This document shows, in pieces, positions 1 through 64,000 of a stretch of DNA of 64,000 bases (the first letter of the stretch is position 1; each line of letters begins with the position of its first letter). Where the stretch lies: contig JBQMXM010000001.1 of NCBI GenBank assembly GCA_052174015.1, forward strand, positions 27,962 to 91,961, in the 5' to 3' direction. Under the pieces are notes generated by a model that was not told where the DNA came from, did not search any database, and saw only the letters and a program-made list of their open reading frames with translations. The DNA is from Clostridium sp. (GTDB lineage Bacteria > Bacillota > Clostridia > TANB77 > CAG-508). Both the position numbers and the translations under genes were made by a program.

Positions 1-31
1 GATGTGCTTAATTATATGCACATCTTTTTTT
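1..31 (+). terminator. Hairpin (gatgtgc/gcacatc stem) followed by a T7 run. It is a candidate intrinsic terminator for a plus-strand gene that ends upstream of the window.
   Basis: Perfect 7-bp inverted repeat at positions 1-24 followed by ttttttt. The gene it would serve is outside the window. Confidence 0.35.
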
Positions 32-92
32 CTATATTTTATTTTATATTTTTTCTATATTTTTTTATTTTTTAATTATTATATTATATATA

Positions 93-440
93 TTAATCTA
101 CAAAATTATATTTATCTTGCCATTTTTCTTTAAATATATTATATACTTCTTCTTCTATTCTAGGATTATCAAATGAAGAGTATACTTCTCCTTCTTCTTC
201 ATTTTCTTCTGTTAATTTTAATATAACTACATGTCCTTCATCTTCATCTACTTCTTCTTCGTCATCATACATAGGAGATAATACTACATATTCTTCACCT
301 TCAAATTCTATTAAATCTAAAAATTCAAATGCTGTATCTTTTCCATCTTCATCTGTTAATAATATTACTGCATTATTTACTTCTTGTAATTCTTCATCTG
401 TTACTTGTAAATCTTTTTCGTTATCCATTTTGTCCTCCAT
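93..440 (-). CDS. DUF1292 (UPF0473) family acidic protein, YrzB-like
   Basis: 115 aa, highly acidic, with the motif TDEDGKDTAFEFLDLIEFEGEEYVVL typical of DUF1292. It sits in the conserved position after ruvX and a UPF0297 gene, as in Bacillus yrzL-yrrK-yrzB. Confidence 0.75.
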   Translation of the reverse strand: MEDKMDNEKDLQVTDEELQEVNNAVILLTDEDGKDTAFEFLDLIEFEGEEYVVLSPMYDDEEEVDEDEGHVVILKLTEENEEEGEVYSSFDNPRIEEEVYNIFKEKWQDKYNFVD

Positions 441-552
441 TTTTTGATATTATTGATATTATACACTATTTTTATTTAAATTTAAAGTATTATTAATAAT
501 ATTACATAATTGTATTATATATTATTATTATATATATGTTTTAATACTTAAT

Positions 553-993
553 CTATACTTCTCTTCTTTTAATATATGAATTTAAGATATTAACTGCCGC
601 TAATTGATCTATTATTCCTTTTTTCTTACGACTTTTAATTTGCATTTCTGTCATAATTGTATTTGCTTCTATACTTGTATATCTTTCATCTTCTTCAAAT
701 ATTGGTATTTTTGGAAATTTGCATTTTAATTTATGTTTAAATTCTTTAGTTATTTTTGCTCTTTCTCCTTCTGTCCCATCTTCATTATATGGAATTCCAA
801 TAACAATTTCTTCTACATTATATTCTTCTATTATTTCAGCTATTCTTTTTAATAGTTTTCTATCTCTTGATTTTACAAAATCTTTTTCTTTTTTAGTATC
901 AATTGTTTCAAGTCCATATACAGTTATATTTAATGGGTCTGTTAATGCTATACCTGTTCTAGCATTCCCATAATCTATAGCCATTATTCTCAT
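553..993 (-). CDS. ruvX: Holliday junction resolvase-like RuvX (YqgF)
   Basis: The N-terminus MRIMAIDYGNARTGIALTD matches the RuvX/YqgF motif. Start moved to the internal ATG at 993 (GGTGG RBS 5 nt upstream); the ORF-track start at 1005 has no RBS. Confidence 0.85.
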   Translation of the reverse strand: MRIMAIDYGNARTGIALTDPLNITVYGLETIDTKKEKDFVKSRDRKLLKRIAEIIEEYNVEEIVIGIPYNEDGTEGERAKITKEFKHKLKCKFPKIPIFEEDERYTSIEANTIMTEMQIKSRKKKGIIDQLAAVNILNSYIKRREV

Positions 994-1005
994 TTTTACC
1001 ACCAT

Positions 1006-1257
1006 CTAATACTTTAAGTTTTCAAAATATTTTGTTAATAATTCTTCTATTATTTCTTCTTTTCCTAATTCTGTAATTATTTTTCTAGAATCATTATAGT
1101 TTGTAATATATGTAGGGTCATTTGTTTCTAAAAAACCTAAAATTTGATGTATAGGATTATATCCTTTTTCTATTAATGAATAATATACTTTTTTCAATTC
1201 TTTTGAAACATCTTTTGTTTCAAATAGGTTGAATTCTTTAGTTTCTTGATTTGTCAT
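1006..1257 (-). CDS. UPF0297 family protein (IreB/YrzL-like)
   Basis: 83 aa; LIEKGYNPIHQILGFLETNDPTYITNYNDSRKII matches the YrzL/IreB family. AGGAGG RBS upstream of the ATG at 1257. Confidence 0.8.
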   Translation of the reverse strand: MTNQETKEFNLFETKDVSKELKKVYYSLIEKGYNPIHQILGFLETNDPTYITNYNDSRKIITELGKEEIIEELLTKYFENLKY

Positions 1258-1281
1258 ATGCCCCTCCTTACTATATCCTTA

Positions 1282-2571
1282 TTATATATATATAACATCA
1301 TTTGAATATTCATTTTGATCAATATAATCTTCTAATTTTTTTGATATTACATCTAATGCTGTATTCTTATAATATGGTGTAACCACTATATTTATTTTCA
1401 TATTATCTTTATATAATATTTCTTTATCCGATTTTTCGTCTTTTTCTTGTATTTCTTCTGTTTCTTTTGTATCTTCTTTATCTACTTTCTTCTTATCAAT
1501 TTTTTCATCTACTTTTTCATCTTTTGAAGTTTCTGTTTCTACTTCTTGAATATCTATTGTTTCTTCTATTTGTTCTTCAGTATTTACATCTGTTTTGTTT
1601 AACTCATCATTTATAATAATACCTGTTTCAATTTTAAGTACTTCTATTTGTTCTATTTTTTCTTTAAATTCTTTTAATATTTTCTCTATTTGATGTTTTT
1701 GTTTTCCTGGAAATGCTAATAGGAATCTTGGACCCATATATCTAACATATATTGTATCTGGAATTTGTTTTAATAATTCTTCATATATTTTTTTAGATAT
1801 TTGCTCTATAACTATATTTCCACCTTGTCTTGTGAATTTTTGATTTATTTCCTCTATATTTAAAATTTTAATCATTGTTAATTGTGATATAACTGTCTCA
1901 TCTAATCTTCTTTTTCCTTCTGTTAACATATATTCAAAACTCTTCATATTTGAATATTTATCATCTCTAACCATATTTTCTAAGGCAGATTCATAACCTA
2001 ATGTTAAAATTGTATCAAGCATTGCTCCTCTTAGTATATTTAATATTTCTACATCAATTGAATCAAATGCATGTGATTTTGAAGATTCTATTACCCAATA
2101 TCCTAAATACATATTATCTTTTAAAAATGGTAGAAATATTGATGATTTAGCTTGTCTAAAATTAACATTTGTATATATTAAGTTTTCTTCTGTTTCGTCT
2201 AATGTTAAATATTTCACATCATTATTTTTTATACTTGTCTTATATATATCTAATAATTGCATTTTTAATATTTCTTCTTTATCTTGTTCAGGAATATTTG
2301 TCATTTTTATTACATAATTTATTCCATTAAAATGTACTATAGTAGAATAGTCTACATTTAATTTTGTTAAAAGTAGGTTGTTTAATTTTTCCATTTTATC
2401 CATTACAGATACTGAAGATGATGCAATTTCAATGATTTCTTTCATTATGTATAATTTATTCATCTTCTTTTTAGATCTATTTACTAATTTTAAATTATGA
2501 TTAGTATGTAGATTATATGCGACTAACGCTATTATTAATATTACTTCTAAAATTACTATTCCTATTATCAA
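1282..2571 (-). CDS. Membrane-anchored protein with a GAF-like region and a degenerate GGDEF domain (GGEEF replaced by MGPRF), plus an acidic C-terminal tail
   Basis: N-terminal TM helix. The segment LTEGKRRL...ILNIEEINQKFTRQGGNIV...VRYMGPRFLLAFPGK is colinear with the GGDEF consensus (LTGLxNRR...LDIDxFKxINDxxGHxxGD...ARYGGEEFxxLLP), but the catalytic residues are replaced. Apparent TTG start. Confidence 0.5.
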   Translation of the reverse strand: MIIGIVILEVILIIALVAYNLHTNHNLKLVNRSKKKMNKLYIMKEIIEIASSSVSVMDKMEKLNNLLLTKLNVDYSTIVHFNGINYVIKMTNIPEQDKEEILKMQLLDIYKTSIKNNDVKYLTLDETEENLIYTNVNFRQAKSSIFLPFLKDNMYLGYWVIESSKSHAFDSIDVEILNILRGAMLDTILTLGYESALENMVRDDKYSNMKSFEYMLTEGKRRLDETVISQLTMIKILNIEEINQKFTRQGGNIVIEQISKKIYEELLKQIPDTIYVRYMGPRFLLAFPGKQKHQIEKILKEFKEKIEQIEVLKIETGIIINDELNKTDVNTEEQIEETIDIQEVETETSKDEKVDEKIDKKKVDKEDTKETEEIQEKDEKSDKEILYKDNMKINIVVTPYYKNTALDVISKKLEDYIDQNEYSNDVIYI

Positions 2572-2631
2572 TTTTAAATTTTCCTTTCATATTAAATTAT
2601 TAATTATTAATTATTAGTTATATATTTTAAC

Positions 2632-4275
2632 CTACATATTATTACCCCTTGATACTAATGGATAAATATTATGTGCTAAAAGTTTTATTTCTTCTATAAA
2701 TTTTTTAGGATATCCTGCAAGTTCAAACTTACATTGAATAATTTGTTCTAAATATTTTTGATATGCCATTAAATTAAATGGAATTGAAAATACATTTACA
2801 TTTTCTCTATTAAATAATGATATTCTTTCTTGCATAGTTGGACTATTATACATAGATATACCTCCAACTATTTGTTTTTTAGTTAATCCTCTAACTCCTA
2901 CTTCCTTATTTAAAACTATATTTATTTTTTCATCTGTTAATATATTTCTTAATTTTAATCCTTTTAAAAATTCTGTTAATGGTTGAATTGTAAGGATGTC
3001 TAATGATTGTACAAGATATATTTCTTTTGCTAATTGAAAATATTCAAGTTCTGTTTCAAAATCTGAATCTATTAATATAACTGTATGATTCTTATATAAT
3101 GTATTTATAACATTATATGGTGAAACTTCTAATTTCATTCCTCCAGGTACTGAAGTATATACTGTTAAATTATTATCTACTTGTATGCCTTGTGCTATGC
3201 CTTTATCTAATTTTAATATAGATATTTGAGCGATTTGTTTTAATCTCTCATCACTATTTGTAGACATATAGTATGAATTCTTATTTTTTGTAACATCTAA
3301 TATTGCTGTATTTATTCCTAATTTTGAAAACAATACTGCAATTGTATTTACTAAAAATGATACTCCATTTTTAGTTGTTCCTACAAATATTACTGCTTTC
3401 TTATTTTGATAATTTAAACTCCCTGTGTCATATCTCATTTTAGATACATTATTTTGCGTTTGTACAACATTTGGCTTTATTTCTTTTACTGCACTTACTA
3501 CACTCTGTTTTTCAACTGGTTGCTCTACAACTTTTGATACTATTTCTTTTTGCACTATAGCTCTATCTTGTTCTACAGTTTTAACATTTGAATTATTAAA
3601 TCTTTTTACAATTTCATTTTCATTTCTTAATACTGTTTGAACTTGTATAGGTAACTTGTTTAAAATATATTTTAATTCTTCATCATTATATTGTGTTGCT
3701 ATCTTATTAAATATTTCTGAATATTTATTAACTTTTTCTATATTTTTTTGATAAAAATCTAAAATACTTTTTAATTGTATCTTAGGTATTGCGCCTTCTT
3801 CTTCACTAATTATTCTTTCTTTTTCTACTACATTAATATTATAATACATCTTTGCTTCTTGTGAAGTTCTTGGTTTTTTTAACAAGTTACATACATTAGT
3901 TATTTTTCTATCTTTACCTATCAAAGCATTGTATATACCTATTTTAAATAGTTGTTCTAAAAATTGTTCTCCAAAATTCCTATTTTCTTTAGTTATTAAA
4001 ACTACAGGTATAATTTGTTCATTTTTGTTTATAGAAATATCAGTTATCTTATCTAAAATGGAAATTAAATTTTTATCATGTTTATCATTAGAAATTTCTT
4101 CTAAATTTTCATCTAATACTATTACATCATAATCTTTTACTGTTTCCAATTCTTTTATAACTGAATTATAATAATATACATTTTTGTATATTAATACTTC
4201 ATTATTAAGTTTTTGATATTTATTAATAACTAATTCTGATATTTTTTCACTGCTTACTGCAAATAATACTTTCAT
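2632..4275 (-). CDS. Receiver-like N-terminal domain plus MinD/ParA-like C-terminal domain with a degenerate Walker A (TadZ/CpaE-like architecture, probably a pseudo-ATPase)
   Basis: N-terminal region VLFAVSSEK...DVIVLDENLE is CheY-like. The C-terminal region KAVIFVGTTKNGVSFLVNTIA...VILIDSD is ParA-fold-like, but GKS/T is replaced by GVS. Start placed at the ATG at 4275 (AAAGGATGG RBS); it overlaps the stop of the upstream gene (TAATG). Confidence 0.45.
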   Translation of the reverse strand: MKVLFAVSSEKISELVINKYQKLNNEVLIYKNVYYYNSVIKELETVKDYDVIVLDENLEEISNDKHDKNLISILDKITDISINKNEQIIPVVLITKENRNFGEQFLEQLFKIGIYNALIGKDRKITNVCNLLKKPRTSQEAKMYYNINVVEKERIISEEEGAIPKIQLKSILDFYQKNIEKVNKYSEIFNKIATQYNDEELKYILNKLPIQVQTVLRNENEIVKRFNNSNVKTVEQDRAIVQKEIVSKVVEQPVEKQSVVSAVKEIKPNVVQTQNNVSKMRYDTGSLNYQNKKAVIFVGTTKNGVSFLVNTIAVLFSKLGINTAILDVTKNKNSYYMSTNSDERLKQIAQISILKLDKGIAQGIQVDNNLTVYTSVPGGMKLEVSPYNVINTLYKNHTVILIDSDFETELEYFQLAKEIYLVQSLDILTIQPLTEFLKGLKLRNILTDEKINIVLNKEVGVRGLTKKQIVGGISMYNSPTMQERISLFNRENVNVFSIPFNLMAYQKYLEQIIQCKFELAGYPKKFIEEIKLLAHNIYPLVSRGNNM

Positions 4276-4865
4276 TAATTTATCCATCCTTTAGTAATTA
4301 TAGTAAATATTAATGGTAGAATTTCAATTACTGCAAAAATAGCTAATATCATAACTCTTTTTTTTCTGCTATTTTTCATACTTTCTTCATCATCTCTAAA
4401 GATTTTATCATGTGAGAAACTAATAATTAACAATATTATTGTTAGTGGTATAAATATAAATGCTAATATTTTTAATATATATAATATTATTGCAAGCCAT
4501 ATTTTACCATTGTATTTTTCTTTTAAATTTTCTAAATCTGTAATTGCATTTTGTCCAAATATAGATAATTTTGTTTTTTTGTTTTCAATATTATTTTTTA
4601 TTTTATTATTTATTTGTTCACCTTGTTTATTTATTTGATTTGTTGCATTATTATTTTGATTATTCTTTTTATTTGAATCTCCTAAATCAAATATCTTAGT
4701 TCCAAAGTTCTTATTTATATCTACATTTTCTTGATTTCCTTTTAGTCTAATATCATCTCCAAAAACATTAGGAATATCTACATTTGTTGCTTTAACTATT
4801 AAAGTAGTATTTAATATACAAAAAAATACAATTAATAATATACTAATTTTTTTAATATTTTTCAC
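4275..4865 (-). CDS. Hypothetical envelope protein: N-terminal signal peptide/TM and C-terminal double TM, Asn-rich
   Basis: 196 aa. N-terminal hydrophobic segment ISILLIVFFCILNTTLIVKA, with two predicted TM helices near the C-terminus. GTG start with a GAGAGG RBS. Translationally coupled to the downstream gene. Confidence 0.45.
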   Translation of the reverse strand: MKNIKKISILLIVFFCILNTTLIVKATNVDIPNVFGDDIRLKGNQENVDINKNFGTKIFDLGDSNKKNNQNNNATNQINKQGEQINNKIKNNIENKKTKLSIFGQNAITDLENLKEKYNGKIWLAIILYILKILAFIFIPLTIILLIISFSHDKIFRDDEESMKNSRKKRVMILAIFAVIEILPLIFTIITKGWIN

Positions 4866-5060
4866 TTATTACCTCTCTATCTTCTTTTTATTATTTAAAA
4901 TTATTTTTCTACCTATTTACTATATATTTTCTTTTGTATATATTACTTTAATTATACTTACAATCCTATATTTTTTCAACTAATTTTATATATTAATTAC
5001 AAATACTTAATAATAAAAAGAGGAATCTTTAGATTCCTCTTGCCTCTACTCTATATATTA

Positions 5061-5915
5061 TTAATTTTTCTTAATTTTTCCTATTAATAATTTTCCTGAT
5101 TTTTCTACAACTTCTAAATTATAATTTGTTTCTGTATAGTTTGATACATCTTCTTTTGATAGTTTAGGACTCCATCCATCTCTATATCTTACATTTACTG
5201 TATATGTTTTTACTCCATTTTCTTCTTTTAATTCACCTTTAGTTATAGTAACATCATATACTCCTGCACCTGTTGGTTGTTCTATTTTAACTAAATCTTC
5301 TTTAGAATAATATTCTAAATTTTTTAATGATATTCCGTTTACAAATGTTTTTTCACTTGCTGCTTTTAATTGAGCACCTTTTACATATATTGAATTATCA
5401 TCTCCAGCTTTTAAATATTTTTTTGCATCTTTAGATAATTGATTTGCTCTGAATTTTCTAACATTGTTTAATTCAACTGTTATTGCTGCTTTTGTTGAAT
5501 CTGAAAGTTCTTTATATGATTTACCAGCTTTTTCTGCTTCTGTACTTATATATAAGTCAACTAATTTTCTTTGTTCTTTTTTAAATATATTATTTGCTAT
5601 TTTTGCTTTTTCTACATTATTTATTGCTCTTGGTTGAGTAGTTTTGGCTTTTTGGTTATCTTCTTTTTTGTTTTCTTCTTGTTTATTTTCTTCTTGTTTT
5701 GCTTCTCTTAATTTTTTAAGTTCTGCTAAATTTTTTTCATTTTGTTCTTGTACTTTTTGTAAATGAAGTTTTGTTTGACTTTCTATTTTTTTAATTTCTT
5801 TTATTTTTAAACTAGCTGTTAATTGTAATACTCCTATTAATATTATTAATAACACTATTAAAGTATATAAAAATACTTTGATTTTATCTTTTTTTGGCTT
5901 GTTATTTTCTTCCAT
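5061..5915 (-). CDS. Hypothetical membrane-anchored coiled-coil protein with a C-terminal beta-rich domain
   Basis: 284 aa. N-terminal TM helix, then a Lys/Glu-rich coiled-coil segment, then a Gly/Val/Tyr/Thr-rich C-terminal domain. Strong GGAGG RBS. First gene of an apparent four-gene operon. Confidence 0.5.
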   Translation of the reverse strand: MEENNKPKKDKIKVFLYTLIVLLIILIGVLQLTASLKIKEIKKIESQTKLHLQKVQEQNEKNLAELKKLREAKQEENKQEENKKEDNQKAKTTQPRAINNVEKAKIANNIFKKEQRKLVDLYISTEAEKAGKSYKELSDSTKAAITVELNNVRKFRANQLSKDAKKYLKAGDDNSIYVKGAQLKAASEKTFVNGISLKNLEYYSKEDLVKIEQPTGAGVYDVTITKGELKEENGVKTYTVNVRYRDGWSPKLSKEDVSNYTETNYNLEVVEKSGKLLIGKIKKN

Positions 5916-6201
5916 TTTTTCCTCCGTTTTATTATATTTTTGATTAATTGAATTTTAACATATTTTAAAAATTTTTGTAATAATTATTACATTTCTATTT
6001 CAATTTTTCACGATTTTTTTCGCACTATATTTTTAGTGCTTATCCCACATTTTTAATCTTTCCAAAATATTAATATAATCCATAAATTCAACTAATCTAT
6101 ATACAAATTATTAATACTATACTTCAATATTATTAAATTATACCATTGTTTTACTTTTTTTAAATTTATGATAAAATACTATATAATTAAAGGAGAAATT
6201 T

Positions 6202-7458
6202 ATGAACTATACACCAATTAATAATGTTTTAGGAATAATTTGTGAATATAATCCATTTCATAATGGACATTTATCACATATAGAAAAAAGTAAAAAATTA
6301 ACTAATGCAACTCATACTATTGCTTTAATGAGTGGAAATTTTACTCAAAGAAGTGAACCTGCAATTATTGATAAATGGTCTAGAGCTGAAATGGCTATTT
6401 TAAATGGTGTTGATTTAGTTATTGAATTACCTAATATATTTGCAACTGCTTCTGCAGAAGATTTTGCATATGGTGCAATCAAAATATTTAAGGAATTAAA
6501 AATTGTATCTAAGCTTTCTTTTGGTAGTGAATGTGGAGATATTAAAAAGTTAGAAAATTTAGCAGACCTATTTTTAATTCAACCTGAAGAATTTATGTAC
6601 CATTTAGAAAATGCTTTATCTACGGGGGCATCATATCCGTCAGCTTTATCTAAAGCTACGGATTTAACATTAAAAAGTAAGATATATAGTGATATTTTAA
6701 ATAATCCTAATAATGTTTTAGGGATAGAATATATTAAACAAATCAAACAACAAAACTTTCCAGTTACTGCAATTACAATTAAAAGAAATGAACCACATAA
6801 TACTGATGATGTTGCTACTATAGGTAATATCTCAAGTGGAAGTAGAATTAGAAAAGCAATTATACAAAATGAAGAGTTTAAACAAAGTATCCCACAAAAT
6901 GTATACAATATATTATTAAATAATTTAAAATATATAACTACATCTTCATTAAAACCTTTTGAATCTATACTCTTCTATAATATATTAACAATGAGTTTAG
7001 AAGAACTTGCAAATACACAAGATGTTTCTGAAGGTTTAGAAAATCGTATTAAAAAAGCAGCATTTATTTCTAAAAACTATGAAGAACTAGTATCAAATAT
7101 TAAATCTAAAAGATATACTGAAAGTAAGGTTCGTCGTATTCTTTTAAATATATTACTTAAAACTACTAAAAAAGATATGCATACTGCAAAATCAAGTAAA
7201 CCATATATACGAGTTTTAGGATTTAATAACAAAGGTAAAGACTTAATTAAGTTAATAGCTGAAAACAATCCTAAATTGGATATTATTGTATCTGTAGCAA
7301 GTTTTGAAAAAGAAAATATAAACAAATCAAAGTCAAGAATATTTAACAAAGATATATTAGCAACAGACCTTTATTCTCTTTCTACTACTCCATATTTACC
7401 TATAAAGTTAGACTATACTCAAAAGGTTGTATACATAAATAATGATAAAAACTCATAA
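6202..7458 (+). CDS. tmcAL: tRNA(Met) cytidine acetate ligase TmcAL (YlbM-like nucleotidyltransferase)
   Basis: N-terminus GIICEYNPFHNGHLSHI matches TmcAL/YlbM. AAGGAG RBS 7 nt upstream of the ATG. Confidence 0.8.
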   Translation: MNYTPINNVLGIICEYNPFHNGHLSHIEKSKKLTNATHTIALMSGNFTQRSEPAIIDKWSRAEMAILNGVDLVIELPNIFATASAEDFAYGAIKIFKELKIVSKLSFGSECGDIKKLENLADLFLIQPEEFMYHLENALSTGASYPSALSKATDLTLKSKIYSDILNNPNNVLGIEYIKQIKQQNFPVTAITIKRNEPHNTDDVATIGNISSGSRIRKAIIQNEEFKQSIPQNVYNILLNNLKYITTSSLKPFESILFYNILTMSLEELANTQDVSEGLENRIKKAAFISKNYEELVSNIKSKRYTESKVRRILLNILLKTTKKDMHTAKSSKPYIRVLGFNNKGKDLIKLIAENNPKLDIIVSVASFEKENINKSKSRIFNKDILATDLYSLSTTPYLPIKLDYTQKVVYINNDKNS

Positions 7459-7534
7459 GTTACAATAATTTTTATACAATTTAATCATAATTTAAAAAAC
7501 AATAAATAAATATTAAATATATACATAAATAAAT

Positions 7535-7600
7535 AAAGAAAAGAAAAGAAAAGAAAAGAATAGAAAAGAAAAGAATAGAATAGAATAAAATTAAATTAAA
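7535..7600. repeat. Simple A-rich pentamer repeat (AAAGA/AATAG units) ending in gaatagaatagaat-aaattaaattaaa
   Basis: aaagaaaagaaaagaaaagaaaagaatagaaaagaaaagaatagaatagaataaaattaaattaaa read directly in the sequence. The 3' part recurs at 59034-59078. Confidence 0.7.
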
Positions 7601-7602
7601 AA

Positions 7603-7636
7603 GAAAATGTACAAAAATACATTTTCTTTTAATTTT
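7603..7636. terminator. Bidirectional intrinsic terminator between convergent tmcAL (+) and the pilin-like gene (-)
   Basis: Stem gaaaatgta/tacattttc with a 6-nt loop, flanked by an A-run 5' and a T-run 3'. Confidence 0.6.
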
Positions 7637-7772
7637 GTTTGTATATATATTTACATTATTTTAATCTTTTATCTTCCATTGTCCTGCACTTACTTTCTCT
7701 ATCATACTTCCATCTAAATGTACTACAGGTCTTAAAAAATTACTAGGATTATCCTCATCCATAAGATCATCT

Positions 7773-9035
7773 TCAAATATAACGAAAGCTCCGAGCAGGA
7801 GTTAAGCAAACCCCACTACAATGAGCAACACTAAAAAACCTATTATTGTGTATGCCATTAATATAACGAAAAGCCATCCAATATTCATTATCCTTAAATA
7901 TATGTCCTTTTAACTTTTCCTTACTTTCTTTCACCTTTGAATCTGTTACTAAATCCTTATCATATTGTTCTTCCGTATTAGTTATACTATAAGATTTACT
8001 ATCAAATCCTTTTTTATCTGCACTAAGTCCATTTTCTTGTGTGCTACTTATTGTTAGATAATATGTTTCTGGACATCTAGTTATTGGATTCATATAGTAT
8101 TTTTCAAATCCTTTTTTTTCATCTTCTGTAAAATCTGAGTATTGTTCACCTTTCATTATCTTAACTATATCTTCCATAGTCATACTTCTTGCACCAGAAC
8201 CAGTTAATGTTCTCATTTGGACTTCTTCTGTATACTTATTACCTATTTGATATGTTGTTGTAATTTTTTTAGCCCCTTTTCCATGTCCATACACGCTACA
8301 CGCTTTATGTAATTCTTCTTCTGCATATAACCAACCTGTTCCACCTTTAAGTGTAAACTTATTATTTTCTCCACCTACTATATCTCCTATAGGTTCTTTT
8401 GAGATTACTTTTATTTGATTATTAGCAGTAGATATAACTACCCATTCATTATTAGTATTTTTAGCTGTTACAGTTTGAGTGCCATATCTATTACCACCTG
8501 TTTGTACTGTACCTTCTTGACTTGTATATGTTAGTTTACTGTTATCAGTTACTCCCTTTGTTGGGTCATAATAAACTATATCTCCAATCTTTAAATCTAT
8601 AGGTGCTATCGGCGTAGTTGTTTGAGTTTCCGCTTGCCCTATTGATTTTCTTTTTATTATACCATTATCTATTTCATAATCTACTGTATATTCATCATGT
8701 TTTGTTTTAAATTTTAGTAATTTTCCATTTTCTTCTACATTTATTTCTCCTTCTAAACCTATACCTTGTTTATCTAATTCATCTTTAAAAGTAACTTTAT
8801 TAAATTTTCCATCTTTATTTGTAAAACTTGCACTATATGCTGTCATTATTCTGTCTTTTTCTTGTGCTATTTCTTGCTCTTGCTTACTTTCTCTTGACTT
8901 AAATATTAATCCATTTTGCCCAAGTGCTAAACTAAGTGCTACTCCTGCAAGTATTAGTAATACTATTATTGTAAGTACTAATGCAATTAGTGTTATACCA
9001 TTATTTGTATTATCATTTTTCTTTTGTTTATACAT
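7773..9035 (-). CDS. Large (420 aa) prepilin-type N-terminal domain protein (pilin/pseudopilin-like) with a non-canonical +5 residue (Ala instead of Glu)
   Basis: The N-terminus KKNDNTNNGITLIALVLTIIVLLILAG is a class III (type IV prepilin-like) signal, G|ITLIALV. The C-terminal 18 aa are encoded by an atypical GC-rich patch. AGGAG RBS. Confidence 0.55.
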   Translation of the reverse strand: MYKQKKNDNTNNGITLIALVLTIIVLLILAGVALSLALGQNGLIFKSRESKQEQEIAQEKDRIMTAYSASFTNKDGKFNKVTFKDELDKQGIGLEGEINVEENGKLLKFKTKHDEYTVDYEIDNGIIKRKSIGQAETQTTTPIAPIDLKIGDIVYYDPTKGVTDNSKLTYTSQEGTVQTGGNRYGTQTVTAKNTNNEWVVISTANNQIKVISKEPIGDIVGGENNKFTLKGGTGWLYAEEELHKACSVYGHGKGAKKITTTYQIGNKYTEEVQMRTLTGSGARSMTMEDIVKIMKGEQYSDFTEDEKKGFEKYYMNPITRCPETYYLTISSTQENGLSADKKGFDSKSYSITNTEEQYDKDLVTDSKVKESKEKLKGHIFKDNEYWMAFRYINGIHNNRFFSVAHCSGVCLTPARSFRYI

Positions 9036-9232
9036 TATATCTCCTAATTTTTTTATATATTAAGTTATTTTTTAAACTTAATTTTAATACAATTTAATTA
9101 TATATAATCTAAATTAAAAAATTATAATTTTAATTACTAATTAATATTTAATTTAATAAGATTTTAATATTATTGTAATATTTTTAACACCTATCATTGA
9201 CATTAAGCCAATAAAAATATTAAAAAACAAAA

Positions 9233-9261
9233 AATAAGTTAAATTAAAAGTTTAACTTATT
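9233..9261 (-). terminator. Intrinsic terminator downstream of the GtrA/GT operon
   Basis: 11-bp stem aataagttaaa/tttaacttatt, followed on the minus strand by ttttttgtttttt. Confidence 0.6.
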
Positions 9262-9280
9262 TTAAAATTATTTTTAATTA

Positions 9281-9706
9281 TCATTTACTAAACACATATT
9301 TTTTACTAAATAAATATATTATATATACAACTAATATTTGAGTAAATATTTTTACAAAATTATCTGATAAATTTAATTGTTTTATCATAAATGTAAATAA
9401 TAGTAATTCTATTAATATATATATTATTATTCTAAAAATTATAAATAGGGTGAATTGTTTAGTGGTTTGCTCTATAGTATTTTCTTTATCTTTAAATACA
9501 AATAATTTATTAGTGATAAATGCAAATATTACTGTTAATATTGTTGTTATAAAATTATTTAATACTAAATTTTCTCTAAATATAGTTATAATTTTTAATA
9601 TTTCATATATAAATATATTAAATACTGTTGTTATACCTGCAAATATTATATAATTAGTTATCTGCTCTATTTCTTTACTTGTTTTATTTTTTTCTCTTAT
9701 TTTCAT
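9281..9706 (-). CDS. GtrA-family small membrane protein (polysaccharide synthesis, flippase-associated)
   Basis: 141 aa with four TM segments; matches the GtrA family. Overlaps the upstream GT2 gene by 23 nt. Confidence 0.65.
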   Translation of the reverse strand: MKIREKNKTSKEIEQITNYIIFAGITTVFNIFIYEILKIITIFRENLVLNNFITTILTVIFAFITNKLFVFKDKENTIEQTTKQFTLFIIFRIIIYILIELLLFTFMIKQLNLSDNFVKIFTQILVVYIIYLFSKKYVFSK

Positions 9707-10754
9707 TAATTAATCTTTCTAATCTTTCTTCTGTATTTTCTTTTTCTAAACCTCTAGCTATATTTTCTTTTTTTTGTTTTTCTGTAACTATTTGATTTAT
9801 TGTATTTTTCTTATTGAACTCTACTTGCATATGTTTTACAAATCCTTTTCTTTTTATATCAAATATTTTTGATATATATATTAGTATTAATTGTATTTTA
9901 GATTTTAAATTTGCAACTGTACTTAAATCTAGTTTTTGTTTTGTTAATATTGTATATAATATATATTGATTATATATATATAATTTTTTTGATTTTTTTA
10001 CATATGTTAAATCAAATTCTAATAATTCTTTAAAATACATATAATATCCGTATGGATTTTCCATTGATATTTTTTCAATATTATTTGTATAACTATCTTT
10101 AGAATATGTACAATATTCTAATACTTCATTAAATGTAAATACTTCATATTCTTTATCCATTTGATGATGTAATCTTGAATCTATTATGTATTTTTCATTA
10201 TTTTCCAATTTATGTTCAAAAAGTTTTCTAATTTCTGTATTATATACAATTATTTTTTCTCCTTCTATATTATCTATAAAAGTTGTTTCAAATATTGTTG
10301 TATTACATCCAGGATTTTTAAATTTTTTTCCCATAATTTTATCATTTCTATATGCTTTTAAAAATACAAAACCATATATATTAGGTAATATGAAACAGTT
10401 TTCTTTTATTTTCTTAATAGCATCATATGTTAAATAATCATCTGAATCTAATTCTATTATGAATTTTCCTTTAGCAAGTTCTACCAACTTATTTATCGCA
10501 GTCATTTTACCTGAATTTCTTTGATAAAAATACTGTATTTTTAAATTTGGTACTTCTTTAAACTGTTTTACTAAATATTCTGTGTCATCTACTGAACCAT
10601 CATCCATTATTAACCATTCTATAGTAACTCCCCATCTTGTATTTTCTAAAATACTTTCATATGCTTTTATTAATCCATCTGCTCTATTATATGTTGAAGT
10701 TAATATAGATATAAATGGTTTCTGATCATCTATTAAATTAAAAATTTTGTCCAT
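9684..10754 (-). CDS. Family 2 glycosyltransferase
   Basis: N-terminal ISILTSTYNRADGLIKAYESIL...WLIMDDGSVDDT matches the GT-A/GT2 motifs (DxD). Confidence 0.75.
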   Translation of the reverse strand: MDKIFNLIDDQKPFISILTSTYNRADGLIKAYESILENTRWGVTIEWLIMDDGSVDDTEYLVKQFKEVPNLKIQYFYQRNSGKMTAINKLVELAKGKFIIELDSDDYLTYDAIKKIKENCFILPNIYGFVFLKAYRNDKIMGKKFKNPGCNTTIFETTFIDNIEGEKIIVYNTEIRKLFEHKLENNEKYIIDSRLHHQMDKEYEVFTFNEVLEYCTYSKDSYTNNIEKISMENPYGYYMYFKELLEFDLTYVKKSKKLYIYNQYILYTILTKQKLDLSTVANLKSKIQLILIYISKIFDIKRKGFVKHMQVEFNKKNTINQIVTEKQKKENIARGLEKENTEERLERLINENKRKK

Positions 10755-10771
10755 CTATTTATTATTCTCCA

Positions 10772-12181
10772 CTATTTATTAATTATATTTATAATATCAT
10801 ATATCTTAGAATCATTTATTCTTTCAAATATATGTAAATTATTAACTATCTCTCTTTTATTTTTCTTATTTTTTTCTCTTGTACCTAATACTTTCTTAAT
10901 TCCATTATATATATCTTCTTCTGTATTTTCAAATATATGTATATTACTATATTTTTGTACTGCTTCTATTGATGCTGTTTTTGTTATTAATATTTCTTTT
11001 CTTAAAACTTTTGCTTCATCTATAACTATACCATATCCTTCTACTTTTGATAATAGTGCAAAATAGTTTCCATTTTTAATATATGGATATGGATTTGAAA
11101 TTTCTCCAACAAGTCTAAATGAATGTTTTAATTTTCTTTTTTTAGTCTCATTAATTAATCTTTCTCTATCTATTCCATCTCCAATTACATATATATTATG
11201 TATAAATCCATCTTTTATTAATCTTTCATGTACATCAAGTAATCTATCTATTCCTTTTTCTGGAATTATTTTAGCAACTGTTACTATACTTGTAATTGTT
11301 GGTGTTATTTCTTCTGGAATATATTCTTCTGAAAGCTCTTTTATCCTTTTTATATCTAAATACTTATATATAACATGCATAGACACTTTATCTTCTATTT
11401 TATCACCAAATTCTTTTAAAAAGTTTTCTTTAGCTGTATTACTTACAAATATTATATCATTATATTTTAAATAAGTTATTCTATCTATAACTTTTTTTAA
11501 TAATTCATATTTTGTTGTTATTACACTATCTTGTTGTTTAGCTACAATTTTACTTGCTCCAAAATGTACCCATGCTATTTTTTTAGCTCTACTTTCTAAT
11601 GCAAACATTTTAGTCATAATTCCTTCTACAAATGCTATCTCTACATCATATATATTTTTTATATTTGCAGTATATATAACTGGATAAAAAATATATAATA
11701 ACAACATCTGTATTTTTTTTGTAAAAAGTGTTTTAGGTTCTTTTTTGAATATTGTTTTTAAAGTTATTTTTTTGTCTAGTACTAATTGTTGCAATTCTTT
11801 TTCAAATGTTCCATTCCCATATATTGTATAAATAGTTACATCATATGCATTATATATTTTTTTAACTAAATCTACTAATGCTCTTTCTGCTCCACCTATT
11901 TTTAATGAATTTATTCCAAATACAACTCTTTTCTTCTTATTTTTATTTCTATATTTTATATGTTTATATAAATTTATTAATGCAATTAATATTAATAAAC
12001 ATATAAATACACAACTTATAATAAATAGGAAACTTAATTCTTGATATCTATCCTTATTTATTGTTAATCTCAATATAATTAATGATAATATAATTATTGG
12101 TATTAATTGTAAAATTATTTTTATAAATTTACATATAATTTTTAAAAATCTATTCATTATTTCTTTAATTTTTTCTATCAT
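10772..12181 (-). CDS. Family 4 (GT-B) glycosyltransferase with an N-terminal membrane region
   Basis: Two N-terminal TM helices, then GINSLKIGGAERALVDLVKKI, the GT4 N-terminal signature. Confidence 0.65.
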   Translation of the reverse strand: MIEKIKEIMNRFLKIICKFIKIILQLIPIIILSLIILRLTINKDRYQELSFLFIISCVFICLLILIALINLYKHIKYRNKNKKKRVVFGINSLKIGGAERALVDLVKKIYNAYDVTIYTIYGNGTFEKELQQLVLDKKITLKTIFKKEPKTLFTKKIQMLLLYIFYPVIYTANIKNIYDVEIAFVEGIMTKMFALESRAKKIAWVHFGASKIVAKQQDSVITTKYELLKKVIDRITYLKYNDIIFVSNTAKENFLKEFGDKIEDKVSMHVIYKYLDIKRIKELSEEYIPEEITPTITSIVTVAKIIPEKGIDRLLDVHERLIKDGFIHNIYVIGDGIDRERLINETKKRKLKHSFRLVGEISNPYPYIKNGNYFALLSKVEGYGIVIDEAKVLRKEILITKTASIEAVQKYSNIHIFENTEEDIYNGIKKVLGTREKNKKNKREIVNNLHIFERINDSKIYDIINIINK

Positions 12182-12223
12182 TTTATCTCCTAGATTATAT
12201 AAATATTAATATTAATATTAACA

Positions 12224-13675
12224 TTAACATATAAATGTTGAATCTATTTTTAATTTTTTAGCTAATTGTATATCACTTTTTGATATTACTTTACTTGAAT
12301 GTAATCTTGCATATTTAAAAATAGGTAATTCCTGAATTGCTTTTTTGTATATTTCATTTTTATCTTGTAATATAGCAAATGCTAATATACAATCTACGGC
12401 CTCTATTTTTTGACTTTCTATATCTTCTGTTTGCTTTTTGTATTTTAAAATATTTTCTATCATTTTACTGCAAAACAGAGTATCTTTTTCTAAATTCAAC
12501 TTATTTTCTAATACATTTAATATACAAATTGCAAATGCAGATATATTATCTTGTTCTATTCCTACAAATTCTTCTCCATTTTCTAATAATATTAAACAAT
12601 TATCATTATTATTTATACTTTTTTCTTTATCTACTTTTGCTACAACTTCATCTTCAAATATATCAATTTGTGCTTTATTTAAAAGTCTTTTTAATAATTG
12701 TGGTTGATTTGTATCTCCATTTTCATATTTTTCTTCGTATACTGCTTTTAAATATCTACGGATAATCTCTATTTTAGATGCCTTTATTACAATTTCATCT
12801 GATGAAATACAATCTCCGGCATAATTTACTCCCATATCTGTAGGTGAATTATATATTCTTTCTCCATATATTTTTGTTAATAATGTATCTAATATTGGAA
12901 ATAATTCTACATCCCTATTATAGCTTGTTGCAATTTTATTATATTTTGATAAATACATAGGGTCTATCATAACTTTATCTTCTAAATCAGCTGTTGCCGC
13001 TTCATATGCAATATTTACCATATGTTCTACTGGTAAATTCCAAATTGGAAATAATTCTAATTTTGCATACCCTGATTTTATACCTTTTTTTGAATCTAAA
13101 TATAGTTGTGATAAACATGTAGACATTTTTCCACTACTTGGACCTGGACCTATAACTAAAACAATATCTCTTTTTGTTTCTATATATTCATTTTGTCCTA
13201 ATCCTTCTTCTGACACTACATAATCTACATCATATGGATATCCTGATATTTTTTTATGTGTATATATCTTTATCCCCTTATTTTTAGCTTCTGATATAAA
13301 TTTATCTGTATTTGGTGTTTTTTCGTATTGATTAATTACTATTGAATTTATTAAAATCCCTCTTTTTTCTAAACTATTGATAATATTAAAAGTCTCATCA
13401 CTATATGTTAAACCTTTATCTTGTCTAACCTTATTACTTTCTATTGCTTTTTGTCCAACAGTAACTATAACTTCTATTTCATTTTTTAAACTTTCAAGAA
13501 TCCTAATCTTGTTATCTGGTATAAATCCTGGTAATACTCTTTTTGCATGCAAATCATCTAATAATTTACCACCTACTTCTAAATATAGTTTACCTTCAAA
13601 TTTTTCTTTTCTTTCAAGTATTCCTTTTTTTTCTAATTCAATATATTTATCATTTAAAAATCCTATTTTTTTCAT
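12224..13675 (-). CDS. DUF1846 / UPF0371 family protein
   Basis: 483 aa. N-terminus MKKIGFLNDKYIELEKKGILER...GKLYLEVGGKLLDDLHAKRVLPGF resembles the UPF0371 N-terminus as I recall it. Confidence 0.55.
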   Translation of the reverse strand: MKKIGFLNDKYIELEKKGILERKEKFEGKLYLEVGGKLLDDLHAKRVLPGFIPDNKIRILESLKNEIEVIVTVGQKAIESNKVRQDKGLTYSDETFNIINSLEKRGILINSIVINQYEKTPNTDKFISEAKNKGIKIYTHKKISGYPYDVDYVVSEEGLGQNEYIETKRDIVLVIGPGPSSGKMSTCLSQLYLDSKKGIKSGYAKLELFPIWNLPVEHMVNIAYEAATADLEDKVMIDPMYLSKYNKIATSYNRDVELFPILDTLLTKIYGERIYNSPTDMGVNYAGDCISSDEIVIKASKIEIIRRYLKAVYEEKYENGDTNQPQLLKRLLNKAQIDIFEDEVVAKVDKEKSINNNDNCLILLENGEEFVGIEQDNISAFAICILNVLENKLNLEKDTLFCSKMIENILKYKKQTEDIESQKIEAVDCILAFAILQDKNEIYKKAIQELPIFKYARLHSSKVISKSDIQLAKKLKIDSTFIC

Positions 13676-13705
13676 ATCATCCTCTTTTGTATAATTTTAT
13701 TTATA

Positions 13706-14149
13706 TTATTTATTAAAACTAAATCCATTTGGTAATAATTCATTAATTGTATATTCTGATATTTTCTTATTTTTCATATCATAAATATATATCCTAAAAT
13801 CTTCATTTACAAATTCAGTAATAAATTGTCTGCAATATCCACAAGGTAATACATATTCATCTGCAACCAGTAATAGATATTCAAATTCTCTTTTTCCATT
13901 TGATATTGCTGATACAAATGCACTCCTTTCTGCACATACACTCTGTATTCCAGCATTTTCTACATTTACTCCTAAAAATATATTATCTTTATCTCCTTTA
14001 GTTTTTAATAATGCAGATACTCTGAATTTTGAATATTTTGAGTATGAGTTTTTTAAATTGTTTACTACCATCTCTATTTCTTTTTTACTTGGTACTTCTT
14101 GTTTAAAAGCTTTCATATTTACTCCTTTTTCTTTTGTATTATTAATCAT
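13706..14149 (-). CDS. cdd: Cytidine deaminase
   Basis: Zinc-binding motifs CAERSA and PCGYCRQ; 147 aa including a short N-terminal extension (MINNTKEKGVN) upstream of the internal Met. Confidence 0.9.
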   Translation of the reverse strand: MINNTKEKGVNMKAFKQEVPSKKEIEMVVNNLKNSYSKYSKFRVSALLKTKGDKDNIFLGVNVENAGIQSVCAERSAFVSAISNGKREFEYLLLVADEYVLPCGYCRQFITEFVNEDFRIYIYDMKNKKISEYTINELLPNGFSFNK

Positions 14150-14158
14150 AGTTAAATA

Positions 14159-14848
14159 TTAAAAATTAAATTGTATGAATTTTTGTAAATATTGTTCTAA
14201 TTCTTCTAACTTATTTTCTGTTGTTTTAAAATTCATACATTTTTCAAGTTCTGTATTTTGCATATATTTTAATATATTATATATATACTTATTTATATAT
14301 GTCTTTTCCTTAGGCATAAAAACTTCTGTATTTTTTTCGTTTTCTAATATCTTTGGAAATTGAATTTTAAATCCTAATATATCTAATACTTTAAATTTGT
14401 ATATTAATTCTATTTGTTTAAGTGGTCTGCTCTCCATTGATATATTATATAGTGAGATTATTGTAAGTTTAAATATATTATAGTATTCTATATATTCAAT
14501 TTTTGATATATTTGTATGTATTGATATTGCTTCATCTATATATTTTCTAACAAACTTTAAAATTTCTGATGCTGTTACTAATTTATCAAAATCCATTCTA
14601 ATATTATAGAAGTTTTCTTTTAAATGTAATTCGTTTAAGTGGTACATTTTTTCGCCTTTAAATAGTATAAAGTCTGAAAAAACTAAAAATTCTGTACCTG
14701 AAATATATTGCTTATTTTTTGTATAACATTTTTTTACAATTACAGATATTTTACCTAAGTTTGGTGTTAAAACTGTAAGTATTTTATCTTGTTGTAATGT
14801 AATATTTTCAGAAATTATTATTCCAGATGTTTTAATTATTTTTGACAT
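14159..14848 (-). CDS. recO: DNA repair protein RecO
   Basis: N-terminal OB-fold region GIIISENITLQQDKILTVLTPNLGKISVIVKK, and a position downstream of era as in Firmicutes. Confidence 0.75.
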   Translation of the reverse strand: MSKIIKTSGIIISENITLQQDKILTVLTPNLGKISVIVKKCYTKNKQYISGTEFLVFSDFILFKGEKMYHLNELHLKENFYNIRMDFDKLVTASEILKFVRKYIDEAISIHTNISKIEYIEYYNIFKLTIISLYNISMESRPLKQIELIYKFKVLDILGFKIQFPKILENEKNTEVFMPKEKTYINKYIYNILKYMQNTELEKCMNFKTTENKLEELEQYLQKFIQFNF

Positions 14849-14873
14849 ATTTTCCTACTCTTTATTTAATTAT

Positions 14874-15764
14874 CTATTTAAATTTTTGAATTATTGAATC
14901 ATTATCAAGCCAATTTTTTCTAACTTTTACCCATATTTTCAAATTAACTTTTGATTCTAAAAATGCTTCTAAATCTTGTCTTGCATATGTACCAATTCTT
15001 TTTAGCATTTCTCCATTTTTACCAATTATAATTCCTTTATGTGTATCTTTTCTTGTATATATATTAACTTCTATATCATATATATGTTGTCCTTTTTTAG
15101 TTTGTTTTTGCTTAAAGTTTTCTGTTTCTATATATATTCCATGTGGTATTTCTTCTCTTAATAATTTTAGTGCTTTACCCCTAATTATTTCTTCTGTCAT
15201 TTGTCTTAATGTTTGATCTGTGTAAATATCATCTGGATAATATTTTGGACCTTCTTCTAATAATTTAGTTATCTCATTAAGTACTATATCTACTCCGTCT
15301 CCTGTTAATGCTGATATTGGAATTATACTTTTAAATTCTACTTTTCTTTGTAATTCTTGTATTTTTTCAAGCAATAACTCTTTTTTTACTCTATCCACCT
15401 TGTTTAATACACAAATTATTGGTGTTTTGACTTTTTTTAATTTTTCTAATATATCATAATCAAATTGACTTAACTTCTTTTTGTTTGCTGCAACTACATA
15501 TACTATAACGTTTGCATCTTTTATGCTTCCAATTGCATTTTCAATCATTAATTTAGATAATTTTGAATTTTTTTTATGAATTCCAGGAGTATCTACAAAT
15601 ATAATTTGTTTTTCATCATCTGTATATATTCCTTTAATATTTGTTCGTGTTGTTTGCACTTTTGGTGAAACGATTGATATTTTTTCTCCCATTATTTTAT
15701 TTAACAATGTTGACTTCCCGGCATTTGTTTCACCTATTATACTTACATATCCTGATTTATACAT
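14874..15764 (-). CDS. era: GTPase Era
   Basis: G1 motif GETNAGKSTLLN, G3 motif DTPG, G4 motif NKVD, C-terminal KH domain. Start moved to the internal ATG at 15764 (AAAGGAAG RBS 8 nt upstream). Confidence 0.9.
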   Translation of the reverse strand: MYKSGYVSIIGETNAGKSTLLNKIMGEKISIVSPKVQTTRTNIKGIYTDDEKQIIFVDTPGIHKKNSKLSKLMIENAIGSIKDANVIVYVVAANKKKLSQFDYDILEKLKKVKTPIICVLNKVDRVKKELLLEKIQELQRKVEFKSIIPISALTGDGVDIVLNEITKLLEEGPKYYPDDIYTDQTLRQMTEEIIRGKALKLLREEIPHGIYIETENFKQKQTKKGQHIYDIEVNIYTRKDTHKGIIIGKNGEMLKRIGTYARQDLEAFLESKVNLKIWVKVRKNWLDNDSIIQKFK

Positions 15765-15986
15765 TATCTTCTCTTCCTTTTCTCTTAATAATATAATTAT
15801 ATTATTATATACCTTAAAAAGCAATATATTATACCTATTATTACAGTATTCTTTGTAGAAAGTTCAAACATATTTGACATATAATTATTAAAATAAAAAA
15901 TGTAATAAAATACATGATATTATTATATATCAATATTATTTTATTACATCTTATATGACTTGTTTTAACTATCTTATTAATCTAAA

Positions 15987-16412
15987 TTAAATAATATTAT
16001 TAATTAATACTCTTTTTTTACTATTCTCTATCTTTTTTACTAATTTAGGGTAACATGAATCATAGGCATAGCTTTGTGGAGCTGTAAAGTTAAACTCTTT
16101 TTTTAATATAGATAATGGTATAGGGCTTTCTAATTCTTCAACTTTAGATATATGATATGCAAATTTAGATTTTTTAATACCTTTATTAAAATCTTCATTC
16201 CCATATCCATATTCATCTATTTCATTTGGATATTTAACAATCTTATCTATAGTAAGAATATATTTTAATAAGCACGATGGAGAAGTCTCATAAACATAAA
16301 GTAAATCAATTTTTTCTTTTGGACAATATTTTCTAAATTCATAATTTTTTTCTCCACTTATAATCTTTTTTATGAATTCTGGTTTTATACTTAAAAATAT
16401 TCCTCTTTTCAT
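15987..16412 (-). CDS. ASCH-domain (PUA-like) protein
   Basis: N-terminus LSIKPEFIKKIISGEKNYEFRKY resembles the ASCH motif (SIKPxxAxxIxxGxKxxExR). Confidence 0.45.
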   Translation of the reverse strand: MKRGIFLSIKPEFIKKIISGEKNYEFRKYCPKEKIDLLYVYETSPSCLLKYILTIDKIVKYPNEIDEYGYGNEDFNKGIKKSKFAYHISKVEELESPIPLSILKKEFNFTAPQSYAYDSCYPKLVKKIENSKKRVLINNII

Positions 16413-16539
16413 ATTTTTTAAACTCCTTTTTGAAATAATCTAAAATAAGAAAGCTAATGAAAATACTATTAAAGTACAAAATGTGTGGAGCTATTTACTT
16501 AATAGTTATTATAATTTAAAATTTATACAAAAATATTAT

Positions 16540-17973
16540 TTATTTATCTTTAACATCTATATTTAAATTTTTAAGTTCTTCTCTAATTTTATCAGATAAC
16601 TCAAAATTTTTATTATTTCTTAATTCTTCTCTTACATCTAAAATTAAATTAATTAAATCTTTTTCTCTTTTATCATTATCTATTATATTTTCTTGAAGTG
16701 CAGAACTTAATATTACTTTATCTATATTAAATGTTATACCTAAAACTTTTAATATTATCTCATTATATATTTCTTGTATTTCTTTTATTAATTCTAAATC
16801 TTCTTTTTCTTTTTTGTATACATTATATAACTCATATAATTTTACAATTACACCATATGTATTTAAATCGTCTGATAATTCTTCTTCCATTTCTTTTCTT
16901 AAATTTTTAGCATATTCTCCATTATCAGTATTTTCTAATTTTTCATAATTTATATTTATATGTTGTATTTCTTTAAACATTTCTTGTAATTTATTATACC
17001 ATATATATGTTTCTTCTAATTTTTCTTTATTAAAGTTTGTTGGTTTCCTGTAATGTGTTGAAAGTAAGTAAAACCTTACAAAGTCTGGTTCATATTTTTC
17101 AAACAATTCATCTAGTGAAATATAATTACCTAAAGATTTTCCCATCTTTTTGCCATCTATTGTAACTAAATTATTATGTACAAAGTAATTTGCAAATTTT
17201 ACACCATTTGCAGCTTCTGATTGTGCAATTTCACAATCATGATGTGGAAACATATTATCCATACCACCACCATGTATATCAAAAGTATTTCCTAAATATT
17301 TTTTGCTCATGGCACTACATTCAATATGCCACCCTGGAAAACCTGCTCCCCATGGTGAATCCCATTCCATTAAATGATTATCTACATTTCTTTTCCATAA
17401 TGCAAAATCATTATAGTCTCTTTTATCATGTATTTCATTTATTCTAGTTCCTGTTTCATTTTTACTTGTATCTCTTAATGATAATTGAGCATAATTTTTA
17501 AATTTGGATACTTCAAAATATACATTTCCTATATCTGTAACATATGCATATCCTTTTTCAATTAATATTTTTATCATATCTATCATTTCAGCTATATGTC
17601 CTGTTGCTCTACAACTAATAGACGGTTTCATAACATTTAATCTTTCCATATATTTAAAATATATATTTTCATACTTATATGCTATTTCCATCGGATCTAT
17701 TTTTTCTAATTTTGCCTTTTTTTGAATTTTATCTTCTCCAAAATCTCCATCTCCAACTAAATGTCCTACATCTGTAATATTTTGAACATATTTAACTTCA
17801 TAACCTATATATTTAAAATATCTAACTAATGTATCAAAAAACACATAACTTTTAGCATGTCCTAAATGTGGCATTCCATATACTGTAGGTCCACATACAT
17901 ATAGTCCAACTTTATTAGGAATAATACTTTTAAATTCTTCTTTTTGTCTTGTTAAACTATTATATATTTTCAT
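16540..17973 (-). CDS. cysS: Cysteinyl-tRNA synthetase
   Basis: HIGH motif (PHLGHAKS), KMSKS motif (KMGKSLGN), zinc ligands. Start moved to the ATG at 17973 (AAGGAG RBS 7 nt upstream). Confidence 0.92.
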   Translation of the reverse strand: MKIYNSLTRQKEEFKSIIPNKVGLYVCGPTVYGMPHLGHAKSYVFFDTLVRYFKYIGYEVKYVQNITDVGHLVGDGDFGEDKIQKKAKLEKIDPMEIAYKYENIYFKYMERLNVMKPSISCRATGHIAEMIDMIKILIEKGYAYVTDIGNVYFEVSKFKNYAQLSLRDTSKNETGTRINEIHDKRDYNDFALWKRNVDNHLMEWDSPWGAGFPGWHIECSAMSKKYLGNTFDIHGGGMDNMFPHHDCEIAQSEAANGVKFANYFVHNNLVTIDGKKMGKSLGNYISLDELFEKYEPDFVRFYLLSTHYRKPTNFNKEKLEETYIWYNKLQEMFKEIQHININYEKLENTDNGEYAKNLRKEMEEELSDDLNTYGVIVKLYELYNVYKKEKEDLELIKEIQEIYNEIILKVLGITFNIDKVILSSALQENIIDNDKREKDLINLILDVREELRNNKNFELSDKIREELKNLNIDVKDK

Positions 17974-18117
17974 TACATTTCTCCTTATATTATTATTCAT
18001 ATTTTTATCATATTTTTATATTCTTATCAACTATAATTAAATTAATATTTTATATCTATATATTTGCAGAAAACACAAATTATCACATCTTATATTTGTT
18101 TATACTATAAAATATAT

Positions 18118-20283
18118 TTAAATATATTTTAACAATCTATCAATTGATTCAATATAGTTTTGAAGCAACTCTTCATTATTTGTTATAGGGTTTACTTCTA
18201 ATAAATTTAATAATTCATTTATACTTTTTGTATTAAGATTCTTCATACTTTTAATATATTTTTCCTTATATCCTTTTTGAGTTGTAATTTTTTTATATAT
18301 TGTTGGTATTAGATATCTTGGAAAATCATATTTTATTTCTTCAAACATTCTAAAAATAAATTTACTTTGTAAAAACATATTATATTGTTCTTCTTCTGTA
18401 AAATTTTCTAATAATTTATCTATATTATCTACTATTAATGCTTTTGATTTTTCGTCTTCTAATGTTTGTTTTTCTTTATCATATTTTTTAAAAATATCAT
18501 GTATATATTTTAATATTTGAGCTTTAATATTAATATTTTCTATATTTTTTCTTATTCTTATCCTATTTATAAATTCTGAATATATTTTAAATTTTTGTTC
18601 TATATTTTCTGTATTATTAATATTATCTGGAGTTATATTTTTTAAAATATTTTCTATATATACATATTCATTCATTTGTGAATGTAATTCTATTAAAATA
18701 TCATTATGATATGTTCTAATTACATTTTTTTTCATAAATGATTTTTGTACTGCATGTCCTAATTCATGTATAATAGTTTTTGTAGTTAGATTACTTAAAA
18801 ATATCATATTATTTGCACTAGAATAAAAGCTTCTAAAACTAACTCGTTCATCATTACAAAAATATATATTTTCATCATTTATATATTCTTTAATTTTATT
18901 TGTATATTCTTTTCCAAATATTTTAAATATTTTTACTTCTTCTTTAATATCTTTCACTTTTAGCTTTTCTATTCTATATATTCCATTATATTTTATTTTT
19001 TTATATTTATCTATCTTATTTTTTTTATGTTCTTTTTGTTTTTCAACTTCTTTTTTGTTTTTAGAATTTCTATATTTTATTTTTAAAACTATACCATATA
19101 TGTATAATATATCTCTATGTTTTATTGTTTCATTAAATCTTTTAAAAGATATTCTATTTTTAAAGTATTCATAACATTCAGCATATACTCTTTCTTTTAA
19201 TTTTTCTTCAACATTATCTAGATATTTACTTAATTTTGTACCTTCTAAAAAAACTTCCGTTATATATGGATATATTTTATCTAATTTTTCTTTTTTTAAG
19301 TAATTATTAAATGATTTATATTTAAAAACTTTTTCTTCGTCTCTATACAATATAATATGTGAAATTATATATTCTTTAAATTGTTTTTTGAAAATTTTAT
19401 GCTTTATTTGTTCATCATATATATATTGATATATAAATTTTATTGGTTTTATTTTTTGATTATATTCTTGCTTTGTATAATTCTTTTTAAGCTTATTTAT
19501 TTTTTCTTCAACATATTCTTCTTGTTCTTTATGTATTTTTTTAATTAATTCATCTTTATCTACTTTATGTTTTATCTCAATTTTATATTTTTCTTTTAGA
19601 TTATTATTTTTATTTTTTCCTTTCCCTTTCTTCTTTTTATCTTTATTTTCTTTTTCAGTTTTCTTCTTTTCTTTAATATAGGATCTAATAAACTTTCTTA
19701 TATATGTATTAAAATTTTCTTTATATAATGAGTCATACTCATATTCTATTGCATTTTTAATATCTTTTATTATATCAACTTCTATATTATGCCCCTTTTT
19801 ATTTTCTTCTTCAATATATTTTTTAATATTTTCTAATTCTTCAAATGTATATATTTTACATATTTTTTCATTTATTTTTTTATTCTTTTTAATAAAGTAT
19901 TTATTAATTCTTAATATTTCATTTATGTTATGTATTAATTTTTTTCTATTACTCTCTGCTATTTTTCTTCTTGTTTTAGGCAAATTTATAGTTTGATATT
20001 TATCTATTATATTATATACATAGAAATTAAATCTTTTAATTTTAAAATTACTTAATGAATATGCATATTTGTTATATATAATATAAAAAAATAATTTTTG
20101 CTTTTCTTCTGTACTTAATTTTTCTCCTTCTAATTTTTTTAGTATAATTTCATTTTCATTAATTATTGAATTCTTTTTTTCTAAATATTCAAAAGTTTCT
20201 TCAAATGAATTAAATATTTTTTTACTAAATATCGGTAATTCTACTTTTCTAAATTTTATTTTACTTAAATCAAATTTTATCAT
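18118..20283 (-). CDS. Large lysine-rich hypothetical protein with an HExxHxxQ metallopeptidase-like motif (DUF4157-like?)
   Basis: 721 aa, very Lys/Glu/Ile-rich and largely helical. A single IIHELGHAVQKS motif near residue 500. No Walker or nucleotidyltransferase motifs. Confidence 0.5.
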   Translation of the reverse strand: MIKFDLSKIKFRKVELPIFSKKIFNSFEETFEYLEKKNSIINENEIILKKLEGEKLSTEEKQKLFFYIIYNKYAYSLSNFKIKRFNFYVYNIIDKYQTINLPKTRRKIAESNRKKLIHNINEILRINKYFIKKNKKINEKICKIYTFEELENIKKYIEEENKKGHNIEVDIIKDIKNAIEYEYDSLYKENFNTYIRKFIRSYIKEKKKTEKENKDKKKKGKGKNKNNNLKEKYKIEIKHKVDKDELIKKIHKEQEEYVEEKINKLKKNYTKQEYNQKIKPIKFIYQYIYDEQIKHKIFKKQFKEYIISHIILYRDEEKVFKYKSFNNYLKKEKLDKIYPYITEVFLEGTKLSKYLDNVEEKLKERVYAECYEYFKNRISFKRFNETIKHRDILYIYGIVLKIKYRNSKNKKEVEKQKEHKKNKIDKYKKIKYNGIYRIEKLKVKDIKEEVKIFKIFGKEYTNKIKEYINDENIYFCNDERVSFRSFYSSANNMIFLSNLTTKTIIHELGHAVQKSFMKKNVIRTYHNDILIELHSQMNEYVYIENILKNITPDNINNTENIEQKFKIYSEFINRIRIRKNIENINIKAQILKYIHDIFKKYDKEKQTLEDEKSKALIVDNIDKLLENFTEEEQYNMFLQSKFIFRMFEEIKYDFPRYLIPTIYKKITTQKGYKEKYIKSMKNLNTKSINELLNLLEVNPITNNEELLQNYIESIDRLLKYI

Positions 20284-20314
20284 ACAACATCCTTTATTTT
20301 AATTTTATACAACA

Positions 20315-20343
20315 AAAAGTATACTTTTTTATTGTATACTTTT
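20315..20343. promoter_or_regulatory. 10-bp inverted repeat aaaagtatac/gtatactttt. It is either a terminator after the AbiEi-like gene or an operator upstream of the 721-aa gene.
   Basis: Perfect inverted repeat with a 9-nt T-rich loop in the 107-nt gap between the two genes. AbiEi-family regulators bind inverted repeats. Confidence 0.4.
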
Positions 20344-20390
20344 ATTATCATTTGTAATTATATTTAGCATTTTATTATATAATTATAGTA

Positions 20391-20972
20391 TTATGTAAGA
20401 AGTGCTAATATATATTCTAGTTCTTGCACTACATCTAATTTTTGAGCATATTCATATAGTTTTTGTATATTTTTATGCTTACTTTTTAAATATAGTTTGA
20501 AATAATGTATAATTTTATCATATTCAACATTTTTACTTGCTTTTTTTCTTAGAATAACTAAATCTAATAATCCTCTTTCTGTATCATATGATACAACTAG
20601 ATTATTATCTTTTGTATATATTTCAGTTTTACCTACATCTACCATATCTTCTTTTAAGTAATAGTATTTACATTCTTCATTTGTTATTATCCTTGTATTA
20701 TAATGACTTACAATAGTTATATTATATATTTTAGGTTCTTGTTTAATAAGATTATTTAAGTATAATGCACTTTCATGTGAATATATACCTTTTCTACATC
20801 TTGATTGATATATATAGTATTTATCATTAAATGATATTACTGTGTATATACCTTTAGATATTTTTTTAAGTTGTTTTTTTCTAACAAGTGTTGTTATTGT
20901 TTTAGAACTTATCCCTAATGATTCTATATAACTTGTTTTAACTATCCCATTATTACTATTTGCAATATCCAT
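20391..20972 (-). CDS. AbiEi-family antitoxin-like wHTH protein (type IV TA AbiEi N-terminal domain)
   Basis: N-terminus GIVKTSYIESLGISSKTITTLVRKKQLKKISKGIYTV matches the AbiEi_4 wHTH signature (GxxxTxxLxxLGISxxxLxxLVxxGxLxRxxRGxY); 193 aa. Confidence 0.6.
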   Translation of the reverse strand: MDIANSNNGIVKTSYIESLGISSKTITTLVRKKQLKKISKGIYTVISFNDKYYIYQSRCRKGIYSHESALYLNNLIKQEPKIYNITIVSHYNTRIITNEECKYYYLKEDMVDVGKTEIYTKDNNLVVSYDTERGLLDLVILRKKASKNVEYDKIIHYFKLYLKSKHKNIQKLYEYAQKLDVVQELEYILALLT

Positions 20973-21017
20973 TACTTGTTGTTCTCTTGTATATTTAGCT
21001 ATTTTTGCCTCCTAATA

Positions 21018-22088
21018 TTAATATTTTTTAGCTTCTTCTTCTCCATTTAACACTCTAAGTCCTCCAAGTGCTAATGCTTCTAATTCGTCTTCTCCTGGAT
21101 ATACTGTAAGTCCAGCTATAAATGAAACTCTTTCTTCTATTAATTTTTGCATTAATTTTGAGTAAGCTATTCCACCTGTAAGTATTATTCTATCAACTTT
21201 TCCATATAATACTGTTGCAAGTTGCCCTATTTCTTTTGATACTTGATATGCCATTGCTTCATACATAAGTACTGCTTCTTTTTCTCCTTTTTCTGCATTT
21301 TCTTCTACTATTCTTGCATCATTTGTATTTAAATATGATACAAATCCACCTTTTCCTACTAAAAGCTTTTTAACTTCTTCTTTTGTATATCCATTATCAA
21401 AACATAAGTCTATTAAACTTCCTGTTGGTAAAGAACCTGCTCTTTCTGGTGAAAATGGACCTTCTCCATCTAATGCGTTTGCAACATCTATTACGCGTCC
21501 ATTTTTATGTGCCGCTACACTTATTCCACCACCCATATGTGCGATTATTAGGTTTAAGTCTTCATATTTTAGATTATTTTCTTTTGCATATCTTTTTGCT
21601 ATTGCTTTTTGATTTAATGCATGAAACTTACTTTCTCTTTCTATTTCTTTTAATCCTGAAATTCTTGCTAGTGGTTCTAATTCGTCTACAACTACAGGAT
21701 CTACTATATATGTTTTAATTTCTTTTGATACTGTATTTGCTAATTCGTTTGCAAGTTGTCCTCCTAAGTTTGAAGCGTGTTGCCCACCAACACCATTTTT
21801 TAAGTCTTCTAACATTTTTTCATTTATTTCATATGTTCCACCTTCTATCGGTTTTAAAAGACCTCCACGAGCTACTATTGCGTCTATTTCTCCTAATTCA
21901 ATACCTGCTTCTTTTAATCCATCTAGTATTACATTTTTTCTAAAATCTAATTGCATATATATTTTTTCATATTTACCTATTTCTTCTGATGAATGTCTTA
22001 ATGTTTTTTCGTATATTTTGTTGTCATCTTCAAATACTGCTATTTTTGTTGAAGTTGAACCTGGATTTATTGTTAATATTTTTTTCAT
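21018..22088 (-). CDS. buk: Butyrate (short-chain acyl) kinase
   Basis: N-terminus MKKILTINPGSTSTKIAVFED and the overall ASKHA signature of butyrate kinases. Confidence 0.88.
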   Translation of the reverse strand: MKKILTINPGSTSTKIAVFEDDNKIYEKTLRHSSEEIGKYEKIYMQLDFRKNVILDGLKEAGIELGEIDAIVARGGLLKPIEGGTYEINEKMLEDLKNGVGGQHASNLGGQLANELANTVSKEIKTYIVDPVVVDELEPLARISGLKEIERESKFHALNQKAIAKRYAKENNLKYEDLNLIIAHMGGGISVAAHKNGRVIDVANALDGEGPFSPERAGSLPTGSLIDLCFDNGYTKEEVKKLLVGKGGFVSYLNTNDARIVEENAEKGEKEAVLMYEAMAYQVSKEIGQLATVLYGKVDRIILTGGIAYSKLMQKLIEERVSFIAGLTVYPGEDELEALALGGLRVLNGEEEAKKY

Positions 22089-22176
22089 TTTTTCCTCCTA
22101 ATATTAAAAGTTATTTATCTAATATTTAGTATACCATATATTTATACATATATCTATTATTTTTCATTTAAATAAA

Positions 22177-22206
22177 AATGTACCAATACTTTTGTATTAG
22201 TACATT
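22177..22206 (-). terminator. Intrinsic terminator after lysS
   Basis: Stem aatgtaccaatac/gtattagtacatt with a tttt loop, followed on the minus strand by a T-rich tract. Confidence 0.5.
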
Positions 22207-22211
22207 AATAT

Positions 22212-23708
22212 CTAATTATTTGATTTTGGTTTCATTGTAGGGAAGAATAGTACATCTCTAATTGATGCAGAATTTGTAAGTAACATTACTAATCTATCTA
22301 TTCCTATTCCAAGTCCTCCTGTTGGTGGCATTCCATATTCTAATGCTTCTATAAAGTCTGTATCCATCATACATGCTTCTTCATCACCTTTTTCTCTAGC
22401 TTCTAATTGTGATAAAAATCTTTCATATTGATCTATTGGGTCATTTAATTCTGAATATGCATTACCATATTCTCTTCCACCTATAAATAATTCAAATCTT
22501 TCTGTAAGTTTTGGATTATCTGCTTTTTTCTTTGTAAGTGGTGATACTTCTATTGGATAATCATATATGAATGTTGGTTGTATTAATGTTTCTTCTACTG
22601 TTTCTTCAAACATCAAATTCATAATACTACCTATTGATTTTTGTGATTCTTGTACTTCAATATTATACTTTTTAGCTATTTCTAATGCTTCTTCTAATGT
22701 TTTTACATTATTAAAATCTATACCTGTAACTTCTTTTATAGCGTCATTCATTGTGATTCTTTTCCAACCTTTTTTAAGGTCTATTGTTTGCCCTGCATAC
22801 TCTATTTTTGTTGTTCCTAATGTTTTTTGTGCTACTGTTCCAATTAAATCTTCTGTTAAATCCATCATATCAAAATAGTCCTTATATGCTTGATATAGCT
22901 CTATATTTGTAAATTCTGGATTGTGTTTAATTGATATACCTTCATTTCTAAACATTCTCCCCATTTCATATACTTTTTCAAATCCACCTACAATTAGTCT
23001 TTTTAAATGTAATTCATTTGCAATTCTTAAATACATTTCCATATTTAATGCATTATGATGTGTTTCAAATGGTTTAGCTGCCGCTCCACCAGCTACTGTA
23101 TGTAATATTGGAGTTTCTACTTCTAAAAATCCTAAATTATTTAAATATTCTTTTATTTCTTTTAATATTTGAATTCTTTTTAAGAAAATGTTCTTAACAT
23201 CAGAATTTACAATTAAATCTAATTCACGATGACGATATCTCATATCAACATCTTTAAGTCCTGAAAATTTGTCTGGAAACGGTCTTAATGCTTTTGTAAG
23301 TAAAGTTATATCTTTTACATGTACAGATATTTCTCCTGTTTTTGTTTTAAATACAAATCCTGTAACCCCTATAATATCTCCTAAGTCGTATTTTTTGAAA
23401 TCTAAGTATTTTTCTTCTAAATCATTTTTTGATAAATATAGTTGGATTCTATCTTGTTCATCTTGAATTGTAGTAAATGATGCTTTTCCCATAACTCTTT
23501 TTGTCATTATTCTTCCTGCTATTGATACATCTTTTCCTTCTAATTCTTCAAAGTTTTCTTTTATTTCTTTTGATGAATGTGTTTTATTAAATTTTGTTTG
23601 TATAAATGGATTTTTCCCTTCTTCTACTAACACTTCTAATTTTTCTTTTCTTACTTTCATTAATTTATCTAATTCTTCATCATAATTAACTTCTACTTGA
23701 TTATTCAT
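22212..23708 (-). CDS. lysS: Lysyl-tRNA synthetase (class II)
   Basis: N-terminal OB domain, class II motifs 1-3 (FRNEG, GGAAA..., GLGIGIDR), 498 aa. Confidence 0.93.
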
Positions 23709-24939
23709 TTTTTCCTCCTAAGATTTTTTCTGCTTTTTCTAATTGAACATCTTTCTTTTTTTGCAAATTATCTTTTGTTAATTTAACTTCTACTTGTGGT
23801 TTTATTCCTATCTTATTAATTTTTTCTCCGTTTGCTCTTTTGTATTCTTCTGTAGTTACTTTAAGTACCCCACCTTTTAAAATTCCTGTTTCTAACTTAA
23901 ATGGGATTATTGTTTGAATAACTCCTTTTCCAAAAGTTTTTTCTCCTACAAATTTAGCTCTATTATTATCTATTAATGCAGATATTAATATTTCTGAAGC
24001 AGAGGCTGAATATTTATTTCCTAATACTATAATTTCTTCTGATATTTTAGGATCTTTTTTAGTTCTAACTTCTTCTATATTATGATATTTATCTTCTGTT
24101 TTAAATATTAATGTGTTTTTAGGTAAAATTAATTCTAATATCTTTTGTGTAGATCTTAAATCTCCTCCACCATTATATCTTACATCAATAATTAGTTTTT
24201 TCATTCCTTTTTGTTTTAATTCTGTATATGCTTTTTCAAAATTTTCATGAACATGTTCATCAAATGTTTCAATTCTAATATATCCAATATTATTTTTTAA
24301 CATTTTAAATGATGTATTATTTATTTTAATATCTTCTCTTTTTACATCTACATCTTTAATTACTTTCTTATTATTCTCTATTCTTGAAATTTTTAATTTA
24401 ACAATTGTATTTTCTTTCCCTTTTAGTTTATCTGCAATTTCATCTAAAGTATTATTTGAGATAACATGATTGTCTATTTGAATTATCTTATCTTCTGGTA
24501 ATAGTCCTGCTTTTTCAGCTGGTGCATCTTTCATAACCTGAGTTATAATTGCTTCTTCATTTTCGTTTAGTGAAAGTACAACTCCTATTCCTTTATATTC
24601 TCCACTAACTCTCGTATTTATATCTTCCCATTCTTTTTTTGTATAATATTCTGTATATTTATCACCTAATCCTGATACATAGCCTTTAATAGCTCCTTCT
24701 AGCAATGCTTTTTCATCCCTATTGCTATCTACATATCTTTCATCAAGTACTTTTCTAACCTTCTTTAATTCTCTACTTAATTCTTTGTAACTTGCATTAG
24801 AATGTTTTTTAAAAGTTGCAGGTTTAAATATATTTATTCCATTTTCTATACAATAATATGTTGCATTAATTGTTACAAGTACTACTATTACTGTATATAA
24901 AAATATTAATATTGCTTTTTCACGTTTTGTTTGCTTCAT
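23701..24939 (-). CDS. ctpA: Carboxyl-terminal processing protease (S41) with N-terminal TM anchor and PDZ domain
   Basis: Catalytic Ser in the YSASASEIL motif, a PDZ region, and an overall length and arrangement typical of CtpA/Prc. Overlaps lysS by 8 nt. Confidence 0.8.
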
Positions 24940-25022
24940 TTGTATCTCCCGTATCTCTTTTTTATTATATCACATAATTGAAATATGTAAACAATATTCA
25001 ATTATAGAATGTTAATTAATTA

Positions 25023-25559
25023 TTAATTATTAAAATTATTTTCCATTTTCTCAATTTGTTTAATTCTTTTAACATATCTATCTGTATTTTTAAATTTTGA
25101 ATCTATAATTATATCTAAATATTTAATTAAATTTTTTAAATCTACATCATTTGAAGATACACAAAATACATTTATATCATCATCTTCAATACCATTTTTA
25201 ATTCCAATTTCATTATTAACTAAACTAGCTCTAACACCTTTCACCTTATTTGCCGCTACAATCATACCATGTCCTGACTTACAAATTAATATACCAAATA
25301 CTTTAAAATCTGAATTTTCCACATTATTTTCTACATTATATTTTTTTAATTCTGATACTAGTTTTTTTCCAACTAATTCTGCATATATTGGATAATCTGT
25401 TCTATCTAGGCTATCTGTTCCAACATCAATTATTTTAAAATTAGTATATTTTTTATCTAAAATATATTTAATTAATTCTTCTTTTAATTCATACCCACCA
25501 TGGTCTGAACCTATTATCATTGTTGTATTTGCATTTTTTTGTATCTTTTGTTTATCCAT
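25023..25559 (-). CDS. rpiB: Ribose-5-phosphate isomerase B / LacAB family sugar-phosphate isomerase
   Basis: MIIGSDHGGYELKEELIKYI...ICKSGHGMIVAANKVKGVRA matches the RpiB motifs. The N-terminal 14-aa extension is kept because of a GAGAGGT RBS. Confidence 0.8.
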   Translation of the reverse strand: MDKQKIQKNANTTMIIGSDHGGYELKEELIKYILDKKYTNFKIIDVGTDSLDRTDYPIYAELVGKKLVSELKKYNVENNVENSDFKVFGILICKSGHGMIVAANKVKGVRASLVNNEIGIKNGIEDDDINVFCVSSNDVDLKNLIKYLDIIIDSKFKNTDRYVKRIKQIEKMENNFNN

Positions 25560-25582
25560 ATTACCTCTCTACTTTTGTATAA

Positions 25583-26242
25583 TTATCTATCTGATTTTTT
25601 TATACTATTAACTTCAAATATATATATTTCTGAAATATATCCTTGTTTTTCCAATACACCTACTGTATAAGTTTTGTCTTCCACTTCTTTGATTGCTTGC
25701 GATATATATAGTTCATATTTTTTATCATCAAAATTAGGCTCTATAATTATATCTTTAAATTGAATTAATATCTTTGGAATATCAGGATTTTCTTGTTTTT
25801 GTATATTATATGATGTATTATTATTACTATTTTTTAGTTCTTGTAATAATGAGATAACTTCATCCTTATTCTTATTACCTATATATTTTAAATATTTAAA
25901 ATTAAATTTTTGTCTTTTAATGTTTTCTTCATTATTTACTGTACTTTGAGTATTATTTTGATTATTTTCTTGATTATTCTGAAGATTTTGCATACTTTTT
26001 CTAATATTTAATATATAATTTTCTAATTTCCACTTATTTAATATATTTTCTAAATATGATGTTTTACCATCATTTGTTTTTTGAATATCTATCTGCATTC
26101 TTTCTAATCTACTTGTACTAACACCATTTGTAGATACCATTTCATTAATATCTTTTATATGATTTGCATTATCTCTAGTTATATATGGACTTGAAATAAT
26201 TGAAGCTGTTAGTAATATTGATACTAATTTTGACATATCCAC
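25583..26242 (-). CDS. Hypothetical secreted protein (signal peptide), Asn/Gln-rich
   Basis: 219 aa. N-terminal signal-like segment MSKLVSILLTASIISSPYI. No recognisable domain. Confidence 0.4.
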   Translation of the reverse strand: MDMSKLVSILLTASIISSPYITRDNANHIKDINEMVSTNGVSTSRLERMQIDIQKTNDGKTSYLENILNKWKLENYILNIRKSMQNLQNNQENNQNNTQSTVNNEENIKRQKFNFKYLKYIGNKNKDEVISLLQELKNSNNNTSYNIQKQENPDIPKILIQFKDIIIEPNFDDKKYELYISQAIKEVEDKTYTVGVLEKQGYISEIYIFEVNSIKKSDR

Positions 26243-26248
26243 CTACCA

Positions 26249-27892
26249 TTATATTATCTCTAATTCTTCTCCTTTTATACTTATAGATAAATTCTTTAAT
26301 TGAATATATTTATCACTACAACTATTAATTATATTATTATTAATACTTTCTTTTAATAATTCTTTATCTTTAACATATTCCTCTTCTTCTAAAATACATT
26401 TTAATATATATTTTGTTCTAGGTTTTCCTTCTAAATTTAGTTCAAAATAATATATATTCAAATTATTACTACTTTTTATTAATTTTAATTCATATACATA
26501 TTTTTCATCTAATGAAACTATATACATTTTTGGTATATATTTAAGAAGTTCTTCTTTTCCTTTAATAACTTTAGAAATCACAATATTCCCTATAAGTTTT
26601 TCTAAACCATTAATTTTTTGTACATCTAAAAACGAAATATTATATTTTAAATATGATATATTATTAATTGGATTAACCTTTGGTACTATATTATTGATTT
26701 TTTTAATTTGTATTTTACCATCATTAATCTCTATATTTTCATTAATAACTGTAGTTTTCGGAAGTTTAATTTCTCTTGTATTACCTTCTATCTCTATATA
26801 TAGTATATATTTACAAATATAGTTACATATATCTGATATTTTAAAATCAAAATAATATAATCCGTCTAAGTTTTTTCTAATATATCCATAATGTTTTTTT
26901 GAATTTTGAATTTTAAATTTTTCATTTTGATAAACTTCTTTATTAATATTTTCTGCATCAGAAATACATTCAGTTATATCACTAGATTCTAAATACACTT
27001 TAATTTTTCTAATATCTAAAAATTCTAAAGTTTCATTAATATATTTATTAATAGATAATTCAAACCAGATATATTCTCCTTTATCTTTTGAATTTAATAT
27101 ACCTATACTTTGTATTTCAGTTTTATATTTAATATTTCCTGTATCATCTATTTTTTCAGAAGATATTTTTTCTTTCAATTCTTTAACTTCTTTAATTTTT
27201 TTAACTTCTTTAATTTCATTATCTATTTTTATCTGATTTTGAAAAAAGTTATCCACATTTTGTACACATTTAGTGTTTATATCTATTTTTTGTTCTCTAT
27301 TTTTTTTATTTATATGCTTTTTATTATTTCTATTCAGCTTATTTTTTCTTCTATTTTCTTTCCTTATTTCTTTCTTACTTTTTTTAATATTATTATTTAA
27401 ACTATTATTTACACCATTAATATTACTACTATTATTAGTAGTAATATCATTATTATTATTGTTATTTAAATTAGTACTTTCTGTATCTATTGTTGATATA
27501 TTTGAATGAATATAGAATACATTATCAGTTATGTATAAATTAAATAACTTCCCTTTATATGTTTGATTTGGTATTTTTAACATATTATTATCTAATTCTA
27601 AATAATATGATTTTTCCATATCTATATTTTTTAAATCAATATCAAAATAATATATATTTTTTTCATTTTCTTTATTTGATTTTGTTTTTAAAATACTTAT
27701 CTTTTCCATATATTTCTTATCTATAGATACAAAGGAAAGCTCTATTTTATCTTCTTTAGCTTCTAATAATCCATTAATATACATTGCATTAGGCTTATTT
27801 GCTAATATTTGTATTTCTGTTACATTTATCTTTTGTGAAATTGTTTTTTCTTCTTGTTTTTTATCTTCGTTCATTTCACTACCTAATTTCAA
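26249..27892 (-). CDS. Hypothetical 547-aa protein with a central poly-Asn/Lys low-complexity linker
   Basis: A long ORF with consistent codon usage. It has two globular halves separated by an N/K-rich linker (NNNNNNDITTNNSSNINGVNNSLNNN...KKNREQK). No TM helices. Confidence 0.4.
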   Translation of the reverse strand: MKLGSEMNEDKKQEEKTISQKINVTEIQILANKPNAMYINGLLEAKEDKIELSFVSIDKKYMEKISILKTKSNKENEKNIYYFDIDLKNIDMEKSYYLELDNNMLKIPNQTYKGKLFNLYITDNVFYIHSNISTIDTESTNLNNNNNNDITTNNSSNINGVNNSLNNNIKKSKKEIRKENRRKNKLNRNNKKHINKKNREQKIDINTKCVQNVDNFFQNQIKIDNEIKEVKKIKEVKELKEKISSEKIDDTGNIKYKTEIQSIGILNSKDKGEYIWFELSINKYINETLEFLDIRKIKVYLESSDITECISDAENINKEVYQNEKFKIQNSKKHYGYIRKNLDGLYYFDFKISDICNYICKYILYIEIEGNTREIKLPKTTVINENIEINDGKIQIKKINNIVPKVNPINNISYLKYNISFLDVQKINGLEKLIGNIVISKVIKGKEELLKYIPKMYIVSLDEKYVYELKLIKSSNNLNIYYFELNLEGKPRTKYILKCILEEEEYVKDKELLKESINNNIINSCSDKYIQLKNLSISIKGEELEII

Positions 27893-27916
27893 GAAAACTT
27901 TTGTCTTCTTAATATA

Positions 27917-29731
27917 TTATTTTCCTTTCATAATTGCTTCAAATTCTTCTCCAGTTATTTTTTCTCTATCTATTAGTACTTTTGCTACTTCATGTAGTTT
28001 ATCTATATTTTGTGTTAGTATTTCTCTTCCTACTTCATATGCTTTATCTATAATCAATTTAACTTCTCTATCTATATTACCTGCTGTTTCTTCGCTAAAT
28101 GTTTTATGTTGTGCAATATCTCTACCTAAAAATACTTCATCTTGACCTTGTTTAAAACATATTGTACCTATTACAGGACTCATACCATATTTTGTTACCA
28201 TATCTTGTGCTATTTTTGTTACTCTTTCTATATCATTTGATGCACCTGTTGAAACATCTACAAGTACTATGTCTTCTGCAAGTCTTCCCCCAAGTAATCC
28301 TATTAATTGTTCTTCCATTTCTTTTTTAGATAAGAATGATTTATCTTCTCCTGATTTATACATTGTATATCCACCTGCCATTCCACGTGGCACTATAGAT
28401 ATTTCATGTACTTTATCTTGTGTTGGTAAAAAGTATGATACTACAGCATGTCCAGCTTCATGATATGATACTAGTTTTCTTTCTTTTTTACTCATAACTC
28501 TGCTTTTCTTTTCAGGACCCATAGTTACTTTTATCATTGCTTGTTCTATATCTTTTGTAGTAATATAGTCTTTTTCTTCTCTTGCTGCAAGTAACGCTGA
28601 TTCATTTAATACATTTTCTAAATCTGCTCCTGAAAATCCTGCTGTATTTTTAGCTATAACTTCAAGTTCTACATCTGCTCCTAATTTTTTACCTTTAGCA
28701 TGTACTTTTAATATTTCTAATCTTGCATTTTTATCAGGCATTGATACTACTATTTGTCTGTCAAATCTTCCTGCTCTAAGTAATGCTGTATCTAATACAT
28801 CTGGCCTATTAGTTGCAGCCATAACAATTACACCTTCATTTTTAGAAAATCCATCCATTTCTACTAATAATTGATTTAATGTTTGTTCTCTTTCATCATG
28901 ACCACCACCAAGTCCTGCTCCACGTTGACGTCCAACTGCATCTATCTCGTCTATAAATAATATACATGGAGAGTTCTTTTTAGCTTCTTGAAACATTTCT
29001 CTTACTCTTTTTGCTCCAACTCCTACATACATTTCAACAAAGTCAGAACCTGATATTGTAAAAAATGGAACTCCTGCTTCTCCAGCTACTGCTTTTGCAA
29101 GCAATGTTTTACCTGTTCCTGGTCTTCCTACTAAAAGTACTCCTTTTGGTATTCTTGCTCCCATATCTATATATTTTTGTGGATTTTTTAAGAAATCTAC
29201 AATTTCTTTTAATTCTTCTTTTTCTTCTTCTATACCTGCAACATTATCAAATACTACTTCTGGATCTTCTTCATTATCCATTCTTCTTGCTTTGCTCTTT
29301 CCAAAAGTTATATCTTTAGCCATTTCTTGTCTTTTTCCATTCATAGCTAACATATTTAAAATTAAAAATAGTATTAATAATCCTAATATTGTTGGAATTA
29401 TATACATTGCTGTTTTTAAAACTTTTTTATAGCTTGGTTCGTCTTTTTTATATACTTCAATCTTATTTTCTGTGATTTCACCTTTTATTTCATCTAAAAA
29501 TGAATTTACACTTGGAATATTTGCCCTATATGTATTTCCATCTTTCATATATTTTAATGAATTATTATCAGATTCTATCTCTATTTTTTTAACTTGACCA
29601 CTTTTAACATTTTTTAATGCCTCTGTATAATTAACAGTTTTTTCTCCATACATATTTAGATAACTTGTTATAGTTATTATTACTGATAAAATTAATGTCC
29701 ATATTATTAATGTTTTAATTGTTTTTTTCAT
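27917..29731 (-). CDS. ftsH: ATP-dependent zinc metalloprotease FtsH
   Basis: Two TM helices, Walker A GPPGTGKT, Walker B ILFIDEID, the SRH motif, and the zinc-binding HEAGHA. Confidence 0.93.
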
Positions 29732-29757
29732 ATTTAATATTTTGCCTTTCTTTTGTT

Positions 29758-30225
29758 TTAATTCATTTGTGCTTTAAATACAGAAATATATCCTGAAATA
29801 CTATTACCTGTCAATTTAGAAAATAATTCTTGAAATTTCCCATTAAAATATTCTCTATATTCTTCTTTTGCTTTTTCACTTATCTTATTATCTTCAAAAA
29901 ATATCTCTAATGTCCTATTAATACAATATGCTTCAAATTTTGCTTCAAAATCTGATTCAGATATTTCTTCTATTTTTTCATCATAAAATTTACCACTATC
30001 TTTAGCTTCATTTAGTGCTTTTTGAATTGATTGCATATATACTTGTTCTGAATTAGCTAAATCTGACTTTTTTAGTGTTTGTTCTGTATTTTTTAAAATA
30101 TTAATGTCTTCTTTTTCGTATGCTTTTTGAATAACTATTGCAAGTACTGTTGCAAGTACTAAAATAATGATTACTAGTATACCTATTGTTATACCATTGT
30201 TATTTTTAACTTTTATATATTTCAT
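29758..30225 (-). CDS. Prepilin-type N-terminal domain protein (pilin/pseudopilin-like), 155 aa
   Basis: N-terminus KVKNNNGITIGILVIIILVLATVLAIV is a class III signal-like segment. Last of four tandem paralogs. Confidence 0.5.
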   Translation of the reverse strand: MKYIKVKNNNGITIGILVIIILVLATVLAIVIQKAYEKEDINILKNTEQTLKKSDLANSEQVYMQSIQKALNEAKDSGKFYDEKIEEISESDFEAKFEAYCINRTLEIFFEDNKISEKAKEEYREYFNGKFQELFSKLTGNSISGYISVFKAQMN

Positions 30226-30266
30226 ATTTATTCCTTTATATATTATTTAATTTATACTATTCTCTT

Positions 30267-30680
30267 TTACATTAACTCTACATCATATTCATATATAGTT
30301 TGTTTTTTTTCATCTTTTATAATATATTTTTTATCTATTTTTTCTACTGTATATTTTAATTTTTCTTTTGCCATTTTTTCTTCAAATTCTTTTTTTACAA
30401 GTTGAAATATTTTTTCTTCTATCTCCTCATCTGCTTTTGCATTTGACATTACTATATCATACTTTCTATGATATATATCTAAAAATATATCTTCTATTTG
30501 CTTATTATTATATTTTTGTTTTTGTGATATTGTTGAATTTAATAATTCATTATTATTTGTAGATAAATTAATAACTACACCTGCAATTATTGTTAATATT
30601 ATTATTGTAAGTACTAATAATATCATTGTTATACCATTATTGCTTTTTAACTTGTATTTCAATACATTATTTGATAACAT
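30267..30680 (-). CDS. Prepilin-type N-terminal domain protein (pilin/pseudopilin-like), 137 aa
   Basis: N-terminus KLKSNNGITMILLVLTIIILTIIAGVV. Confidence 0.5.
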   Translation of the reverse strand: MLSNNVLKYKLKSNNGITMILLVLTIIILTIIAGVVINLSTNNNELLNSTISQKQKYNNKQIEDIFLDIYHRKYDIVMSNAKADEEIEEKIFQLVKKEFEEKMAKEKLKYTVEKIDKKYIIKDEKKQTIYEYDVELM

Positions 30681-30693
30681 TCATATCCCTTTC

Positions 30694-31116
30694 CTATTTC
30701 ATAATTTCTTTTATTTCAATTTCTTTTTCAATCTTTTTATCTTTACCCCTATGTAAAGTCATAATTATTGATTTTGTTTCATCAGAATATCTTAAATCTC
30801 TTAAATACTCACCATCTTTTTTTTCTGCAAAAAAACGAAACTCTCTATATACTTCAATTATTTTTTCCCCTACTTCTTTTTCAGTAATTCCAGTATCTTC
30901 TGTAAGAAGATTTAATTCTAAATATATTCTTTTAATTTCTTGTTTTACCTGTATTTCTTCTATCTCATCAATTGTTTTTTGTGCTTCTTTTACATTTTTA
31001 TTTCCATCTCTACTAATATATATATATGATACCATTGATACTATTATTGATAATGTTAAAATTGTAATTACTAAAGTAACTAAAGTTATACCTTGATTTT
31101 TCTTAAAATCTATCAT
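30694..31116 (-). CDS. Prepilin-type N-terminal domain protein (pilin/pseudopilin-like), 140 aa
   Basis: N-terminus FKKNQGITLVTLVITILTLSIIV. Overlaps the upstream paralog by 4 nt (ATGA). Confidence 0.5.
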   Translation of the reverse strand: MIDFKKNQGITLVTLVITILTLSIIVSMVSYIYISRDGNKNVKEAQKTIDEIEEIQVKQEIKRIYLELNLLTEDTGITEKEVGEKIIEVYREFRFFAEKKDGEYLRDLRYSDETKSIIMTLHRGKDKKIEKEIEIKEIMK

Positions 31117-31640
31117 ACTTTCTCCTTTAAACGAAATATTGGTTCTTTGTTTTCTCTATCATGATATGCATATACAGGCCCTAAATAATACGCTTTTCTA
31201 ATTTTTAAATCATATACTATGAAACTATAAACTGTAACATTTACTCCATACATTTTTATTTTACGTCTATTTGGTATTTCTTTTAAATTAAATTGAGAAA
31301 TATGCACTATACTGTCATCAAATTCCCTTATATCATGATGCTTAGCAGCATATTCATTATACCTTGCTTTCATTTGTCCTGAGATTGTTGTTCCATATAT
31401 ATTTAAATCATATATACTATTAGATAATATTTTTTCTTCCATTGCTGATTCTACATATTCCAATGTTGAAAGCAATTCTTGTTTTTGCTGTTCTCTAATA
31501 TAATCTAAAGAAAATGTAGTTACTGTACCTGCTATTATAGATAACAATATTATTATTGTAATTAAAGTTGTAAGTACTACACCATTTTTTTTATTTATAT
31601 TTTTCATATTATTATTAAATCCTAATCCTATTTTTTTCAT
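31113..31640 (-). CDS. Prepilin-type N-terminal domain protein (pilin/pseudopilin-like), 175 aa
   Basis: N-terminus NKKNGVVLTTLITIIILLSIIAGTV. AAAGGAAAA RBS. First gene of the four-gene cluster. Confidence 0.5.
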   Translation of the reverse strand: MKKIGLGFNNNMKNINKKNGVVLTTLITIIILLSIIAGTVTTFSLDYIREQQKQELLSTLEYVESAMEEKILSNSIYDLNIYGTTISGQMKARYNEYAAKHHDIREFDDSIVHISQFNLKEIPNRRKIKMYGVNVTVYSFIVYDLKIRKAYYLGPVYAYHDRENKEPIFRLKEKV

Positions 31641-31742
31641 ATTTTTCCTTTGTAAAGTTATATATAATATAATAATATACTTTAATAAATATTTTGTAAA
31701 TACTTTAACCTTAATTGAATATTAAAAGATATATTATAGGGG

Positions 31743-31771
31743 TTGACAAATGTTAAAAAATGTTATATTAT
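31743..31771 (+). promoter_or_regulatory. Sigma-A-type promoter for a stand-alone small RNA
   Basis: TTGACA at 31743-31748 and a TATATT/TATTAT -10 element 15-17 nt downstream with a TG extension. No protein-coding gene follows on the plus strand. Confidence 0.5.
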
Positions 31772-31775
31772 GTTT

Positions 31776-31945
31776 ATGTAAACCGTAAGAGGTTACGTTA
31801 TGCTTAATCAGAAGGAGGGTTGGTATCCTACTTCGAAGAAACTCCCCTAAAAAAGGTTTAAAACTTAGTTTTCTCCATAACAATATATTTATTCAAGCTA
31901 GGGGAGAATTTTAAGAAGGATGTTATTAACATCCTTCTTTTTCTT
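31776..31945 (+). ncRNA. Candidate ~170-nt small RNA of unassigned class (6S-like length; no obvious SRP or tmRNA motifs)
   Basis: The transcript is bounded by a consensus promoter and an intrinsic terminator (gaaggatgtt/aacatccttc followed by a T-run at 31915-31945). It is locally GC-enriched (ccgtaagaggttacg, cagaaggagggttgg, ctcccct...aggggag pairing) and lies between two minus-strand genes. Confidence 0.45.
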
Positions 31946-32040
31946 TATCTCTTTTTTTTCTATATTTTTTCTTTGTTCTTTATATTTTTACTTTTGTTTT
32001 ATTCTTTATTTTATAATTATATTTTATCTTCAATCATTTA

Positions 32041-33366
32041 TTATTCAAAATCAAATGGATTTTGTGAACCGAAGAAATTACGAATATTATTATTCTCTTG
32101 CTTTTGTTGAGTTTGATTTTCCTGTTTTTGTTGTTGTTGAATATTTTTGTTTTGTTCTTGAGTATTTGTAGTATTATTTGGAGATACTTGCATTTTCATT
32201 TTAACTGTTTGTTTCTTTCCACCTCTTATATATTCAACATCTACTAATTGATTAATTTGAACATTATTTTTTTCATTATTTATATCTGCAACTGTTGTAA
32301 CTTCTTTATTATTAAATTTAGTAATAATATCTCCTTTTTTAAGTCCACTATTTGCAGCAGATGAATTTGCAATTACTTCACTTACATATACTCCACTCTT
32401 TATATTTAAAACTTCTGCCATTTCTTTTGTTATTTCTTTTCCCATAATACCTAAAGATGGTCTTTCAACTTTTTTATTCTTAATTAGTTGTTCTGTTATT
32501 TTTTTAGTTTGATTTATTGGAATAGAAAATCCTATACCTTCAACTCCATTTCCTGCAAATTTAAGTGTATTAATACCTATAACTTCTCCATGTCTATTTA
32601 CTAAAGCTCCCCCACTATTTCCTTCATTTATTGAAGCATCTGTTTGAATTGATGTAAATGTTTTTCCATCTTGTAATTCTATTTTACGATTTATCGCACT
32701 TATAATTCCAGCAGTAACTGTACTTTTAAGTCCTAATGGGCTACCAATTGCCATTGCAAATTCCCCAATTTTTACATTGTCTGAGTTACCAAGTGTTGCT
32801 GGAACTAGATTATCTTTTTTAACTTTAATTACTGCTAAATCTGTTTGTTCATCTGTACCTACAATTTCTCCTTGTACTTTAGTATCATCATTAAATGTAA
32901 CTGTAATACTTTTAGCTTCTGTTATTGAGAAAAATGAGTTATTATTTTTTGGATTAACAACATGATTATTAGTTAAGATATATCCATCTTTAGATATTAT
33001 TATACCTGAACCTGAAGCTTTTGCTACTCCACTTTGAAATGGACTAGATACAGTATATTCAATAGAAATACCAACAATAGATGGTAATACTTTAGCAGCT
33101 ACTCCTTCTGATGTTTTTGAATATTCTTCTAAATTAACTAAGTTATTATTATTATTATTTGTTTGTGTATTATTAGGTTTATATGATAATTTTTGAGCTA
33201 TATCTTTAAAACCTAATCCTAACCACATTGATGATATTATCATCACAACTATTATTAATAATAATATGATTATCACTAAAATTGGTCTTCTTTTTTTATC
33301 AGAAGCTCCAAATTTTTTAAAATCATTTTCTTTACTGAAATTAAATTCATTATTTTTTTCTGACAT
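32041..33366 (-). CDS. htrA: HtrA/DegP-family serine protease with an N-terminal TM anchor and C-terminal PDZ domain
   Basis: Catalytic triad context (TNNHVV, D in the DLAVIKV region, GNSGGALVN), a PDZ domain, and a Gln/Asn-rich C-terminal tail. Confidence 0.9.
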   Translation of the reverse strand: MSEKNNEFNFSKENDFKKFGASDKKRRPILVIIILLLIIVVMIISSMWLGLGFKDIAQKLSYKPNNTQTNNNNNNLVNLEEYSKTSEGVAAKVLPSIVGISIEYTVSSPFQSGVAKASGSGIIISKDGYILTNNHVVNPKNNNSFFSITEAKSITVTFNDDTKVQGEIVGTDEQTDLAVIKVKKDNLVPATLGNSDNVKIGEFAMAIGSPLGLKSTVTAGIISAINRKIELQDGKTFTSIQTDASINEGNSGGALVNRHGEVIGINTLKFAGNGVEGIGFSIPINQTKKITEQLIKNKKVERPSLGIMGKEITKEMAEVLNIKSGVYVSEVIANSSAANSGLKKGDIITKFNNKEVTTVADINNEKNNVQINQLVDVEYIRGGKKQTVKMKMQVSPNNTTNTQEQNKNIQQQQKQENQTQQKQENNNIRNFFGSQNPFDFE

Positions 33367-33533
33367 ATTATCCTCCTTATTTTTTATATTATATTACTTA
33401 GAAAATAGAAAATCAACAACATATATTTATAAATAAATTGATATAAAATTGATGTGAAATTAATATATTGATATATTAATATATCATCGTTATATATCAT
33501 ATATATAAGATTATATACTAAGCAATAATGAAA

Positions 33534-33567
33534 AAAGATGTATTTATTAATAATTAAATACATCTTT
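33534..33567 (-). terminator. Intrinsic terminator after the autolysin-like gene
   Basis: 13-bp stem aaagatgtattta/taaatacatcttt, followed on the minus strand by ttttttc. Confidence 0.6.
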
Positions 33568-33588
33568 TAACTTTATATATTTTTTAAA

Positions 33589-35862
33589 TTACTTAGTTAA
33601 TTCTGAAATTGCATATACAATATTAGTTGCACAAACAATATTAACTTTTTCATCTTTTAGGTTTTCTTTATTATAGTCTACTTGTACATATGCCGCTAAT
33701 TTTTCTATTTCTGAAACTAATTCATTATTATTTATAATTTCTAGAACTTTGCGAACATCTTTTTGATCTATTTTACCATCTTTGTTTACATCACCTTTTT
33801 TAATTATTGTATAATAATTATTATTTACTTTTAAGATGTCTCCTGTTTTTAAAAGTTTTTTATCTGTTTTACCAATATTTTGTTTTGCTTTTTGAAGTCC
33901 TTCTGTAAATATTTCTACTTTTGTATTTTGTTTAAAGAAGTCTTCTTCTTTTACTTGCCAATCAAAGTACATAAATTTATCATCATATTTTACTAATTCT
34001 TTTAGTTTTTCATCTAATTTTAATTCGTCTTTTGGTTCTTCTGGCTTTGGTTGATTTTGAGGATTTTGTTCTTGTTCTTCTTCCTTAGGCTTTTCTGGTT
34101 GTTCTTCTTTTGGTTTCTCAGGCTCTTTATCTTTATCTTTTTCTTTGTCTTTATCCTCATTTTCTGGTTTCTTAGGTTCAGGTTGTTCAGGCTTTTCTGG
34201 TTGTTTAGGTTGTTCTGGTTGTGGTTGTGGTTTTTCTACTTCTTTTGGTAATGGTAATCCTTTTAAATATACATATTTAAAGTTTACATCTGAAGCATCT
34301 GATAATGGATATCTTGCAATATATCCTTTTTTACCTTCAAATTCAATTTCAACCCATTTATATCCGTCTGCATTTCCTACATCTTTTAATACTTTAATTT
34401 CTTGTTCATTTTTTAATGTACCTATAACTTCTCCAGATAAACTCACCTTATTTCTTACTCTAAGTGGTGCACTAAGTGTTGTAACTGCATATACAGGATA
34501 TGTTACATCTTTTTCTTCTACAAATTTGTATTTTGGTTTTTCAGGTTCGTTATTTTCTTCTTTTCCGTCTTCACCTTTTTGTACTTCTCTTATTTCAAAA
34601 TATTTATTATTTGGATTTGATCTTTTGTAGTAAGCTGTATAACCATAAGTATTTCCTAGCCTAATCTTATACCATACATGGCTTGATTCTGCTTTTTCTC
34701 TTGGAACTTCTTCTATTGCCTCAAATACTTGTCCAAAGTTTAACAATCCTAATTTTTCTGAGTTAAGATTAGGTTCTTTTCTAAATCTTACTCCTCCGTC
34801 AATAGTTATAACTGCATTATATTTATCATCATTTCCTGGTGGTGGAGTAATCTTTTTTGTCATTCTATAAAATAATGGAATTTTAAATACATATTTTTGA
34901 TTTAAATTTGAATCTACTTTTTTGTATGCTTCTCTTAAAAGTAGTCCTTCATTTATTGCTGCATGTATATTTTGCATATATTGATGGTTAACTCCACCAT
35001 TTACAACATTAAACTTCATTGTATATTTTGTATCTTGATTATTATCTAAGTAATATTTTTTAATTACTTTTGCTCCTCCTAATAATCCTTTTTTGAATGT
35101 TGTCCATCCATTATCTTTTGCATAATTTAATCCATTTCTTATTACTTCTTCTGTTCCATTTCCTGTTGCCCCTATATTTAAAGGATTATATGCTTCTATT
35201 CCATAATATGGTAACAATCCTCCCTCTTGTCTTAATTTAGTAGCAAGTTCTAAATAGTCCATATTAAGTTCTTTAGCAACTTCGTAAACTTCATTTACTC
35301 TATCTGCATTTTTTGTACCTTTTAATACATTTTCTATTAATTCTTTAGCTTTAGTTTCATCATATTTTGAAACATCAGATTTTAATGATAGGAATGAGAA
35401 AATATTTGTTTCATTCATATATACTCTTGGATCTAATAAATATCTTACTGCTTCAAGTGATGGAGCTTGCCATCTTAATTCATGTCTATCAGAATCAAAA
35501 GCTAGATTTTTTCTTTCTTCATCTATCCATTCTTTAGAATAGTTTGTAGCTCCATAACTTTCTATTAAGTTAATTGGAGATAATGTATTATTTTTTCCTC
35601 TTCCTTTTCCAAATTGTGCCTTTGCCATTTCATCAAAATCTTGACCTGTGTTTACAAATTCAAATTCCCAACTTGGATGTAATTTTTTTAATTCTTCTGC
35701 TTGCGCTGCAATACTTGGAAAGTATTGTTTTACTCTTTCTATATCTCTTGTTGTTTCTCCAACAGCTAATTTAGAATGTGCCATTGACTTTACATTTATA
35801 AATGGAAACACCATTGATAATATAGTGATTATTGCAAACATCTTTTGTATGCTTTTTTTCAT
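33589..35862 (-). CDS. Secreted cell-wall hydrolase-like protein: signal peptide, GH73-like glucosaminidase region, two SH3b-like domains, a Pro/Glu/Lys-rich linker, and a C-terminal dockerin-like (Ca-binding) repeat
   Basis: Signal peptide MFAIITILSMVFPFINVKSMA. An NGWTTFKKG...NHQYMQNIHAAINEG region similar to GH73/FlgJ-type glucosaminidases. Segments that look SH3b-like (VRFRKEPN..., LRVRNKVSLSGEVIGTL...). A PEKPKEEQPEKPKEEEQEQ linker. A C-terminal GDVNKDGKIDQKDV dockerin/EF-hand-like loop. Confidence 0.5.
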   Translation of the reverse strand: MKKSIQKMFAIITILSMVFPFINVKSMAHSKLAVGETTRDIERVKQYFPSIAAQAEELKKLHPSWEFEFVNTGQDFDEMAKAQFGKGRGKNNTLSPINLIESYGATNYSKEWIDEERKNLAFDSDRHELRWQAPSLEAVRYLLDPRVYMNETNIFSFLSLKSDVSKYDETKAKELIENVLKGTKNADRVNEVYEVAKELNMDYLELATKLRQEGGLLPYYGIEAYNPLNIGATGNGTEEVIRNGLNYAKDNGWTTFKKGLLGGAKVIKKYYLDNNQDTKYTMKFNVVNGGVNHQYMQNIHAAINEGLLLREAYKKVDSNLNQKYVFKIPLFYRMTKKITPPPGNDDKYNAVITIDGGVRFRKEPNLNSEKLGLLNFGQVFEAIEEVPREKAESSHVWYKIRLGNTYGYTAYYKRSNPNNKYFEIREVQKGEDGKEENNEPEKPKYKFVEEKDVTYPVYAVTTLSAPLRVRNKVSLSGEVIGTLKNEQEIKVLKDVGNADGYKWVEIEFEGKKGYIARYPLSDASDVNFKYVYLKGLPLPKEVEKPQPQPEQPKQPEKPEQPEPKKPENEDKDKEKDKDKEPEKPKEEQPEKPKEEEQEQNPQNQPKPEEPKDELKLDEKLKELVKYDDKFMYFDWQVKEEDFFKQNTKVEIFTEGLQKAKQNIGKTDKKLLKTGDILKVNNNYYTIIKKGDVNKDGKIDQKDVRKVLEIINNNELVSEIEKLAAYVQVDYNKENLKDEKVNIVCATNIVYAISELTK

Positions 35863-35994
35863 CTGCTTACTCCTTCCTTTGTAATAAATAATATTTTAAA
35901 TTATATATTATTTAATAAATATTTTAAACAGTTATTATTACTAAAATTATACTGCATTTATCTTTCTTTTAAAAACATTATTACATTTATATTA

Positions 35995-36723
35995 CTATTT
36001 TTTAAACAATTTATCTATTTGATTTTTGCTTAATTCTATATACTCTCCTTGTCGTATTTTTTGAACGTCTAAATTACCAATCCTATTTCTATGTAGCGCT
36101 AAAACTTTAAGTCCTACTGCTTTTGACATTTTCCTAACTTGCCTATTTTTACCTTCATGTATAACTATTTTAAATCTTGAAGTTTGTTTTTCTGCATTAA
36201 CTCCAAGCATTTTGATTTTTGCAGGTTTAGTTATATATCCATCTATTTCTACACCTTTTCTCATTTTTTCTAATTGTTCATCAGATATCTTTCCTTTTAC
36301 TGTTACAAAATATTCTTTATCAAGCATATATTTAGGATGTGTTATCTTCTGAACAGTTTCTCCATCATTTGTTAAAATAATTGCTCCTGTTGTATACATA
36401 TCAAGTCTACCTACAGTTACCAATCTAACATCTGTTTTAATAAGTTCTGTTACTATTGGTCTATTAAATTGCTCTTTATTAGTACAAATATATCCAAGTG
36501 GCTTATTTAATAGATAATATTTTTTCTCTTTTTCTATATATATTCTTTCTTTTTTTATTCCATTTTTTTCTTTATATAAATATATTATTTCATCTGATTC
36601 TATTACATCTTGTCCAATGATTGCTTTTTTACCATTTACTAAAAAATTTCCTTTAAGTATTTCTTCTTCTGCTTTTCTTCTTGAAAATTTACCACTTTGT
36701 GATATATATTTTTGTATTCTCAT
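35995..36723 (-). CDS. rluB: Pseudouridine synthase, RsuA/RluB family (S4 domain + catalytic domain)
   Basis: S4 region MRIQKYISQSGKFSRRKAEE and a catalytic GRLDMYTTG motif. Confidence 0.85.
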   Translation of the reverse strand: MRIQKYISQSGKFSRRKAEEEILKGNFLVNGKKAIIGQDVIESDEIIYLYKEKNGIKKERIYIEKEKKYYLLNKPLGYICTNKEQFNRPIVTELIKTDVRLVTVGRLDMYTTGAIILTNDGETVQKITHPKYMLDKEYFVTVKGKISDEQLEKMRKGVEIDGYITKPAKIKMLGVNAEKQTSRFKIVIHEGKNRQVRKMSKAVGLKVLALHRNRIGNLDVQKIRQGEYIELSKNQIDKLFKK

Positions 36724-36735
36724 ATTATTATTATA

Positions 36736-37659
36736 TTATTCTCCCATTTCTTTTAATATTTGCTGTATTTCTTCATATTCAGGTAATTTAAATTCTAAAT
36801 TTTGTTTTGTAATTGGATGTTCAAATTTTAAATAATAGCTTTGTAAAACTTGTCCATTTATACCAAAAACATTTTTTCCATTTGAATATATATTGTCTCC
36901 AATAATTGGATATCCTAAATATGATAAATGTACTCTAATTTGATGTGTTCGTCCTGTAAATATTTCTACATCTAAAAATGTATATCCTTTTTTTGAATAT
37001 ATATTATTAAATTTTGTAATTGCTTCTTTCCCTTCAGAACTAACTGCCATCATATGTCTTTTTTTAGTATTTCTACCTATAGGTAATTTAATTATAGCTT
37101 CTTTATCTTTTACTTCACCTTTTACAATACAATAATATTTTTTAATAACTTTATGATTTTTAAACATTTCTATACATTTAATATATGTTTCTTCTGTTTT
37201 AGCAACAATTATTAAACCTGTGGTATTTTTATCTAATCTATGTACAATTCCTTTTCTACCTTCTTCTCCTGGTAAAAATGGATATATTTTTTCTAAAATA
37301 TCTGACATTGTTAACTCTATACTATTACCTTTATGTACAATTAATCCTTTAGGTTTATTTACTATCAAAAGATATTCGTCTTCATATACTATATTTTTAG
37401 TAATTAATTCTAAATCTTTTTCTGTTATTTCTATTTTAGGTGGTGATATAATTTTTAGTATTTTATCCATATCAATAGTAATAACATCTCCTAAACTTAT
37501 TTTAGCATTATTTTTAGTTTCTTTAGAATTTAAAAGAATAGATTTTTCTTCTATTCCTTTTTGAATTATCTGTCTTGTTATTTTAGGGTTATCTATTTTT
37601 AATTTATTTGTTATATATTTATCTATTCTTTCTATTTGTTCTGTTACTATTATTTCCAA
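36736..37659 (-). CDS. rluD: Pseudouridine synthase, RluA/RluD family
   Basis: N-terminal S4 domain, catalytic HRLDKNTTGLIIVAKT. Confidence 0.85.
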   Translation of the reverse strand: MEIIVTEQIERIDKYITNKLKIDNPKITRQIIQKGIEEKSILLNSKETKNNAKISLGDVITIDMDKILKIISPPKIEITEKDLELITKNIVYEDEYLLIVNKPKGLIVHKGNSIELTMSDILEKIYPFLPGEEGRKGIVHRLDKNTTGLIIVAKTEETYIKCIEMFKNHKVIKKYYCIVKGEVKDKEAIIKLPIGRNTKKRHMMAVSSEGKEAITKFNNIYSKKGYTFLDVEIFTGRTHQIRVHLSYLGYPIIGDNIYSNGKNVFGINGQVLQSYYLKFEHPITKQNLEFKLPEYEEIQQILKEMGE

Positions 37660-38074
37660 TTTTTCCTCTTTTATTCTTATTAATATATATAATTGCTAAC
37701 AATGGTAATATTATTGCAGCATTTAAAATTAGTATAATACTCATTGTTTTCTTTTTACCATTATTTTTTGCTTTTTGTTTATTTTGTTTTTTTTGTTCTT
37801 CTACTAAATTATGTGCATCTACTTGATTAACATTTAACCTTTTCTCATTTTCTTCTTGTTCTTTTTCTACATCTATTTCTTTAACTTCTAAAGTTTCTTC
37901 TCTATTATTTAATTGATTTGATAAAAATACATTATTAATGGCATTATTACTAATATTATTTTTTATAAATATATTTTGGTTAATCATTAATAATATAATA
38001 CTTACACAAATTATTGTAATTATACTAACTACATTATATATCTTATTTTTATTTGCATTCATATTTGTATTCAT
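37619..38074 (-). CDS. Hypothetical small membrane protein (Asn-rich, two TM helices)
   Basis: 151-aa ORF with a TM helix near each end. Overlaps the rluD start by 41 nt. Low-complexity composition, so the call is weak. Confidence 0.3.
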   Translation of the reverse strand: MNTNMNANKNKIYNVVSIITIICVSIILLMINQNIFIKNNISNNAINNVFLSNQLNNREETLEVKEIDVEKEQEENEKRLNVNQVDAHNLVEEQKKQNKQKAKNNGKKKTMSIILILNAAIILPLLAIIYINKNKRGKIGNNSNRTNRKNR

Positions 38075-38088
38075 ATTTATCTCCTTGA

Positions 38089-38538
38089 TTATAGATATAG
38101 TATTAATGTTAAAATTACTCCTGTTAACATTCCTGCATATACTTCTATTTTTGTATGTCCTAAAAGTTCAACTAATTTTTTTTCTCTTTTTTCGTCTTGT
38201 ATTTGTGGATTTTCATCTAATATCTTATTTAATATTTTAGCATGTTCTCCTGCTGCTCTTCTTACACCTGTAGCATCATACATAACTATTAATGCAATTA
38301 TTGCAACAATTGCAAATTCAAGTGATTCAAAACCTTTTCCTAGACCTGTAATTGTAGCAAGTGATGATATAAGGGCTGAATGTGAACTTGGTAAGCCACC
38401 TGTTGTTAGAATTTTATATAGATTTATTTTCTTTTCTTTTATAGAAAAATATATAACTTTTGCTCCTTGTGTACACAATAATACTATTATTGGTATTATT
38501 AAGGCTTTATTAGTTATAATTAATTTTAAAGTCTCCAT
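38089..38538 (-). CDS. Divergent PAP2 family membrane protein (DUF212, YuiD-like)
   Basis: Motif TGGLPSSHSALISSLATI and AGEHAKILN typical of the DUF212 acid-phosphatase/haloperoxidase-related family. Confidence 0.75.
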   Translation of the reverse strand: METLKLIITNKALIIPIIVLLCTQGAKVIYFSIKEKKINLYKILTTGGLPSSHSALISSLATITGLGKGFESLEFAIVAIIALIVMYDATGVRRAAGEHAKILNKILDENPQIQDEKREKKLVELLGHTKIEVYAGMLTGVILTLILYL

Positions 38539-38756
38539 TATTTTTCTCCTTCTTTTTCATCTATAAATTTTTGAACTTGTTTTTCTGCTTCATCTAATTG
38601 TTTAAATGCTTCTTTTGCATATTCCATACCTTGAGTATATTTTTTTATTGATTCATCTAAATTTAAATTATCATTTGATAATTCTTCACTTATTTTTTCT
38701 ATACTATTAAATAATTCTTCTAATGACTTATTATTTTCTTCTTGCTTTGCTTTCAT
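38538..38756 (-). CDS. xseB: Exodeoxyribonuclease VII small subunit
   Basis: 72 aa; LEELFNSIEKISEELSNDNLNLDESIKKYTQGMEYAKEAFKQL matches XseB. Confidence 0.8.
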   Translation of the reverse strand: MKAKQEENNKSLEELFNSIEKISEELSNDNLNLDESIKKYTQGMEYAKEAFKQLDEAEKQVQKFIDEKEGEK

Positions 38757-38770
38757 AATATTCTCCTTGT

Positions 38771-39367
38771 TTACTGTTGTTTTATTATCTCTTTATTTAC
38801 TACATTAACTCTATAAAATCCTTCTACATATTGTGAATTAACACTTTTTACTTGAACTATATATGTATTATTATCTATAATATCCATAATTTGATATGTA
38901 AAGTCTTGTCTTTGTAATTTTGATTTTAATATATCTATTGCTTTTTGTGAATTACTTTTTTGTTCATTATTCCAAACTGCATTTGATTTTGCATTTTCAT
39001 TTGATAATGATTGATTATTTGTACTCTTTTCTTCTTTTATCTTTGAAAATTTTTCTTTTTCTTTTACATTATTATCTTCTTTTTTTGTTGATTTATTTTC
39101 ATTTTTTTCTTTTTCATTACCATTATCATTATTAGTATTTACATTTTGTTTTTTATCATTCATATTATTTGGAATATTTGTATTTGAATTTGCATTAGCA
39201 TTTACATTACTATTACTATTATCAATATTATTAAATTTAAAACCATTTTTTTGTCCTACAAAATATATAATACTACAAACAATTAATAATAATAGTATAA
39301 TTGTAACAATATTGTTTATAATAACTTTTTTTCTTCTAGTATCTTTTTTTGTTGTTTTTTTAGACAT
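38771..39367 (-). CDS. Hypothetical membrane-anchored protein inserted between xseA and xseB
   Basis: 198 aa. N-terminal TM helix, a long Asn-rich linker, and a C-terminal ~60-aa region that may form a globular domain (no match recognised). Confidence 0.4.
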   Translation of the reverse strand: MSKKTTKKDTRRKKVIINNIVTIILLLLIVCSIIYFVGQKNGFKFNNIDNSNSNVNANANSNTNIPNNMNDKKQNVNTNNDNGNEKEKNENKSTKKEDNNVKEKEKFSKIKEEKSTNNQSLSNENAKSNAVWNNEQKSNSQKAIDILKSKLQRQDFTYQIMDIIDNNTYIVQVKSVNSQYVEGFYRVNVVNKEIIKQQ

Positions 39368-39375
39368 TTTAACCT

Positions 39376-40563
39376 CTAATCTACTTTAGCTGATATTTTT
39401 CCATCTGCAAAAGTTATTTGTATTTTTTCTCCTTTTGATAATTCTGATATACTTAAAACTACATTATTATCTTTTTCTACTACTGTATATCCTCGTTTTA
39501 ATATTTTTAAAGGATTTATTTCTTCTAATTTTAGAACATTTTTATCTAATATATTCTTTTTTTGGTCTAATATTTTTAAAATATCTTTTTCCATTCTTTC
39601 TATTAATATATCTAATTTTATCCTTTGTGTATCTATTTTAGATTTTGGACTATATTTTTCTAAATTAAGCCTATAACTATCTAACCTATATTTGTGTTGC
39701 CTTATAATATTTTTAGTTACAACATTAAATTTCTTAGTTATGATTGTTAATCTTTCTTTTAATTCTTGTAAATTTGGAACAGCAAGTTCTGCTGCTGCAC
39801 TTGGTGTTGGTGCAACTCTATCTGCAACATCATCTGTTAATGTTTTATCTGTTTCATGCCCTACAGCTGCAATTACTGGTATTTTTGATTCAGCTATCGC
39901 CCTTATAACTATTTCTTCATTAAAAGCCCATAAATCTTCTATTGAGCCTCCTCCACGCCCAACAATTAATACATCTACTTCATTTTTGAAGTTCATATAT
40001 TTTATACCTTCTACTATTTCTTCTTTTGCATTTTCTCCTTGTACTGCTACAGGATATAGGTGTATTTCAACTCCAGGATTTCTTCTTTTAGATACATTTA
40101 ATATATCATGTATTACTGCTCCTGTCCTTGAAGTTATAACCCCTACTTTTTTTACAAATTTTGGTATTTCTTTTTTTCTTGAAATATCAAATAATCCTTC
40201 TAAAGCAAGTTTTCTTCTAAGTTCTTCTTTTTTTTCGTTTAAATCTCCTACTCCAATTTTTTTAATTGCAACTACTTGTAATTGATAATATCCTCCCATT
40301 GGATATGTTGTTACTGTTGATAACGCAAAAATACTATCTCCATCTTTAATTTCTGTATCTTGTCTTTGTGCATGTCCTTTAAACATTATACATTTTATAA
40401 CACTGTTTTCATCCTTTAAAGTAAAATATATATGTCCTGAAATATTCTTTTTGTAATTTGATACTTCTCCTTTTACACATACTGCTTTAAATATTTCTTC
40501 AGATTCTATTTTTTCTTTAATTAGTTTATTAATCTCACTTACACTTATAGGTTTATAAGTCAT
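39376..40563 (-). CDS. xseA: Exodeoxyribonuclease VII large subunit
   Basis: N-terminal OB-fold (VCVKGEVSNYKKNISGHIYFTLKD), a catalytic core and a C-terminal coiled coil. Start moved to the ATG at 40563 (AAAGGAGA RBS). Confidence 0.9.
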   Translation of the reverse strand: MTYKPISVSEINKLIKEKIESEEIFKAVCVKGEVSNYKKNISGHIYFTLKDENSVIKCIMFKGHAQRQDTEIKDGDSIFALSTVTTYPMGGYYQLQVVAIKKIGVGDLNEKKEELRRKLALEGLFDISRKKEIPKFVKKVGVITSRTGAVIHDILNVSKRRNPGVEIHLYPVAVQGENAKEEIVEGIKYMNFKNEVDVLIVGRGGGSIEDLWAFNEEIVIRAIAESKIPVIAAVGHETDKTLTDDVADRVAPTPSAAAELAVPNLQELKERLTIITKKFNVVTKNIIRQHKYRLDSYRLNLEKYSPKSKIDTQRIKLDILIERMEKDILKILDQKKNILDKNVLKLEEINPLKILKRGYTVVEKDNNVVLSISELSKGEKIQITFADGKISAKVD

Positions 40564-40699
40564 TTCTGTCTCCTTTTTCAATATAATTATTATACTAAAA
40601 TATATATGTTTTAACAACAATATAATATGAAAAGAAATAAAAAATGATAAGAAATAATATCAATCTCAATTAAATGAGTTATTATATCTTATCATTTGT

Positions 40700-41194
40700 C
40701 TATTTATCACCTATTGTTTTAACATATGTAGCTAATACTCCATTTACAAACTTTGTATTTTTAGTATCTTGATATCTTTTAGAAATATTTATTGCTTCGT
40801 TTATAGCTATCTTATAATCCAATTTTAAATATTCTATTTCTATTATTGCTAATTTTAATAATGCTTTTGATACTTTTTGTATTCTGCTATATTCCCAATC
40901 TTTTCTAAGTTTATCTGTTATTTCTTTTTGAATATACTCAATATTATTATTTAATATTCTAACTATTTGTTTTAAATATTTGATATCTTGTTCTGATTTA
41001 ATATTATGAATTTGACAATATATTTCTACTTTTTCTTCTGTTTGTTTCTCAAACTCTGAACTAAATACTATTTTAAAAGCATTTTCTCTTAAATCTCTTC
41101 TTGATAGATTTTTAATTTGTTTTTTAGTATCTTTTTGTACTTCTTCTAATTTTTGTTTTTGTTTTTCTTCATCATATTTTTCTAAATCTATCAT
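40700..41194 (-). CDS. nusB: Transcription antitermination factor NusB (with ~30-aa N-terminal extension)
   Basis: Core RRDLRENAFKIVFSSEF... matches NusB. Positioned between the asp23 module and xseA, as in Bacillus. Confidence 0.7.
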   Translation of the reverse strand: MIDLEKYDEEKQKQKLEEVQKDTKKQIKNLSRRDLRENAFKIVFSSEFEKQTEEKVEIYCQIHNIKSEQDIKYLKQIVRILNNNIEYIQKEITDKLRKDWEYSRIQKVSKALLKLAIIEIEYLKLDYKIAINEAINISKRYQDTKNTKFVNGVLATYVKTIGDK

Positions 41195-41409
41195 TAATTT
41201 TCTTTATCCTTTCTTAGCTTTTCTATTATTTCTTTTACTTTATTTTCATTTTTATCTATATATAATCCTATTAATAATGCTCCTACAAAGAATATTACAT
41301 CTATTATTACCATTGTTAATCTAAATAATATTACTATTATTGCTACAAACGCTATTATTAAAGTATATTTGTTTTCTTTTATGAATTTTATAAAATCTTC
41401 CATATTCAC
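41194..41409 (-). CDS. DUF2273 small membrane protein (asp23-operon associated)
   Basis: 71 aa with two TM helices, in the context between an AmaP-like gene and nusB. Confidence 0.55.
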   Translation of the reverse strand: MNMEDFIKFIKENKYTLIIAFVAIIVILFRLTMVIIDVIFFVGALLIGLYIDKNENKVKEIIEKLRKDKEN

Positions 41410-41431
41410 CTCCTAAATTTTATTATAATCA

Positions 41432-42130
41432 TTATTTTGTTTTAGCTTTTGGTGTTTGTTTTATTTGTTTTGTTTCTTTATTTTCTTTTTCTTTTTCTTT
41501 TTCGTTTTTATCTTGAGTTTCTTTTTTTAATTCCTTATTTTCTTTTAACTCTTTGTTTTCTTCTTTATTTACAGTTTTATTTGTTTTAGATGTTTTTGAT
41601 GATATATTTTGTATACTTACATTTACTGCAGATACATTTAAGTCTGAAGCTTGTTTTATTGAAGTTATTACTTCATCTTGTATTTGTTTAGTAACTTCTT
41701 TTATCACTGTATCCTTATATACTACGATATCAATATTTACTTCTAATTCTGTATCTTTATTAAGTAATATTTTAGGTGTTGCATTTACAACTCCTGGTGT
41801 ATTTAAGCTTAAATCTCTTATTAAATTTTGTAATGTTGTTTTAGAAATTAATAGTTTTCCATTATTATTTTCTAATAGTATACCATCTTGCACTTTTTTA
41901 CCTTTAGCTTGAAAAAATATTCCTTTTATTGCAAATATTCCTATAATTGTTTCTACTATATATAGTGCTGTTCTTTGTTCTTCTAATTGTATATTACTAA
42001 TTATATCTATTACTCTTTTTGAAATTTCTACCATATTAAATAATTGAAAATTAATTAATCCTATTATTACTATTATTGCTAAAACTATTATTGAAAATAT
42101 AAATAATATTATTTTGTCTAGTATTTTCAT
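41432..42130 (-). CDS. AmaP-like alkaline-shock-response membrane anchor protein
   Basis: N-terminal TM helices, then an Asp23-like domain, then a Lys/Glu-rich tail, immediately downstream of asp23. Confidence 0.55.
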   Translation of the reverse strand: MKILDKIILFIFSIIVLAIIVIIGLINFQLFNMVEISKRVIDIISNIQLEEQRTALYIVETIIGIFAIKGIFFQAKGKKVQDGILLENNNGKLLISKTTLQNLIRDLSLNTPGVVNATPKILLNKDTELEVNIDIVVYKDTVIKEVTKQIQDEVITSIKQASDLNVSAVNVSIQNISSKTSKTNKTVNKEENKELKENKELKKETQDKNEKEKEKENKETKQIKQTPKAKTK

Positions 42131-42132
42131 AT

Positions 42133-42663
42133 CTACCCCTTTTTATTTTTTAATTTATTTTTCTTTGGTTTTTCTACTTTAATTTTTGTTATATCTAATT
42201 CTTCTATTTCTTCCTCTTTAAATTTTATACCTTTTATATGTACATTTACTTCACGAACATTTAATCCTGTCATTTGCTCTACAGCTTTTTTTACTTTTGT
42301 TTGTATTTCAAATGCTACATCAGGTATTCTCATTCCATAATTAACATTAATACTTATATCTATAATTACTTTATCATCATTTATTTCTACTGTTATACCT
42401 TTTGTTGGTCTTGTCCAATTTCCTATTACTTCACCTATATCTTGTAATATACTTCCTTGTCTATCAACTCCTGGTATTTTTTCTATTTCAAATGATGCTA
42501 TTGAACTTATAACATCTGGTAATATTTCTACACTATCTTGATATTTTTTTTCTTGTGTTGTTTTTTCATTTTTTGTATCTTTAACTTCTTTTTTAGTATT
42601 TACATTTTTCTTTACATTTTCTTTTTCACTTTTTTCTTTTTCGTTTTCTTTTGTTTTAGCCAT
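42133..42663 (-). CDS. asp23: Asp23/Gls24 family envelope stress protein
   Basis: Core ISSIASFEIEKIPGV...GITVEINDDKVIIDISINVNYGMRIPDVAFEIQ typical of the Asp23/Gls24 family. Confidence 0.8.
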   Translation of the reverse strand: MAKTKENEKEKSEKENVKKNVNTKKEVKDTKNEKTTQEKKYQDSVEILPDVISSIASFEIEKIPGVDRQGSILQDIGEVIGNWTRPTKGITVEINDDKVIIDISINVNYGMRIPDVAFEIQTKVKKAVEQMTGLNVREVNVHIKGIKFKEEEIEELDITKIKVEKPKKNKLKNKKG

Positions 42664-42672
42664 AGATACCTC

Positions 42673-43134
42673 CTAATTATCATATGAAAATTCTTTTATA
42701 TTTTCTGTTTTTTCTTTTGCTTCTTCTACTTTTGTTTTATCAAATTGTGTTTTGGCTTGTATTTTTATATAATGTTTCTTCATTTCATCATATTTATCAT
42801 ACCATATGTATATATAGTGTCTTCTGATTATTGATAAATTATTAAACATTCTTGTAACAAACACAAAAATTGCTGCTAAATGTATATCTAAATTTAATTT
42901 AAATCCTAAATATACTAATGCCATTGTAAGTATTGCATTTCCAAAAAATCCACTAACAAATATTTTAAAATCAAATTTCTTATTAATCATTGATGCGATT
43001 GCTCCAAAAATAGAGTCAATTGCTGCAAGTATTGCTAATGATAAATATATTGAATATGTATATGGTATCAATGGGAATATATTACCAATAAAAACTCCTA
43101 ATAATATACCAATAACTATTATGATATATATCAT
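42673..43134 (-). CDS. sbp: Small basic protein Sbp (DUF1290)
   Basis: 153-aa membrane protein; the N-terminal ~110 aa form the DUF1290-like TM core, followed by a basic C-terminal tail. Lies after the DUF881 pair, as in Bacillus divIB-ylxW-ylxX-sbp. Confidence 0.65.
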   Translation of the reverse strand: MIYIIIVIGILLGVFIGNIFPLIPYTYSIYLSLAILAAIDSIFGAIASMINKKFDFKIFVSGFFGNAILTMALVYLGFKLNLDIHLAAIFVFVTRMFNNLSIIRRHYIYIWYDKYDEMKKHYIKIQAKTQFDKTKVEEAKEKTENIKEFSYDN

Positions 43135-43177
43135 ACTATTTCGCTCCTTTTCTTTAACTTATTACTTTATCAACTTA

Positions 43178-43429
43178 TTAATGGCATGAACATCCATTAC
43201 TACAACATCCCGAGCAACCACATCCACATCCTGTTTCTGGTTCATCTGCTTTATTATCAATTATTTCTTGCAACTCTTCTTTTCCTAAAACATATTTTGT
43301 TTTACATACATCGCATTCACCTTCTAATTTTCCTTCTTCAAGTATTGCTAATAATTCATGTTTTGTTAAACTTTCTGCAAATTCTCTAAAATCTTCTTTT
43401 GAACAACATTTATTTTCTTTATTTTCCAT
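43178..43429 (-). CDS. Cys-rich miniprotein resembling the Hsp33 C-terminal zinc-binding redox-switch domain, with an extra GCGCGCSGCCSNGCSCH tail
   Basis: 83 aa. KCCSKEDFREFAESL...EGECDVCKTKYVLGKEELQEII parallels the Hsp33 C-terminal CxC...CxxC motifs. No Hsp33 N-terminal domain is present. 16 Cys overall. Confidence 0.45.
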   Translation of the reverse strand: MENKENKCCSKEDFREFAESLTKHELLAILEEGKLEGECDVCKTKYVLGKEELQEIIDNKADEPETGCGCGCSGCCSNGCSCH

Positions 43430-43578
43430 TTTTCTACCTCACTTTTTTTATTATCTATTATTTATTGTTTGTTTTTTGTTTTTTTATTGTTTGTTTATTT
43501 CATTTTATATTAATTACATATAATAATATCATATCACATTATTTAATTTTATTATAGTATTATTATCATAATTTTAAA

Positions 43579-44574
43579 TTAATTAGAACTTGTATAATTT
43601 GTTTTTTTATCTACATTTTGTTTTTTTATTTCTACATTTTCACTTATTCTATAATTTATTTTCTTTATACTACCTAATAATTGATTTATATATCCATCTT
43701 TTAAAATAATTGCACTTTCTAAATGTTTACTATTTCCTATTGCTTTAATAAGATATGTTCCATTTTGAGCTTTTCCATTTATATGAATAATTTTACCATT
43801 TACTAAGGTTATTTCAGTATTATATGCTATACGTTCATCATTTATAGAAATCGCTTCTGCTCCTGATATCCATAATTGATTTATTAGCATAAGCAAATCA
43901 CTTTCTGTAATTTTTATACCATTTTTTTCATCATCTTGTAATGTAATTATTATCCCTTGGCCTTTTACATCTGTATATCCAAGATGTTTTCTAGTCTGTT
44001 TTAATTCTTCTTCTAATAATTCTGGAGCATTTTTTTCTCCTTTAATTGAGTTTTTATATGCTTCTATCTTATTTTGTTGTTGAATTATTTTTTGCCTATA
44101 TTCTTCATTTTTAGTTTTAACATCTGTAATTCCACTTCTAATTTCTGCATCTCTCATAAGTCCTATTTCTTTTACATTTGTTTTGTTAATAGTCTTTATT
44201 TGTAATGTAATTGTTAAAAATGTAAGTATTGATATTAACAATACAAAAAATATAAATACATATTTTTCTTTTCTTATTATTTCTGTTTTTATTATTTCTT
44301 GTATTTCTTCTTCTGATTTTGCATTATTAATATTTTGTTTTTTTAATGCTTTTCTCTTAGCTAAATTTTCTATATTTTTTAATTTGAATATATTTATTTT
44401 AGAAAATATCTTATTAAATATATTATTAGATTGATTTTTATCTCTATTATTTTTTATAATAATTTGTTGCTTTTGACGCTTATATCTAATATATTTATTT
44501 TCATCTAATTGTTCTATATTTTTTACTTGTTTATTATTTATTTTTCTTTTCTTATTTTCTTTTTGTTTTGCCAT
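43579..44574 (-). CDS. DUF881 domain protein (division-cluster YlxW/YlxX-like) with a long basic N-terminal extension
   Basis: C-terminal region GQGIIITLQDD...LWISGAEAISINDERIAYNTEI...GNSKHLESAI matches the DUF881 hallmark. Paralog of the adjacent gene. Confidence 0.7.
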   Translation of the reverse strand: MAKQKENKKRKINNKQVKNIEQLDENKYIRYKRQKQQIIIKNNRDKNQSNNIFNKIFSKINIFKLKNIENLAKRKALKKQNINNAKSEEEIQEIIKTEIIRKEKYVFIFFVLLISILTFLTITLQIKTINKTNVKEIGLMRDAEIRSGITDVKTKNEEYRQKIIQQQNKIEAYKNSIKGEKNAPELLEEELKQTRKHLGYTDVKGQGIIITLQDDEKNGIKITESDLLMLINQLWISGAEAISINDERIAYNTEITLVNGKIIHINGKAQNGTYLIKAIGNSKHLESAIILKDGYINQLLGSIKKINYRISENVEIKKQNVDKKTNYTSSN

Positions 44575-44578
44575 ATAT

Positions 44579-45355
44579 CTACCCTATATATTCATCTGAA
44601 TAAACCCCTTTATATTTTGGTATCTTAATATTATTTACCCTTTCTAAAGTTAATGATATTCCGTATTTTTCTAATATTTTTGCAACTCCACCTGGTATAT
44701 TAATTGCACTTTCTAAATAGTCTTGATTACCTATTGCAGATATTACATATGGAGCCCCTACTTTTTCATCATTTATCTTAATTACTGTACCTATACAACT
44801 TATAGGTGTTTTTTGAACAATTCTTTGCCCATTAACTGAAATTGCTTCTGCTCCTGCATTTCTTAATACATTTACTATATCTAATATATCTGTATCATGT
44901 ACAATTATTTGTGTAGGATCGTCAGACTTTATTTTTTTATCTTCTCCATCTTTTAATGTTATTCTAATACCTTTTCCTGTTAATTCTGTAAATCCTAATT
45001 TAACATTATTTTCACTTATTTCGTTTTTTAATTGTTGTAATTTCTTATCTGTTTTAGATATATCTTCTCTATGTTTATCTATTATCTTTTCTTGCATAGC
45101 TATTTGTTGTTGTAAGTTTTTACCTATTTCTTGTTCTCTAAACAACTTATCTCTTAGTTCATTAATTTCAGGTGAAATTGATGAACCTATTAATGAATTA
45201 TTTGTTTTTAATAGTGATGTGAATGTTATTGATAAAATTAATGATATTATAAATATAGTTATATATATTCTTGTTTTTTGACTTTTTTTACCATTCCTAT
45301 TTCTATCCAATTTTAATATTTCATCTATCTTAAACATAAAATTATTTTTTTTCAT
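44579..45355 (-). CDS. DUF881 domain protein (YlxW/YlxX-like)
   Basis: GKGIRITLKDGEDKK...LRNAGAEAISVNGQRIV...GNQDYLESAI. Confidence 0.75.
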   Translation of the reverse strand: MKKNNFMFKIDEILKLDRNRNGKKSQKTRIYITIFIISLILSITFTSLLKTNNSLIGSSISPEINELRDKLFREQEIGKNLQQQIAMQEKIIDKHREDISKTDKKLQQLKNEISENNVKLGFTELTGKGIRITLKDGEDKKIKSDDPTQIIVHDTDILDIVNVLRNAGAEAISVNGQRIVQKTPISCIGTVIKINDEKVGAPYVISAIGNQDYLESAINIPGGVAKILEKYGISLTLERVNNIKIPKYKGVYSDEYIG

Positions 45356-45416
45356 AATATTCTCTTTTTATTCTCTTTCTAAATTATTTATTATTATCAT
45401 TTATTATTTTAACATA

Positions 45417-46151
45417 TTATACCTTTTCTTTAAAGACAAAATATTCTCTTTTTATATTTTTATTTAAATATATTTCTCCTTCTTTTCCTTTATTTCTATC
45501 TATAATTTCTTTTATCATTACCATTTTTCCTCTAATATCTACTAACTCTGAATCTAATATTATTTTTTTCTTTTCTTTTTTCAGATTTATAATAAAATTA
45601 TCATTATTTAATTCTATATCTGTAATCATCTCTTTAAAACTATATCTATCTATTGTTTGAGTAATTTTATTTATTTTTTCTAATGTTAATAAATCTTCTA
45701 ATATTAATCTTTTTTCTTGTTCTAGATTAGTTTTTAAATTATTTATCATAATATATTCTTGCTTTTCATCAAATTTTTTTAATATATATCCTTGATTATC
45801 TATAACATAATATCCTTTTGGAGCACTTATTTGATATTCTGCTTTTCTTTCTTTTACATTTATTTTTATAGTATTTGGAAATTTAAAATTAAAACTAACT
45901 TTTTCTATTACTTGTTGTTCTTCTAGTTCAAACTTTCCTTTAAAATATCTTTGCACAAAAATATTTTTTCCTTTTTTCATTCTACTATATTCTATAATTC
46001 TTTCTGTCTGTATTTCCTTATTTCCATACACTTCTATATTTTGAAGTGTAAATTCAGGTGAAGTTAATAAAAAAATTACTAAACATATTAAAATTATTAA
46101 AATCAGTAATGTTATTAATAATTTTTTACCACTTTTTTTGTTTTTTTCCAT
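45417..46151 (-). CDS. ftsQ: Cell division protein FtsQ/DivIB-like (TM + POTRA)
   Basis: N-terminal TM helix, then FTLQNIEVYGNKEIQTERII...GKNIF, a POTRA-type start. Confidence 0.65.
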   Translation of the reverse strand: MEKNKKSGKKLLITLLILIILICLVIFLLTSPEFTLQNIEVYGNKEIQTERIIEYSRMKKGKNIFVQRYFKGKFELEEQQVIEKVSFNFKFPNTIKINVKERKAEYQISAPKGYYVIDNQGYILKKFDEKQEYIMINNLKTNLEQEKRLILEDLLTLEKINKITQTIDRYSFKEMITDIELNNDNFIINLKKEKKKIILDSELVDIRGKMVMIKEIIDRNKGKEGEIYLNKNIKREYFVFKEKV

Positions 46152-46174
46152 AAATGCTCCTTATATAATTACCA

Positions 46175-46666
46175 TTATATTTTTGTTAAATTATCTAAAT
46201 TTTCTATTCCAAATGTTAATAAGAATTTGTCTGTAGTTATATATCCCATAGGTCTTCCAATTGTTTCATGTTTAGTTCCATAATCTACTAGCCCATAATC
46301 CATAAGTCTTGATATTATAGTATCTGAGGATACACCTCTAATATTTTCTATTTGACTTCTAGTAACATTTTGATTGTATGCTATAATTGACAATACTTCC
46401 ATTGCTTGTTTTGATAATTTAGGATTTGGTCTTTTATCAAATAATGGAATTATATGTTCTAATGGTTCTTTTTTGGAACACATTTGATATTTGTTACCAA
46501 CTTTTACTATTTCTAATCCTGAATTTTCTTTTTCTAAAATCATTTCATTCATTAAATTAGATACTTCTTTTTCTGATATATTTAAAACTTCTGCAATCTT
46601 ATTTTCTGATATTGGCTCTCCTTTAGTAAATAATATTGCTTCTACTATTTGCTTTTTTTCCTTCAT
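46175..46666 (-). CDS. scpB: Segregation and condensation protein B
   Basis: IVEAILFTKGEPISENKIAEVL and the C-terminal winged helix match ScpB. No scpA is adjacent. Confidence 0.85.
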   Translation of the reverse strand: MKEKKQIVEAILFTKGEPISENKIAEVLNISEKEVSNLMNEMILEKENSGLEIVKVGNKYQMCSKKEPLEHIIPLFDKRPNPKLSKQAMEVLSIIAYNQNVTRSQIENIRGVSSDTIISRLMDYGLVDYGTKHETIGRPMGYITTDKFLLTFGIENLDNLTKI

Positions 46667-46682
46667 TTTTTATTCCTAACTG

Positions 46683-46711
46683 TTGACATTTTTTTCCATT
46701 TACTATATAAT
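46683..46711 (+). promoter_or_regulatory. Consensus sigma-A promoter for the tRNA gene
   Basis: TTGACA (46683-46688), 17-nt spacer, TATAAT (46706-46711), 10 nt upstream of the tRNA 5' end. Confidence 0.65.
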
Positions 46712-46721
46712 ACAAATATAT

Positions 46722-46798
46722 GGCGAAGTAGCTCAGTTGGCTAGAGCATTCGGTTCATACCCGAAGGGTCATGTGTTCGAGTCACATCTTCGCTACCA
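46722..46798 (+). tRNA. tRNA with CAT anticodon (elongator tRNA-Met or lysidine-modified tRNA-Ile2), CCA encoded
   Basis: Cloverleaf read by eye: acceptor GGCGAAG/CTTCGCT, D-arm GCTC-AGTTGGCTA-GAGC, anticodon stem TTCGG/CCGAA with loop TTCATAC, T-arm ATGTG-TTCGAGT-CACAT, 3' ACCA. Confidence 0.88.
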
Positions 46799-46822
46799 CA
46801 CAAGTTTTACTTGTGTTTTTTT
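46799..46822 (+). terminator. Intrinsic terminator immediately after the tRNA
   Basis: Stem cacaagt/acttgtg with a ttt loop, followed by ttttttt. Confidence 0.6.
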
Positions 46823-46865
46823 ATTTGCTATTTATATATTTAATATAACATATTTAACTTAAAAA

Positions 46866-46890
46866 AGAAAGGTAAAACACCTTTCTTTTT
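46866..46890. terminator. Bidirectional terminator hairpin (serves rpsR on the minus strand)
   Basis: Stem agaaagg/cctttct with a 7-nt loop, flanked by an A-run and a T-run. Confidence 0.5.
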
Positions 46891-47029
46891 CTTATATTTT
46901 ATATATTATCTATAATTTATATTTTATATTATATGTATTTACATTATACATATTTTTAAAATTGTTTTTCTTTTTAATATTATACTTTTTTATTAAGTTT
47001 TAAATTTAACTATTATTATTAAATTTATA

Positions 47030-47290
47030 CTAGTCTACTGTATATGGTAATGTACCAATATGTCTAGCTCTTTTGATAGTTCTTGTGATTTCTCTTTGAT
47101 GTTTTGCACAAGCTCCAGTTACTCTTCTTGGTAAAATTTTTCCTTTTTCACTTATAAATCTTTGTAATTGTTCAGTATTTTTGTAATCTAATACTAATTC
47201 TTCATCTTTACATAAAGGACAAACTTTCTTTCTCATTTTTTTGTATCTTAAGCTTTTTTCATCATCTATTTTTTTAGCTCTTTTTTCCAC
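47030..47290 (-). CDS. rpsR: 30S ribosomal protein S18
   Basis: Sequence [29 protein letters not shown] matches S18. Confidence 0.93.
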
Positions 47291-47317
47291 TTTTTCCCCC
47301 TTTCAGTATAAAGCTAC

Positions 47318-47752
47318 TTAAAAAGATATATCATCTTGTGTTTCTATCTTAAATGCATCTTCATTAAATGCTGCAAAATCAATTGTTTCTTCATTTGAAA
47401 CTGAATTTGATACATTTCTTTCTTGTGAAGCTGAATTTTGTTTTGAATCAGCAAAATATGCTTCTTCTGCTAATACTTCTGTTACATATACTTTTTTTCC
47501 GTCTTTGTCATCATAATTTCTTGTTTGAATTCTACCTATTATTCCTACTTGCATTCCTTTTTTGAAATACATACTAATAAATTCGGCAGTTTTTCCCCAC
47601 GCAATTATATTTATAAAGTCTGCTTGTTGAGTTCCTTCTTTTACAAATCTTCTATTTACAGCTAAAGTAAATGTTACATATACTATGTTGTTTGCAGAAT
47701 TCCTTGTTTCTGGGTCTCTTGTTAATCTTCCCATTAATATAGCTTTATTCAT
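47318..47752 (-). CDS. ssb: Single-stranded DNA-binding protein
   Basis: OB-fold N-terminus MNKAILMGRLTRDPE and an acidic C-terminal tail ending DDISF. Located between rpsF and rpsR. Confidence 0.9.
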   Translation of the reverse strand: MNKAILMGRLTRDPETRNSANNIVYVTFTLAVNRRFVKEGTQQADFINIIAWGKTAEFISMYFKKGMQVGIIGRIQTRNYDDKDGKKVYVTEVLAEEAYFADSKQNSASQERNVSNSVSNEETIDFAAFNEDAFKIETQDDISF

Positions 47753-47786
47753 ATTTCCTCTTTCTAAGTTTTAAATTAATTTAAAA

Positions 47787-48131
47787 CTATTCTTCTATTT
47801 TATTTGTTTTTTTAACTTTTTTAACTTTTTTGTTAGCTTTTTTAGTTTCTTCTATTTTTAAAACTATATATCTAATAATATTATCATCTATTCTACAAAT
47901 TCTTTCAAATTCATCAATAAAGTTTGGTTCTACTTCAAAATTAATTACTAACCAATATGCTGAATTATGTCCTTTTACTTCAAATTGAATTTTATTAGAT
48001 TCTAATTCAGATTTAGTAATTATTTTACCATTATTATCTTCTATTAGTTTTACTAATTTTTCTGAAACTTCATTAGCTTTTTCAGGTTCTAAAGTTGGTT
48101 TTATTAAAACTGTAGTTTCATATTTTCTCAT
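47787..48131 (-). CDS. rpsF: 30S ribosomal protein S6
   Basis: MRKYETTVLIKP...YWLVINFE matches S6. Confidence 0.93.
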   Translation of the reverse strand: MRKYETTVLIKPTLEPEKANEVSEKLVKLIEDNNGKIITKSELESNKIQFEVKGHNSAYWLVINFEVEPNFIDEFERICRIDDNIIRYIVLKIEETKKANKKVKKVKKTNKIEE

Positions 48132-48201
48132 TTTTACCTCCTTATGGTTTAAACCTATACTTATTTATGTATAAGTAAGGAGCAATTACTTGCTACATAA
48201 A

Positions 48202-48230
48202 ATAATACCACTTTTTCGTATACTTGTCAA
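48202..48230 (-). promoter_or_regulatory. Sigma-A-type promoter of the rpsF-ssb-rpsR operon (minus strand)
   Basis: On the minus strand, TTGACA (complement of 48225-48230), 17-nt spacer, TATTAT (complement of 48202-48207). Confidence 0.5.
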
Positions 48231-48265
48231 TCCAAACTCAACTATATTCAAAGTATTATTTACTC

Positions 48266-49927
48266 TTATTTAATATATTGTGATATTAATTGTATCATTG
48301 TATTTTCTTCTGTTTTTTGTAAATATACTTTATCTATATCTATACATTTTTTTAACATAGATATTATTAATTTATCTTTTGGAAACTTAGACATATCTAA
48401 TTTAAGTATATATATTAATACATTATTATCCTGTTGTTTTTTTATTGTATTAATTTCATTATTAGATAGAATATATCTATTTATTTCTTCATCATTTATT
48501 GTAACTATATATCTATTTACATTATTTATATTATCTCTATCTTTTACTGCATCTTCTAATGCATCTTTTAATTTTTCTATATATTCTGTATATGAAATAA
48601 TTTTAAGTTTTTCTTTTATAATTTTCAATCTTTCTTGATTTTTAATAACTTTATCCAAAATTGATTGTAATATAGATATATCTTGCTTATTTAAAACTTT
48701 ACATTTATTTAATTTAAAATACCAATTATACCTAGATATATATGTATTTGCATTCAAATTATTATCTTTTTCCATTATATTCTTTTTAGTATTTCCTTTT
48801 ATATTAGAACAATATTTAATATATTCAAATATATTTTTAAAATTACTATTAATACTTCCTATCCCTAACATTGTATAATATGATGTTCCTTCAATATTTT
48901 GAGAATCTAATTCATAAATATCCCAATCCTCATCAATAATCTTATTATTAGCATCTCGTTTAGTAAATTGAAGTTTTTGAATTATTTCAGTTGTATCAAA
49001 AATATAGTAATTTTCTTCAATTTTAAATAAATTCCATGCATGCCCCATATTATTTAAGTCTTTGATTCTTCCAATTACAATTGCACTTTCAAGATTAAAT
49101 ATATTAGATAACAACTCTATACTTTGACTCATTGTTATACATACACCTATATTTTGTAATATTCCCTCTAAATGTGAAGATAAATAATATACATCTTTAA
49201 ATTCAGGCAAATATTTAAGTAAATTGTCTTTAGATACTTTTTCATACATTATATTTTTTCTTACTTCTGAATATATATGATATATTAAGTTTAAAAGTTT
49301 TTCAGTATTATTATTAAACATTTTTTGTTTTTTTAATATATTTCCACTTAAATTTTGCTCTTTATATGCATCAGAATATTTTAAAATATATTTATCACTA
49401 AAATAGTGATTAATATTTTCTTTAATTACATTATTTATTTCATCAATATCTTTTATATTTATATTATTAATATCTACTTTTTTAATATCTTTTTCTTCAT
49501 ATAGTGCCTTGTTTAATACTTGAATGGCTATAATATATATTTCTTCTAAAACTTCTAAAAATTTATTAATATTAATTCCCTTGCTATAATTTCTTTTAGT
49601 TATTTGCTCTATATATCCAATATTACCTATGATAATATCTATATCAAAATATATATCATCTACTCTTTTTTTATTAACTCTAGCTAATTCTGATTTTAAA
49701 TTTGTTATCTTTTCTATCACAGCATTACTTATATATTTAATATTATCTATTACAATCTTAATTGTTAAAGTATTATGTTTTTGCGTTTCTATATACTTAT
49801 TTAAATATTCTTCATATTGTATATATTCTATAAAACTTTTAGGATTATTTTTTAACCTATCTATTATATTATCTATTTGCTCTACTGTATTTATATGCAC
49901 AAATTCTTTTATATACACTTTATCCAT
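48266..49927 (-). CDS. Transglutaminase-like (Cys-His-Asp) domain protein, 553 aa
   Basis: Segment GVCITMSQSIELLSNIF...AIVIGRI...MGHAWNLFKIEENYYIFDTTE matches the transglutaminase-like cysteine protease core (C...HxW...D). Start moved to the ATG at 49927 (AGGGGT RBS). Confidence 0.5.
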   Translation of the reverse strand: MDKVYIKEFVHINTVEQIDNIIDRLKNNPKSFIEYIQYEEYLNKYIETQKHNTLTIKIVIDNIKYISNAVIEKITNLKSELARVNKKRVDDIYFDIDIIIGNIGYIEQITKRNYSKGININKFLEVLEEIYIIAIQVLNKALYEEKDIKKVDINNINIKDIDEINNVIKENINHYFSDKYILKYSDAYKEQNLSGNILKKQKMFNNNTEKLLNLIYHIYSEVRKNIMYEKVSKDNLLKYLPEFKDVYYLSSHLEGILQNIGVCITMSQSIELLSNIFNLESAIVIGRIKDLNNMGHAWNLFKIEENYYIFDTTEIIQKLQFTKRDANNKIIDEDWDIYELDSQNIEGTSYYTMLGIGSINSNFKNIFEYIKYCSNIKGNTKKNIMEKDNNLNANTYISRYNWYFKLNKCKVLNKQDISILQSILDKVIKNQERLKIIKEKLKIISYTEYIEKLKDALEDAVKDRDNINNVNRYIVTINDEEINRYILSNNEINTIKKQQDNNVLIYILKLDMSKFPKDKLIISMLKKCIDIDKVYLQKTEENTMIQLISQYIK

Positions 49928-50103
49928 ATTTACCCCTATATACATATTATATATTATTAAAATAAAAGTTAAAAGAGGTTAAAATATTAACCCCTTTTAG
50001 AATTTGTATATAGAATTTACAATAAATAATATTTTTACTTATTTTAATTCATTAGTTTTTTTAGTTATATATATGTTATTTTTTGTTAAGTTTTACTAAT
50101 AGA

Positions 50104-50601
50104 TTAATAACTCATTCCCCATTTATTCCTTTTACAAGGAGACCAATCATCTTCATATGAATAAGGAATAGTTGCACAATTATCTTTTACATATTTTATT
50201 GATTTTTGTGCTTGTCTAATTGTTTTAACTATAAACTCTTTATCGTTATATTCGCTTTGCTTATATTTTTTTATATTTCTTCTAACTATCTCACGCTTAT
50301 ACATGACTAATTCTATAGCATCTTCTCTCTTTATTTTTTGATCTTTCTTTTTTTCCCTGTTTCTAGGTTTCCAGTTATCTTCATAAGAAAATTCAATCTT
50401 ACAATGTGTTTGCCTTTTAACACTTCTTATTCCACTTTGTAATATTTTTATTTTTTTAGCAACTTCTTCTTTTTCATTGCCTTTGCAAAACTTGTATTTC
50501 CTTATATTTTTCCGAATAATTTCCCTTCTGACATTAATCATTTCAATAGCTTGATTATAGTCTATCCACTTATTAGTATTATTTCTCATTAAATTTCTCA
50601 T
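50104..50601 (-). CDS. Hypothetical basic protein made of two tandem ~75-aa repeats, each ending in SYED(N/D)W
   Basis: The two repeats share AIE(M/L)(I/V)xxRREI(I/V)R(K/R)NI(R/K)KYK...(F/Y)SYED(N/D)W. A paralogous single-repeat gene lies 260 nt upstream. Confidence 0.45.
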   Translation of the reverse strand: MRNLMRNNTNKWIDYNQAIEMINVRREIIRKNIRKYKFCKGNEKEEVAKKIKILQSGIRSVKRQTHCKIEFSYEDNWKPRNREKKKDQKIKREDAIELVMYKREIVRRNIKKYKQSEYNDKEFIVKTIRQAQKSIKYVKDNCATIPYSYEDDWSPCKRNKWGMSY

Positions 50602-50864
50602 TAAACTTCAACTCCTTTTAAGTAACATATATATTAATACTAACTAATTATATTTTAACATATATATAAATATATTCAATTAAAATATAGATTTTTTATG
50701 TTTTTTTATGTTTTTTTATAATATTTTATACAATTTTTTCAATTTTTAACTATTAGTATATGCAAAAGAGGCTAAAAATTAGCCTCTTTTTTAATACATA
50801 AGCAAATAATATATTTACTTACTTTACTATATTTAGTCAACTTACTTAGTTTGTTATTACTAAA

Positions 50865-51062
50865 CTAGATGTCCCAATCGTCTTCATATGAAGATATTGG
50901 GTTTTCTAAATACTTTTTTAACCCTGATATTTCTTTTTGCAAGTTTTTTATTTCTTGCAACTTTTTGTCTTTTTCTTTTTTATCTTGGAGAGTATTATAC
51001 TCCAAAATCAATTTTTTGATTTTACCTCTGCGATTCTTTATTGCAGCAATTATGTTTTTCAT
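50865..51062 (-). CDS. Small basic helical protein ending in SSYEDDWDI (single-repeat paralog of 50104..50601)
   Basis: 65 aa. AIKNRRGKIKKLI...ISGLKKYLENPISSYEDDW aligns with the repeat unit of the neighbouring gene. Followed by a hairpin + T-run terminator at 50763-50795. Confidence 0.4.
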   Translation of the reverse strand: MKNIIAAIKNRRGKIKKLILEYNTLQDKKEKDKKLQEIKNLQKEISGLKKYLENPISSYEDDWDI

Positions 51063-51234
51063 AACAACTCCCCTCCTTAAATCAATAACAAAACTAACTT
51101 AAGTATAACCTAAATATATTTTAACACATATCTCAATATTTTCAAATTAAATATTATTTTTTTAACACAAATTAATAAATTAATGTAATAAAATTATCCA
51201 CATAATATATATTATATGTGGATAATTATTGTAT

Positions 51235-52821
51235 TTATTTATCTAAATCAATTATAATATCAGCACTCAGCACCTTATTATATTTTCTGTTATGTGAAAT
51301 ACTAATTATCGTCCCCTTATATGACTTAATTAAATCATATATTATTGTTATTGCTTGTATATCTAAGTGATTTGTAGGTTCATCTAAAATTAAAATATTA
51401 GTATTATTTAATGCAAATTTTGCTAAATTTACTCTTGTTCTTTGTCCTGCAGATAAATCATTATATTTTTTATCTTTATCTAAATATGATATATTGAACT
51501 TTTTTAGTATTGTAAATATTAAAGTATCATCTACCTTTGTATTGGAATTATTTTTTAAAATATCTTTAGTTAAATATTCATAAATACTAATATTATTAGT
51601 TTTATCAATATTTAATAATGTTTCTTGTGATATATATCCAAATTTACATGCACTACCTATATCTATACTTCCTTCTATTGGAGATATTTGTTTTAATATA
51701 GTTTTAATAAGTGTTGTCTTTCCACTTCCATTTCTTCCAACTATATTAACACGACTTCCAAATGGTATATTAAAATTTAATTTTTTTGTTTTAAAGTTAT
51801 CATACCCACAAACTAAATTATTAATTATTATATCCTTATTACCTTTTACATCATCAAAATTAAAAAAGTAGTCTATACCTTTATTATACTCAAATTCAGG
51901 TATAATAATTTCATCTAATTTTTTATTAATTTTAGATATATTACTATTATTAGTTTTTTCTTTAGCAAAATTATTAGCTATTTTATCATTATCTTTAAAA
52001 CTTTTTTTACTATTTCCACTATTTGCCCAAACTTTAGATTTTTGTAATTGTTGTTTTAGGTTATTTTTCTCTTCAATCGCTTTTTCATATTCTTTCATCT
52101 CTCTATTATATGAGATTTCTTTAATATTTAGATAGTCTCTGTATTTGCAATTAAATTCTTCTATTTTCCCATTTTCTAATTCAATAACCTTATTTACTAT
52201 ATTTTCTAAAAATTCTTCATCATGTGATACTATAATTAAAGTTTTTTTAATATTTTTTAAAAATTCTTCTAAATATTCTAATGTCTCTAAATCAATATTA
52301 TTAGTAGGTTCATCTAATAGTAAAATATCAAATTCTGCAATATGTAAATTGACTAATAACACCTTTATTTTTTCTCCACCTGATAATTCTTTAATTTTAG
52401 TATCAATACCTTTATTTAGTTTCAGTTTATTCATATATTTTATAACATTTGCTTCAAAATTATATCCATCTAATGCAAGATATTTTTCTAATGCTTCTGT
52501 ATATTTTGATAAATCTTTAATTTCTGATTCTTCTAAGATTTCTTCATATTTATCAATCATATTTATGTGTTTTAAATATTGTATAATACTATACTCATTA
52601 TATTTTATAGGTATTTCTTGTTCTAAAAAATGAATTATTTCATTTCCTAATATACTACCACTAAAATCTTTGATTTTACCATTAATTATTTTCAATAATG
52701 TAGTTTTGCCACTTCCATTTTTACCAATAAGTCCTATCTTATCTCCATTATTAATAGTAAAACTAATATCATTTAGAATATCTTTTCCACCTATAGTATA
52801 TTTGATATTATTTAATATCAT
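51235..52821 (-). CDS. ABC-F family ATPase (two tandem ABC domains, no TMD)
   Basis: Walker A GKNGSGKTT and GRNGSGKTT, signatures LSGGEKIKV and LSAGQRTRV, Walker B ILLLDEPTN in both halves. Start moved to the ATG at 52821 (AAGGGGAG RBS); the ORF-track start at 52854 is a GTG. Confidence 0.85.
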   Translation of the reverse strand: MILNNIKYTIGGKDILNDISFTINNGDKIGLIGKNGSGKTTLLKIINGKIKDFSGSILGNEIIHFLEQEIPIKYNEYSIIQYLKHINMIDKYEEILEESEIKDLSKYTEALEKYLALDGYNFEANVIKYMNKLKLNKGIDTKIKELSGGEKIKVLLVNLHIAEFDILLLDEPTNNIDLETLEYLEEFLKNIKKTLIIVSHDEEFLENIVNKVIELENGKIEEFNCKYRDYLNIKEISYNREMKEYEKAIEEKNNLKQQLQKSKVWANSGNSKKSFKDNDKIANNFAKEKTNNSNISKINKKLDEIIIPEFEYNKGIDYFFNFDDVKGNKDIIINNLVCGYDNFKTKKLNFNIPFGSRVNIVGRNGSGKTTLIKTILKQISPIEGSIDIGSACKFGYISQETLLNIDKTNNISIYEYLTKDILKNNSNTKVDDTLIFTILKKFNISYLDKDKKYNDLSAGQRTRVNLAKFALNNTNILILDEPTNHLDIQAITIIYDLIKSYKGTIISISHNRKYNKVLSADIIIDLDK

Positions 52822-52916
52822 AAATATCACTCCCCTTATATTTAATTTAATCACTTTTAATAAATTATATATATTAAATAAAGCAAACTAAATAATTAGT
52901 TTGCTAATATCACATA

Positions 52917-54314
52917 TTAAAATTCACAATTTTTTGGTGTTCTTGGGAATAATAATACATCACGGATATTTTGCATACCTGTTAAATACATTATTAATCT
53001 TTCAAATCCTAAACCAAATCCTGAATGTTCTACACTTCCATATCTTCTTAAATCTAAATACCATTGATAGTTATCTAAATCTAATCCTAAGCTTTTCATT
53101 TTATTTTCTAACACTTCAAGTCTTTCTTCTCTTTGACTACCACCAATTAATTCTCCAATTCCTGGTACTAATAGGTCTGTTGCTGCAACAGTCTTATTAT
53201 CTTCGTTTTCTCTCATATAGAATGCTTTAATTGCTGATGGATAATCTGTTAAAAATACTGGCATCTTGTATTCTACTTCAGCTAAATATCTTTCGTGTTC
53301 TGTTTCTAAATCCATTCCCCATTCTACTTCTGTTTCAAATTTGTGTTTTGAATTTTTTAATACTTCTATTGCTTCTGTATATGTTAATCTTTTAAAACTA
53401 TTTTTTAGTGTATTTTCTAATTTTTCTATTAATCCTGGTTGAATAAATTTATTTAAAAACACTAATTCTTCTTTTGCATTTTCAAGTATATATTTTGTAA
53501 TATATTTTAACATATCTTCTGCTATATCCATTAATCCTACTAAGTCAACAAACGAAACTTCTGGTTCTATCATCCAAAATTCTGCTGCATGTCTTGTTGT
53601 ATTAGAATTTTCTGCTCTAAATGTTGGTCCAAATGTATATATTTTTCCTAATGCTAGTGCCATTGCTTCTCCATTTAATTGTCCACTAACTGAAAGATAT
53701 GCATCTTTTCCAAAAAAGTCTTTTTTGTTATCTACTTTTCCATCTTCTGTTAATGGTAATTTATTATTGTCTAATGTAGTTACTCTAAACATTTCTCCTG
53801 CACCTTCTGCATCACTTGAAGTTATAATTGGTGTATGCACATATGAATATCCATTTTTTGAAAAATATTCATGTATTGCAATTGCCGCTAAACTTCTTAT
53901 CTTATACACTGCTCTAAATGTATTTGTTCTTGGTCTTAAATGTGCTATTGTTCTTAAAAATTCAAATGAATGTCTTTTATTCTGTAATGGGTATTTTTCA
54001 TCACATGCATATTCTATATTTATTTCTTCTGCTATTATTTCTACATCTTGTTGTGATTTTTCTGATTTTTGTACTTTTCCTTTTACAAATATTGATGAAT
54101 ACACAGTAAGTTTTTTTGCTTCTTCAAAATCCTTATTATCTTCTGTAATTACTATTTGTATAGGATTAAAGTTTGTTCCATCTGTTAATTCTATAAAACC
54201 TATATGATTATTAAATCTCTTATTTCTTACCCATCCTCTTATTTGTATATCTTGATCTAAATATTTTGCTTTGTTTTCTAATATTTCTTGTATTTCTATT
54301 CTTTTAAATTTCAT
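52917..54314 (-). CDS. asnS: Asparaginyl-tRNA synthetase
   Basis: N-terminal anticodon-binding OB domain and class II motifs (FRAE..., [17 protein letters not shown]); 465 aa, typical of AsnS. Confidence 0.9.
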
Positions 54315-54344
54315 TTTTTTCTCCTTATACCAATTTTTGACATA

Positions 54345-55334
54345 TTATTTAAGTAATTCTAATACTTCTAATAGACTTTTTTTATCAACTATTTTAGATA
54401 CATTCATTCTAACAATTTTTCCATTTGGTATTTTTTGAGTATACCAAATTACATGTTTCCTAATATCCTTATATGCTTGACTTCCTTTTTGTTCTTCTAA
54501 TATTTCAAGATGTTTTAATATTAAGGAAATTAATTCATCTATAGATATTTTGGATATATTATATACTTCTTTTAATAATTCTTCATCTTTATCATTTATT
54601 TCTAATCCATCTACAATTTCTTTTATTAAATATGGCTTCCCTAAAGATGCTCTTGCAATTGATATACCATCTGCTTTAGTATATTCTAAAACTTCTTTAG
54701 CTTTATCTAAACTATCTATATCTCCATTTACAATAACAGGTATATCTACTTCTGATTTTACCTTTTTAATAATATCATATGTAGCTTCTCCTTTAAAAAA
54801 TTGAGACCTTGTTCTTCCATGTATTGTAATTGCTTTTATTCCATTTCTTTCTGCAATATGTGCTAATTCTATACAATTAATATTATTTGTATCCCAACCT
54901 AATCTCATTTTTAAGGTTACAGGTACAGAAGAATTTTGAACTACTGCTTTAATAATTGATTCTGCTTTTATTAAATCTTTCATAAGCTCACTTCCACCAC
55001 CAGATTTTACTACTTTTGGTGCTGGACATCCCATATTAATATCTAATATATCACAATGTTTAGAAAGATATTTCGCTGCATATGCAACATATTTTTCATC
55101 ATCTCCAAATAACTGATATCCTATTGGAGATTCGTTTTCATATGTCTTTAGCATATTTATTGTTTTAGAATCATTATAGTAGATTGCTCTTGCATTTACC
55201 ATTTCTGTAAATATTAATCCTGGTTTTGCTATATCATTTAATACTTTTCTAAAACCAGCATCTGATATACCTGCCATAGGTGCAATTATTACATTATTTT
55301 TTAAGATTACATCCCCTATTTTTAATTTACTCAT
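54345..55334 (-). CDS. dusB: tRNA-dihydrouridine synthase
   Basis: N-terminus IIAPMAGISDAGFRKV, a TIM-barrel FMN-binding pattern and a conserved Cys (NMGCP). Confidence 0.88.
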   Translation of the reverse strand: MSKLKIGDVILKNNVIIAPMAGISDAGFRKVLNDIAKPGLIFTEMVNARAIYYNDSKTINMLKTYENESPIGYQLFGDDEKYVAYAAKYLSKHCDILDINMGCPAPKVVKSGGGSELMKDLIKAESIIKAVVQNSSVPVTLKMRLGWDTNNINCIELAHIAERNGIKAITIHGRTRSQFFKGEATYDIIKKVKSEVDIPVIVNGDIDSLDKAKEVLEYTKADGISIARASLGKPYLIKEIVDGLEINDKDEELLKEVYNISKISIDELISLILKHLEILEEQKGSQAYKDIRKHVIWYTQKIPNGKIVRMNVSKIVDKKSLLEVLELLK

Positions 55335-56464
55335 TGTTTTCTTCTTTCCATATCTACAAATATCGCTTTTTGCCTTCTTGCACTAATATTTAATAATAAT
55401 CCAATTGCAATAAAATTTGTTACAAGTGCACTACCACCATAACTTACAAATGGTAATGGTACTCCTGTGATTGGTAATAGTCCCATTGTCATCCCTATAT
55501 TTTGAATCATGTGAAAAAAGAATACTCCACTTATTCCTGCTGCTATATATGCTCCTGCATTATCTTTAGCTGTTTTTGATATTTTAATTGCTTTTGTTAT
55601 TAATAATACATATACCACAATAATTGTTCCTGAGACTATAAACCCTAATTCTTCAGCTATTAAAGCATATATAAAGTCTGTTGTTATTGGATATAAATAT
55701 CCAAGTTGTGTTTGTGTTCCTTTAAGTAATCCCATTCCAAAAACATATCCAGACCCTACTGCTAATTTAGATTGAATTATATTATATCCTGCTCCTCTTG
55801 GATCTATATTTGGATTTAAAAATACATTAATTCTTTGAATTGAGTGTGGAGCATAATGTGGTAATATATATATATACATCAGATACATTAATATTGGTGT
55901 TATTATTAATGCTGAAATTATATATCTTTTTTTTATTCCAGCTACAAATAGTATAAATATATATGCAATTAAATATGCTGCAGCTGTTCCATAATCTGGT
56001 TGTTTTAATATTAAAAGTATTGGTAGCATCATAACTAATAATACCAAAAATAGTTTGTGTAACTTGTTTAATTCATTTTTGCCCTTATACTGCATTCTAA
56101 CTATAAATTGTGATACTGCTGTTATTATAAATATTTTACCTATTTCTGATGGTTGAATTTTAATACTACCTAAATCAAACCAACTTGAAGCTCCATTTAC
56201 AGGAGCTGTTTTAAGTACCAATATTAATAATACACATATTAATATATAATATAGAAATGAATACTTTATAATTTTTAAATAATCTATACTTGCTACACTA
56301 ATTAAAAATGGTATTGATATAATAAACCATTTTATTTGTTTGTTAAATTCTTCAAAATCACTATTTTTACTTGCAGAATACAATGCTACAAGACCACAAC
56401 AAAAAAGTATAAGACTATATATTAATACAGACCATTCAATATTTTTAAATATCTTTTTGTTCAT
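55331..56464 (-). CDS. rodA: SEDS family peptidoglycan polymerase RodA (FtsW/RodA family)
   Basis: About 10 TM helices and C-terminal LPFVSYGGSALV, downstream of minDE. Start set at the ATG at 56464; the longer ORF begins at a TTG inside minE. Confidence 0.8.
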   Translation of the reverse strand: MNKKIFKNIEWSVLIYSLILFCCGLVALYSASKNSDFEEFNKQIKWFIISIPFLISVASIDYLKIIKYSFLYYILICVLLILVLKTAPVNGASSWFDLGSIKIQPSEIGKIFIITAVSQFIVRMQYKGKNELNKLHKLFLVLLVMMLPILLILKQPDYGTAAAYLIAYIFILFVAGIKKRYIISALIITPILMYLMYIYILPHYAPHSIQRINVFLNPNIDPRGAGYNIIQSKLAVGSGYVFGMGLLKGTQTQLGYLYPITTDFIYALIAEELGFIVSGTIIVVYVLLITKAIKISKTAKDNAGAYIAAGISGVFFFHMIQNIGMTMGLLPITGVPLPFVSYGGSALVTNFIAIGLLLNISARRQKAIFVDMERRKQ

Positions 56465-57104
56465 CTGCTTTAACCTTTTTTGATTTTGAAATAGGTATTT
56501 CAATATCTAAAGCTATATTTTCTGTTTCTATCACATTTTCTTCTGGTACTGTTTCTTGTTCTTTTTCTTTTGTTTTTTCTAATATATATTCTTTTTCTTC
56601 TGCTATTTCTTCTTTTACATTTTCAATAAGTTCTGTTATTTCACCTATTGGTAAATCTATTCCTTTAATATCTTCATTATCTACAAAAGGATTTTCTGTA
56701 AGTATTGCTTCTTCTTTCTTATTTAATAATTCTTGTTCTTTTTTTGCTTCTTCTGTTGTTTTACATTGTGCTTTCATTTCATTCCTTATATTAATTATAG
56801 GGATTTTAATAAATAAACCTGTTTCTGTTTTATCCCCATCAGTAGAAATTGAATTTGTCATATCTACATGTATTGTTTTTTCATCAATCACAACATATTT
56901 AGAAGCAACATCTATAATTTCTTGTTTCATAAGTTCAATGAAATCGGCAGATACACTTGCTCTATCTTGAACAAGTAATATATGCAAACGTTGTTTGGCT
57001 AATTTTTTTGACGATTCTTCTGATTTATCTTCTGTATTTGGATTTAATTTTGTAATATTTTTTGCATATATTTTTTTGAAAAAATCATTTATTGATTTAA
57101 ACAT
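56445..57104 (-). CDS. minE: Cell division topological specificity factor MinE with a ~120-aa acidic C-terminal extension
   Basis: N-terminal ~95 aa (FFKK...AKQRLHILLVQDR...IELMKQEIIDVASKYVVIDEKTIHVDM) is colinear with MinE. The rest is Glu/Lys-rich with no counterpart in typical 90-aa MinE. Confidence 0.7.
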   Translation of the reverse strand: MFKSINDFFKKIYAKNITKLNPNTEDKSEESSKKLAKQRLHILLVQDRASVSADFIELMKQEIIDVASKYVVIDEKTIHVDMTNSISTDGDKTETGLFIKIPIINIRNEMKAQCKTTEEAKKEQELLNKKEEAILTENPFVDNEDIKGIDLPIGEITELIENVKEEIAEEKEYILEKTKEKEQETVPEENVIETENIALDIEIPISKSKKVKADEQKDI

Positions 57105-57119
57105 TTGTACCTCCTATTA

Positions 57120-57911
57120 TTATTTTTTAAATATACTAGCTATTTTTCTAAATATACCTTTTTTAGTTGTAGGTATAGTTATTTCTATGTTTTCTCCTAA
57201 CAATCTCCTTGAAATTTCTATATACGCTTTACCTGATGGAGATTTTCTGTTAGAAATAACTGGCTCTCCCTTATTTGTGTGCATGATTATATATTCATCA
57301 TCTGGAACAACTCCTATTAAATCAATTGATAATAGGTCTACAATGTCTTCTACATCCATCATTTCACCTTTTTTTACCATTTCAGGTCTAAGCCTATTAA
57401 TAACTAATTCAGGATTTTTAATACCTGCAACTTCAACTAAAGCTATAATTCTGTCTGCATCTCTAATTGCTGAAATTTCTGCTGTTGTTACTACAATTGC
57501 TCTACTTGCTCCAACTACTGCATTTTTAAATCCTTGTTCTATTCCTGCTGGACAATCTATTAATACATAATCAAATTCTTCTTTCAACTTATTAGTTAAT
57601 TCTATCATTTGTTCTTCTGTAATTGCTGATTTATCTCTTGTTTGAGCAGCTGGAAGTAAAAATAATTCTTTAAATCTTTTATCTTTAATTAAAGCTTGTC
57701 TTAATTTACATTTTCCTTCTACTACATCAACAATATCATATACAATTCTATTCTCTAGTCCCATAACTACATCTAAATTACGCAGCCCTATATCTGTATC
57801 TACTAAAACTACTTTTTTACCTGATACTGCTAAGGCCGACCCTAGATTTGCTGTAGTTGTAGTTTTACCTACTCCACCTTTTCCTGATGTAATTACTATA
57901 ACTTCTCCCAT
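57120..57911 (-). CDS. minD: Septum site-determining protein MinD
   Basis: Deviant Walker A SGKGGVGKTT and the overall ParA/MinD fold sequence; 263 aa. Confidence 0.93.
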   Translation of the reverse strand: MGEVIVITSGKGGVGKTTTTANLGSALAVSGKKVVLVDTDIGLRNLDVVMGLENRIVYDIVDVVEGKCKLRQALIKDKRFKELFLLPAAQTRDKSAITEEQMIELTNKLKEEFDYVLIDCPAGIEQGFKNAVVGASRAIVVTTAEISAIRDADRIIALVEVAGIKNPELVINRLRPEMVKKGEMMDVEDIVDLLSIDLIGVVPDDEYIIMHTNKGEPVISNRKSPSGKAYIEISRRLLGENIEITIPTTKKGIFRKIASIFKK

Positions 57912-58071
57912 TTATTCCTCCGTTTGAGTATTTAAAAGTTAATCTAAACACTCTAAAATGATTATTAAAAATAAGTATATTCTTATTTCTTCATTATTAT
58001 ATCACAGTTTAAAAATATGTTAAAGTACTTTATATATGAAATGTTAGATTTATCAACAATATATCAAGTAA

Positions 58072-58812
58072 TTATTTAACAATTATATAATATTTAATCT
58101 TAGAATATTTAGCTTCACCTATTCCTTTAACCTCTTTAATTTCTTCAATACTATTAAATTTACCATGTTCTTTCCTATATTCTATTATCTTATCTGCCAT
58201 TTGTTCTCCAATTCCATTTATCTTTATTAAATCTTCTTTACTCCCCTTATTAATATCCACTTTCTTTTTTATACTACTATTTTTATTTCCACTTTGAGCA
58301 TTACTTTTAGTATTATTTCCATAACTAATATTCCTATTTGCACTAGAAACATTTGTATTTGCACCTTTGTCTTCTTCAGATATTTGATTATTAAACATAT
58401 CCACATCATCTTTACCTTCTTTATCATCTACTGATGGAATATATATTTTTTCTCCATCAGCTACTTTTAAAGCAAAGTTTATTAATTTAATATTAGCTTT
58501 TTCTGTAAGTCCTCCTGCTTTATCTATTACTTCTTTTAATCTTGCTCCTTCAACAACTTCATACAAACCTGGTTTTTTTATCATACCATCTAAATGTACA
58601 TAAATATTCTTACTATCTACTTCTTCTTTTTCTTGTTTTTGCATCATTGCTACATCTATATTTTCTTCTACATTTTTCATATTTTTTGTAAAATAACTAT
58701 ATATTCCAAATATTAATATAAATAAAAGAATTCCACCTATTATTAAATATTCTTTATCTATCTTTTTCAACTTTAAAAATATATTATGTATAGTTCTTTT
58801 TATTTTATACAT
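58072..58812 (-). CDS. comEA: Competence protein ComEA-like DNA receptor (TM + SLBB + helix-hairpin-helix)
   Basis: N-terminal TM helix, SLBB-like IYVHLDGMIKKPGLYEVVEGARLKEVIDKAGG, C-terminal HhH INGIGEQMADKII...VKGIGEAKYSKI. Confidence 0.8.
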   Translation of the reverse strand: MYKIKRTIHNIFLKLKKIDKEYLIIGGILLFILIFGIYSYFTKNMKNVEENIDVAMMQKQEKEEVDSKNIYVHLDGMIKKPGLYEVVEGARLKEVIDKAGGLTEKANIKLINFALKVADGEKIYIPSVDDKEGKDDVDMFNNQISEEDKGANTNVSSANRNISYGNNTKSNAQSGNKNSSIKKKVDINKGSKEDLIKINGIGEQMADKIIEYRKEHGKFNSIEEIKEVKGIGEAKYSKIKYYIIVK

Positions 58813-59033
58813 ATCTACCTCCTTATTAAATATACTATCATCTAAATTATCTTAACTCATAACTAATAACCCATAACTAAAATTTATAATTCATAACATT
58901 AATTCAAAACATTATAATCTCTTATTATATATGTATTTGTAATATTTTATCTTTTGTATAAAATTAATAATTGATATTAAACATAATAAAATAATAATCA
59001 ATAAGTAATAAAAAATAAGAAAACAAAATTAAA

Positions 59034-59103
59034 GTAAAGAATAGAATAGAATTAAATTAAATTAAATTAAATTAAAGTATATTATATTGTATTATATTGT
59101 ATG
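59034..59103. repeat. AT-rich tandem repeats ((ATTAA)n and a tattatattgta duplication) containing gaatagaatagaat-taaattaaattaaa, which is shared with 7535-7600
   Basis: gtaaagaatagaatagaattaaattaaattaaattaaattaaagtatattatattgtattatattgtatg read directly in the sequence. Confidence 0.7.
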
Positions 59104-59118
59104 AAAATTAAATAATAA

Positions 59119-59150
59119 AAAGGGAGCTTATGCCCCCTTTTTATTAATAT
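59119..59150 (-). terminator. Intrinsic terminator after the LCP gene
   Basis: aaaaagggagcttatgcccccttttt hairpin (GC stem with one mismatch) flanked by an A-run and a T-run. Confidence 0.55.
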
Positions 59151-59173
59151 GTAAATTTATTTTGTTTTGCCTA

Positions 59174-60187
59174 CTAATTCCCCTTTGTGTTATTTTGTTT
59201 AATGTTTTCTACAAAATTATCTATATTTTTTTCTGATACTTCTTCTATTTCTGGTTTTTTAAATAACCTATATAATACTTCTTTGAATTCTTTTTTATCT
59301 GGTAAAAAGAACCATGCTGTTGTTTTTATATCTTTTCCCGGTACTGAATCTGATTTTAAATTTTCGCTTTCAAAATCTATTGCATATGCTAAATAGTCTT
59401 TTATTTCATTGAAAGTTAAATCTGTTTTAACATTATCTATCACTATTTTTACTATATCTAATGTTTTAGTTATATTTTTTATTTGCAATATTTGCTTACT
59501 AGCTGTCTTTATAAATTCTCTTTGTGTCCTACTTCTACCATGGTCTTCTATTCCATAATCCCAAGGATATGTTGTTCCATCATCATTATGTCTAAATCTA
59601 AGCATTCCTTCTATTTGTCTTCCTGATAGTTTTTGTGGACCTTTTTTTAATTCTATTGATAGTTTCTGTCCTCTATCATGATAACTCATATCTATTGGTA
59701 CATCATATTCTATACCACCTATACTATCTGCTATTTTAACTATAGCTTCTGTATCTAAAACTATATATTTATCTATTTCTAAATTTGTTAATTTTTCTAT
59801 TTTAGTTTTTACTGCTTGAACTCCATGTAATGGATATATTGCATTAATCTTATCACTTGAACCACCTTTATTTACATCATATCCTACAAATGTATCACGT
59901 GGTATTGATAATATAGATGCTTTATTTAATTTAGGCCAATATCTAGCTACCATTATTGTATCAGAATTGTTTTCGTTTGTACCTAATATTAGTATATTTA
60001 TAGGTTCTAAATTTTTTTTCTTTTCTAAGTTAAAAGTTGCTTTTACTAAACCTTTAACTCCTCCTCCATATCTTTGAATTTTACTTCCATAATATCCAAT
60101 TATAATCAGGAGAATGATACAAAAGATTATTAATATCTTTCTTCCTTTATTCTTTTTTTTCTTATTACTCATTTTATACCTCAACAA
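59174..60187 (-). CDS. LytR-CpsA-Psr (LCP) family cell-wall polymer transferase
   Basis: N-terminal TM helix, INILILGTNENNSDTIMVARY...SIPRDTFV matches the LCP motifs. Confidence 0.85.
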   Translation of the reverse strand: MLRYKMSNKKKKNKGRKILIIFCIILLIIIGYYGSKIQRYGGGVKGLVKATFNLEKKKNLEPINILILGTNENNSDTIMVARYWPKLNKASILSIPRDTFVGYDVNKGGSSDKINAIYPLHGVQAVKTKIEKLTNLEIDKYIVLDTEAIVKIADSIGGIEYDVPIDMSYHDRGQKLSIELKKGPQKLSGRQIEGMLRFRHNDDGTTYPWDYGIEDHGRSRTQREFIKTASKQILQIKNITKTLDIVKIVIDNVKTDLTFNEIKDYLAYAIDFESENLKSDSVPGKDIKTTAWFFLPDKKEFKEVLYRLFKKPEIEEVSEKNIDNFVENIKQNNTKGN

Positions 60188-60265
60188 TAGTTAATATATC
60201 AAATTAATTTTTTAAAATCAATATTTGCAATACATTTTATTGTTTTTTATTCTAAATTTATATAT

Positions 60266-62269
60266 TTATCTTAAATCTATAATTTTTCTTATATATTTCT
60301 TTTTTAATTGTTCTTTTGATTTTTTTGTAATCTTATATGGTAATATACATTTAGTTATATTACTATTACCATATTTTTTATTCATATTTTCTTCTTCTTT
60401 TTTAATTGTTTCTTCATATAGTTTTAATATATTTTCTTTTAAATATTCTGGATTATTCTTTGTCCATTTTAAATATAATTCTTTTTTAAAATAGTTATTA
60501 AAACTTTCTTTCTTATTTTTTTGATATAATAATATCTTTAATTTTGTTTCATTAAAAAATAATATATCTATTAATTTTTGAACTTGCTCATTAATAGGTG
60601 ATGCTATTTCTTCTTCATCTATATCTATATTTTGTTTATCATTTCCACTTTTATTATTTTCTTTTGATATTTCTATTATTTTAAAATATATCATCATATC
60701 TTCTAATAGTTTTAATATATCTTTTCTTATATTATCTAAAGGTACTGTTAATATATTTTCAATACTTCCTTCTTTTTTTATAATATTATTGTATATTATA
60801 TCTTCTGCTTGTTTTTCCATATATATATCTTTATATATCAAGTTTAGATCTTCTCTTGTTTTTATTTTAATTTCATCATTATTTTCTTTTAATAAGTATC
60901 TACTTATATTTTCAGTATATGTTTTTGATTTTGTTTGAATATATGACCTATCAAAATTTAATATTTCTTTAATTATATAATTATATTTCTTATTAAAAAT
61001 TATATAATTTTCTATTTCAGTCCTACTTTTAAAACAATTAAGTTGTATATCTATTTTAACATACATTTTATTATATATTGATACATTTTTTAATATTTCT
61101 GCTATTGAATATATACTTACTATAGCTTCTTCTATTTTTTTAGTTGAAAATGTTTTAGTTATAATTGTATTATTATATGTTTCTACTAAATTTTCAACAT
61201 CTAATATCCATAAATATTTTTTTAATATAGTTGGTATATTACTCTCATCTATAATAATTTTAAACTCTATATTACTATATTCATTTTTAAAAAAGTTAAT
61301 TAAATAGTAATATATTTTTTTATTTTCTATAAATTTATAGTTTTTTCTTTTTAAATATCTAAAATATTTTTCTATTTCAAATTCTCTTATTAACTCTGTT
61401 TGCTTTTCTAAAACTCCTATAGTGTCAACATTTTCTTTTAATATTGATAATATATATATTTTATCATTATGGTCTAACAGATCTTTTTGAAGCAATACAT
61501 ATTCATATATTCTATCATTTAATACTATCTCTATTTTTCTATTTTTATTATCTTCTTGCATTAATTTACTAATACTTTCAAGATTCTTTTTATATTTATT
61601 TCTAATTTGATTTGATTTTAACGCCTTATATCTTATACATTCTTCTAACTTTCTTTCATCTGTTTTTATATATTTTAATAATCTTCTAATTTCTAAAACT
61701 GGTATTTTTTCTAAAGTATATAATACATCTATTAGATATACTACTTTTTCTTTATGTATTTCATTTGTTAAATTTTTTGATTCTAATACTAAAATAAAAT
61801 AATCAATTATTTTTTGAAAAAACATTTCTCCAATTAATAATGCACTCTTTATAAGATATGTCATTTCTTTTTTAACTTGTTCTTCTGAACTTGTTTGTAG
61901 TATATTTACAATAATATTTTGAGCTATCTTTTTTTCTTCTTTTTTATTAATAATATATTCATCAACATCATTAATCTTCTTTAATTTATAGTTCTTATTA
62001 TTAAAATACACTTTATTATAAAATGGGTTATCAAATAATTTAAACACATTTTTAGATATATTATGAGTATTTGCAATATTATCATTATCAGAATTATACT
62101 TACTTTTAGTTATTATATCACTAATCTCTTTATCACGATAAACTTTTCCTTGTTTTTCGTTTTCTGCTAAAAGTCTCATTAATTCCTTAACTTTTTGTGT
62201 TCTTTCTTGTGTATGTCTTTTATATTTAATTATTCTTATCTTTTTTTCTACTTCTGTCATATGTACCAA
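60266..62269 (-). CDS. Hypothetical 667-aa Lys/Glu/Ile-rich helical protein
   Basis: A long ORF with consistent codon usage. No TM helices, Walker motifs or other recognisable signatures. Confidence 0.4.
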   Translation of the reverse strand: MVHMTEVEKKIRIIKYKRHTQERTQKVKELMRLLAENEKQGKVYRDKEISDIITKSKYNSDNDNIANTHNISKNVFKLFDNPFYNKVYFNNKNYKLKKINDVDEYIINKKEEKKIAQNIIVNILQTSSEEQVKKEMTYLIKSALLIGEMFFQKIIDYFILVLESKNLTNEIHKEKVVYLIDVLYTLEKIPVLEIRRLLKYIKTDERKLEECIRYKALKSNQIRNKYKKNLESISKLMQEDNKNRKIEIVLNDRIYEYVLLQKDLLDHNDKIYILSILKENVDTIGVLEKQTELIREFEIEKYFRYLKRKNYKFIENKKIYYYLINFFKNEYSNIEFKIIIDESNIPTILKKYLWILDVENLVETYNNTIITKTFSTKKIEEAIVSIYSIAEILKNVSIYNKMYVKIDIQLNCFKSRTEIENYIIFNKKYNYIIKEILNFDRSYIQTKSKTYTENISRYLLKENNDEIKIKTREDLNLIYKDIYMEKQAEDIIYNNIIKKEGSIENILTVPLDNIRKDILKLLEDMMIYFKIIEISKENNKSGNDKQNIDIDEEEIASPINEQVQKLIDILFFNETKLKILLYQKNKKESFNNYFKKELYLKWTKNNPEYLKENILKLYEETIKKEEENMNKKYGNSNITKCILPYKITKKSKEQLKKKYIRKIIDLR

Positions 62270-62283
62270 CTTATTAAATTTTT

Positions 62284-62997
62284 TTATCTTTTGTTTTTTA
62301 ATATTTGTTCTATTATTATTTCTTTAGCTTTCTCACTTATTTTGTAATATGTATTTTTATCTTCTTCATTTATTTCATAATATTCATTATATCTATTACT
62401 TTTTTCATTGTTTTGTTCTTCTGTTTTCTCTTTAGTTTCATTTATAGTATTTGAATCTAAAGATATATTTATTGTATCATCTTTATCATTATCATTATTA
62501 TTATTTTTATCATAATGATTACTTTCACTTTTATCTATTTCAGCATCTATATCTTCTTTACTTTCATCACTATATTTAGTTACAGTTTTGGTTTTTATAT
62601 TTGCTGAATCTATTTCTAAATTTTTAAAATCATTAAAATTATTAAAGTTATTTCTTTTTAGAGTTGAAGATATAAATATATTAACATCTTTTCTCTCTAA
62701 AATGTCTATAATCTTGTTTTTGCATAAACTTGTATAAAACATTTTTTCATTATCTACTATTATTGAATACATTAATTGTGGTGAAAATTCTTGCACATCC
62801 TTTATATGTATTAATGGTAAATTTTTTGCTAATGATAATGGCAATACTTTTTCTATTCTTTTTACTATTTTTTCTTCTTCTGTAAGCACATTATATGCTT
62901 TTCCAAATAGTATTTCATTTAACTCTTTTAAGTTTTCAACTTGATATATATCTAGTCCTGCCATATATATTAATTTTGTATTTTTAAAATCTTCCAC
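62284..62997 (-). CDS. Hypothetical 237-aa protein with an ordered N-terminal half and an Asp/Asn/Glu-rich acidic C-terminal half
   Basis: ORF immediately downstream of cvpA and upstream of the 667-aa gene (14-nt spacing), so probably co-transcribed. Confidence 0.4.
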   Translation of the reverse strand: MEDFKNTKLIYMAGLDIYQVENLKELNEILFGKAYNVLTEEEKIVKRIEKVLPLSLAKNLPLIHIKDVQEFSPQLMYSIIVDNEKMFYTSLCKNKIIDILERKDVNIFISSTLKRNNFNNFNDFKNLEIDSANIKTKTVTKYSDESKEDIDAEIDKSESNHYDKNNNNDNDKDDTINISLDSNTINETKEKTEEQNNEKSNRYNEYYEINEEDKNTYYKISEKAKEIIIEQILKNKR

Positions 62998-63008
62998 TTT
63001 AAAACTCC

Positions 63009-63686
63009 TTATTTTACAAACTTATTTAATATATTGTTTTCATAGATAATTTTAGTTATTATTGTTTCGTCAATTATCTTAACAACATTATTATTTGTAT
63101 TTTTAATATTTATTATTCTTATTGCAAATAGTATTATTAATATCAATAACATTATTTTAATAAATGCAAGTATCCCTCCACCTATATAGTTAATATTATT
63201 AATTAAAGGTATGCTATCTATTATTCCACTAAATACCTTTGTTAGCACTATAAATATTATATATAGTAATACATATATTATTATACTTATTGTTGCTCTA
63301 AGTCCTAATGAAACTATATGTTTTATAGCTATAGATGTTATCTCTTTAGTTGTTTTCTCCTTATTTTCTTTAATCTTGTTATTAACTATATTTTCTAAAA
63401 AGTTAGAACTATTCTTTGTATCTTTCTCTTTTTTATCATCAGATAATACTTTACTTCTATTACTTTCTACTAATTCATATACTTTTTGTTCTAAATCTGT
63501 ACTTACAGCTATTTTATCTGCAAACATTGGAGATATTTGTATTGATAAAGCTATACTAAGTGGCACTAATAATAATATTGCCGCTATCTCCAAAATTGTT
63601 TGAACAAATCCTTTTTTTACACCCATCATTACTGAAAAGGCTATTATAATTATTAAAACTAAATCTAAAACGATTCCTATTCCCAT
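63009..63686 (-). CDS. cvpA: CvpA (colicin V production) family membrane protein
   Basis: N-terminal GIVLDLVLIIIIAFSVMMGVKKGFVQTILE..., four TM helices, ~225 aa, typical of the CvpA family. Confidence 0.65.
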   Translation of the reverse strand: MGIGIVLDLVLIIIIAFSVMMGVKKGFVQTILEIAAILLLVPLSIALSIQISPMFADKIAVSTDLEQKVYELVESNRSKVLSDDKKEKDTKNSSNFLENIVNNKIKENKEKTTKEITSIAIKHIVSLGLRATISIIIYVLLYIIFIVLTKVFSGIIDSIPLINNINYIGGGILAFIKIMLLILIILFAIRIINIKNTNNNVVKIIDETIITKIIYENNILNKFVK

Positions 63687-63698
63687 ATTATTCTCCTA

Positions 63699-64000
63699 TT
63701 ATATATTTATTATTTCCATTCTATCTGTGTAAATTACTAATAATGTATTACTATTAATTTTAAAATCTTTTACTTCTTTACTTCCTTTGTATCTTTTCTT
63801 TTCCCAACCATTTAAATTTATTATTTGAATTTCTGTTCCTGTATTTATAGCAACTAAATCTTTAAATACTTTAATTTCTTTTGGTGAATTTTCTCCTAAA
63901 TTGTATTTTGAAAGCTCTTTACCATATTCTGATAGTATTTTTAATTCATAATTAGATTTAAATAAATTTACATTTTCTTTTTTTAATACTACTATCCCTA
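63699..64000 (-). CDS. 3' end of a gene whose start lies beyond the window (C-terminal 99 codons; product unknown)
   Basis: Open frame on the minus strand from the window edge to the TAA at 63699-63701; my hand translation ends ...LLVIYTDRMEIINI. Confidence 0.3.
   Translation of the reverse strand, partial: GIVVLKKENVNLFKSNYELKILSEYGKELSKYNLGENSPKEIKVFKDLVAINTGTEIQIINLNGWEKKRYKGSKEVKDFKINSNTLLVIYTDRMEIINI

Follow-up and report, generated by a model that had tools for sequence, protein, structure and literature searches.

A conserved gene unit beside ireB in Clostridia encodes a receiver-like MinD/ParA-fold protein and a degenerate GGDEF protein

Which of four consecutive open reading frames in a gut Clostridia genome belong together, and what might their products do? 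The genes, g1 to g4, lie on the minus strand of a 64,000-nucleotide stretch of Clostridium sp. DNA (the window), with g1 at 5061..5915, g2 at 4275..4865, g3 at 2632..4275 and g4 at 1282..2571. The original prediction described a tightly spaced four-gene envelope operon that includes a protein of TadZ/CpaE architecture and a possible c-di-GMP receptor.

Extent of the conserved gene unit

The four genes do not form a four-gene operon; the conserved unit is g2–g3–g4. Tight spacing holds for these three genes but not for g1, which is separated from g2 by 195 nt containing both a terminator-like hairpin and a promoter-like site. The hairpin (5018..5041, minus strand), a 10-bp stem followed by a T-run, lies immediately past the g1 stop codon, separates g1 from the module, and is the sole one found in a scan of positions 1..7800. 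The promoter-like site (TTGAAA-17-TATAAT, 4951..4979, minus strand) had the top score in this region (11/12) and is the likely start of a unit comprising g2–g3–g4 and possibly ireB onwards, as judged by a consensus match of a kind abundant in AT-rich DNA. The two sites form a pair upstream of g2, and no such pair was found within the unit in positions 1..7800.

The g1 product is a membrane protein with a single hydrophobic segment, in agreement with the predicted transmembrane (TM) segment, as well as a Lys/Glu-rich coiled region and a C-terminal domain. Family-profile searches assigned it to no family, its only six homologs are each at least 77% identical, and it was found in 0 of 84 related loci. 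It is an unrelated orphan and not a member of the conserved module. Co-conservation of g2, g3 and g4 is, in contrast, very strong. The order g3, g4, ireB, ruvX, DUF1292, with g2 as part of the conserved unit, is collinear in 83/84 loci from many species of uncultured gut Clostridia, and ireB is collinear with the module in all 84. Searches returned at least 567 matches in species-representative genomes and more than 4,200 protein clusters, as well as 446 clusters at 50% identity. The module spans hundreds of uncultured gut Clostridia, all of its loci coming from one Clostridia clade. In the distant locus L088, g3 directly precedes ireB and g4 is missing, and g4 is therefore not universally required.

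Downstream of g4, after 24 nt, lies ireB (1006..1257, minus strand; PF06135, 1.7e-24), a cell-wall regulator gene for a phosphoprotein of the IreB/ReoM family. It is abutted, with a gap of 0 nt, by ruvX (553..1005, minus strand), which encodes a YqgF-type nuclease, and a DUF1292 (YrzB-like) gene (93..440, minus strand) follows after 112 nt; both were assigned by family-profile search and synteny. Given these gaps, and because the scan of 1..7800 found no terminator-like site inside g2–g3–g4–ireB–ruvX–DUF1292, the g2–g3–g4 transcription unit most likely runs on into ireB–ruvX–DUF1292.

Architecture of the g2, g3 and g4 products

The g2 gene encodes 196 amino acids from a GTG start preceded by a GAGAGG ribosome-binding site. 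The three hydrophobic segments found bear out its description as a signal peptide/TM protein, and correspond to an N-terminal signal or TM segment and a C-terminal TM hairpin ending ...LPLIFTIITKGWIN, with an Asn-rich external stretch between them. The TAATG overlap is present, with the g2 TAA and g3 ATG at 4277..4273. A positional ortholog with the C-terminus ...CQvLPLIFAIVvkGWrG occurs in nearly all of 65 loci with a recovered g3 start, at 2–5 nt, occasionally up to ~30 nt, upstream of g3. By tblastn, g2 is 33% identical to its counterparts in L001–L004. Translation of g2, which encodes a small membrane protein, is coupled to that of g3.

The g3 product is a cytoplasmic protein of 547 amino acids with no hydrophobic segment, in which profile, model and fold searches delineated a pseudo-receiver, a helical domain, a disordered linker and a MinD/ParA-fold domain. 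Its true start is at 4275 rather than 4287, since all homologs begin MKVLFAV. The structure model (pLDDT 88) and the fold searches support the predicted fusion of a CheY-like N-domain to a MinD/ParA fold, and the TadZ/CpaE architecture is likewise upheld: the best Foldseek match, spanning both domains, was 3fkq, with MinD, ParA, Soj and FlhG next, and the N-domain of CpaE2 was among the best matches in a receiver-fold search. FleN and BcsQ were also listed among the structural neighbours. TadZ/CpaE HMMs gave no match to g3, nor was there a sequence match to 3fkq.

Residues 1–120 (3916..4275, minus strand) adopt the receiver fold. The acidic pair after β1 is missing, replaced by V7-S8-S9, and the phospho-acceptor position is D55 here; of 123 relatives, only 13 have Asp at this position, 67 having Ser and 14 Gly. 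Residue 121, mapped to the β5 Lys, is also variable (N 40, Q 18, K 17). Judged by these residues, the N-domain is predicted to be a pseudo-receiver without phospho-acceptor chemistry. The helical domain (residues 125–228; 3592..3903, minus strand), with pLDDT >90 at 165–228 and a disordered loop at 152–160, carries the family-wide motif KYxxxFxxIxxQY...LPxxV; no separate fold match was obtained for it. The variable linker (residues 229–290; 3406..3591, minus strand) is disordered, with pLDDT <50. Among 65 species orthologs, 48 have RGRP AT-hooks in this linker, most relatives carrying two, and the window protein and its clade have none. Most family members also end in an amphipathic tail, FSxxMxxTLxxM(K/R), which is absent from the window g3. 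The helical hydrophobic moment of these tails falls in the top 1–3% of shuffles and is comparable to that of the C-terminal tail of the window's MinD, by analogy a membrane-targeting sequence. Distant members have MinD-like basic-hydrophobic C-termini, such as GLKYVKNMFGKF and KKQFKRKFKLFGK. The hooks and the tail, on which part of the model described below was built, are thus features of the relatives and not of the window g3 itself.

The MinD/ParA (SIMIBI) fold domain occupies residues 291–547 (2635..3405, minus strand). Its P-loop, GTTKNGVS (residues 299–306; 3358..3381, minus strand), has T300 in the position of the signature Lys, K302 within the loop and V305 in the position of the Walker A Lys, so that this lysine is indeed missing, as had been noted. 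Across the family the P-loop is an almost invariant GT[ST]KNGT[ST]. Family members have T or A at position 300 and T, V or I at position 305, where K never occurs; K302 is kept in 135/143, and G299 and G304 vary little or not at all. Position 329, equivalent to the MinD switch I catalytic Asp, is Thr in 140/148. The Walker B Asp, retained in g3 according to a weak hhalign alignment with the MinD encoded in the window, and the N456-K457 (NK) pair are near-invariant, and D327, D403 and D405 are extremely conserved. A canonical MinD (SGKGGVGKTT) is encoded elsewhere in the window, and g3 is therefore no stand-in for MinD.

The g4 gene encodes 429 amino acids from a TTG start. A single N-terminal TM segment, the only hydrophobic segment found, is followed by a basic stretch (residues 1–24; 2500..2571, minus strand), and the remaining domains are therefore predicted by the positive-inside rule to be cytoplasmic. 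The conserved domain at residues ~45–195 (1987..2439, minus strand) is possibly GAF-like: a PDB search with a profile of 61 orthologs gave just two matches, 3o5y (E 0.18) and 1vhm/YebR (E 0.29), both GAF-fold proteins and neither significant, and no Pfam GAF match was found in g4. The predicted membrane anchor and GGDEF homology are present; the GAF-like assignment is tentative. Residues ~205–429 (1285..1959, minus strand) form a degenerate GGDEF (palm) domain; a search with the family profile finds diguanylate cyclase structures at E ~1e-11 and PF00990 is matched by 17/20 family members, whereas the window protein itself gives only sub-threshold matches, to SiaD and NCBIfam LapD. A Glu/Lys/Asp-rich, lineage-specific insert within this domain (1387..1617, minus strand) is absent from orthologs of 352–379 amino acids.

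MGPRF (1723..1737, minus strand) does stand in place of GG(D/E)EF, as R[YF]MGP[KR]F in 79/84 orthologs. The reported replacement of DxD by NIE is off by three in register, the equivalent in profile alignment to diguanylate cyclase being K235-I-L237 (K/R-I-x in the family) and not N238-I-E240, but the absence of an acidic metal site stands. The non-catalytic call for g4 was correct; its reading as a c-di-GMP receptor loses the usual determinant, since the RxxD I-site is absent in all 79 orthologs inspected, where the equivalent tetrads are AAQY, SSEY, PSQY and similar. The guanine-contacting equivalents are partly kept, with N243 invariant and N252 nearly so. On sequence grounds, g4 is a membrane-anchored, presumably catalytically dead GGDEF protein without any catalytic or I-site residue.

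Possible roles of the module

Beyond the original prediction, this analysis adds the likely pseudo-receiver nature of the g3 N-domain, the AT-hooks, the C-terminal amphipathic tails and the invariable linkage to ireB–ruvX–DUF1292. We lean, tentatively, towards g2–g3–g4 being a conserved module at the membrane that serves as a scaffold or in positioning and has no enzymatic activity. It would be co-transcribed with ireB–ruvX–DUF1292 and probably has a housekeeping function in these Clostridia, not an accessory one for pili. Past the fold assignments, we infer all of this model. g3 would act like TadZ/CpaE or BcsQ as a dimerising adaptor that brings partners to the membrane or places them there, perhaps binding nucleotide and hydrolysing it poorly. 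Anchorage would come from g2 and/or g4 and, in most relatives, also from g3's own amphipathic tail, while the two linker AT-hooks of most relatives would tie g3 to AT-rich chromosomal DNA as well. Because both have been lost in the window lineage, its g3 would be wholly reliant on g2 and g4. Input to the module, by ligand sensing or protein docking, may enter through the GAF-like/GGDEF-like part of g4. Cell-wall or division control is the leading guess for the output because the ireB neighbourhood is invariable; operon history alone may account for this adjacency.

Alternatively, g3 might be a genuine TadZ/CpaE-type localisation factor for type IV pilus machinery, with g2 and g4 as pilus-associated membrane partners. 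The two-domain architecture is identical, with 3fkq and the CpaE2 N-domain as top structural matches. Pilin-like ORFs occur in the window (9035..7773 and ~29.7–31.6 kb), and in its nearest relatives prepilin peptidase, PilB-like ATPase and PilC-like genes lie 2–7 kb downstream, with pilin-like genes upstream. The suggested link to pilin-like genes nevertheless does not extend to the family as a whole: apart from the closest relatives, L001–L006, and sporadic cases elsewhere, loci have no type IV pilus gene within 10 kb (~75/84 have none), whereas ireB–ruvX–DUF1292 always adjoins. The machinery near the module in relatives belongs to the PilB/PilC type and includes an MshEN domain; it is not a tad locus. 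TadZ/CpaE HMMs and the 3fkq sequence gave no match, and GTTKNGVS mismatches the TadZ consensus K/RGGxGxS/T (bioRxiv 10.64898/2026.07.08.737194). This pilus role appears unlikely. It is very improbable that the genes are functionally unrelated neighbours held together by shared ancestry alone. One clade supplies all loci and its synteny could be inherited, but gene order, orientation and the few-nt g2/g3 spacing persist at 30–50% protein identity next to variable flanks upstream of g2, and g2 and g3 are coupled by TAATG.

Control of g3 by a second messenger, c-di-GMP or a related nucleotide bound by the degenerate GGDEF domain of g4, would fit the real GGDEF homology, the partly kept guanine contacts and a REC-HD_5/HD (HD-GYP-like) gene ~5 kb downstream in the same species. 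The MshEN domain on the relatives' PilB-like protein, a c-di-GMP-binding module in other systems, would fit as well. BcsE and FleQ–FleN offer a precedent for coupling c-di-GMP sensing to MinD-like proteins (PMC7439463). Such a receptor is doubtful, however: the I-site through which degenerate GGDEF receptors usually bind c-di-GMP is gone, the metal-binding Asp residues have become K/R-I-x and GGDEF has become MGPKF, the window and related loci showed no active diguanylate cyclase, and L088 carries g3 without g4. The near-strict conservation of the P-loop, Walker B Asp and NK pair could instead mean that g3 is no pseudo-enzyme but an unconventional NTPase that works, since a dead site would be expected to drift. 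g3 would then be a ParA/MinD-type switch using K302, cycling on membrane and/or nucleoid to position cargo, and the AT-hooks and tails would supply the DNA and membrane surfaces that ParA and MinD use. Against this stand the consistent loss of both canonical lysines and the catalytic Asp (Thr at position 329), the missing appendages in the window lineage, and the non-canonical Walker A-like motif of TadZ, the closest architectural relative (bioRxiv 10.64898/2026.07.08.737194); we think it improbable. That g3 is a true response regulator, phosphorylated on D55 by a cognate histidine kinase such as the one encoded ~4–5 kb downstream in the same species (L086), is extremely unlikely. The receiver fold and the Asp at the end of β3 fit, but Asp is a minority residue at position 55, the acidic pair is lacking and the β5 Lys position varies.

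Comparison with known systems

Degenerate GGDEF proteins of the PelD/LapD/PopA type bind c-di-GMP via an RxxD I-site or an EAL domain. g4 resembles them in its GGDEF homology, lost catalytic motifs, membrane anchor and sub-threshold LapD match, but it has neither the I-site nor an EAL domain. In the E. coli-type cellulose secretion system BcsE–BcsF–BcsQ(R), BcsE has a degenerate GGDEF domain, BcsQ is MinD-like and BcsF is a small membrane protein. BcsE and its partner BcsF recruit BcsRQ to the inner membrane (PMC7439463). Compared at the level of domains, the present module differs in fusing a receiver-like domain to the MinD fold, in having a GGDEF-like protein that is itself membrane-anchored and lacks an I-site, and in its lack of linked cellulose synthase genes.

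With MinD (and ParA/Soj, FlhG/FleN), g3 shares the Walker B Asp, by a weak hhalign alignment, and, in distant members, basic-hydrophobic C-terminal tails. It lacks the deviant Walker A KGGxGK[ST], including both of its lysines, and has Thr in place of the switch I catalytic Asp; a receiver-like N-domain is added and the genome already encodes a canonical MinD.

TadZ binds ATP and hydrolyses it poorly. It positions the Tad machinery and has an atypical receiver domain (bioRxiv 10.64898/2026.07.08.737194; PMC11407121). g3 is like the TadZ/CpaE protein 3fkq from Eubacterium rectale in combining an atypical receiver N-domain with a MinD/ParA fold whose non-canonical Walker A motif lacks the catalytic lysine. 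The two have no detectable sequence similarity, and their P-loops differ, GT[ST]KNGT[ST] in g3 and K/RGGxGxS/T in TadZ (bioRxiv 10.64898/2026.07.08.737194). Additional parts of g3 are a helical domain and an extended disordered linker in which two AT-hooks are usual, and most of its family add the amphipathic tail. g3 does not lie in a tad locus but is always beside ireB–ruvX–DUF1292 and paired with g2 and g4.

Gene order and spread of the module

Three minus-strand genes make up the conserved module: g2 (4865..4275; 196 aa, GTG start, GAGAGG ribosome-binding site) encodes a small membrane protein, g3 (4275..2632; 547 aa) a pseudo-receiver joined to a MinD/ParA-fold domain, and g4 (2571..1282; 429 aa, TTG start) a membrane-anchored, degenerate GGDEF protein. 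The TAA of g2 overlaps the ATG of g3 as TAATG, visible in ...GGATGGATAAATTAATGAAAGTA..., and the start of g3 is fixed at 4275 since all homologs begin with MKVLFAV. The original prediction had placed these genes in a tightly spaced four-gene envelope operon with g1 (5915..5061, minus strand; 284 aa). This largely holds for g2–g4, whose ORFs are real, but not for g1. The g1–g2 gap measures 195 nt and contains a terminator-like hairpin (5041..5018; a 10-bp stem followed by a T-run), the only one in 1..7800, as well as the top-scoring promoter-like site, TTGAAA-17-TATAAT (4979..4951). g1 was not found in the 84 related loci; it has six homologs in 5.8 billion proteins, each at least 77% identical, and the NCBI source label of its protein is a 'Clostridium sp.' MAG. 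The region is bounded upstream by a HIGH_NTase1 (TmcAL-like) gene divergent from g1 (6202..7458, plus strand), among the very few plus-strand genes in the window. Downstream of g4, the gaps are 24 nt to ireB, 0 nt to ruvX and 112 nt to the DUF1292 gene, and no terminator-like site was found through ireB–ruvX–DUF1292. These short, terminator-free gaps suggest that g2-g3-g4-ireB-ruvX(-DUF1292) is likely a single transcription unit.

Co-conservation of the module, checked across related genomes, is borne out. By tblastn, g3, g4, ireB, ruvX and DUF1292 are collinear in 83 of the 84 loci, and clustering of all ORFs recovered these five families in 82–85 loci, while the genes upstream of g2 differ from locus to locus. 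tblastn detected g2 itself in just 14 loci; where the g3 start was recovered (65 loci), however, a g2-like protein of 130–240 aa almost always precedes g3, usually at a distance of 2–5 nt and at times up to ~30 nt. Two distant loci depart from the pattern. In L088 (36% identity) ireB directly follows g3 and there is no g4, and L087 carries a tandem g3 duplication (4-1056 and 1195-3144). In 32 loci, including L015 and L082, a membrane-anchored protein of ~410 aa lies directly upstream of g2, the place held in the window by the orphan g1; by eye, the L082 protein resembles a cell-wall hydrolase.

The 90% clusters hold more than 4,200 relatives of g3, all of them unnamed and lacking a Pfam domain. 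The 446 among 50% representatives span 550–1434 aa, with conserved N- and C-terminal parts and a variable middle. A pattern scan of species-representative genomes, built on a 7-sequence C-domain alignment, gave at least 567 confirmed matches. Among the 80 matches listed, all are MAGs of uncultured gut Clostridia, for example Clostridium sp. CAG:508, Ca. Scatovivens, Ca. Merdicola and UBA7001.

The window has a GC content of ~22%, and nearly all its genes are minus-strand housekeeping genes, including GtrA, glycosyltransferases, RecO, Era, CysS, LysS, FtsH, ExoVII, NusB, ScpB and SSB. An FtsQ-type POTRA gene followed by two DUF881 genes and one DUF1290 gene (45355..42673) resembles what we take to be a Firmicute division cluster. 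Four large ORFs of 721, 547, 559 and 667 aa (20283..18118, 27892..26249, 49945..48266 and 62269..60266) gave no Pfam match at E ≤ 0.001. A defence-system reading of g1–g4 was rejected on the housekeeping context and a PADLOC scan that found no defence system. In L001–L004, four independently assembled contigs of one related species, ruvX matches fall in two overlapping frames (~13464-13917; calls of 31 aa and 129/134 aa), and the PilB-like and PilC-like genes (~18.7-21.7 kb) are likewise split into pieces, which may reflect real frameshifts, pseudogenisation or recoding. An alternative genetic code, considered because gene calls in relatives appeared broken up, was rejected for the window: five long ORFs are closed by TGA under the standard code, and code 4 merges nothing substantial.

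Fold, pocket and appendages of g3

Modeling of g3 from a 20-sequence alignment reached a pLDDT of only 47, whereas 150 diverse relatives raised it to 88. The latter model comprises a (beta/alpha)5 domain (residues 1-120), a helical domain (125-228), a disordered linker (229-290) and an alternating beta/alpha domain (293-545). The C-terminal domain has the alpha/beta fold of MinD/ParA (SIMIBI) NTPases, with fold-search scores of 20.3 for MinD (4v02), 20.1 for ParA (3ea0), 18.7 for FleN, 17.5 for BcsQ and 16.4 for 3fkq, a Eubacterium rectale chain that we take to be TadZ, in keeping with a reference title in PMC11217815. The N-domain has the REC (beta/alpha)5 fold, scoring 12.9 against the N-domain of CpaE2 (4myr) and 11.5–12.9 against ordinary response regulators.

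Sequence searches returned little of this. Pfam, NCBIfam and PADLOC scans of g1–g4 gave nothing significant, the only sub-threshold matches being those of g4 to SiaD, LapD and Cas10-palm models; window g3 matched neither NCBIfam nor the Pfam models CbiA, AAA_31, ParA and MipZ. Against PDB sequences, the g3 profile matched only through its low-complexity linker. Among the relatives, 15 match CbiA (best E 1.1e-5; one inspected score, 16.7 bits, misses the gathering cut-off) and three match MipZ. Peptidase_S49 matches in 15 relatives were treated as spurious, the two inspected being below threshold and falling on the MinD-fold domain. With hhalign, the g3 C-domain gave nothing against an approximate E. 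coli MinD sequence and a weak alignment to window MinD at Walker B only.

Residue conservation was counted in the 150-sequence alignment. In the N-domain, phospho-acceptor position 55 is Ser in 67/123, Gly in 14/123 and Asp in just 13/123; the acidic pair after beta1 is absent from the family (positions 7-9 are V-S/N-N), and position 121, mapped here to the beta5 Lys, is variable. The phospho-acceptor Asp, acidic pair and beta5 Lys of a typical receiver are thus not conserved in the family. In the C-domain, the P-loop reads G299-[T/A]-[S/T]-K302-N-G304-[T/V]-[S/T]306, GTTKNGVS in the window. Neither lysine position ever holds K: at 300 (signature Lys) the residue is T or A, at 305 (Walker A Lys) it is T, V or I, so that both lysines of the deviant Walker A motif xKGGxxGK[ST] are missing. 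K302, kept in 135/143, sits at the position of MinD G13. D327 is retained and the equivalent of the MinD catalytic Asp is T329 in 140/148, the counterparts of MinD D38/D40 being mapped by model topology and not by superposition. D403 and N456 are invariant, position 405 is Asp in 138/139 and position 457 is Lys in 131/137; in the weak hhalign match, D403 lies opposite the Walker B Asp of window MinD. From these columns, the g3 C-domain is judged not to be a canonical ATPase, yet its pocket appears strongly constrained, and binding of a nucleotide or phosphate ligand is plausible. That it is an active NTPase of an unconventional kind is conceivable.

RGRP AT-hooks occur in the linker of 48 of the 65 species orthologs; among full-length representatives, 59 of 87 have them. 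Usually there are exactly two per protein, such as KRRGRPRK and KRGRGRPKK in Clostridium sp. CAG:508, whose L082 protein bears the C-terminal tail as well. Most orthologs also have a spacer followed by a C-terminal F[ST]xxMxxTLxxM[KR]xx[YF]. Ranked against shuffles, this tail falls in the top 1–3% for helical hydrophobic moment and is comparable in this to the C-terminal tail of window MinD, by analogy a putative membrane-targeting helix. Distant g3 members bear MinD-like basic-hydrophobic tails (GLKYVKNMFGKF, KKQFKRKFKLFGK and GGFGLFKRR), as do both L087 paralogs (GGFMRNIFGRK and GLKYVKNMFGKF). AT-hooks and tail are both missing from g3 in the clade formed by the window, the relative P0003 and L001-L006, which has instead a longer g2 than other relatives and a Glu/Lys/Asp-rich insert of ~77 residues in g4.

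The window also encodes a MinD (57911..57120) with a canonical SGKGGVGKTT motif and a C-terminal KKGIFRKIASIFKK tail, beside a 219-aa ORF that is possibly MinC (57104..56445) and RodA/FtsW (56503..55331). The organism therefore appears to have a normal Min system besides g3.

The membrane proteins g2 and g4

g2-like proteins have three hydrophobic segments and a C-terminus of the form ...CQvLPLIFAIVvkGWrG, which in the window reads ...EILPLIFTIITKGWIN. In g4, a single hydrophobic segment lies at the N-terminus with a basic stretch after it, and the positive-inside rule predicts a cytoplasmic location for all that follows. The homology of g4 to the GGDEF domain is clear at the family level: 17 of 20 relatives match PF00990, window g4 itself being below threshold, and the family profile aligns to diguanylate cyclase structures with E ~1e-11 (9e-12). 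The alignment places K235-I-L237 at the DxD site, N243 at the conserved Asn, G251-N252 at the GD and M279-G-P-R-F at the GGEEF. RYMGP[KR]F occurs in 79 of the 84 orthologs and the DxD equivalent is [KR]-I-x, so that the GG(D/E)EF motif and the metal-binding Asp pair are both absent. Opposite the RKSD I-site of the aligned cyclase, the family profile has a non-conserved s-k-d-y and window g4 has I-P-D-T; no ortholog inspected has an RxxD at this site, which precedes the GGDEF position by five residues. For the N-domain (residues ~45-195), a profile of 61 orthologs gave two non-significant PDB matches, 3o5y (E 0.18) and 1vhm (E 0.29), both presumably GAF-fold proteins, and no Pfam GAF match was found in 20 members. 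A GAF-like fold is thus a suggestive, non-significant assignment.

Possible roles and relation to TadZ/CpaE

The data are consistent with an adaptor module that is non-catalytic, associated with the membrane and centred on a TadZ-like protein. As a scaffold, g3 would dimerise and be recruited to the membrane through g2 and g4, and in most species through its tail too; most species would additionally have it tied to AT-rich DNA. g4 would act as a sensor or docking subunit. IreB/ReoM is a PASTA-kinase substrate that controls peptidoglycan synthesis, and since ireB is invariably a neighbour, the module may serve in envelope or division control. The fixed place in front of ireB/reoM thereby offers a concrete hypothesis for an unstudied lineage.

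Three other roles are disfavoured because each failed one specific test. The original prediction was right about the TadZ-like architecture and the non-catalytic GGDEF domain; its suggestions of a c-di-GMP receptor or scaffold type and of a possible link to the pilin-like genes were not supported as to the receptor and the link. For g4 as a c-di-GMP receptor, the GGDEF homology speaks in favor and the missing RxxD against. A REC-HD_5/HD gene hints at cyclic-nucleotide turnover in the organism; it lies in L086, from the same species beyond the left edge of the window, where an Amidase_2 gene (opposite strand), a 689-aa histidine kinase and this 361-aa HD-GYP-like response regulator lie downstream of DUF1292 (6341-10903). 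A true response-regulator role for g3 would agree with the REC fold and is disfavoured by the poor conservation of the phosphorylation residues. For a pilus-specific role, prepilin peptidase, MshEN+T2SSE and T2SSF genes do lie 2–7 kb downstream of DUF1292, but only in the nearest relatives, L001-L006; a few other loci have scattered pilus-gene matches and the remaining ~75 have none within 10 kb. The window itself has a pilin-like 420-aa ORF (9035..7773) with a type IV prepilin-like N-terminus, NGITLIALVLTIIVLLILAG, in which Ala replaces Glu at +5; its N_methyl match is below threshold and its large C-terminal domain has no family. A pilin-like cluster of four small ORFs (175, 140, 137 and 155 aa; 31640..29758) includes two, at ~31110..30890, that resemble L001 pilin-like genes, one with a weak Pilin_N match. 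No pilus ATPase or platform gene was found in the window.

A bolder proposal, which we regard as improbable, is that g3 represents an undescribed ParA/MinD branch, with a lysine-shifted P-loop and a pseudo-receiver, that positions the AT-rich nucleoid relative to the membrane. With the two AT-hooks and C-terminal amphipathic helix of most species, g3 would tether or position the nucleoid under control of g4, a GAF-like/GGDEF-like membrane sensor, and its small membrane partner g2, coupled to IreB/ReoM. If true, a large order of gut Clostridia, uncultured so far, would couple chromosome or division-site organisation to the IreB/ReoM cell-wall pathway, with which the module is presumably always co-transcribed. 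We prefer the adaptor reading. The module occurs in several hundred species or more of gut Clostridia that are abundant, uncultured and low in GC (MAGs of the CAG-508, Ca. Scatovivens and Ca. Merdicola type). g2 and g3 have no Pfam or NCBIfam family, and the strictly conserved alternative P-loop GTSKNGTS, with both lysines absent, makes g3 a test case for ParA/MinD-fold proteins without canonical chemistry.

The closest known systems differ from the module in several respects. TadZ/CpaE, which has an atypical receiver domain and positions the Tad machinery (PMC11407121; bioRxiv 10.64898/2026.07.08.737194), carries a Walker A-like K/RGGxGxS/T (bioRxiv 10.64898/2026.07.08.737194), in contrast to GT[ST]KNGT[ST] in g3. 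It is encoded with tad/cpa locus genes, whereas TadA, TadB/C, Flp and TadV were not found in the window, and no sequence similarity to g3 was found for TadZ/CpaE models or 3fkq. Besides TadZ/CpaE, a precedent for the adaptor reading comes from cellulose secretion, where BcsE and its partner BcsF recruit BcsRQ to the inner membrane (PMC7439463). What g3 shares with TadZ/CpaE is the fusion of an atypical receiver domain to a MinD/ParA-like domain, a design that exists outside pilus loci as well. g2–g4 is thus a new, widespread family of an architectural kind already known.

Follow-up and report, generated by a model that had tools for sequence, protein, structure and literature searches.

Few surface machines of prokaryotes are as widespread as type IV filaments. 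Their bacterial pilins have a short leader, mostly basic or polar, whose last residue is Gly (or Ala/Ser) and falls within about 35 residues of the N-terminus, an acidic residue at +5 (Glu, rarely Asp) and a fold in which a long N-terminal α-helix packs against an antiparallel β-sheet. The glutamate at +5, Glu5, is described as absolutely conserved in bacterial type IV pili (PMC10710030), and the only subunits known to lack it are tip subunits, the tip being capped by GspK and its equivalents (PMC10191384). The PilFind rule asks for a run of at least 14 consecutive uncharged residues behind the cleavage motif, only one transmembrane segment, located at the N-terminus, a length below 350 aa and [DE] at +5 (PMC3244431). 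Three described systems invite comparison with the locus considered here. The minor pilin sets, namely GspH-I-J-K of type II secretion, PilHIJK of T4aP and ComGD-GG of the Com pilus, are small tandem genes, often translationally coupled, whose products have class III-type N-termini and include at least one member devoid of Glu5 (GspK). Archaeal type IV pilins (Pilin_N, PF07790) have no conserved Glu5; their -1 residue is Gly or Ala, and a hydrophobic helix comes next. A charged residue at -2 is typical of archaeal sites (FlaFind). Finally, modular type IV pilins such as PilB and PilC of Streptococcus sanguinis (Raynaud et al. 2021) are composed of a small N-terminal pilin module, a linker and a grafted additional domain at the C-terminus (PMC8179133).

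The cluster described here comprises four small neighbouring genes of an uncultured, very AT-rich (23% G+C) oral Clostridium-like bacterium, and lies in a stretch of 64,000 nucleotides, the window, that was analysed as a whole. The genes, designated P4, P3, P2 and P1 in their order within the cluster, are co-oriented on the minus strand and flanked by htrA and ftsH (Table 1). A preliminary description had reported four consecutive pilin-like open reading frames with an ATGA overlap between two of them; all four are present, and the overlap is confined to the P4/P3 pair, the other intergenic gaps measuring 13 and 41 nt. Taken together, the overlap and the short gaps suggest that the four genes are co-expressed. 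Each is preceded by a Shine-Dalgarno-like sequence, and the predicted promoter upstream of P4 is likely to be the start of a four-gene transcription unit; the 130 nt around it are identical in the sister species. A search of Rfam with the whole window and with the intergenic region upstream of P4 returned nothing beyond one tRNA-Met.

Table 1. Features of the window, with positions counted from its first nucleotide
Feature	Position	Strand	Description
P4	31113-31640	-	175 aa; opens the cluster; basic leader of 19 aa before Gly20; VVLTT follows
P3	30694-31116	-	140 aa; start overlaps P4 stop (ATGA); leader MIDFKKNQG, then ITLVT
P2	30267-30680	-	137 aa; leader ...KLKSNNG, then ITMIL; Ala17-Gly18 as in the family
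P1	29758-30225	-	155 aa; last gene; leader MKYIKVKNNNG, then ITIGI; 26 nt to ftsH
Promoter-like site TTTACA-17-TATTAT	31672..31700	-	Consensus scan only; ~30 nt upstream of P4 start
420-aa modular pilin-like protein	7773..9035	-	Leader-Gly-ITLIAL; frameshifted copy of the ~455-aa family
Out-of-frame remnant	7661..7801	-	Encodes the family's normal C-terminus, ...FLRPVVHLDGSMIEKVSAGQWKIKD followed by a stop; paralogue alignment, three-frame translation
ComEA	58072-58812		27 kb from the cluster

The N-termini are the most telling part of the four proteins. Each has a short leader of 8–19 residues, mostly basic or polar with K/N, followed by Gly (residue 20, 9, 16 and 11 in P4, P3, P2 and P1) and then by a hydrophobic segment. 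Counting the first residue after this Gly as +1, the junctions read ...NKKNG/VVLTTLITIIILLSIIAGTVTTFSL in P4, ...KKNQG/ITLVTLVITILTLSIIVSMVSYIYIS in P3, ...KSNNG/ITMILLVLTIIILTIIAGVVINLST in P2 and ...VKNNNG/ITIGILVIIILVLATVLAIVIQ in P1. The motif G-(I/V)-T-(L/M/I), which had been ascribed to all four, holds for P3, P2 and P1, but P4 has G-V-V-L. The claim that none carries Glu at +5 is borne out, and Asp is equally absent, although the residues given for this position (G, I, T or T) had been miscounted: they are Thr, Thr, Leu and Ile in P4, P3, P2 and P1. An acidic residue at +5 is also the only element of the PilFind rule that P1–P4 lack, since 25, 26, 28 and 22 uncharged residues follow the Gly in P4, P3, P2 and P1, each protein has one N-terminal hydrophobic segment and all are well within 350 aa (137–175 aa). 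A regular-expression scan for the motif in the six frames of the window retrieved only the five pilin-like genes, these four and the longer one considered below, and two open reading frames that are not pilin-like. The assignment of these N-termini to the prepilin type (class III-like), without Glu5, is supported.

The fifth gene encodes a 420-aa protein with the same N-terminus (NNG/ITLIALVLTIIVLLILAGV; Gly at residue 13 and Ala at +5), as had been recorded. Its description as a single distant homologue requires correction: it belongs to a family of ~455-aa paralogues, of which this MAG has at least 13 copies, and is itself truncated by a frameshift. The ACTTGJ_ locus tags of the MAG point to a total of 850 genes or more. 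The frameshift in the open reading frame is deduced from the out-of-frame remnant (Table 1), and a sequencing error is possible. The AlphaFold model of the 420-aa protein consists of an N-terminal pilin-fold module (residues ~1–135), a low-confidence linker (136–141) and a C-terminal domain of ~270 aa (150–420) with pLDDT >95, putatively a binding domain. In a structure search the modelled N-terminal module of the family gives pilin matches, the best of them being GspK. The architecture is that of modular pilins and, as in these, the length exceeds the PilFind limit of 350 aa. Modular pilins were found via the IPR012902 motif (PMC8179133), and its Pfam counterpart PF07963 matches the 420-aa protein at 13.7 bits, below the cut-off of 21.2, and P1–P4 not at all. 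Across the family α1N is nearly invariant and the remainder shows ~30% identity; most members have G at -1, with A in its place in one subgroup, and E or D at +5 is encountered in none of the 146 motif matches in the family loci retrieved.

The N-termini of P1–P4 are homologous to this module with a pilin fold. In hhalign comparisons with the family profile all four align in register on the family N-terminus with 91–98% probability, and the register includes the Gly as well as, for P2 and P4, Ala17-Gly18. With profile A2 the probability is 98% for P2 (E 8.7e-14, residues 7–67), 91% for P4 (residues 11–45) and 91% for P1. The homology of P3 to the family extends into the soluble helix, up to residue 85, and P3 amounts to the N-terminal pilin module of the family standing by itself.

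These comparisons bear directly on a different reading, according to which P1–P4 have no kinship with pilins: they would be small bitopic membrane proteins, such as envelope or division factors sharing a transcript with ftsH, and would resemble pilins only through the composition of an I/L/K/N-rich genome of 23% G+C. The extreme AT-richness of the genome, the inflation of profile–profile scores by hydrophobic segments and the position of the cluster between htrA and ftsH, 26 nt ahead of the latter, all agree with it, as does the fold search with the model of P3, the one small protein modelled, which has moderate confidence and gave results non-specific for pilins. Yet the junction [NQ]-G-[IV]-[TV]-[LMI] is absent from 11 further proteins of the window that have an N-terminal anchor, the profile matches are in register at the Gly and at Ala17-Gly18, homology continues past the anchor in P3 and P2, and a consensus scan places a promoter-like site for ftsH (11 of 12) within the 3′ end of P1. 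A purely compositional likeness is accordingly considered very improbable.

Beyond the N-terminus, P4 has much beta-strand-like sequence in its C-terminal part, and P1, judged from its sequence, looks mostly helical after the anchor; it is the weakest pilin case of the four.

Curated libraries place the proteins only loosely, as searches of Pfam, NCBIfam and PHROGs with all five gave sub-threshold matches only. Pilin_N (PF07790) matches P2 with E 0.0022 and 19.2 bits, below the cut-off of 25.2, and does not match the other three; the NCBIfam matches to GspG and PilA (E 0.04) are likewise sub-threshold. Among the Pfam and NCBIfam models for GspH/I/J/K, PilV/W/X and ComGD-GG, none matches P1–P4 above threshold. 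The proteins are not Tad/Flp pilins either, being 137–175 aa long as against about 50–80 aa and having no E-Y at +5/+6. When PDB sequences were searched, pilins were top for P1 and P2 with E values of only 0.26–0.45, the best pilin match of P3 was MshA (E 1.6) and P4 had no match of any kind.

A further likeness is found in pilus operons of uncultured gut Clostridia (L084, L100, L111, L121 and others). Metagenome loci seeded with short pilins bearing the same N-terminus display a PilMN-PilO-PilD-PilB-PilT-PilC operon around them in 49 of 80 cases, and in 18 of the 27 loci that are at least 10 kb long; one Clostridia MAG shows the same arrangement, with short Ala5 pilins inside the operon. The operon pilins, 126–168 aa in length, are preceded by PilMN/PilO and followed by a PilD-like gene, PilB, PilT and PilC lying downstream, and the residue at +5 is Ala in 47 of the 48 pilins at that operon position. 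A G/FTGID type of pilin, which has Asp at +5, is also seen in relatives. They share with P1–P4 a near-identical or identical leader-Gly-ITL α1N, Thr2, Ala17-Gly18 and a GxNG break after the helix. In L084, three pilin genes in tandem (159–168 aa, NKG/ITLIAL...) follow PilM/N and PilO-like genes; the machinery includes a PilD-like protein (A24_N_bact, 4.7e-30) devoid of a GxGD motif, PilB (T2SSE, 1.4e-93), PilT and PilC (T2SSF, 1.1e-26), and two further small pilin-like genes are located between the PilD-like gene and PilB. P2 is 36–39% identical to the operon pilins of L084 over 54–79 aa, and an operon pilin of this locus scores 20.4 bits against PF07963, just under the cut-off. The L084 operon and a canonical A24 peptidase in L057 (GLGDVKL) were found by phmmer with E. 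coli GspE, GspF and GspO; a motif screen for the ATPases and peptidases (GPTGSGK.., G[GM]GD.K) was too strict and came back empty in 1.2 Mb. P1–P4 differ from the operon pilins of the relatives in having Thr, Thr, Leu and Ile at +5 and no adjoining machinery, and in a likeness that is N-terminal only. The two small pilin-like genes of the relatives and a 156-aa operon gene were considered as orthologues of P1–P4 and rejected, as they match in α1N only. The occurrence of the same N-terminus inside the pilus operons of relatives points to a divergent class of type IV pilins and not to ComG. Resemblance to archaeal pilins has its limits too: the -2 residue of P1–P4 is N or Q, and the machinery of the relatives is bacterial (PilM/N/O, PilT, A24_N_bact).

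The notion that P1–P4 are competence (Com-like) pseudopilins for DNA uptake, functional equivalents of ComGC-ComGG working with ComEA, had been put forward in the preliminary description and finds little favour here. A tandem of four small pilin-like genes does recall the pilin section of comG operons, the presence of ComEA in the window is confirmed, and P2 gives the sole ComG match among the four, to the ComGE model (E 0.083; 13 bits, where the cut-off is 49). ComG family models nevertheless all fall below threshold, comGA and comGB are absent beside the genes and from the window, and the N-termini group with pilins of PilMNO/PilB/PilT/PilC operons rather than with Com pilins. ComEA is not linked to the cluster, and it is common in bacteria that have not been shown to be competent. 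A role in DNA uptake is therefore judged improbable.

As had been observed, no PilB, PilC or PilD gene accompanies the cluster, and homologues of PilB, PilC, PilD, PilM, PilN and PilO are absent from the window and from the ~120 kb of unique sequence available for this and the sister species. A 551-aa protein at 2632-4287, whose sequence, by eye, suggests an N-terminus of receiver type and a region like a degenerate ParA/MinD, was considered as TadZ/CpaE-like and set aside, having no library or PDB match. Their absence from this sequence is what would be expected if the proteins were pilin-derived signal-anchors that stay uncleaved and hold small or large ectodomains at the cell surface, in a small-genome lineage that may have lost its pilus machinery. 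Such an origin would also accommodate the dispersal of family members, as paralogues and distant members have only housekeeping neighbours in the neighbourhoods viewed and are scattered in nearly all loci; at least 13 paralogues suggest general surface display, and the lack of Glu5 removes the canonical salt bridge used in docking. Should the genome lack assembly machinery, the third suggestion of the preliminary description, an uncharacterised class of surface proteins, would also be possible. However, ~120 kb is a small part of the genome, relatives embed the same N-terminus in full type IV pilus operons, and Gly or Ala at -1 together with the exact α1N is kept across distant genera, a constancy that an anchor alone would not call for. 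Uncleaved anchors are thus regarded as an unlikely explanation, if a more plausible one than competence.

Patterns of conservation add to this argument. Two further strains and the sister species (bins from ERZ773082 and ERZ989699) share the order of the four genes, and dN/dS against the sister species is 0.30–0.57 across the cluster, from 0.30 in P1 to 0.57 in P4: P1–P4 are real genes under purifying selection. Identity to the sister species is 62% in the leader, 91% from +1 to +25 and 75% in the rest; in P4, 8 of 19 leader residues are identical as against 24 of 25 in the stretch from +1 to +25. A mere membrane anchor would not require an α1N so nearly invariant. Within the species P2 varies least among the four, with 100% identity across three strains. 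With P4 and P2 as queries, word-based searches detected homologues confined to the same species and its sister, in human oral metagenomes, those of P4 being 75–97% identical. An exhaustive HMMER search with P3 yielded, beyond this species pair, N-terminal matches only, all to proteins sharing this N-terminus. Taken together, the searches offer no distant orthologue to learn from.

The reading preferred here, with a probability of roughly 0.6, is that P1–P4 make up a small operon, its products being type IV pilin-like proteins that serve as a minor-pilin set and belong to a divergent class of uncultured Clostridia. Each of the four has a basic leader that ends in Gly (-1), a hydrophobic α1N starting with [IV]-[TV]-[LMI] and a non-acidic +5. 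The precursor of each pilin-like protein would insert in the membrane with its N-terminus inside, and the leader would be cut off after the Gly by a prepilin peptidase. A PilB/PilC-type motor would then pull the mature subunits out of the membrane, and these would join a type IV filament via their α1N helices. Within such a filament P1–P4 may act as minor pilins, for priming or at the tip, alongside the many modular pilins of the genome. This role is proposed in view of the small size, translational coupling and fast evolution of the four and of the lack of any machinery linked to them, and a priming or tip complex is inferred by analogy with GspHIJK/PilHIJK and ComGD-GG. P1–P4 differ from those sets in that all four members lack an acidic +5, no sequence model matches them, no machinery adjoins them and they are limited to one species pair; the likeness lies in how the genes are arranged and in the GspK match of the family module. 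Of the three options raised earlier, minor pilins in a divergent filament fit best. The filament part is supported by the N-terminal module, which heads the operon pilins of relatives and has a pilin-like fold, and the minor role is proposed from the features just named.

Uncultured Clostridia possess a large unannotated class of pilin-like proteins that retain leader, Gly, Thr2 and hydrophobic helix, in no case have the acidic residue, and in relatives are physically placed in otherwise ordinary pilus operons. As the class scores under the cut-off of the curated model for pilin N-termini, surveys using that model would probably miss it, and the inventory of pili and adhesins in gut and oral Clostridia may in consequence be too low. 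It is tentatively suggested that a widespread clade of uncultured Clostridia, comprising animal and human gut members and this oral lineage, builds type IV filaments largely or wholly from pilins with Ala, Thr, Leu or Ile at position 5. If the one to three tandem Ala5 pilins of the operons are the major subunits, pili would assemble in these bacteria without the salt bridge between Glu5 and the N-terminal amine that is held to be universal in bacteria, and would provide a natural test of the purpose of Glu5. As for the oral organism itself, it would carry an unusually large repertoire of four small and at least 13 modular pilins, and the four-gene cluster, together with its modular relatives, is the best candidate for its surface adhesion apparatus.

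The four pilin-like proteins, named P4, P3, P2 and P1 in the 5' to 3' order of their cluster, are encoded by four consecutive open reading frames spanning 29758-31640, as the preliminary description had proposed; all four are on the minus strand. The surrounding window has a G+C content of 22.7%, and its genes are nearly all housekeeping genes on the minus strand. A Shine-Dalgarno-like sequence stands in front of each of the four frames; P4 and P3 share an ATGA overlap, and the remaining intergenic gaps measure 13 and 41 nt. Gene order and lengths are kept in two further strains of the species (L006, L007) and in a sister species found in human oral metagenomes (L009-L011), with htrA and ftsH as flanking genes in every one of these loci. 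The four frames are genes.

Features of the window and their positions
Feature	Position	Strand	Remarks
P4	31113-31640	-	175 aa
P3	30694-31116	-	140 aa
P2	30267-30680	-	137 aa
P1	29758-30225	-	155 aa
htrA	32041-33366		upstream of the cluster
ftsH	27917-29731		26 nt downstream of P1
Promoter-like site inside P1 3' end	29785-29814	-	11/12, TTGACA-18-TATATT
Candidate small RNA gene	31743-31948	+	between htrA and P4
its promoter-like site	31743-31771		11/12, TTGACA-17-TATTAT
its hairpin	31913-31939		perfect, 12 bp, then T-run
420-aa ORF	7773-9035	-	
Out-of-frame family C-terminus	7661-7801	-	
Run of four orphan genes	1282-5915	-	
551-aa protein of this run	2632-4287		
Right end of the window	63699-64000		P0016 follows a DUF5711 gene

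A possible small RNA gene, with a promoter-like site and a hairpin that a T-run follows, lies upstream of P4, on the other strand from its neighbours. The ∼170-nt stretch between these two elements folds better than shuffled sequences (z -3.2) and holds a hairpin with compensatory changes across strains and the sister species; Rfam gave no match on either strand. At the other end of the cluster, ftsH may have its own promoter despite its close spacing from P1, because P1 contains a promoter-like site within its 3' end, ∼55 nt before ftsH begins. An IS-type transposase gene (DDE_Tnp_1; L009 5700-7088) separates the SH3-domain gene from htrA in the sister species, an insertion immediately upstream of the conserved cluster.

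Compared with the sister species, P1-P4 show 74-82% amino-acid identity and a dN/dS of 0.30-0.57, against 0.03-0.18 for FtsH, LysS, CtpA, HtrA and the SH3-domain gene; the four proteins are thus constrained, yet evolve much faster than their annotated housekeeping neighbours. The two genes for hypothetical proteins (547 and 219 aa) on the downstream side of ftsH have values of 0.31-0.39, close to that of P1. Identity is distributed unevenly: 62% in the leader, 91% from +1 to +25 (+1 being the first residue after the leader glycine) and 75% in the remainder. Divergence within the species is a mosaic. Between strains (30694-31640 versus L007 473-1419) P4 and P3 differ at 15% and 11% of protein positions, with dN/dS near 0.6-0.8, and the adjoining P2 is 100% identical. 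This pattern is consistent with recombination, or with diversifying pressure acting on proteins that are exposed, though the substitution counts are small.

All four proteins open with a leader of 8-19 residues, after which come a glycine and 22-28 uncharged residues. The preliminary description was right that none carries Glu5, the glutamate at +5; its list of the residues there (G, I, T or T) was off by one in two cases, the true series from P4 to P1 being T, T, L and I. Nor does its G-x-T-x junction hold for P4, which reads G-V-V-L. A six-frame scan of the window recovered the N-terminal motif in P4-P1 and the 420-aa gene, with two more matches in frames that are not pilin-like; of 11 further window proteins with an N-terminal anchor, none has it.

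When P4 and P2 served as queries in word-based searches, matches came solely from this species and the sister species. In an exhaustive HMMER search with P3 the only extra matches were proteins sharing the N-terminal ∼100 residues, which start with KG and, after the junction, ITL[IV]ALV. No Pfam, NCBIfam or PHROG family scored above threshold, and the sub-threshold library matches were pilin N-termini: Pilin_N, N_methyl, GspG, PilA and ComGE. A link is provided by the paralogous ∼455-aa family to which the 420-aa protein belongs. In hhalign comparisons all four proteins were placed in register with the family N-terminus, P2 with 98% probability (residues 7-67), P3 with 96% (residues 3-85) and P4 and P1 with 91% each; in local alignment the N-terminal module of the family corresponds to the entire P3.

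This family is large, with 2502 relatives of the 420-aa protein at E <= 0.001. At least 13 copies among the matches listed bear the tags (ACTTGJ_) or PGAP names of this genome; a 139-kb contig of this MAG, deposited as 'Clostridium sp.' and encoding a protein identical to the 420-aa one, holds at least five, and the usual neighbours are housekeeping genes. The 384 relatives in species-representative genomes include 80 listed loci, almost all from uncultured Clostridia, Clostridium or Eubacteriales MAGs, the exceptions being one MAG each from Lachnospiraceae, Erysipelotrichaceae and Bacilli; record titles that name a host point to the animal or human gut. The N-terminus, K/N-G followed by ITLIALVITIIVLLILAGV..LTGxNGIL, is almost invariant, apart from a subgroup with Ala at -1. 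Residue +5 is Ala in 82 of 102 members scored and Glu in none; counting the 80 listed loci together with further family loci, it is Ala in 116 of 146 and acidic in 0. Against the PDB the family profile matched type IV pilins only (PilE1 at 4.8e-4, geopilin, MshA, PilA, PilA5). An AlphaFold model from a 69-sequence alignment (pLDDT 89) comprises helix 12-38, a break at GxNG, helices 43-69 and 80-89, four strands within 99-134, a linker and a well-predicted domain at 150-420. Foldseek returned no match. The architecture is that of the modular pilin (PMC8179133), here from a predicted model.

The copy in the window is frameshifted and truncated: just past its stop, the conserved C-terminal 46 residues of the family (...RPVVHLDGSMIEKVSAGQWKIKD) continue in another frame. 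Either the gene is truly truncated or a pseudogene, or the assembly contains an error here. A full-length paralogue, P0016 (449 aa, L002 11-1360), is located just beyond window position 64000. It is labelled 'type II secretion system protein'; PGAP gives this name, or 'pilus assembly FimT family protein', to some of the copies. Four orphan genes also follow one another in the window. In the 551-aa product, visual inspection suggests a receiver-like N-terminus together with a degenerate ParA/MinD-like region (..VIFVGTTKNGVSFLV..), and the protein has no Pfam, NCBIfam or PDB match; its gene overlaps that of a membrane protein of 196 aa. Another product, of 429 aa, shows a weak GGDEF-like match (SiaD, 1.4e-5).

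As the preliminary description had noted, no machinery genes adjoin the cluster, and there are none in the whole window: homologues of GspE, GspF and GspO, and of clostridial PilMN, PilO, PilD, PilB, PilT and PilC, are absent from it and from ∼120 kb of unique sequence of this and the sister species. Relatives present a different picture. The operon at locus L084 encodes, in order, a PilM/PilN fusion (PF05137); a PilO-like protein and a 156-aa protein; three pilins in tandem (159-168 aa), each with NKG followed by ITLIALVITIIVLLILAGVSIAMLTGENGIL (N_methyl, 20.4 bits); a PilD-like protein (11576-12424; A24_N_bact, 4.7e-30); two 138-aa pilin-like proteins whose glycine precedes FTGID and VTLIT; and PilB (T2SSE, 1.4e-93), PilT and PilC (T2SSF, 1.1e-26). 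A metagenome scan seeded with the three short pilins gave 80 loci, 49 with at least one machinery gene beside the pilin; among the 27 loci that reach 10 kb, 18 had machinery matches, and longer contigs carry the full set in unchanged order. Pilins between the 156-aa and PilD-like genes have Ala at +5 in 47 of 48 cases, and between the PilD-like gene and PilB there are two pilin-like genes, one of which has Asp and the other Ser or Thr at this position. On the evidence of gene neighbourhood, proteins with this class of N-terminus thus truly belong to type IV pilus operons.

The PilD-like proteins of these operons (L084, L098-L172) keep the N-terminal A24_N_bact domain, and in alignment lack the GxGD motif at the position of the second catalytic Asp. 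At L057 a canonical A24 peptidase (GLGDVKL; 7097-7849) lies 2 kb from two family members; it is devoid of the N-terminal domain and adjoins pepP and efp.

P2 and P3 share 33-42% identity with the operon pilins across 50-79 residues; P1-P4 show no orthology to the small pilin-like genes of the operon beyond the N-terminal hydrophobic helix. Taken at sequence level, these data support P1-P4 as putative type IV pilin-like proteins of a divergent class without Glu5. Since they lack both an acidic +5 residue and a match to the curated N-terminal model, two defining features of the canonical family, they are classed as a variant and not as ordinary members. The suggestion of ComG-like pseudopilins is not supported, as no ComG model scored above threshold and no machinery homologue occurs in the window. 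With lower probability, the N-termini of P1-P4 may be simply uncleaved membrane anchors. The most economical role would be that of a minor-pilin set, because the genes form a coupled set of four that are small, fast-evolving and unlinked to machinery.

Modular pilins are already known, and automated annotation calls some family members pilin-like. The class is covered by no curated family in Pfam or NCBIfam, and a literature search did not find the motif in published papers. PilFind requires [GAS]-x4-[DE] (PMC3244431), and Glu5, the partner of the N-terminal amine in the following subunit, is described as conserved without exception among the type IV pili of bacteria (PMC10710030); the only subunits known to lack it are those at the tip (PMC10191384). 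A pilus operon whose pilins have Ala at +5 throughout is contrary to the rule of Glu5 conservation. For the window itself the finding is of moderate interest, and it would gain in interest should the Ala5 pilins turn out to be the major subunits.

Follow-up and report, generated by a model that had tools for sequence, protein, structure and literature searches.

We find that a short intergenic segment of the window, by which we mean the whole 64,000-nt stretch of DNA analysed here, carries a candidate gene for a structured RNA, and this gene is most likely a lineage-restricted non-coding sRNA that matches no described family. Its conserved linkage is with htrA, the protease gene that converges on it, and not with the small-protein cluster on its other side. 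In the fuller reading, to which we give roughly an even chance, the segment would be a genuine, independently transcribed gene for a structured non-coding RNA of about 165 nt that acts in trans by pairing an exposed CUCC with Shine-Dalgarno (SD) sequences; from the features described below, we infer the transcription of this RNA, its action in trans and its targets. Like trans-acting sRNAs in general, the candidate is intergenic, has its own promoter and Rho-independent terminator and holds no conserved open reading frame (ORF). The initial annotation had proposed a stand-alone, unclassified sRNA at this place, and the proposal is strengthened by the conservation of the unit, by helices with compensatory changes, by a short ORF that is not conserved and by the lack of any Rfam match.

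The best promoter-like site between 31000 and 32600 lies on the plus strand, where TTGACA (31743-31748) and TATTAT (31766-31771) are separated by a 17-nt spacer and score 11/12, which bears out the consensus promoter that had been called by eye. From the spacing alone, transcription is predicted to start at about G31778. The promoter block (31743..31783, plus strand), comprising the -35, spacer, -10, discriminator and initial GTAAAC, is a 41-mer that is near-identical across alleles. Downstream on the same strand lies an intrinsic terminator (31913..31946), likewise expected from the initial reading, whose 12-bp stem at 31913-31939 has four G-C pairs and a 3-nt loop and is followed by TTTTCTTTATC. 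It was called by the terminator scan, is invariant in 4/4 alleles, and is the single terminator-like site of 31000-32600, compared with 0.2 in shuffled sequences; the same hairpin probably doubles as a weaker terminator for convergent htrA. Since the window contains 12 promoter sites scoring 11/12 or better versus 7.7 +/- 3.1 in shuffles, the promoter by itself is weak evidence. The weight rests on the combination of a promoter about 135 nt before a terminator on the same strand, in an intergenic position and conserved in relatives; the chance of finding a promoter no more than 250 nt upstream of a given terminator is about 0.015 at the shuffled rate. The raised GC content noted earlier is also real, at 0.30-0.32 over 31700-31950 versus 0.13-0.18 in the spacers on either side, with neighbouring genes at about 0.22-0.27. 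In the spacer and discriminator (31749-31783; aATGTTAaaaaATGTTAtattATGTTTatgt), ATRTTA/ATRTTT occurs three times in phase, at intervals of about 10 nt, and in the sister-species locus L002 all three read ATATTA/ATATTT, with the R position shifting in concert. These phased repeats could be an operator, an element of DNA curvature or a coincidence.

By its HtrA, the window belongs to a MAG that NCBI labels Clostridium sp. Through members of the HtrA 90% cluster, the same intergenic region was recovered in eight further assemblies from independent samples, and the samples of the related contigs include a human oral metagenome run. Counting that of the window, there are four alleles: the window sequence, which is also that of L001; L047-L050; L051, which equals L058; and L052. 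The corresponding place in a sister species (L002/L003; HtrA identity 68%) is occupied by a promoter-body-terminator unit, and 37/41 positions of its promoter 41-mer are identical. In all four same-species alleles and in the sister species the unit is convergent with the htrA 3' end, so that comparison of orthologous regions finds it conserved in position. The predicted RNA is about 165 nt long in the window and 151-228 nt in relatives, the L002 body measuring 228 nt.

Beyond these two species, the element was not met. An nhmmer profile of the four alleles detected no paralogue and did not reach the L002 body. HtrA relatives at 56-65% and 50% identity have spacers of 62-131 nt followed by clpB or other genes, with no element; an HtrA-based locus search of GTDB species genomes found nothing, and plasmid and phage collections contained no similar DNA. 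Scanning GTDB genomes with a 25-mer of the promoter gave seven matches, all unrelated strong promoters that precede RNase P RNA, a tRNA, a T-box-like leader, groES with CIRCE or ordinary genes, and the spacer motif is therefore generic and non-diagnostic. When metagenome contigs were scanned for the -35/-10 together with the initial transcribed sequence, the 32 matches were again all to unrelated promoters. Thus the distribution so far, as seen by exact-pattern and synteny scans, is two species, with remoter homologues possible elsewhere. Copies of the 25-mer TTGACAAATNTTAAAAAATNTTATA itself lie at L008 708-732, L011 1844-1868, L012 6020-6044 and L013 2686-2710, directly upstream of RNase P RNA in Oscillospiraceae, a tRNA in Fusobacteriales, a T-box-like leader in Eubacteriales and groES with CIRCE in Sulfurovum, and this recurrence gives the impression of strong promoters, close to consensus and with an A/T spacer, that arose convergently. 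On the minus strand of L002, positions 4726-4780 hold the terminator of the gene upstream of the sRNA, followed by (GCTAAAAAA)n, with two copies in L002 and three in L003; a sub-threshold SAM-II match there (24 bits, E 0.02, gathering score 44) is almost certainly spurious.

Nearly all genes of the window lie on the minus strand. Among them, htrA (32041..33366, minus strand), the conserved neighbour, encodes an S1C serine protease with PDZ, an assignment that the Trypsin_2 and PDZ domains confirm. The C-terminus of the protein (32041-32200, minus strand) is a Q/N/E-rich low-complexity tail of variable length among strains; members of the HtrA 90% cluster are 439-448 aa long, and the tail is missing from most homologues (coverage 72-89%). 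On the other side of the RNA gene, divergent from it, is a four-gene small-protein cluster (29758-31640, minus strand), whose first gene (31113..31640) has a putative promoter, TTTACA-17-TATTAT, at 31700-31672. The four consecutive proteins, of 175, 140, 137 and 155 aa, each start with a basic stretch, N-G-I/V-T and a hydrophobic segment. The cluster had been labelled pilin-like, a label that is not confirmed and describes a resemblance: 0/4 proteins reach the Pfam threshold, and the sole Pilin_N match, to archaeal Pilin_N, is sub-threshold (30267-30680, E 0.002, 19 bits where 25 are required). The cluster may be a divergent pseudopilin-like set without the usual Glu5 or an unrelated membrane-anchored family. 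It stands beside the RNA in the window species only; in L002 its place on the left is taken by another gene, which is co-directional, and the convergent htrA 3' end is kept. A regulatory tie between the RNA and this cluster, as once suggested, is not supported by this change of neighbour or by complementarity to the translation initiation region (TIR) of the first cluster gene, which is only average.

Other differences among strains and species are found around the locus. The 757-aa SH3_3 protein encoded at 33589-35862 (minus strand) ends in a sub-threshold dockerin/EF-hand-like segment, and a gene at L002 4828-5367 has a near-identical C-terminus (…NIVCATNIAYAISKLAE) but lies across the sRNA, on its opposite side, and shares its strand. 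The sRNA-htrA junction would be the fixed point of a local inversion or rearrangement, which this placement indicates. One strain, L047, has a DDE transposase (DDE_Tnp_1/DUF772; 1-1350) directly before htrA, a place taken by the 757-aa SH3_3 protein in the window and other strains; this IS insertion or rearrangement adjoins the locus and leaves the sRNA unit intact. Elsewhere in the window, the sole 12/12 promoter, TTGACA-17-TATAAT at 46683, precedes a plus-strand tRNA (46722-46795) with anticodon loop CAU, after which comes a hairpin and T-run terminator (cacaagttttacttgtgttttttt; region 46683-46830). This tRNA unit and the sRNA unit are among the very few plus-strand units of the window.

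The predicted RNA folds into four separate elements, P1, P2, a P3 domain and the terminator, with no end-to-end pairing in the minimum free energy (MFE) and centroid folds of five variants, namely the four alleles and L002. These variants share one order of elements: P1 (absent from L002), a linker, P2, P3 enclosing an AU-rich, indel-rich domain, and the terminator. P1 (31778..31796) is a 5' hairpin in the MFE folds, GUAAaCC-GUAAGA-GGUUAC (ccgtaagaggttacg), whose stem is invariant in the four alleles and whose loop varies as GUAAGA, GUGAUU or GAAA; it is not formed in L002. The linker GUUAUGCUUAAUCA (31797..31810), which holds the ATG of a short ORF, is predicted to be unpaired in all alleles. 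P2 (31811..31834) is a hairpin of about 9-10 bp with loop UGGU and 5' half cagaaggagggttgg, and two of its pairs are doubly compensated among alleles, one changing from A-U to G-C and the next appearing as G.A, A-U or G-C. The L002 equivalent has one extra A-U pair, and the P2 loop motif GUUG..GUAU is common to the alleles and L002. P3 is a long-range helix between CUCCCCUA (31842..31849) and UAGGGGAG (31899..31906), the ctcccct and aggggag sides of the pairing named in the initial annotation. In L047, an extra C on its 5' strand is matched by an extra G opposite; compared with the window, L002 retains the inner CCUA/UAGG and has both partners replaced in each of the three pairs that follow, from CUC/GAG to AAU/AUU. 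A difference between L002 and L003 inside P3 falls on a predicted bulged base, and at the terminator position L002 has a different hairpin of 16 bp. RNAalifold offers an alternative in which the UAGGGGAG strand pairs with GUUUUCUCC, at an ensemble probability of no more than 0.17.

Folding and comparison of orthologous regions thus find helices kept by compensatory changes, although the statistics are thin. In the four-allele alignment, 93.6% of cells are paired, versus 44-60% after the partners have been shifted by one to three columns, and three pairs vary on both sides. The covariation score observed there was reached by 14/500 shuffles. Related sequences can reach such covariation scores without structure, and covariation statistics from four close alleles and one distant relative are suggestive rather than conclusive. 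Against dinucleotide shuffles, the window RNA folds with a z of -2.7, the other alleles reach -3.6 to -4.5 and L002 reaches -6.3; the window body without its terminator has a z of -0.54, no better than shuffles, and most of the excess stability belongs to the terminator. Two features considered along the way were dropped. All the motifs named in the initial annotation are present, but the cttcgaag palindrome (CTTCGAAG) is not conserved among alleles and reads CTTCGAAA in L047 and L052. An antiterminator-like swap between P2 and the terminator, which have similar strands, is weakened in L047 and would have no downstream gene to regulate.

Inside the indel-rich interior of P3, the motif UUUCUCC (31870..31876) is identical in all five variants. 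Its CUCC (31873-31876), the proposed seed, is unpaired in every one, with a probability of 0.82-1.0 compared to an all-base mean of about 0.4, and it forms the apical tetraloop of a small hairpin in L047 and L002. The slightly longer CUCCAU (31873-31878; unpaired probability 0.82-0.97) is complementary to AUGGAG and contains the anti-GGAG. In this window GGAG occurs in the -22..-3 region of 24/58 genes versus 5% of random 20-mers, and we therefore take it as the core Shine-Dalgarno element here. These features suggest the following mechanism. Transcription would begin near 31778 from a strong sigma-A-type promoter and finish at the terminator (31913-31946); the transcript would fold into P1, P2, the long-range P3 around its variable AU-rich domain, and the terminator; and a small hairpin or loop within the P3 domain would display the invariant UUUCUCC. 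The exposed CUCC with its flanking bases could then pair in trans with the GGAG SD regions of target mRNAs and so block translation initiation, a mode of action that other Firmicutes use in the C-rich loops of RsaE/RoxS, RNAIII and csRNAs.

When 61 TIRs from the 64-kb window were scanned for duplexes segment by segment, no target emerged as an outlier: htrA (-8.5 kcal/mol) and the adjacent cluster (-5.4 kcal/mol) were average, the mean being -7.7 +/- 2.3. Whole-RNA duplex folding against htrA leaders had produced meaningless long duplexes and was replaced by these segment-wise scans. The 4-nt CUCC is complementary to a large share of SDs, and specificity is unexplained. The conservation of UUUCUCC could instead be due to intramolecular pairing with GGGGAGAA, its partner in an RNAalifold alternative of low ensemble probability.

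The region was described at the outset as lacking plus-strand coding potential, and this stands: no plus-strand ORF of at least 20 aa is present, and the one shorter candidate, a 16-codon ORF (MLNQKEGWYPTSKKLP) running from ATG at 31800 to TAA at 31850, was judged not to be a gene. With the SD AAGAGG 7 nt upstream of that ATG, minus-strand ORFs of 49 and 24 aa overlapping the region, and a convergent layout and shared hairpin that resemble type I toxin-antitoxin loci, one could picture a small-protein mRNA or a type I toxin-antitoxin module with a short peptide on either strand. We consider this very improbable. The plus-strand frame has 39 codons in L047, stops at codon 4 in L051/L058 (3 codons), runs through the terminator in L052 (>50 codons) and is absent from L002; its SD sits in the variable P1 loop, its substitutions are non-synonymous yet preserve pairing, and the peptide is not hydrophobic. 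The 49-aa minus-strand ORF is frameshifted by a 16-nt deletion in L052 and by insertions in L047. Type I modules combine a conserved hydrophobic peptide ORF with an antisense RNA, and here indels and stops disrupt the ORFs on both strands. Because the ORFs are not conserved, coding readings were rejected on both strands, and the element, judged from its alleles, is not protein-coding.

Known RNA families offer no better home for the candidate. At gathering thresholds, Rfam identifies only the tRNA at 46722-46795 in the whole window, and focused scans of the window locus (500 nt), L002 and L047 at E<=10 return sub-threshold noise, mostly from the terminator hairpin, with no match to 6S, SRP, tmRNA, RNase P, RsaE or csRNA in any of the scans. 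This absence of a family match in the covariance-model scan fits an unclassified sRNA. That the candidate is a housekeeping RNA (6S, SRP, tmRNA or RNase P) in divergent form is extremely improbable. Its length of about 165 nt and strong promoter are compatible with 6S RNA (RF00013), as had been suggested earlier on account of length, but no model matches at gathering thresholds or, in three variants, at E<=10; the 5' and 3' ends form no closing stem and the central bubble is absent; the candidate has its own terminator rather than relying on processing; and it diverges far faster than such RNAs do.

More serious competitors accept the transcript but assign it another role. A cis-antisense element or insulator would lie head-on to htrA and stop or degrade its read-through ahead of the co-directional genes further on, or share a bidirectional terminator with it, and would have no trans targets. 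The convergent htrA 3' end is indeed the only conserved genomic partner, and the shared hairpin has a poor U-tract on the htrA strand (UUAAAAUUCUCC), where the scan called no minus-strand terminator; read-through antisense to the whole RNA is therefore plausible. However, such a function needs a promoter and a terminator only, leaving the compensation in P2 and P3 and the invariant exposed UUUCUCC unexplained, and L002, where the next gene past the RNA is encoded on the opposite strand, has no downstream operon needing protection. We regard the insulator as unlikely. An RNA that binds a protein or sponges another RNA rather than pairing with SDs, for example by titration or as a component of a lineage-specific RNP, is also improbable, although it would accommodate the strong promoter (the same 25-mer precedes RNase P RNA and tRNA in other taxa), the conserved multi-helix architecture, with its P2 loop shared with L002, and the failure of the 61 window TIRs to yield an mRNA target. 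Against it, the body diverges very fast between the sister species, which most protein-bound housekeeping RNAs do not, the RNA lacks repeated protein-binding motifs (multiple GGA loops, for instance), and no known RNP RNA family is matched. Quite doubtful, too, is the more ambitious idea that the candidate founds a new structured-RNA family coupled to HtrA, for instance as an envelope- or secretion-stress riboregulator, in which the ATRTTA-repeat promoter block would be the operator of a stress regulator and P2/P3 would bind a protein partner.

The locus might also have no function, being a fortuitous promoter next to the htrA terminator that gives a short pervasive transcript, conserved through close kinship only. 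Promoter-like sites are common in AT-rich DNA (12 versus 7.7 expected, as above), the window body is not unusually stable, and the distribution is very narrow, the element being absent after htrA in remoter relatives and the promoter scans of GTDB and metagenome sequences giving no further copy. Nevertheless, the promoter block is kept at 37/41 positions where neighbouring sequence is unalignable, GC stands 12-15 points above the adjacent spacers, two helices show compensatory changes and paired indels, and a 7-mer is invariant inside an indel-rich region. These observations make a functionless transcript decidedly unlikely, and we continue with the trans-acting sRNA as the preferred reading.

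If transcribed, the RNA would give an uncultured, human-associated and extremely AT-rich lineage of Clostridia-like bacteria a first riboregulator candidate; to our knowledge, no sRNA has been described for this lineage. Its fixed site at the htrA 3' end offers a hypothesis that ties RNA regulation to envelope protein quality control. Moreover, keeping promoter and fold while losing primary sequence between sister species, the locus would be an example of fast sRNA gene evolution, and because sequence is lost so quickly, Rfam-type searches miss such genes. As a class of element it is ordinary and leaves current views of bacterial RNA regulation unchanged.

Among known sRNAs, the candidate resembles RsaE/RoxS (RF01820) and the hairpins of S. 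aureus RNAIII in being a stand-alone gene with its own promoter and intrinsic terminator and in presenting a short C-rich motif unpaired or in a loop; in these sRNAs such motifs pair with Shine-Dalgarno regions rich in G. RsaE recognises its target mRNAs through G-rich motifs (PMC6158497), and the C-rich regions of RoxS have been described (PMC8216469, PMC5419742). In contrast to RsaE/RoxS, the candidate has neither sequence nor covariance-model similarity to that family, is larger and contains a long-range helix, and occurs in two species rather than Firmicutes-wide. RF01820 is marked by at least two UCCC/CCCC motifs in loops, whereas the candidate exposes one invariant CUCC, its CUCCCC being sequestered in P3.

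The csRNAs of streptococci are intergenic promoter and terminator units of 51-202 nt with unpaired stretches complementary to SDs and start codons, and they are defined by a CiaR box, NTTAAG-N5-TTTAAG, located 10 nt upstream of the -10 (PMC3091779). Here, the corresponding segment 31735-31771 reads tataggggTTGACAaatgttaaaaaatgttaTATTAT, with no TTAAG repeat and a canonical TTGACA -35; the candidate also differs in having no Rfam match and in its host, which is not a Streptococcus. The likeness to csRNAs is therefore one of mode of action only, a promoter-terminator unit in which an unpaired SD-complementary stretch is followed by the terminator. A further parallel is the connection to htrA, since csRNAs and htrA belong to one regulon in streptococci (PMC10197876, PMC4507080): in those bacteria the connection is a shared regulon, and here it is physical adjacency.

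What the first reader, a model, noticed from the sequence alone, without database searches (positions are those of the whole stretch)
50104..51062. Small-protein family with a C-terminal SYEDDW motif: one gene is an internal tandem duplication of the unit, and a single-unit paralog sits beside it
The 165-aa ORF contains two ~75-aa repeats (AIEMINVRREIIRKNIRKYK...EFSYEDNW and AIELVMYKREIVRRNIKKYK...YSYEDDW). The neighbouring 65-aa ORF is a single copy of the same unit, ending SSYEDDWDI. The units are basic and predicted helical, with an invariant aromatic-acidic-Trp C-terminal tag. That tag is reminiscent of short acidic C-terminal docking tails such as the SSB DDDIPF tail; the SSB in this window ends DDISF. 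I do not recognise the family. Each gene has its own terminator-like hairpin. A transglutaminase-like 553-aa protein is encoded immediately downstream.
Basis: seen in the sequence. Interest (0 to 1): 0.5.

Follow-up and report, generated by a model that had tools for sequence, protein, structure and literature searches.

The report
Unannotated helical-hairpin small proteins, triplicated here
Two neighbouring small genes (one a fused double copy) are real, divergent members of a widespread uncharacterised ~65-residue protein family that elsewhere usually sits beside a short TrmH-type RNA methyltransferase gene; the conserved SYEDDW ending looks like part of the fold, not a free docking tag.

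Summary
The 165-aa ORF (50104-50601, minus strand) contains two homologous ~67-aa units (alignment z about 20 against shuffles). The 65-aa ORF (50865-51062) is a third copy. All three are under purifying selection, and each gene has its own Shine-Dalgarno sequence, promoter-like site and terminator.

They are not an orphan family. A profile built only from unrelated organisms hits all three units (E 8e-10 to 5e-14). That family has at least 279 clusters of 62-112 aa proteins across many phyla. All named members are "hypothetical", and there is no Pfam, NCBIfam, PHROG, PADLOC or PDB relative.

AlphaFold2 gives a confident helical hairpin with the S[YW]EDxW tail ordered (pLDDT ~93). The only recurrent neighbour is a conserved short TrmH-like SpoU methyltransferase that lacks TrmH's C-terminal region. 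It is adjacent in 11 of 18 informative lineages.

The window copies keep the scaffold (R16, K35, Q46, E-D-x-W) but have lost the family's near-invariant E21-H22, A38 and mostly T41. They are very basic and have no SpoU gene nearby. The tandem fusion is confined to this Clostridium-like clade.

My best reading is scaffold-conserving, partner-binding small proteins derived from a methyltransferase-associated family. The function is inferred, not shown.

The parts
50865..51062 (-). 65-aa single-unit gene (NCBI MAG 'Clostridium sp.' ACTTGJ_00395, MGP1608298.1, hypothetical protein), a divergent member of the hairpin family
   Evidence: ORF. A5 profile E 4e-10. dN/dS 0.11-0.34. SD AAGGAGGGGAG lies 7 nt before the ATG. 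NCBI name.
50104..50601 (-). 165-aa gene made of two family units joined by a basic linker (ACTTGJ_00390, MGP1608297.1, hypothetical protein)
   Evidence: ORF. Two profile domains. Orthologues of 161/165 aa in the same synteny in L001-L004, L050 and L051. AlphaFold2 gives two hairpins, each at pLDDT around 90 or above, with pTM only 0.52.
50365..50565 (-). Unit 1 (aa 13-79): helix, loop, helix, then tail EFSYEDNWKP
   Evidence: A3 profile E 2e-25 and A5 profile E 8e-10. Helices at 11-34 and 38-59 in 161-aa numbering. dN/dS 0.15-0.35.
50338..50364 (-). Basic linker RNREKKKDQ between the two units
   Evidence: Lower pLDDT here (71-75). Sequence.
50137..50337 (-). Unit 2 (aa 89-155): the copy closest to the core family, with tail PYSYEDDWSP
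   Evidence: A5 profile E 5e-14. MAFFT aligned every distant homologue to this unit. dN/dS 0.10-0.21.
50371..50388 (-). SYEDNW motif of unit 1 (internal in the protein)
   Evidence: Read from the sequence.
50143..50160 (-). SYEDDW motif of unit 2, followed by 12 poorly conserved residues modelled as disordered
   Evidence: The last residues have pLDDT 43-53. dN/dS of the terminal stretch is 0.4-0.7.
50874..50891 (-). SYEDDW motif of the 65-aa protein (Trp is 2 residues from the C-terminus, as in most of the family)
   Evidence: Family-wide, Trp is 2 residues from the end in 81 of 116 members.
51118..51145 (-). Promoter-like site of the 65-aa gene (TTGAAA-16-TAAAAT with an extended -10 TG)
   Evidence: Consensus scan, 10 of 12 matches. 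Similar in sequence to the promoter-like site of the 165-aa gene. It is a consensus match only.
50652..50679 (-). Promoter-like site of the 165-aa gene (TTGAAT-16-TAAAAT with an extended -10 TG)
   Evidence: Consensus scan. Conserved in L001 and L050. It is a consensus match only.
50764..50790 (-). Terminator-like hairpin after the 65-aa gene
   Evidence: RNAfold gives a 12-bp stem at -17.7 kcal/mol, followed by UUUU. Conserved in L001 and L050.
49970..49999 (-). Terminator-like hairpin after the 165-aa gene, upstream of the transglutaminase-like gene
   Evidence: Terminator scan, 13 pairs plus a T-run. RNAfold -14.4 kcal/mol.
50578..50601 (-). Two copies of a 12-nt unit (ATGAGAAATTTA / ATGAGAAATAAT) giving MRNL-MRNN. 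Orthologues L001 and L050 have one copy (161 aa)
   Evidence: Upstream alignment. The SD spacing fits the first ATG.

Best explanation
What it is. The two genes encode three copies of one ~65-residue domain. The domain is an antiparallel helical hairpin whose C-terminal S-[YW]-E-D-x-W segment folds back along the hairpin.

Role of the motif (inferred). I read the motif as a clasp. The Trp and the preceding aromatic residue pack on the hairpin, and the Glu-Asp pair faces the invariant Arg16 and Lys35. On this reading the motif is the structural signature of the domain, not a flexible tag.

The wider family. The domain belongs to a widespread, unannotated bacterial family. Its canonical members are 65-70 aa and follow GQRxAIREHIxKYxxYP...DKxFALKTIxxxQxxI...S[WY]EDxWxP-stop. 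They are typically co-transcribed with a short, highly conserved TrmH-like 2'-O-methyltransferase that lacks TrmH's C-terminal RNA-binding region.

Likely function of canonical members (inferred). They are small partner subunits of that methyltransferase, acting either as a substrate-recruiting module or as a regulator. Their invariant polar surface (R20, E21, H22, K25, K40, T41) would serve this role.

The window lineage. In this AT-rich Clostridium-like lineage the gene was duplicated and one copy was fused in tandem. These copies kept the scaffold and clasp but lost E21, H22, A38 and mostly T41. They became strongly basic (pI 9.5-10; net +21 for the tandem protein). Each is an independent single-gene unit with no SpoU gene nearby.

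Likely function of the window copies (inferred). They are neofunctionalised small binding proteins, probably RNA- or ribosome-associated. The tandem protein would offer two loosely tethered binding units.

Shown: the repeats, family membership, purifying selection, the fold prediction and the gene-neighbourhood statistics. Inferred: the clasp contacts, methyltransferase partnership and RNA binding.
For: - Repeat and homology statistics.
- Purifying selection on every unit.
- Conserved synteny in the clade: ABC-F, 65 aa, 161/165 aa, transglutaminase-like, rpsF-ssb-rpsR.
- Family size and spread: 279 clusters at E <= 1e-3, all 62-112 aa, with no Pfam domains. Named members are 'hypothetical protein' from Nocardioides, Micromonospora, Dactylosporangium, Aeromicrobium, Rhodocyclaceae and KSB1. 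Genome hits fall in Bacillota, Erysipelotrichaceae, Actinomycetota, Verrucomicrobiota, Planctomycetota, and delta- and alphaproteobacterial MAGs.
- Extreme conservation across 121 representatives: R16 121/121, H22 120, K25 121, K35 120, A38 121, T41 121, Q46 120, D65 121, W67 120.
- SpoU linkage: in 11 of 18 informative lineages a SpoU gene lies within 0.85 kb, in differing neighbourhoods and in three arrangements (downstream, upstream, convergent). No other neighbour recurs across lineages.
- The linked SpoU proteins form one orthologous group: about 50-88% identity by blastp between loci of 34-74% GC, and tblastn identities of 54-73% to the Bacillota copies. Catalytic motifs are intact (NxGTxxR, GREYDG, SINVS). 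They end about 4-30 residues after motif 3.
- The best solved relatives are TrmH enzymes, in which 31-69 residues of the deposited chain follow the matched catalytic domain.
- The window units lack E21, H22 and A38 but keep R16, K35, Q46 and E-D-x-W.
Against: - No SpoU gene lies in the 64-kb window or next to any clade orthologue. The methyltransferase link is therefore indirect for these genes.
- Seven informative lineages, including Actinomycetota and Bacteroidota-like contigs, also lack an adjacent SpoU gene.
- Core members are not uniformly basic (pI 4.8-10.3).
- Two proteobacterial members carry an apparent signal peptide, which does not fit an RNA-modification role for the whole family.
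- None of the 120 hits listed (of 279) is longer than 112 aa, so no fusion to SpoU was seen.
- The model of the tandem protein gives no confident inter-unit geometry (pTM 0.52).
Confidence: 0.4

Rival explanations
1. The S-Y-E-D-D-W segment is a flexible acidic-aromatic docking peptide. It recruits a client protein, and the hairpin is only a spacer or oligomerisation module.
For: The motif is the best-conserved part shared by all three window units. In 81 of 116 family members the Trp is exactly 2 residues from the C-terminus. P0006 carries four tandem copies of a similar short motif without the hairpin.
Confidence: 0.12
2. The small proteins are substrates or partners of the adjacent transglutaminase-like protein, for example Gln-Lys cross-linking through the invariant Q46 and K35, or proteolytic processing at the motif.
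For: The order 65 aa, 161/165 aa, transglutaminase-like gene is conserved in all clade contigs. The 559-aa protein keeps a Cys-His-Asp triad. Q46 and K35 are invariant.
Against: A terminator separates the 165-aa gene from the transglutaminase-like gene. Outside this clade no family member is adjacent to such a gene. The one at 3 kb in L005 is on the other strand and shares only 24% identity over the core domain. The clade contigs are close relatives, so their synteny carries little weight.
Confidence: 0.1
3. The family has nothing to do with RNA methylation. It is a mobile two-gene, toxin-antitoxin-like or defence-associated module, and the window copies are orphan remnants.
For: The phyletic distribution is patchy. 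The small-gene/SpoU pair is inserted in unrelated neighbourhoods, with a 1-nt gap between the two genes in L005 and L056. One Aeromicrobium member lies beside TIR and JAB/ThiF genes.
Against: There are no PADLOC or PHROG matches, and no hits in 72,556 plasmid or 50,697 phage records. Both partners are far more conserved across phyla than typical toxin-antitoxin pairs. The window genes are monocistronic and under purifying selection.
Confidence: 0.06
4. The small ORFs are cis-acting leader or arrest peptides (W-x-P-stop) that control a downstream gene.
For: The core family ends in a conserved E-D-x-W-x-P-stop, often directly upstream of SpoU.
Against: The whole 65-residue sequence is conserved at the protein level, not only the C-terminus. 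SpoU can lie upstream or convergent. In the window each gene is followed by its own terminator, and one motif is internal.
Confidence: 0.03

Closest known systems
Unannotated 'hypothetical protein' family of 65-70 aa, e.g. Nocardioides sp. LHD-245 RB608_10265, the Micromonospora sp. CPCC 205558, Dactylosporangium sp. NPDC051541 and Aeromicrobium hypothetical proteins, and KSB1 ONB05_04005
   Same: Same domain. Profile E is 8e-10 to 5e-14 for each window unit. The predicted hairpin plus tail is the same, and R16, K35, Q46, E64, D65 and W67 are shared.
   Different: The window units lack the near-invariant E21, H22, A38, mostly T41, and the Y-P loop. They are much more basic. One gene is a tandem fusion, seen only in this clade. 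No SpoU gene is adjacent.
SSB C-terminal acidic tail (DDDIPF-type docking peptide)
   Same: A short acidic stretch followed by an aromatic residue near a C-terminus. The window's own SSB ends QDDISF.
   Different: The SSB tail follows a disordered linker and ends the chain. Here the segment is predicted ordered on a hairpin, can be internal, and co-varies with basic hairpin residues. There is no sequence relationship.
Small activator or partner subunits of RNA methyltransferases (e.g. Trm112 for class I enzymes). This is an analogy from general knowledge, not tested here.
   Same: A small protein genetically coupled to an RNA methyltransferase. The proposed role is to supply binding or stability that the catalytic subunit lacks.
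   Different: There is no homology. No bacterial SPOUT/TrmH enzyme with a dedicated small subunit is described in the review I consulted (PMC5372735). The partnership is inferred from gene neighbourhood only.
C-terminal region of TrmH (tRNA Gm18 methyltransferase)
   Same: The canonical partner SpoU lacks this region, which mediates initial tRNA binding. The hairpin protein could substitute for it in trans.
   Different: The family profile finds no TrmH chain in the PDB even at E <= 10. Any relation would be functional analogy, not homology.

Membership tests
R-x5-H ... E-D-x-W-x-P helical-hairpin small-protein family (unannotated; defined here by alignment A5) | Significant match of each unit to a profile built without window-clade sequences | tested here: met
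   hmmsearch with A5 against the six-frame window gives unit 1 at 8e-10, unit 2 at 5e-14 and the 65-aa ORF at 4e-10. The next best hit is E 0.43. phmmer of the 165-aa protein against 1.84 billion representatives finds 70-aa members at 4e-5.
R-x5-H ... E-D-x-W-x-P helical-hairpin small-protein family | Two ~24-residue helices plus an ordered tail bearing S-[YW]-E-D-x-W | tested here: met
   AlphaFold2 on a single unit gives pLDDT 91.6. The window tandem protein is modelled with the same elements twice.
R-x5-H ... E-D-x-W-x-P helical-hairpin small-protein family | Near-invariant polar set E21, H22, K25, A38, T41 (each >= 89% in 121 representatives) | tested here: not met
   At positions 21-22 the window units have K-N, R-N and K-L. 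At A38 they have V, I and K. T41 survives only in unit 2, and K25 is E in the 65-aa protein. They are divergent members.
R-x5-H ... E-D-x-W-x-P helical-hairpin small-protein family | Adjacent short TrmH-like SpoU methyltransferase (typical of, but not universal in, the family) | tested here: not met
   tblastn with three linked SpoU proteins finds nothing in the window (best E 0.69). None is present in clade loci L001-L004, L050 or L051.
SSB-like C-terminal acidic docking tail | The motif sits at the extreme C-terminus after an intrinsically disordered linker | tested here: not met
   The tail has pLDDT 93 and no disordered linker. Motif 1 is internal and motif 2 is 12 residues from the end of the 165-aa protein.
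WXG100 / type VII secretion substrates (helical hairpin) | W-x-G in the hairpin loop, a YxxxD/E export signal and a Pfam WXG100 match | tested here: not met
   No such Pfam hit at E <= 1. The loop is Y-P-x-x-x-D-K with no W-x-G.
HEPN-type RNase (Rx4-6H motif) | An R-x4-6-H dyad on a four-helix HEPN domain of about 110 aa or more | tested here: not met
   Core members do have R16-x5-H22, but the domain is a 65-aa hairpin with no HEPN Pfam hit. The window units lack the His.
Leader or arrest peptide controlling a downstream gene | Obligatory cis position upstream of the regulated gene, with conservation confined to the arrest motif | tested here: not met
   Terminators follow both window genes. 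SpoU lies upstream or convergent in several lineages. The whole length is conserved.
Toxin-antitoxin or anti-phage defence component | A match to known defence or toxin-antitoxin models, or location on mobile elements | tested here: not met
   No credible PADLOC match: none for the core members or the tandem protein, and only two weak hits for the 65-aa protein (E 0.013 and 0.026). PHROG gives only weak hits (best E 7e-4) with no consistent family. tblastn finds nothing in the plasmid or phage collections.
Physical partner of a TrmH-like methyltransferase | Direct complex formation or an effect on methylation | not testable with these tools
Only gene-neighbourhood evidence exists.

The most novel reading that the evidence does not exclude
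The hairpin family is the obligatory small subunit of a truncated TrmH-type enzyme. That would make a two-component SPOUT 2'-O-methyltransferase conserved from Bacillota to high-GC bacteria. In it, the 65-residue hairpin replaces the missing C-terminal tRNA-binding region or gates the active site. The window lineage would then show the subunit escaping the enzyme: duplicated, fused in tandem and turned into free-standing basic RNA- or ribosome-binding proteins.
Probability: 0.2. Interest if true: 0.65.

Novelty: new variant of a known kind. Interest (0 to 1): 0.45.

Why it matters
If the neighbourhood signal reflects a physical partnership, this would be, as far as I could find, the first dedicated small subunit described for a bacterial SPOUT (TrmH-type) RNA methyltransferase. 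It would also give a function to several hundred "hypothetical" small proteins spread across many phyla.

The window locus shows how such a small domain evolves. It has been duplicated and fused in tandem, has lost the conserved polar surface, and has kept the Trp/acidic tail motif. That pattern gives a natural way to separate scaffold residues from functional residues.

If the partnership is not real, the result is still a cleanly delimited new domain family that is absent from Pfam and NCBIfam.

Tried and rejected
- Pfam and NCBIfam scans of both window proteins and of distant members gave only sub-threshold noise.
- A profile search of PDB sequences found no relative. The best hit was an AP-3 beta fragment at E 0.027.
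- The afdb50 library was unavailable.
- A genome-contig scan with the 165-aa protein found nothing. Alignment A3 was too divergent for the pattern search. The second scan with A4 did work.
- PHROG, PADLOC, plasmid and phage searches were negative.
- Full-text searches for the motifs and for a TrmH small partner found nothing relevant.
- The transglutaminase link was tested and rejected. The window protein and the one near L005 share only the catalytic core at 24% identity.
- The encapsulated-ferritin-like metal-site and HEPN ideas were considered because of E21-H22 and R-x5-H. I dropped them for the window proteins, which lack those residues.
- All-against-all BLAST of neighbouring ORFs found no recurrent neighbour other than SpoU.

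Full report
**The observation**

On the minus strand the window carries a 165-aa ORF (50104-50601) and a 65-aa ORF (50865-51062). They lie between an ABC-F ATPase gene (51235-52854) and a 559-aa transglutaminase-like gene (48266-49945), which is followed by rpsF and ssb.

The two halves of the 165-aa protein align with a local score of 146, against 31 +/- 5.8 for shuffled sequence. The 65-aa protein aligns with unit 1 (score 69; 0 of 2000 shuffles reach it) and with unit 2 (score 59; 3 of 2000). The three units share 15 invariant columns, including S-Y-E-D-x-W. The pattern [YFWSR]ED.W occurs nowhere else in the six-frame translation of the 64 kb.

**Are they genes?**

Yes, on several lines of evidence:
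- The same arrangement (ABC-F, 65 aa, 161/165 aa, 553-559 aa transglutaminase-like, rpsF-ssb-rpsR) recurs in related metagenome contigs L001-L004, L050 and L051.
- dN/dS is 0.11-0.34 for the 65-aa gene, 0.15-0.35 for unit 1 and 0.10-0.21 for unit 2. AsnRS in the same contigs gives 0.10-0.22.
- Each gene has a Shine-Dalgarno sequence and a similar extended -10 promoter-like site, TTGAA[AT]-N16-TGTTAAAAT.
- Each gene has its own terminator hairpin: 50764-50790 at -17.7 kcal/mol and 49970-49999 at -14.4 kcal/mol.

The genes are therefore monocistronic, and the 165-aa gene is transcriptionally separated from the transglutaminase-like gene. The exact sequences are in NCBI as hypothetical proteins ACTTGJ_00390 and ACTTGJ_00395 of a 'Clostridium sp.' MAG. 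Window GC content is 22.7%.

The first four codons of the 165-aa ORF are a 12-nt tandem duplication. It is absent from L001 and L050, which encode 161 aa.

**The family**

Neither protein matches Pfam or NCBIfam. An exhaustive phmmer search of 1.84 billion representatives found the clade orthologue and, at E 4e-5 to 4e-4, three short proteins (two of 70 aa, one of 111 aa) ending S-Y-E-D-x-W-x-P, plus a fourth repetitive hit (P0006) at E 7e-4.

Iterating with alignments gave 279 clusters at E <= 1e-3. All are 62-112 aa, none has a Pfam domain, and every source name is "hypothetical protein". Genome hits come from:
- Bacillota and Erysipelotrichaceae MAGs;
- Micromonospora and Solirubrobacterales;
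- Chthoniobacterales and Kuenenia;
- delta- and alphaproteobacterial MAGs.

Named isolates include Nocardioides, Dactylosporangium and Aeromicrobium.

Across 121 representatives the consensus is GQRxAIREHIxKYxxYPxxxDKxFALKTIxxxQxxI...S[WY]EDxWxP. The invariant or near-invariant positions are R16, H22, K25, K35, A38, T41, Q46, D65 and W67. The Trp is 2 residues from the C-terminus in 81 of 116 members.

A profile built only from these distant members hits unit 1 (8e-10), unit 2 (5e-14) and the 65-aa ORF (4e-10), so membership is secure. The window units keep R16, K35, Q46, E, D and W. They have replaced E21-H22 with K-N, R-N and K-L, and A38 with V, I and K. Among the 120 listed hits (none longer than 112 aa) and the representative search, no tandem version was seen outside this clade.

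**Fold**

From the geometry of an antiparallel hairpin I infer, but could not check on coordinates, that E64 and D65 face R16, K25 and K35, and that W67 packs near Y26, Y29 and P30.

**Context of the family**

The only recurrent neighbour is a SpoU-family gene. I clustered the small proteins from 53 loci at 80% identity, which gave 27 lineages:
- 11 have SpoU within 0.85 kb;
- 7 informative ones (>= 2 kb of flank on both sides) do not;
- 9 have flanks too short to tell.

All canonical low-GC Bacillota lineages have it, despite unrelated surroundings:
- next to rnc and smc;
- upstream of ylxM-ffh-rpsP;
- after the suf genes;
- inserted between rplA and rplJ.

The gap between the two genes is as small as 1 nt. 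In contigs of 34-38% GC, SpoU is upstream. In one of 74% GC it is convergent. All-against-all BLAST of neighbouring ORFs found no other shared neighbour.

The linked SpoU proteins are one orthologous group (50-88% identity by blastp). Their motifs are intact (NxGTxxR, GREYDG, SINVS). They share a conserved N-terminal HQLxKEELR extension and have almost nothing after motif 3. Their best solved relatives are TrmH enzymes (1zjr, 7edc, 1v2x), in which the deposited chain extends 31-69 residues beyond the aligned catalytic domain. The matches to the NCBIfam TrmH and RlmB models are below cutoff. A review of SPOUT tRNA methyltransferases states that the TrmH C-terminal region takes part in initial tRNA binding (PMC5372735).

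**Interpretation**

For canonical members, the most economical reading is a small partner of a truncated TrmH-type 2'-O-methyltransferase. This rests on gene neighbourhood only.

Several facts count against making it a family-wide rule:
- Actinomycetota and Bacteroidota-like loci are unlinked to SpoU.
- pI varies widely, from 4.8 to 10.3.
- Two members have an apparent signal peptide.
- No fusion to SpoU was seen.

For the window itself, no SpoU gene is present in the 64 kb. The copies have lost the E-H / A-x-K-T surface while keeping the scaffold. They are very basic, with a net charge of +21 for the tandem protein. I therefore treat them as a lineage-specific, neofunctionalised expansion, probably RNA- or ribosome-associated binding proteins. 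Confidence in the function is modest. Confidence in the identity and architecture is high.

**Rivals**

- Docking tag (SSB-like). This is weakened by the ordered tail, by the internal and extended positions of the motif, and by the even stronger conservation of the hairpin.
- Transglutaminase substrate. The intervening terminator argues against it, and no such neighbour appears outside the clade. The gene 3 kb from the L005 member is not orthologous.
- Toxin-antitoxin or defence module. PADLOC, PHROG, plasmid and phage searches were negative.
- Leader or arrest peptide. Full-length conservation, variable gene order and the terminators rule this out.

**Novelty and score**

The ORFs are already called as hypothetical proteins, and a helical hairpin is a common fold. 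The family itself is absent from all the curated libraries searched. Its coupling to a short TrmH-like enzyme was not found in the literature I searched. The tandem fusion is confined to this clade.

I rate it a new variant of a known kind, namely a small accessory or adaptor protein, with an interest of 0.45.

Noticed in passing
window 50578-50601 (- strand): The 165-aa ORF starts with a 12-nt tandem duplication (ATGAGAAATTTA then ATGAGAAATAAT, giving MRNL-MRNN). Orthologues in L001 and L050 have a single copy (161 aa), and L051 has the duplication. The Shine-Dalgarno spacing fits the first ATG.
   Followed up: partly
window 51118-51145 and 50652-50679 (- strand): The two small genes have very similar extended -10 promoter-like sites (TTGAA[AT]-N16-TGTTAAAAT) and similar ~60-nt leaders. 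This suggests the duplication included the regulatory region. A short direct repeat (ACATAAAAAA, two copies) lies just upstream of the second promoter.
   Followed up: partly
window 48266-49945 (- strand): The 559-aa protein (553 aa from the second ATG) has only a weak Transglut_core match (E 0.005) but an intact Cys/His/Asp triad (GVC...GHAW...FDTT). It has no NCBIfam, PHROG or PADLOC match and is conserved downstream of the small genes in all clade contigs. Its function is unknown.
   Followed up: partly
P0006 (153 aa, from the representative search): This protein carries four tandem copies of a short motif CSVQFSLPDxWKPYN. The motif resembles the tail of window unit 1 (EFSYEDNWKPRN), but the protein has no hairpin. 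Its origin and meaning are unknown.
   Followed up: no
L019 5381-6055 (similar spacing in L036-L038, L041, L042): In Erysipelotrichaceae-type loci a 224-aa ORF with an HELIH (HExxH) motif and no Pfam or NCBIfam match sits between the hairpin gene and SpoU. In those lineages the hairpin protein also has a ~35-44 residue C-terminal extension after the motif.
   Followed up: partly
L052 (Aeromicrobium contig) 487-10219: The family gene lies between a run of unknown small genes and a 1008-aa TIR_2 protein plus a Prok-JAB/ThiF protein. This looks like a defence-island setting, unlike the housekeeping contexts elsewhere.
   Followed up: no
L056 4001-4784: The hairpin-gene/SpoU pair (1-nt gap between the genes) is inserted between rplA and rplJ, inside the secE-nusG-rplKA-rplJL cluster of a Bacillota genome.
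   Followed up: no
L020 4737-5180 and P0004: Two proteobacterial members carry an N-terminal hydrophobic, signal-peptide-like extension (e.g. MKIKIVSVVALSLTVLSSQVQA). This implies an exported form of the domain.
   Followed up: no
window 51235-52854 (- strand): The ABC-F ORF as listed starts at a GTG (539 aa). Orthologues are called at 526 aa, so the true start is probably the ATG 13 codons downstream (MILNNIKY...).
   Followed up: no
window 46722-46795 (+ strand): A single tRNA gene is the only Rfam match in the window at gathering threshold. It lies on the strand opposite to nearly all the protein genes.
   Followed up: no
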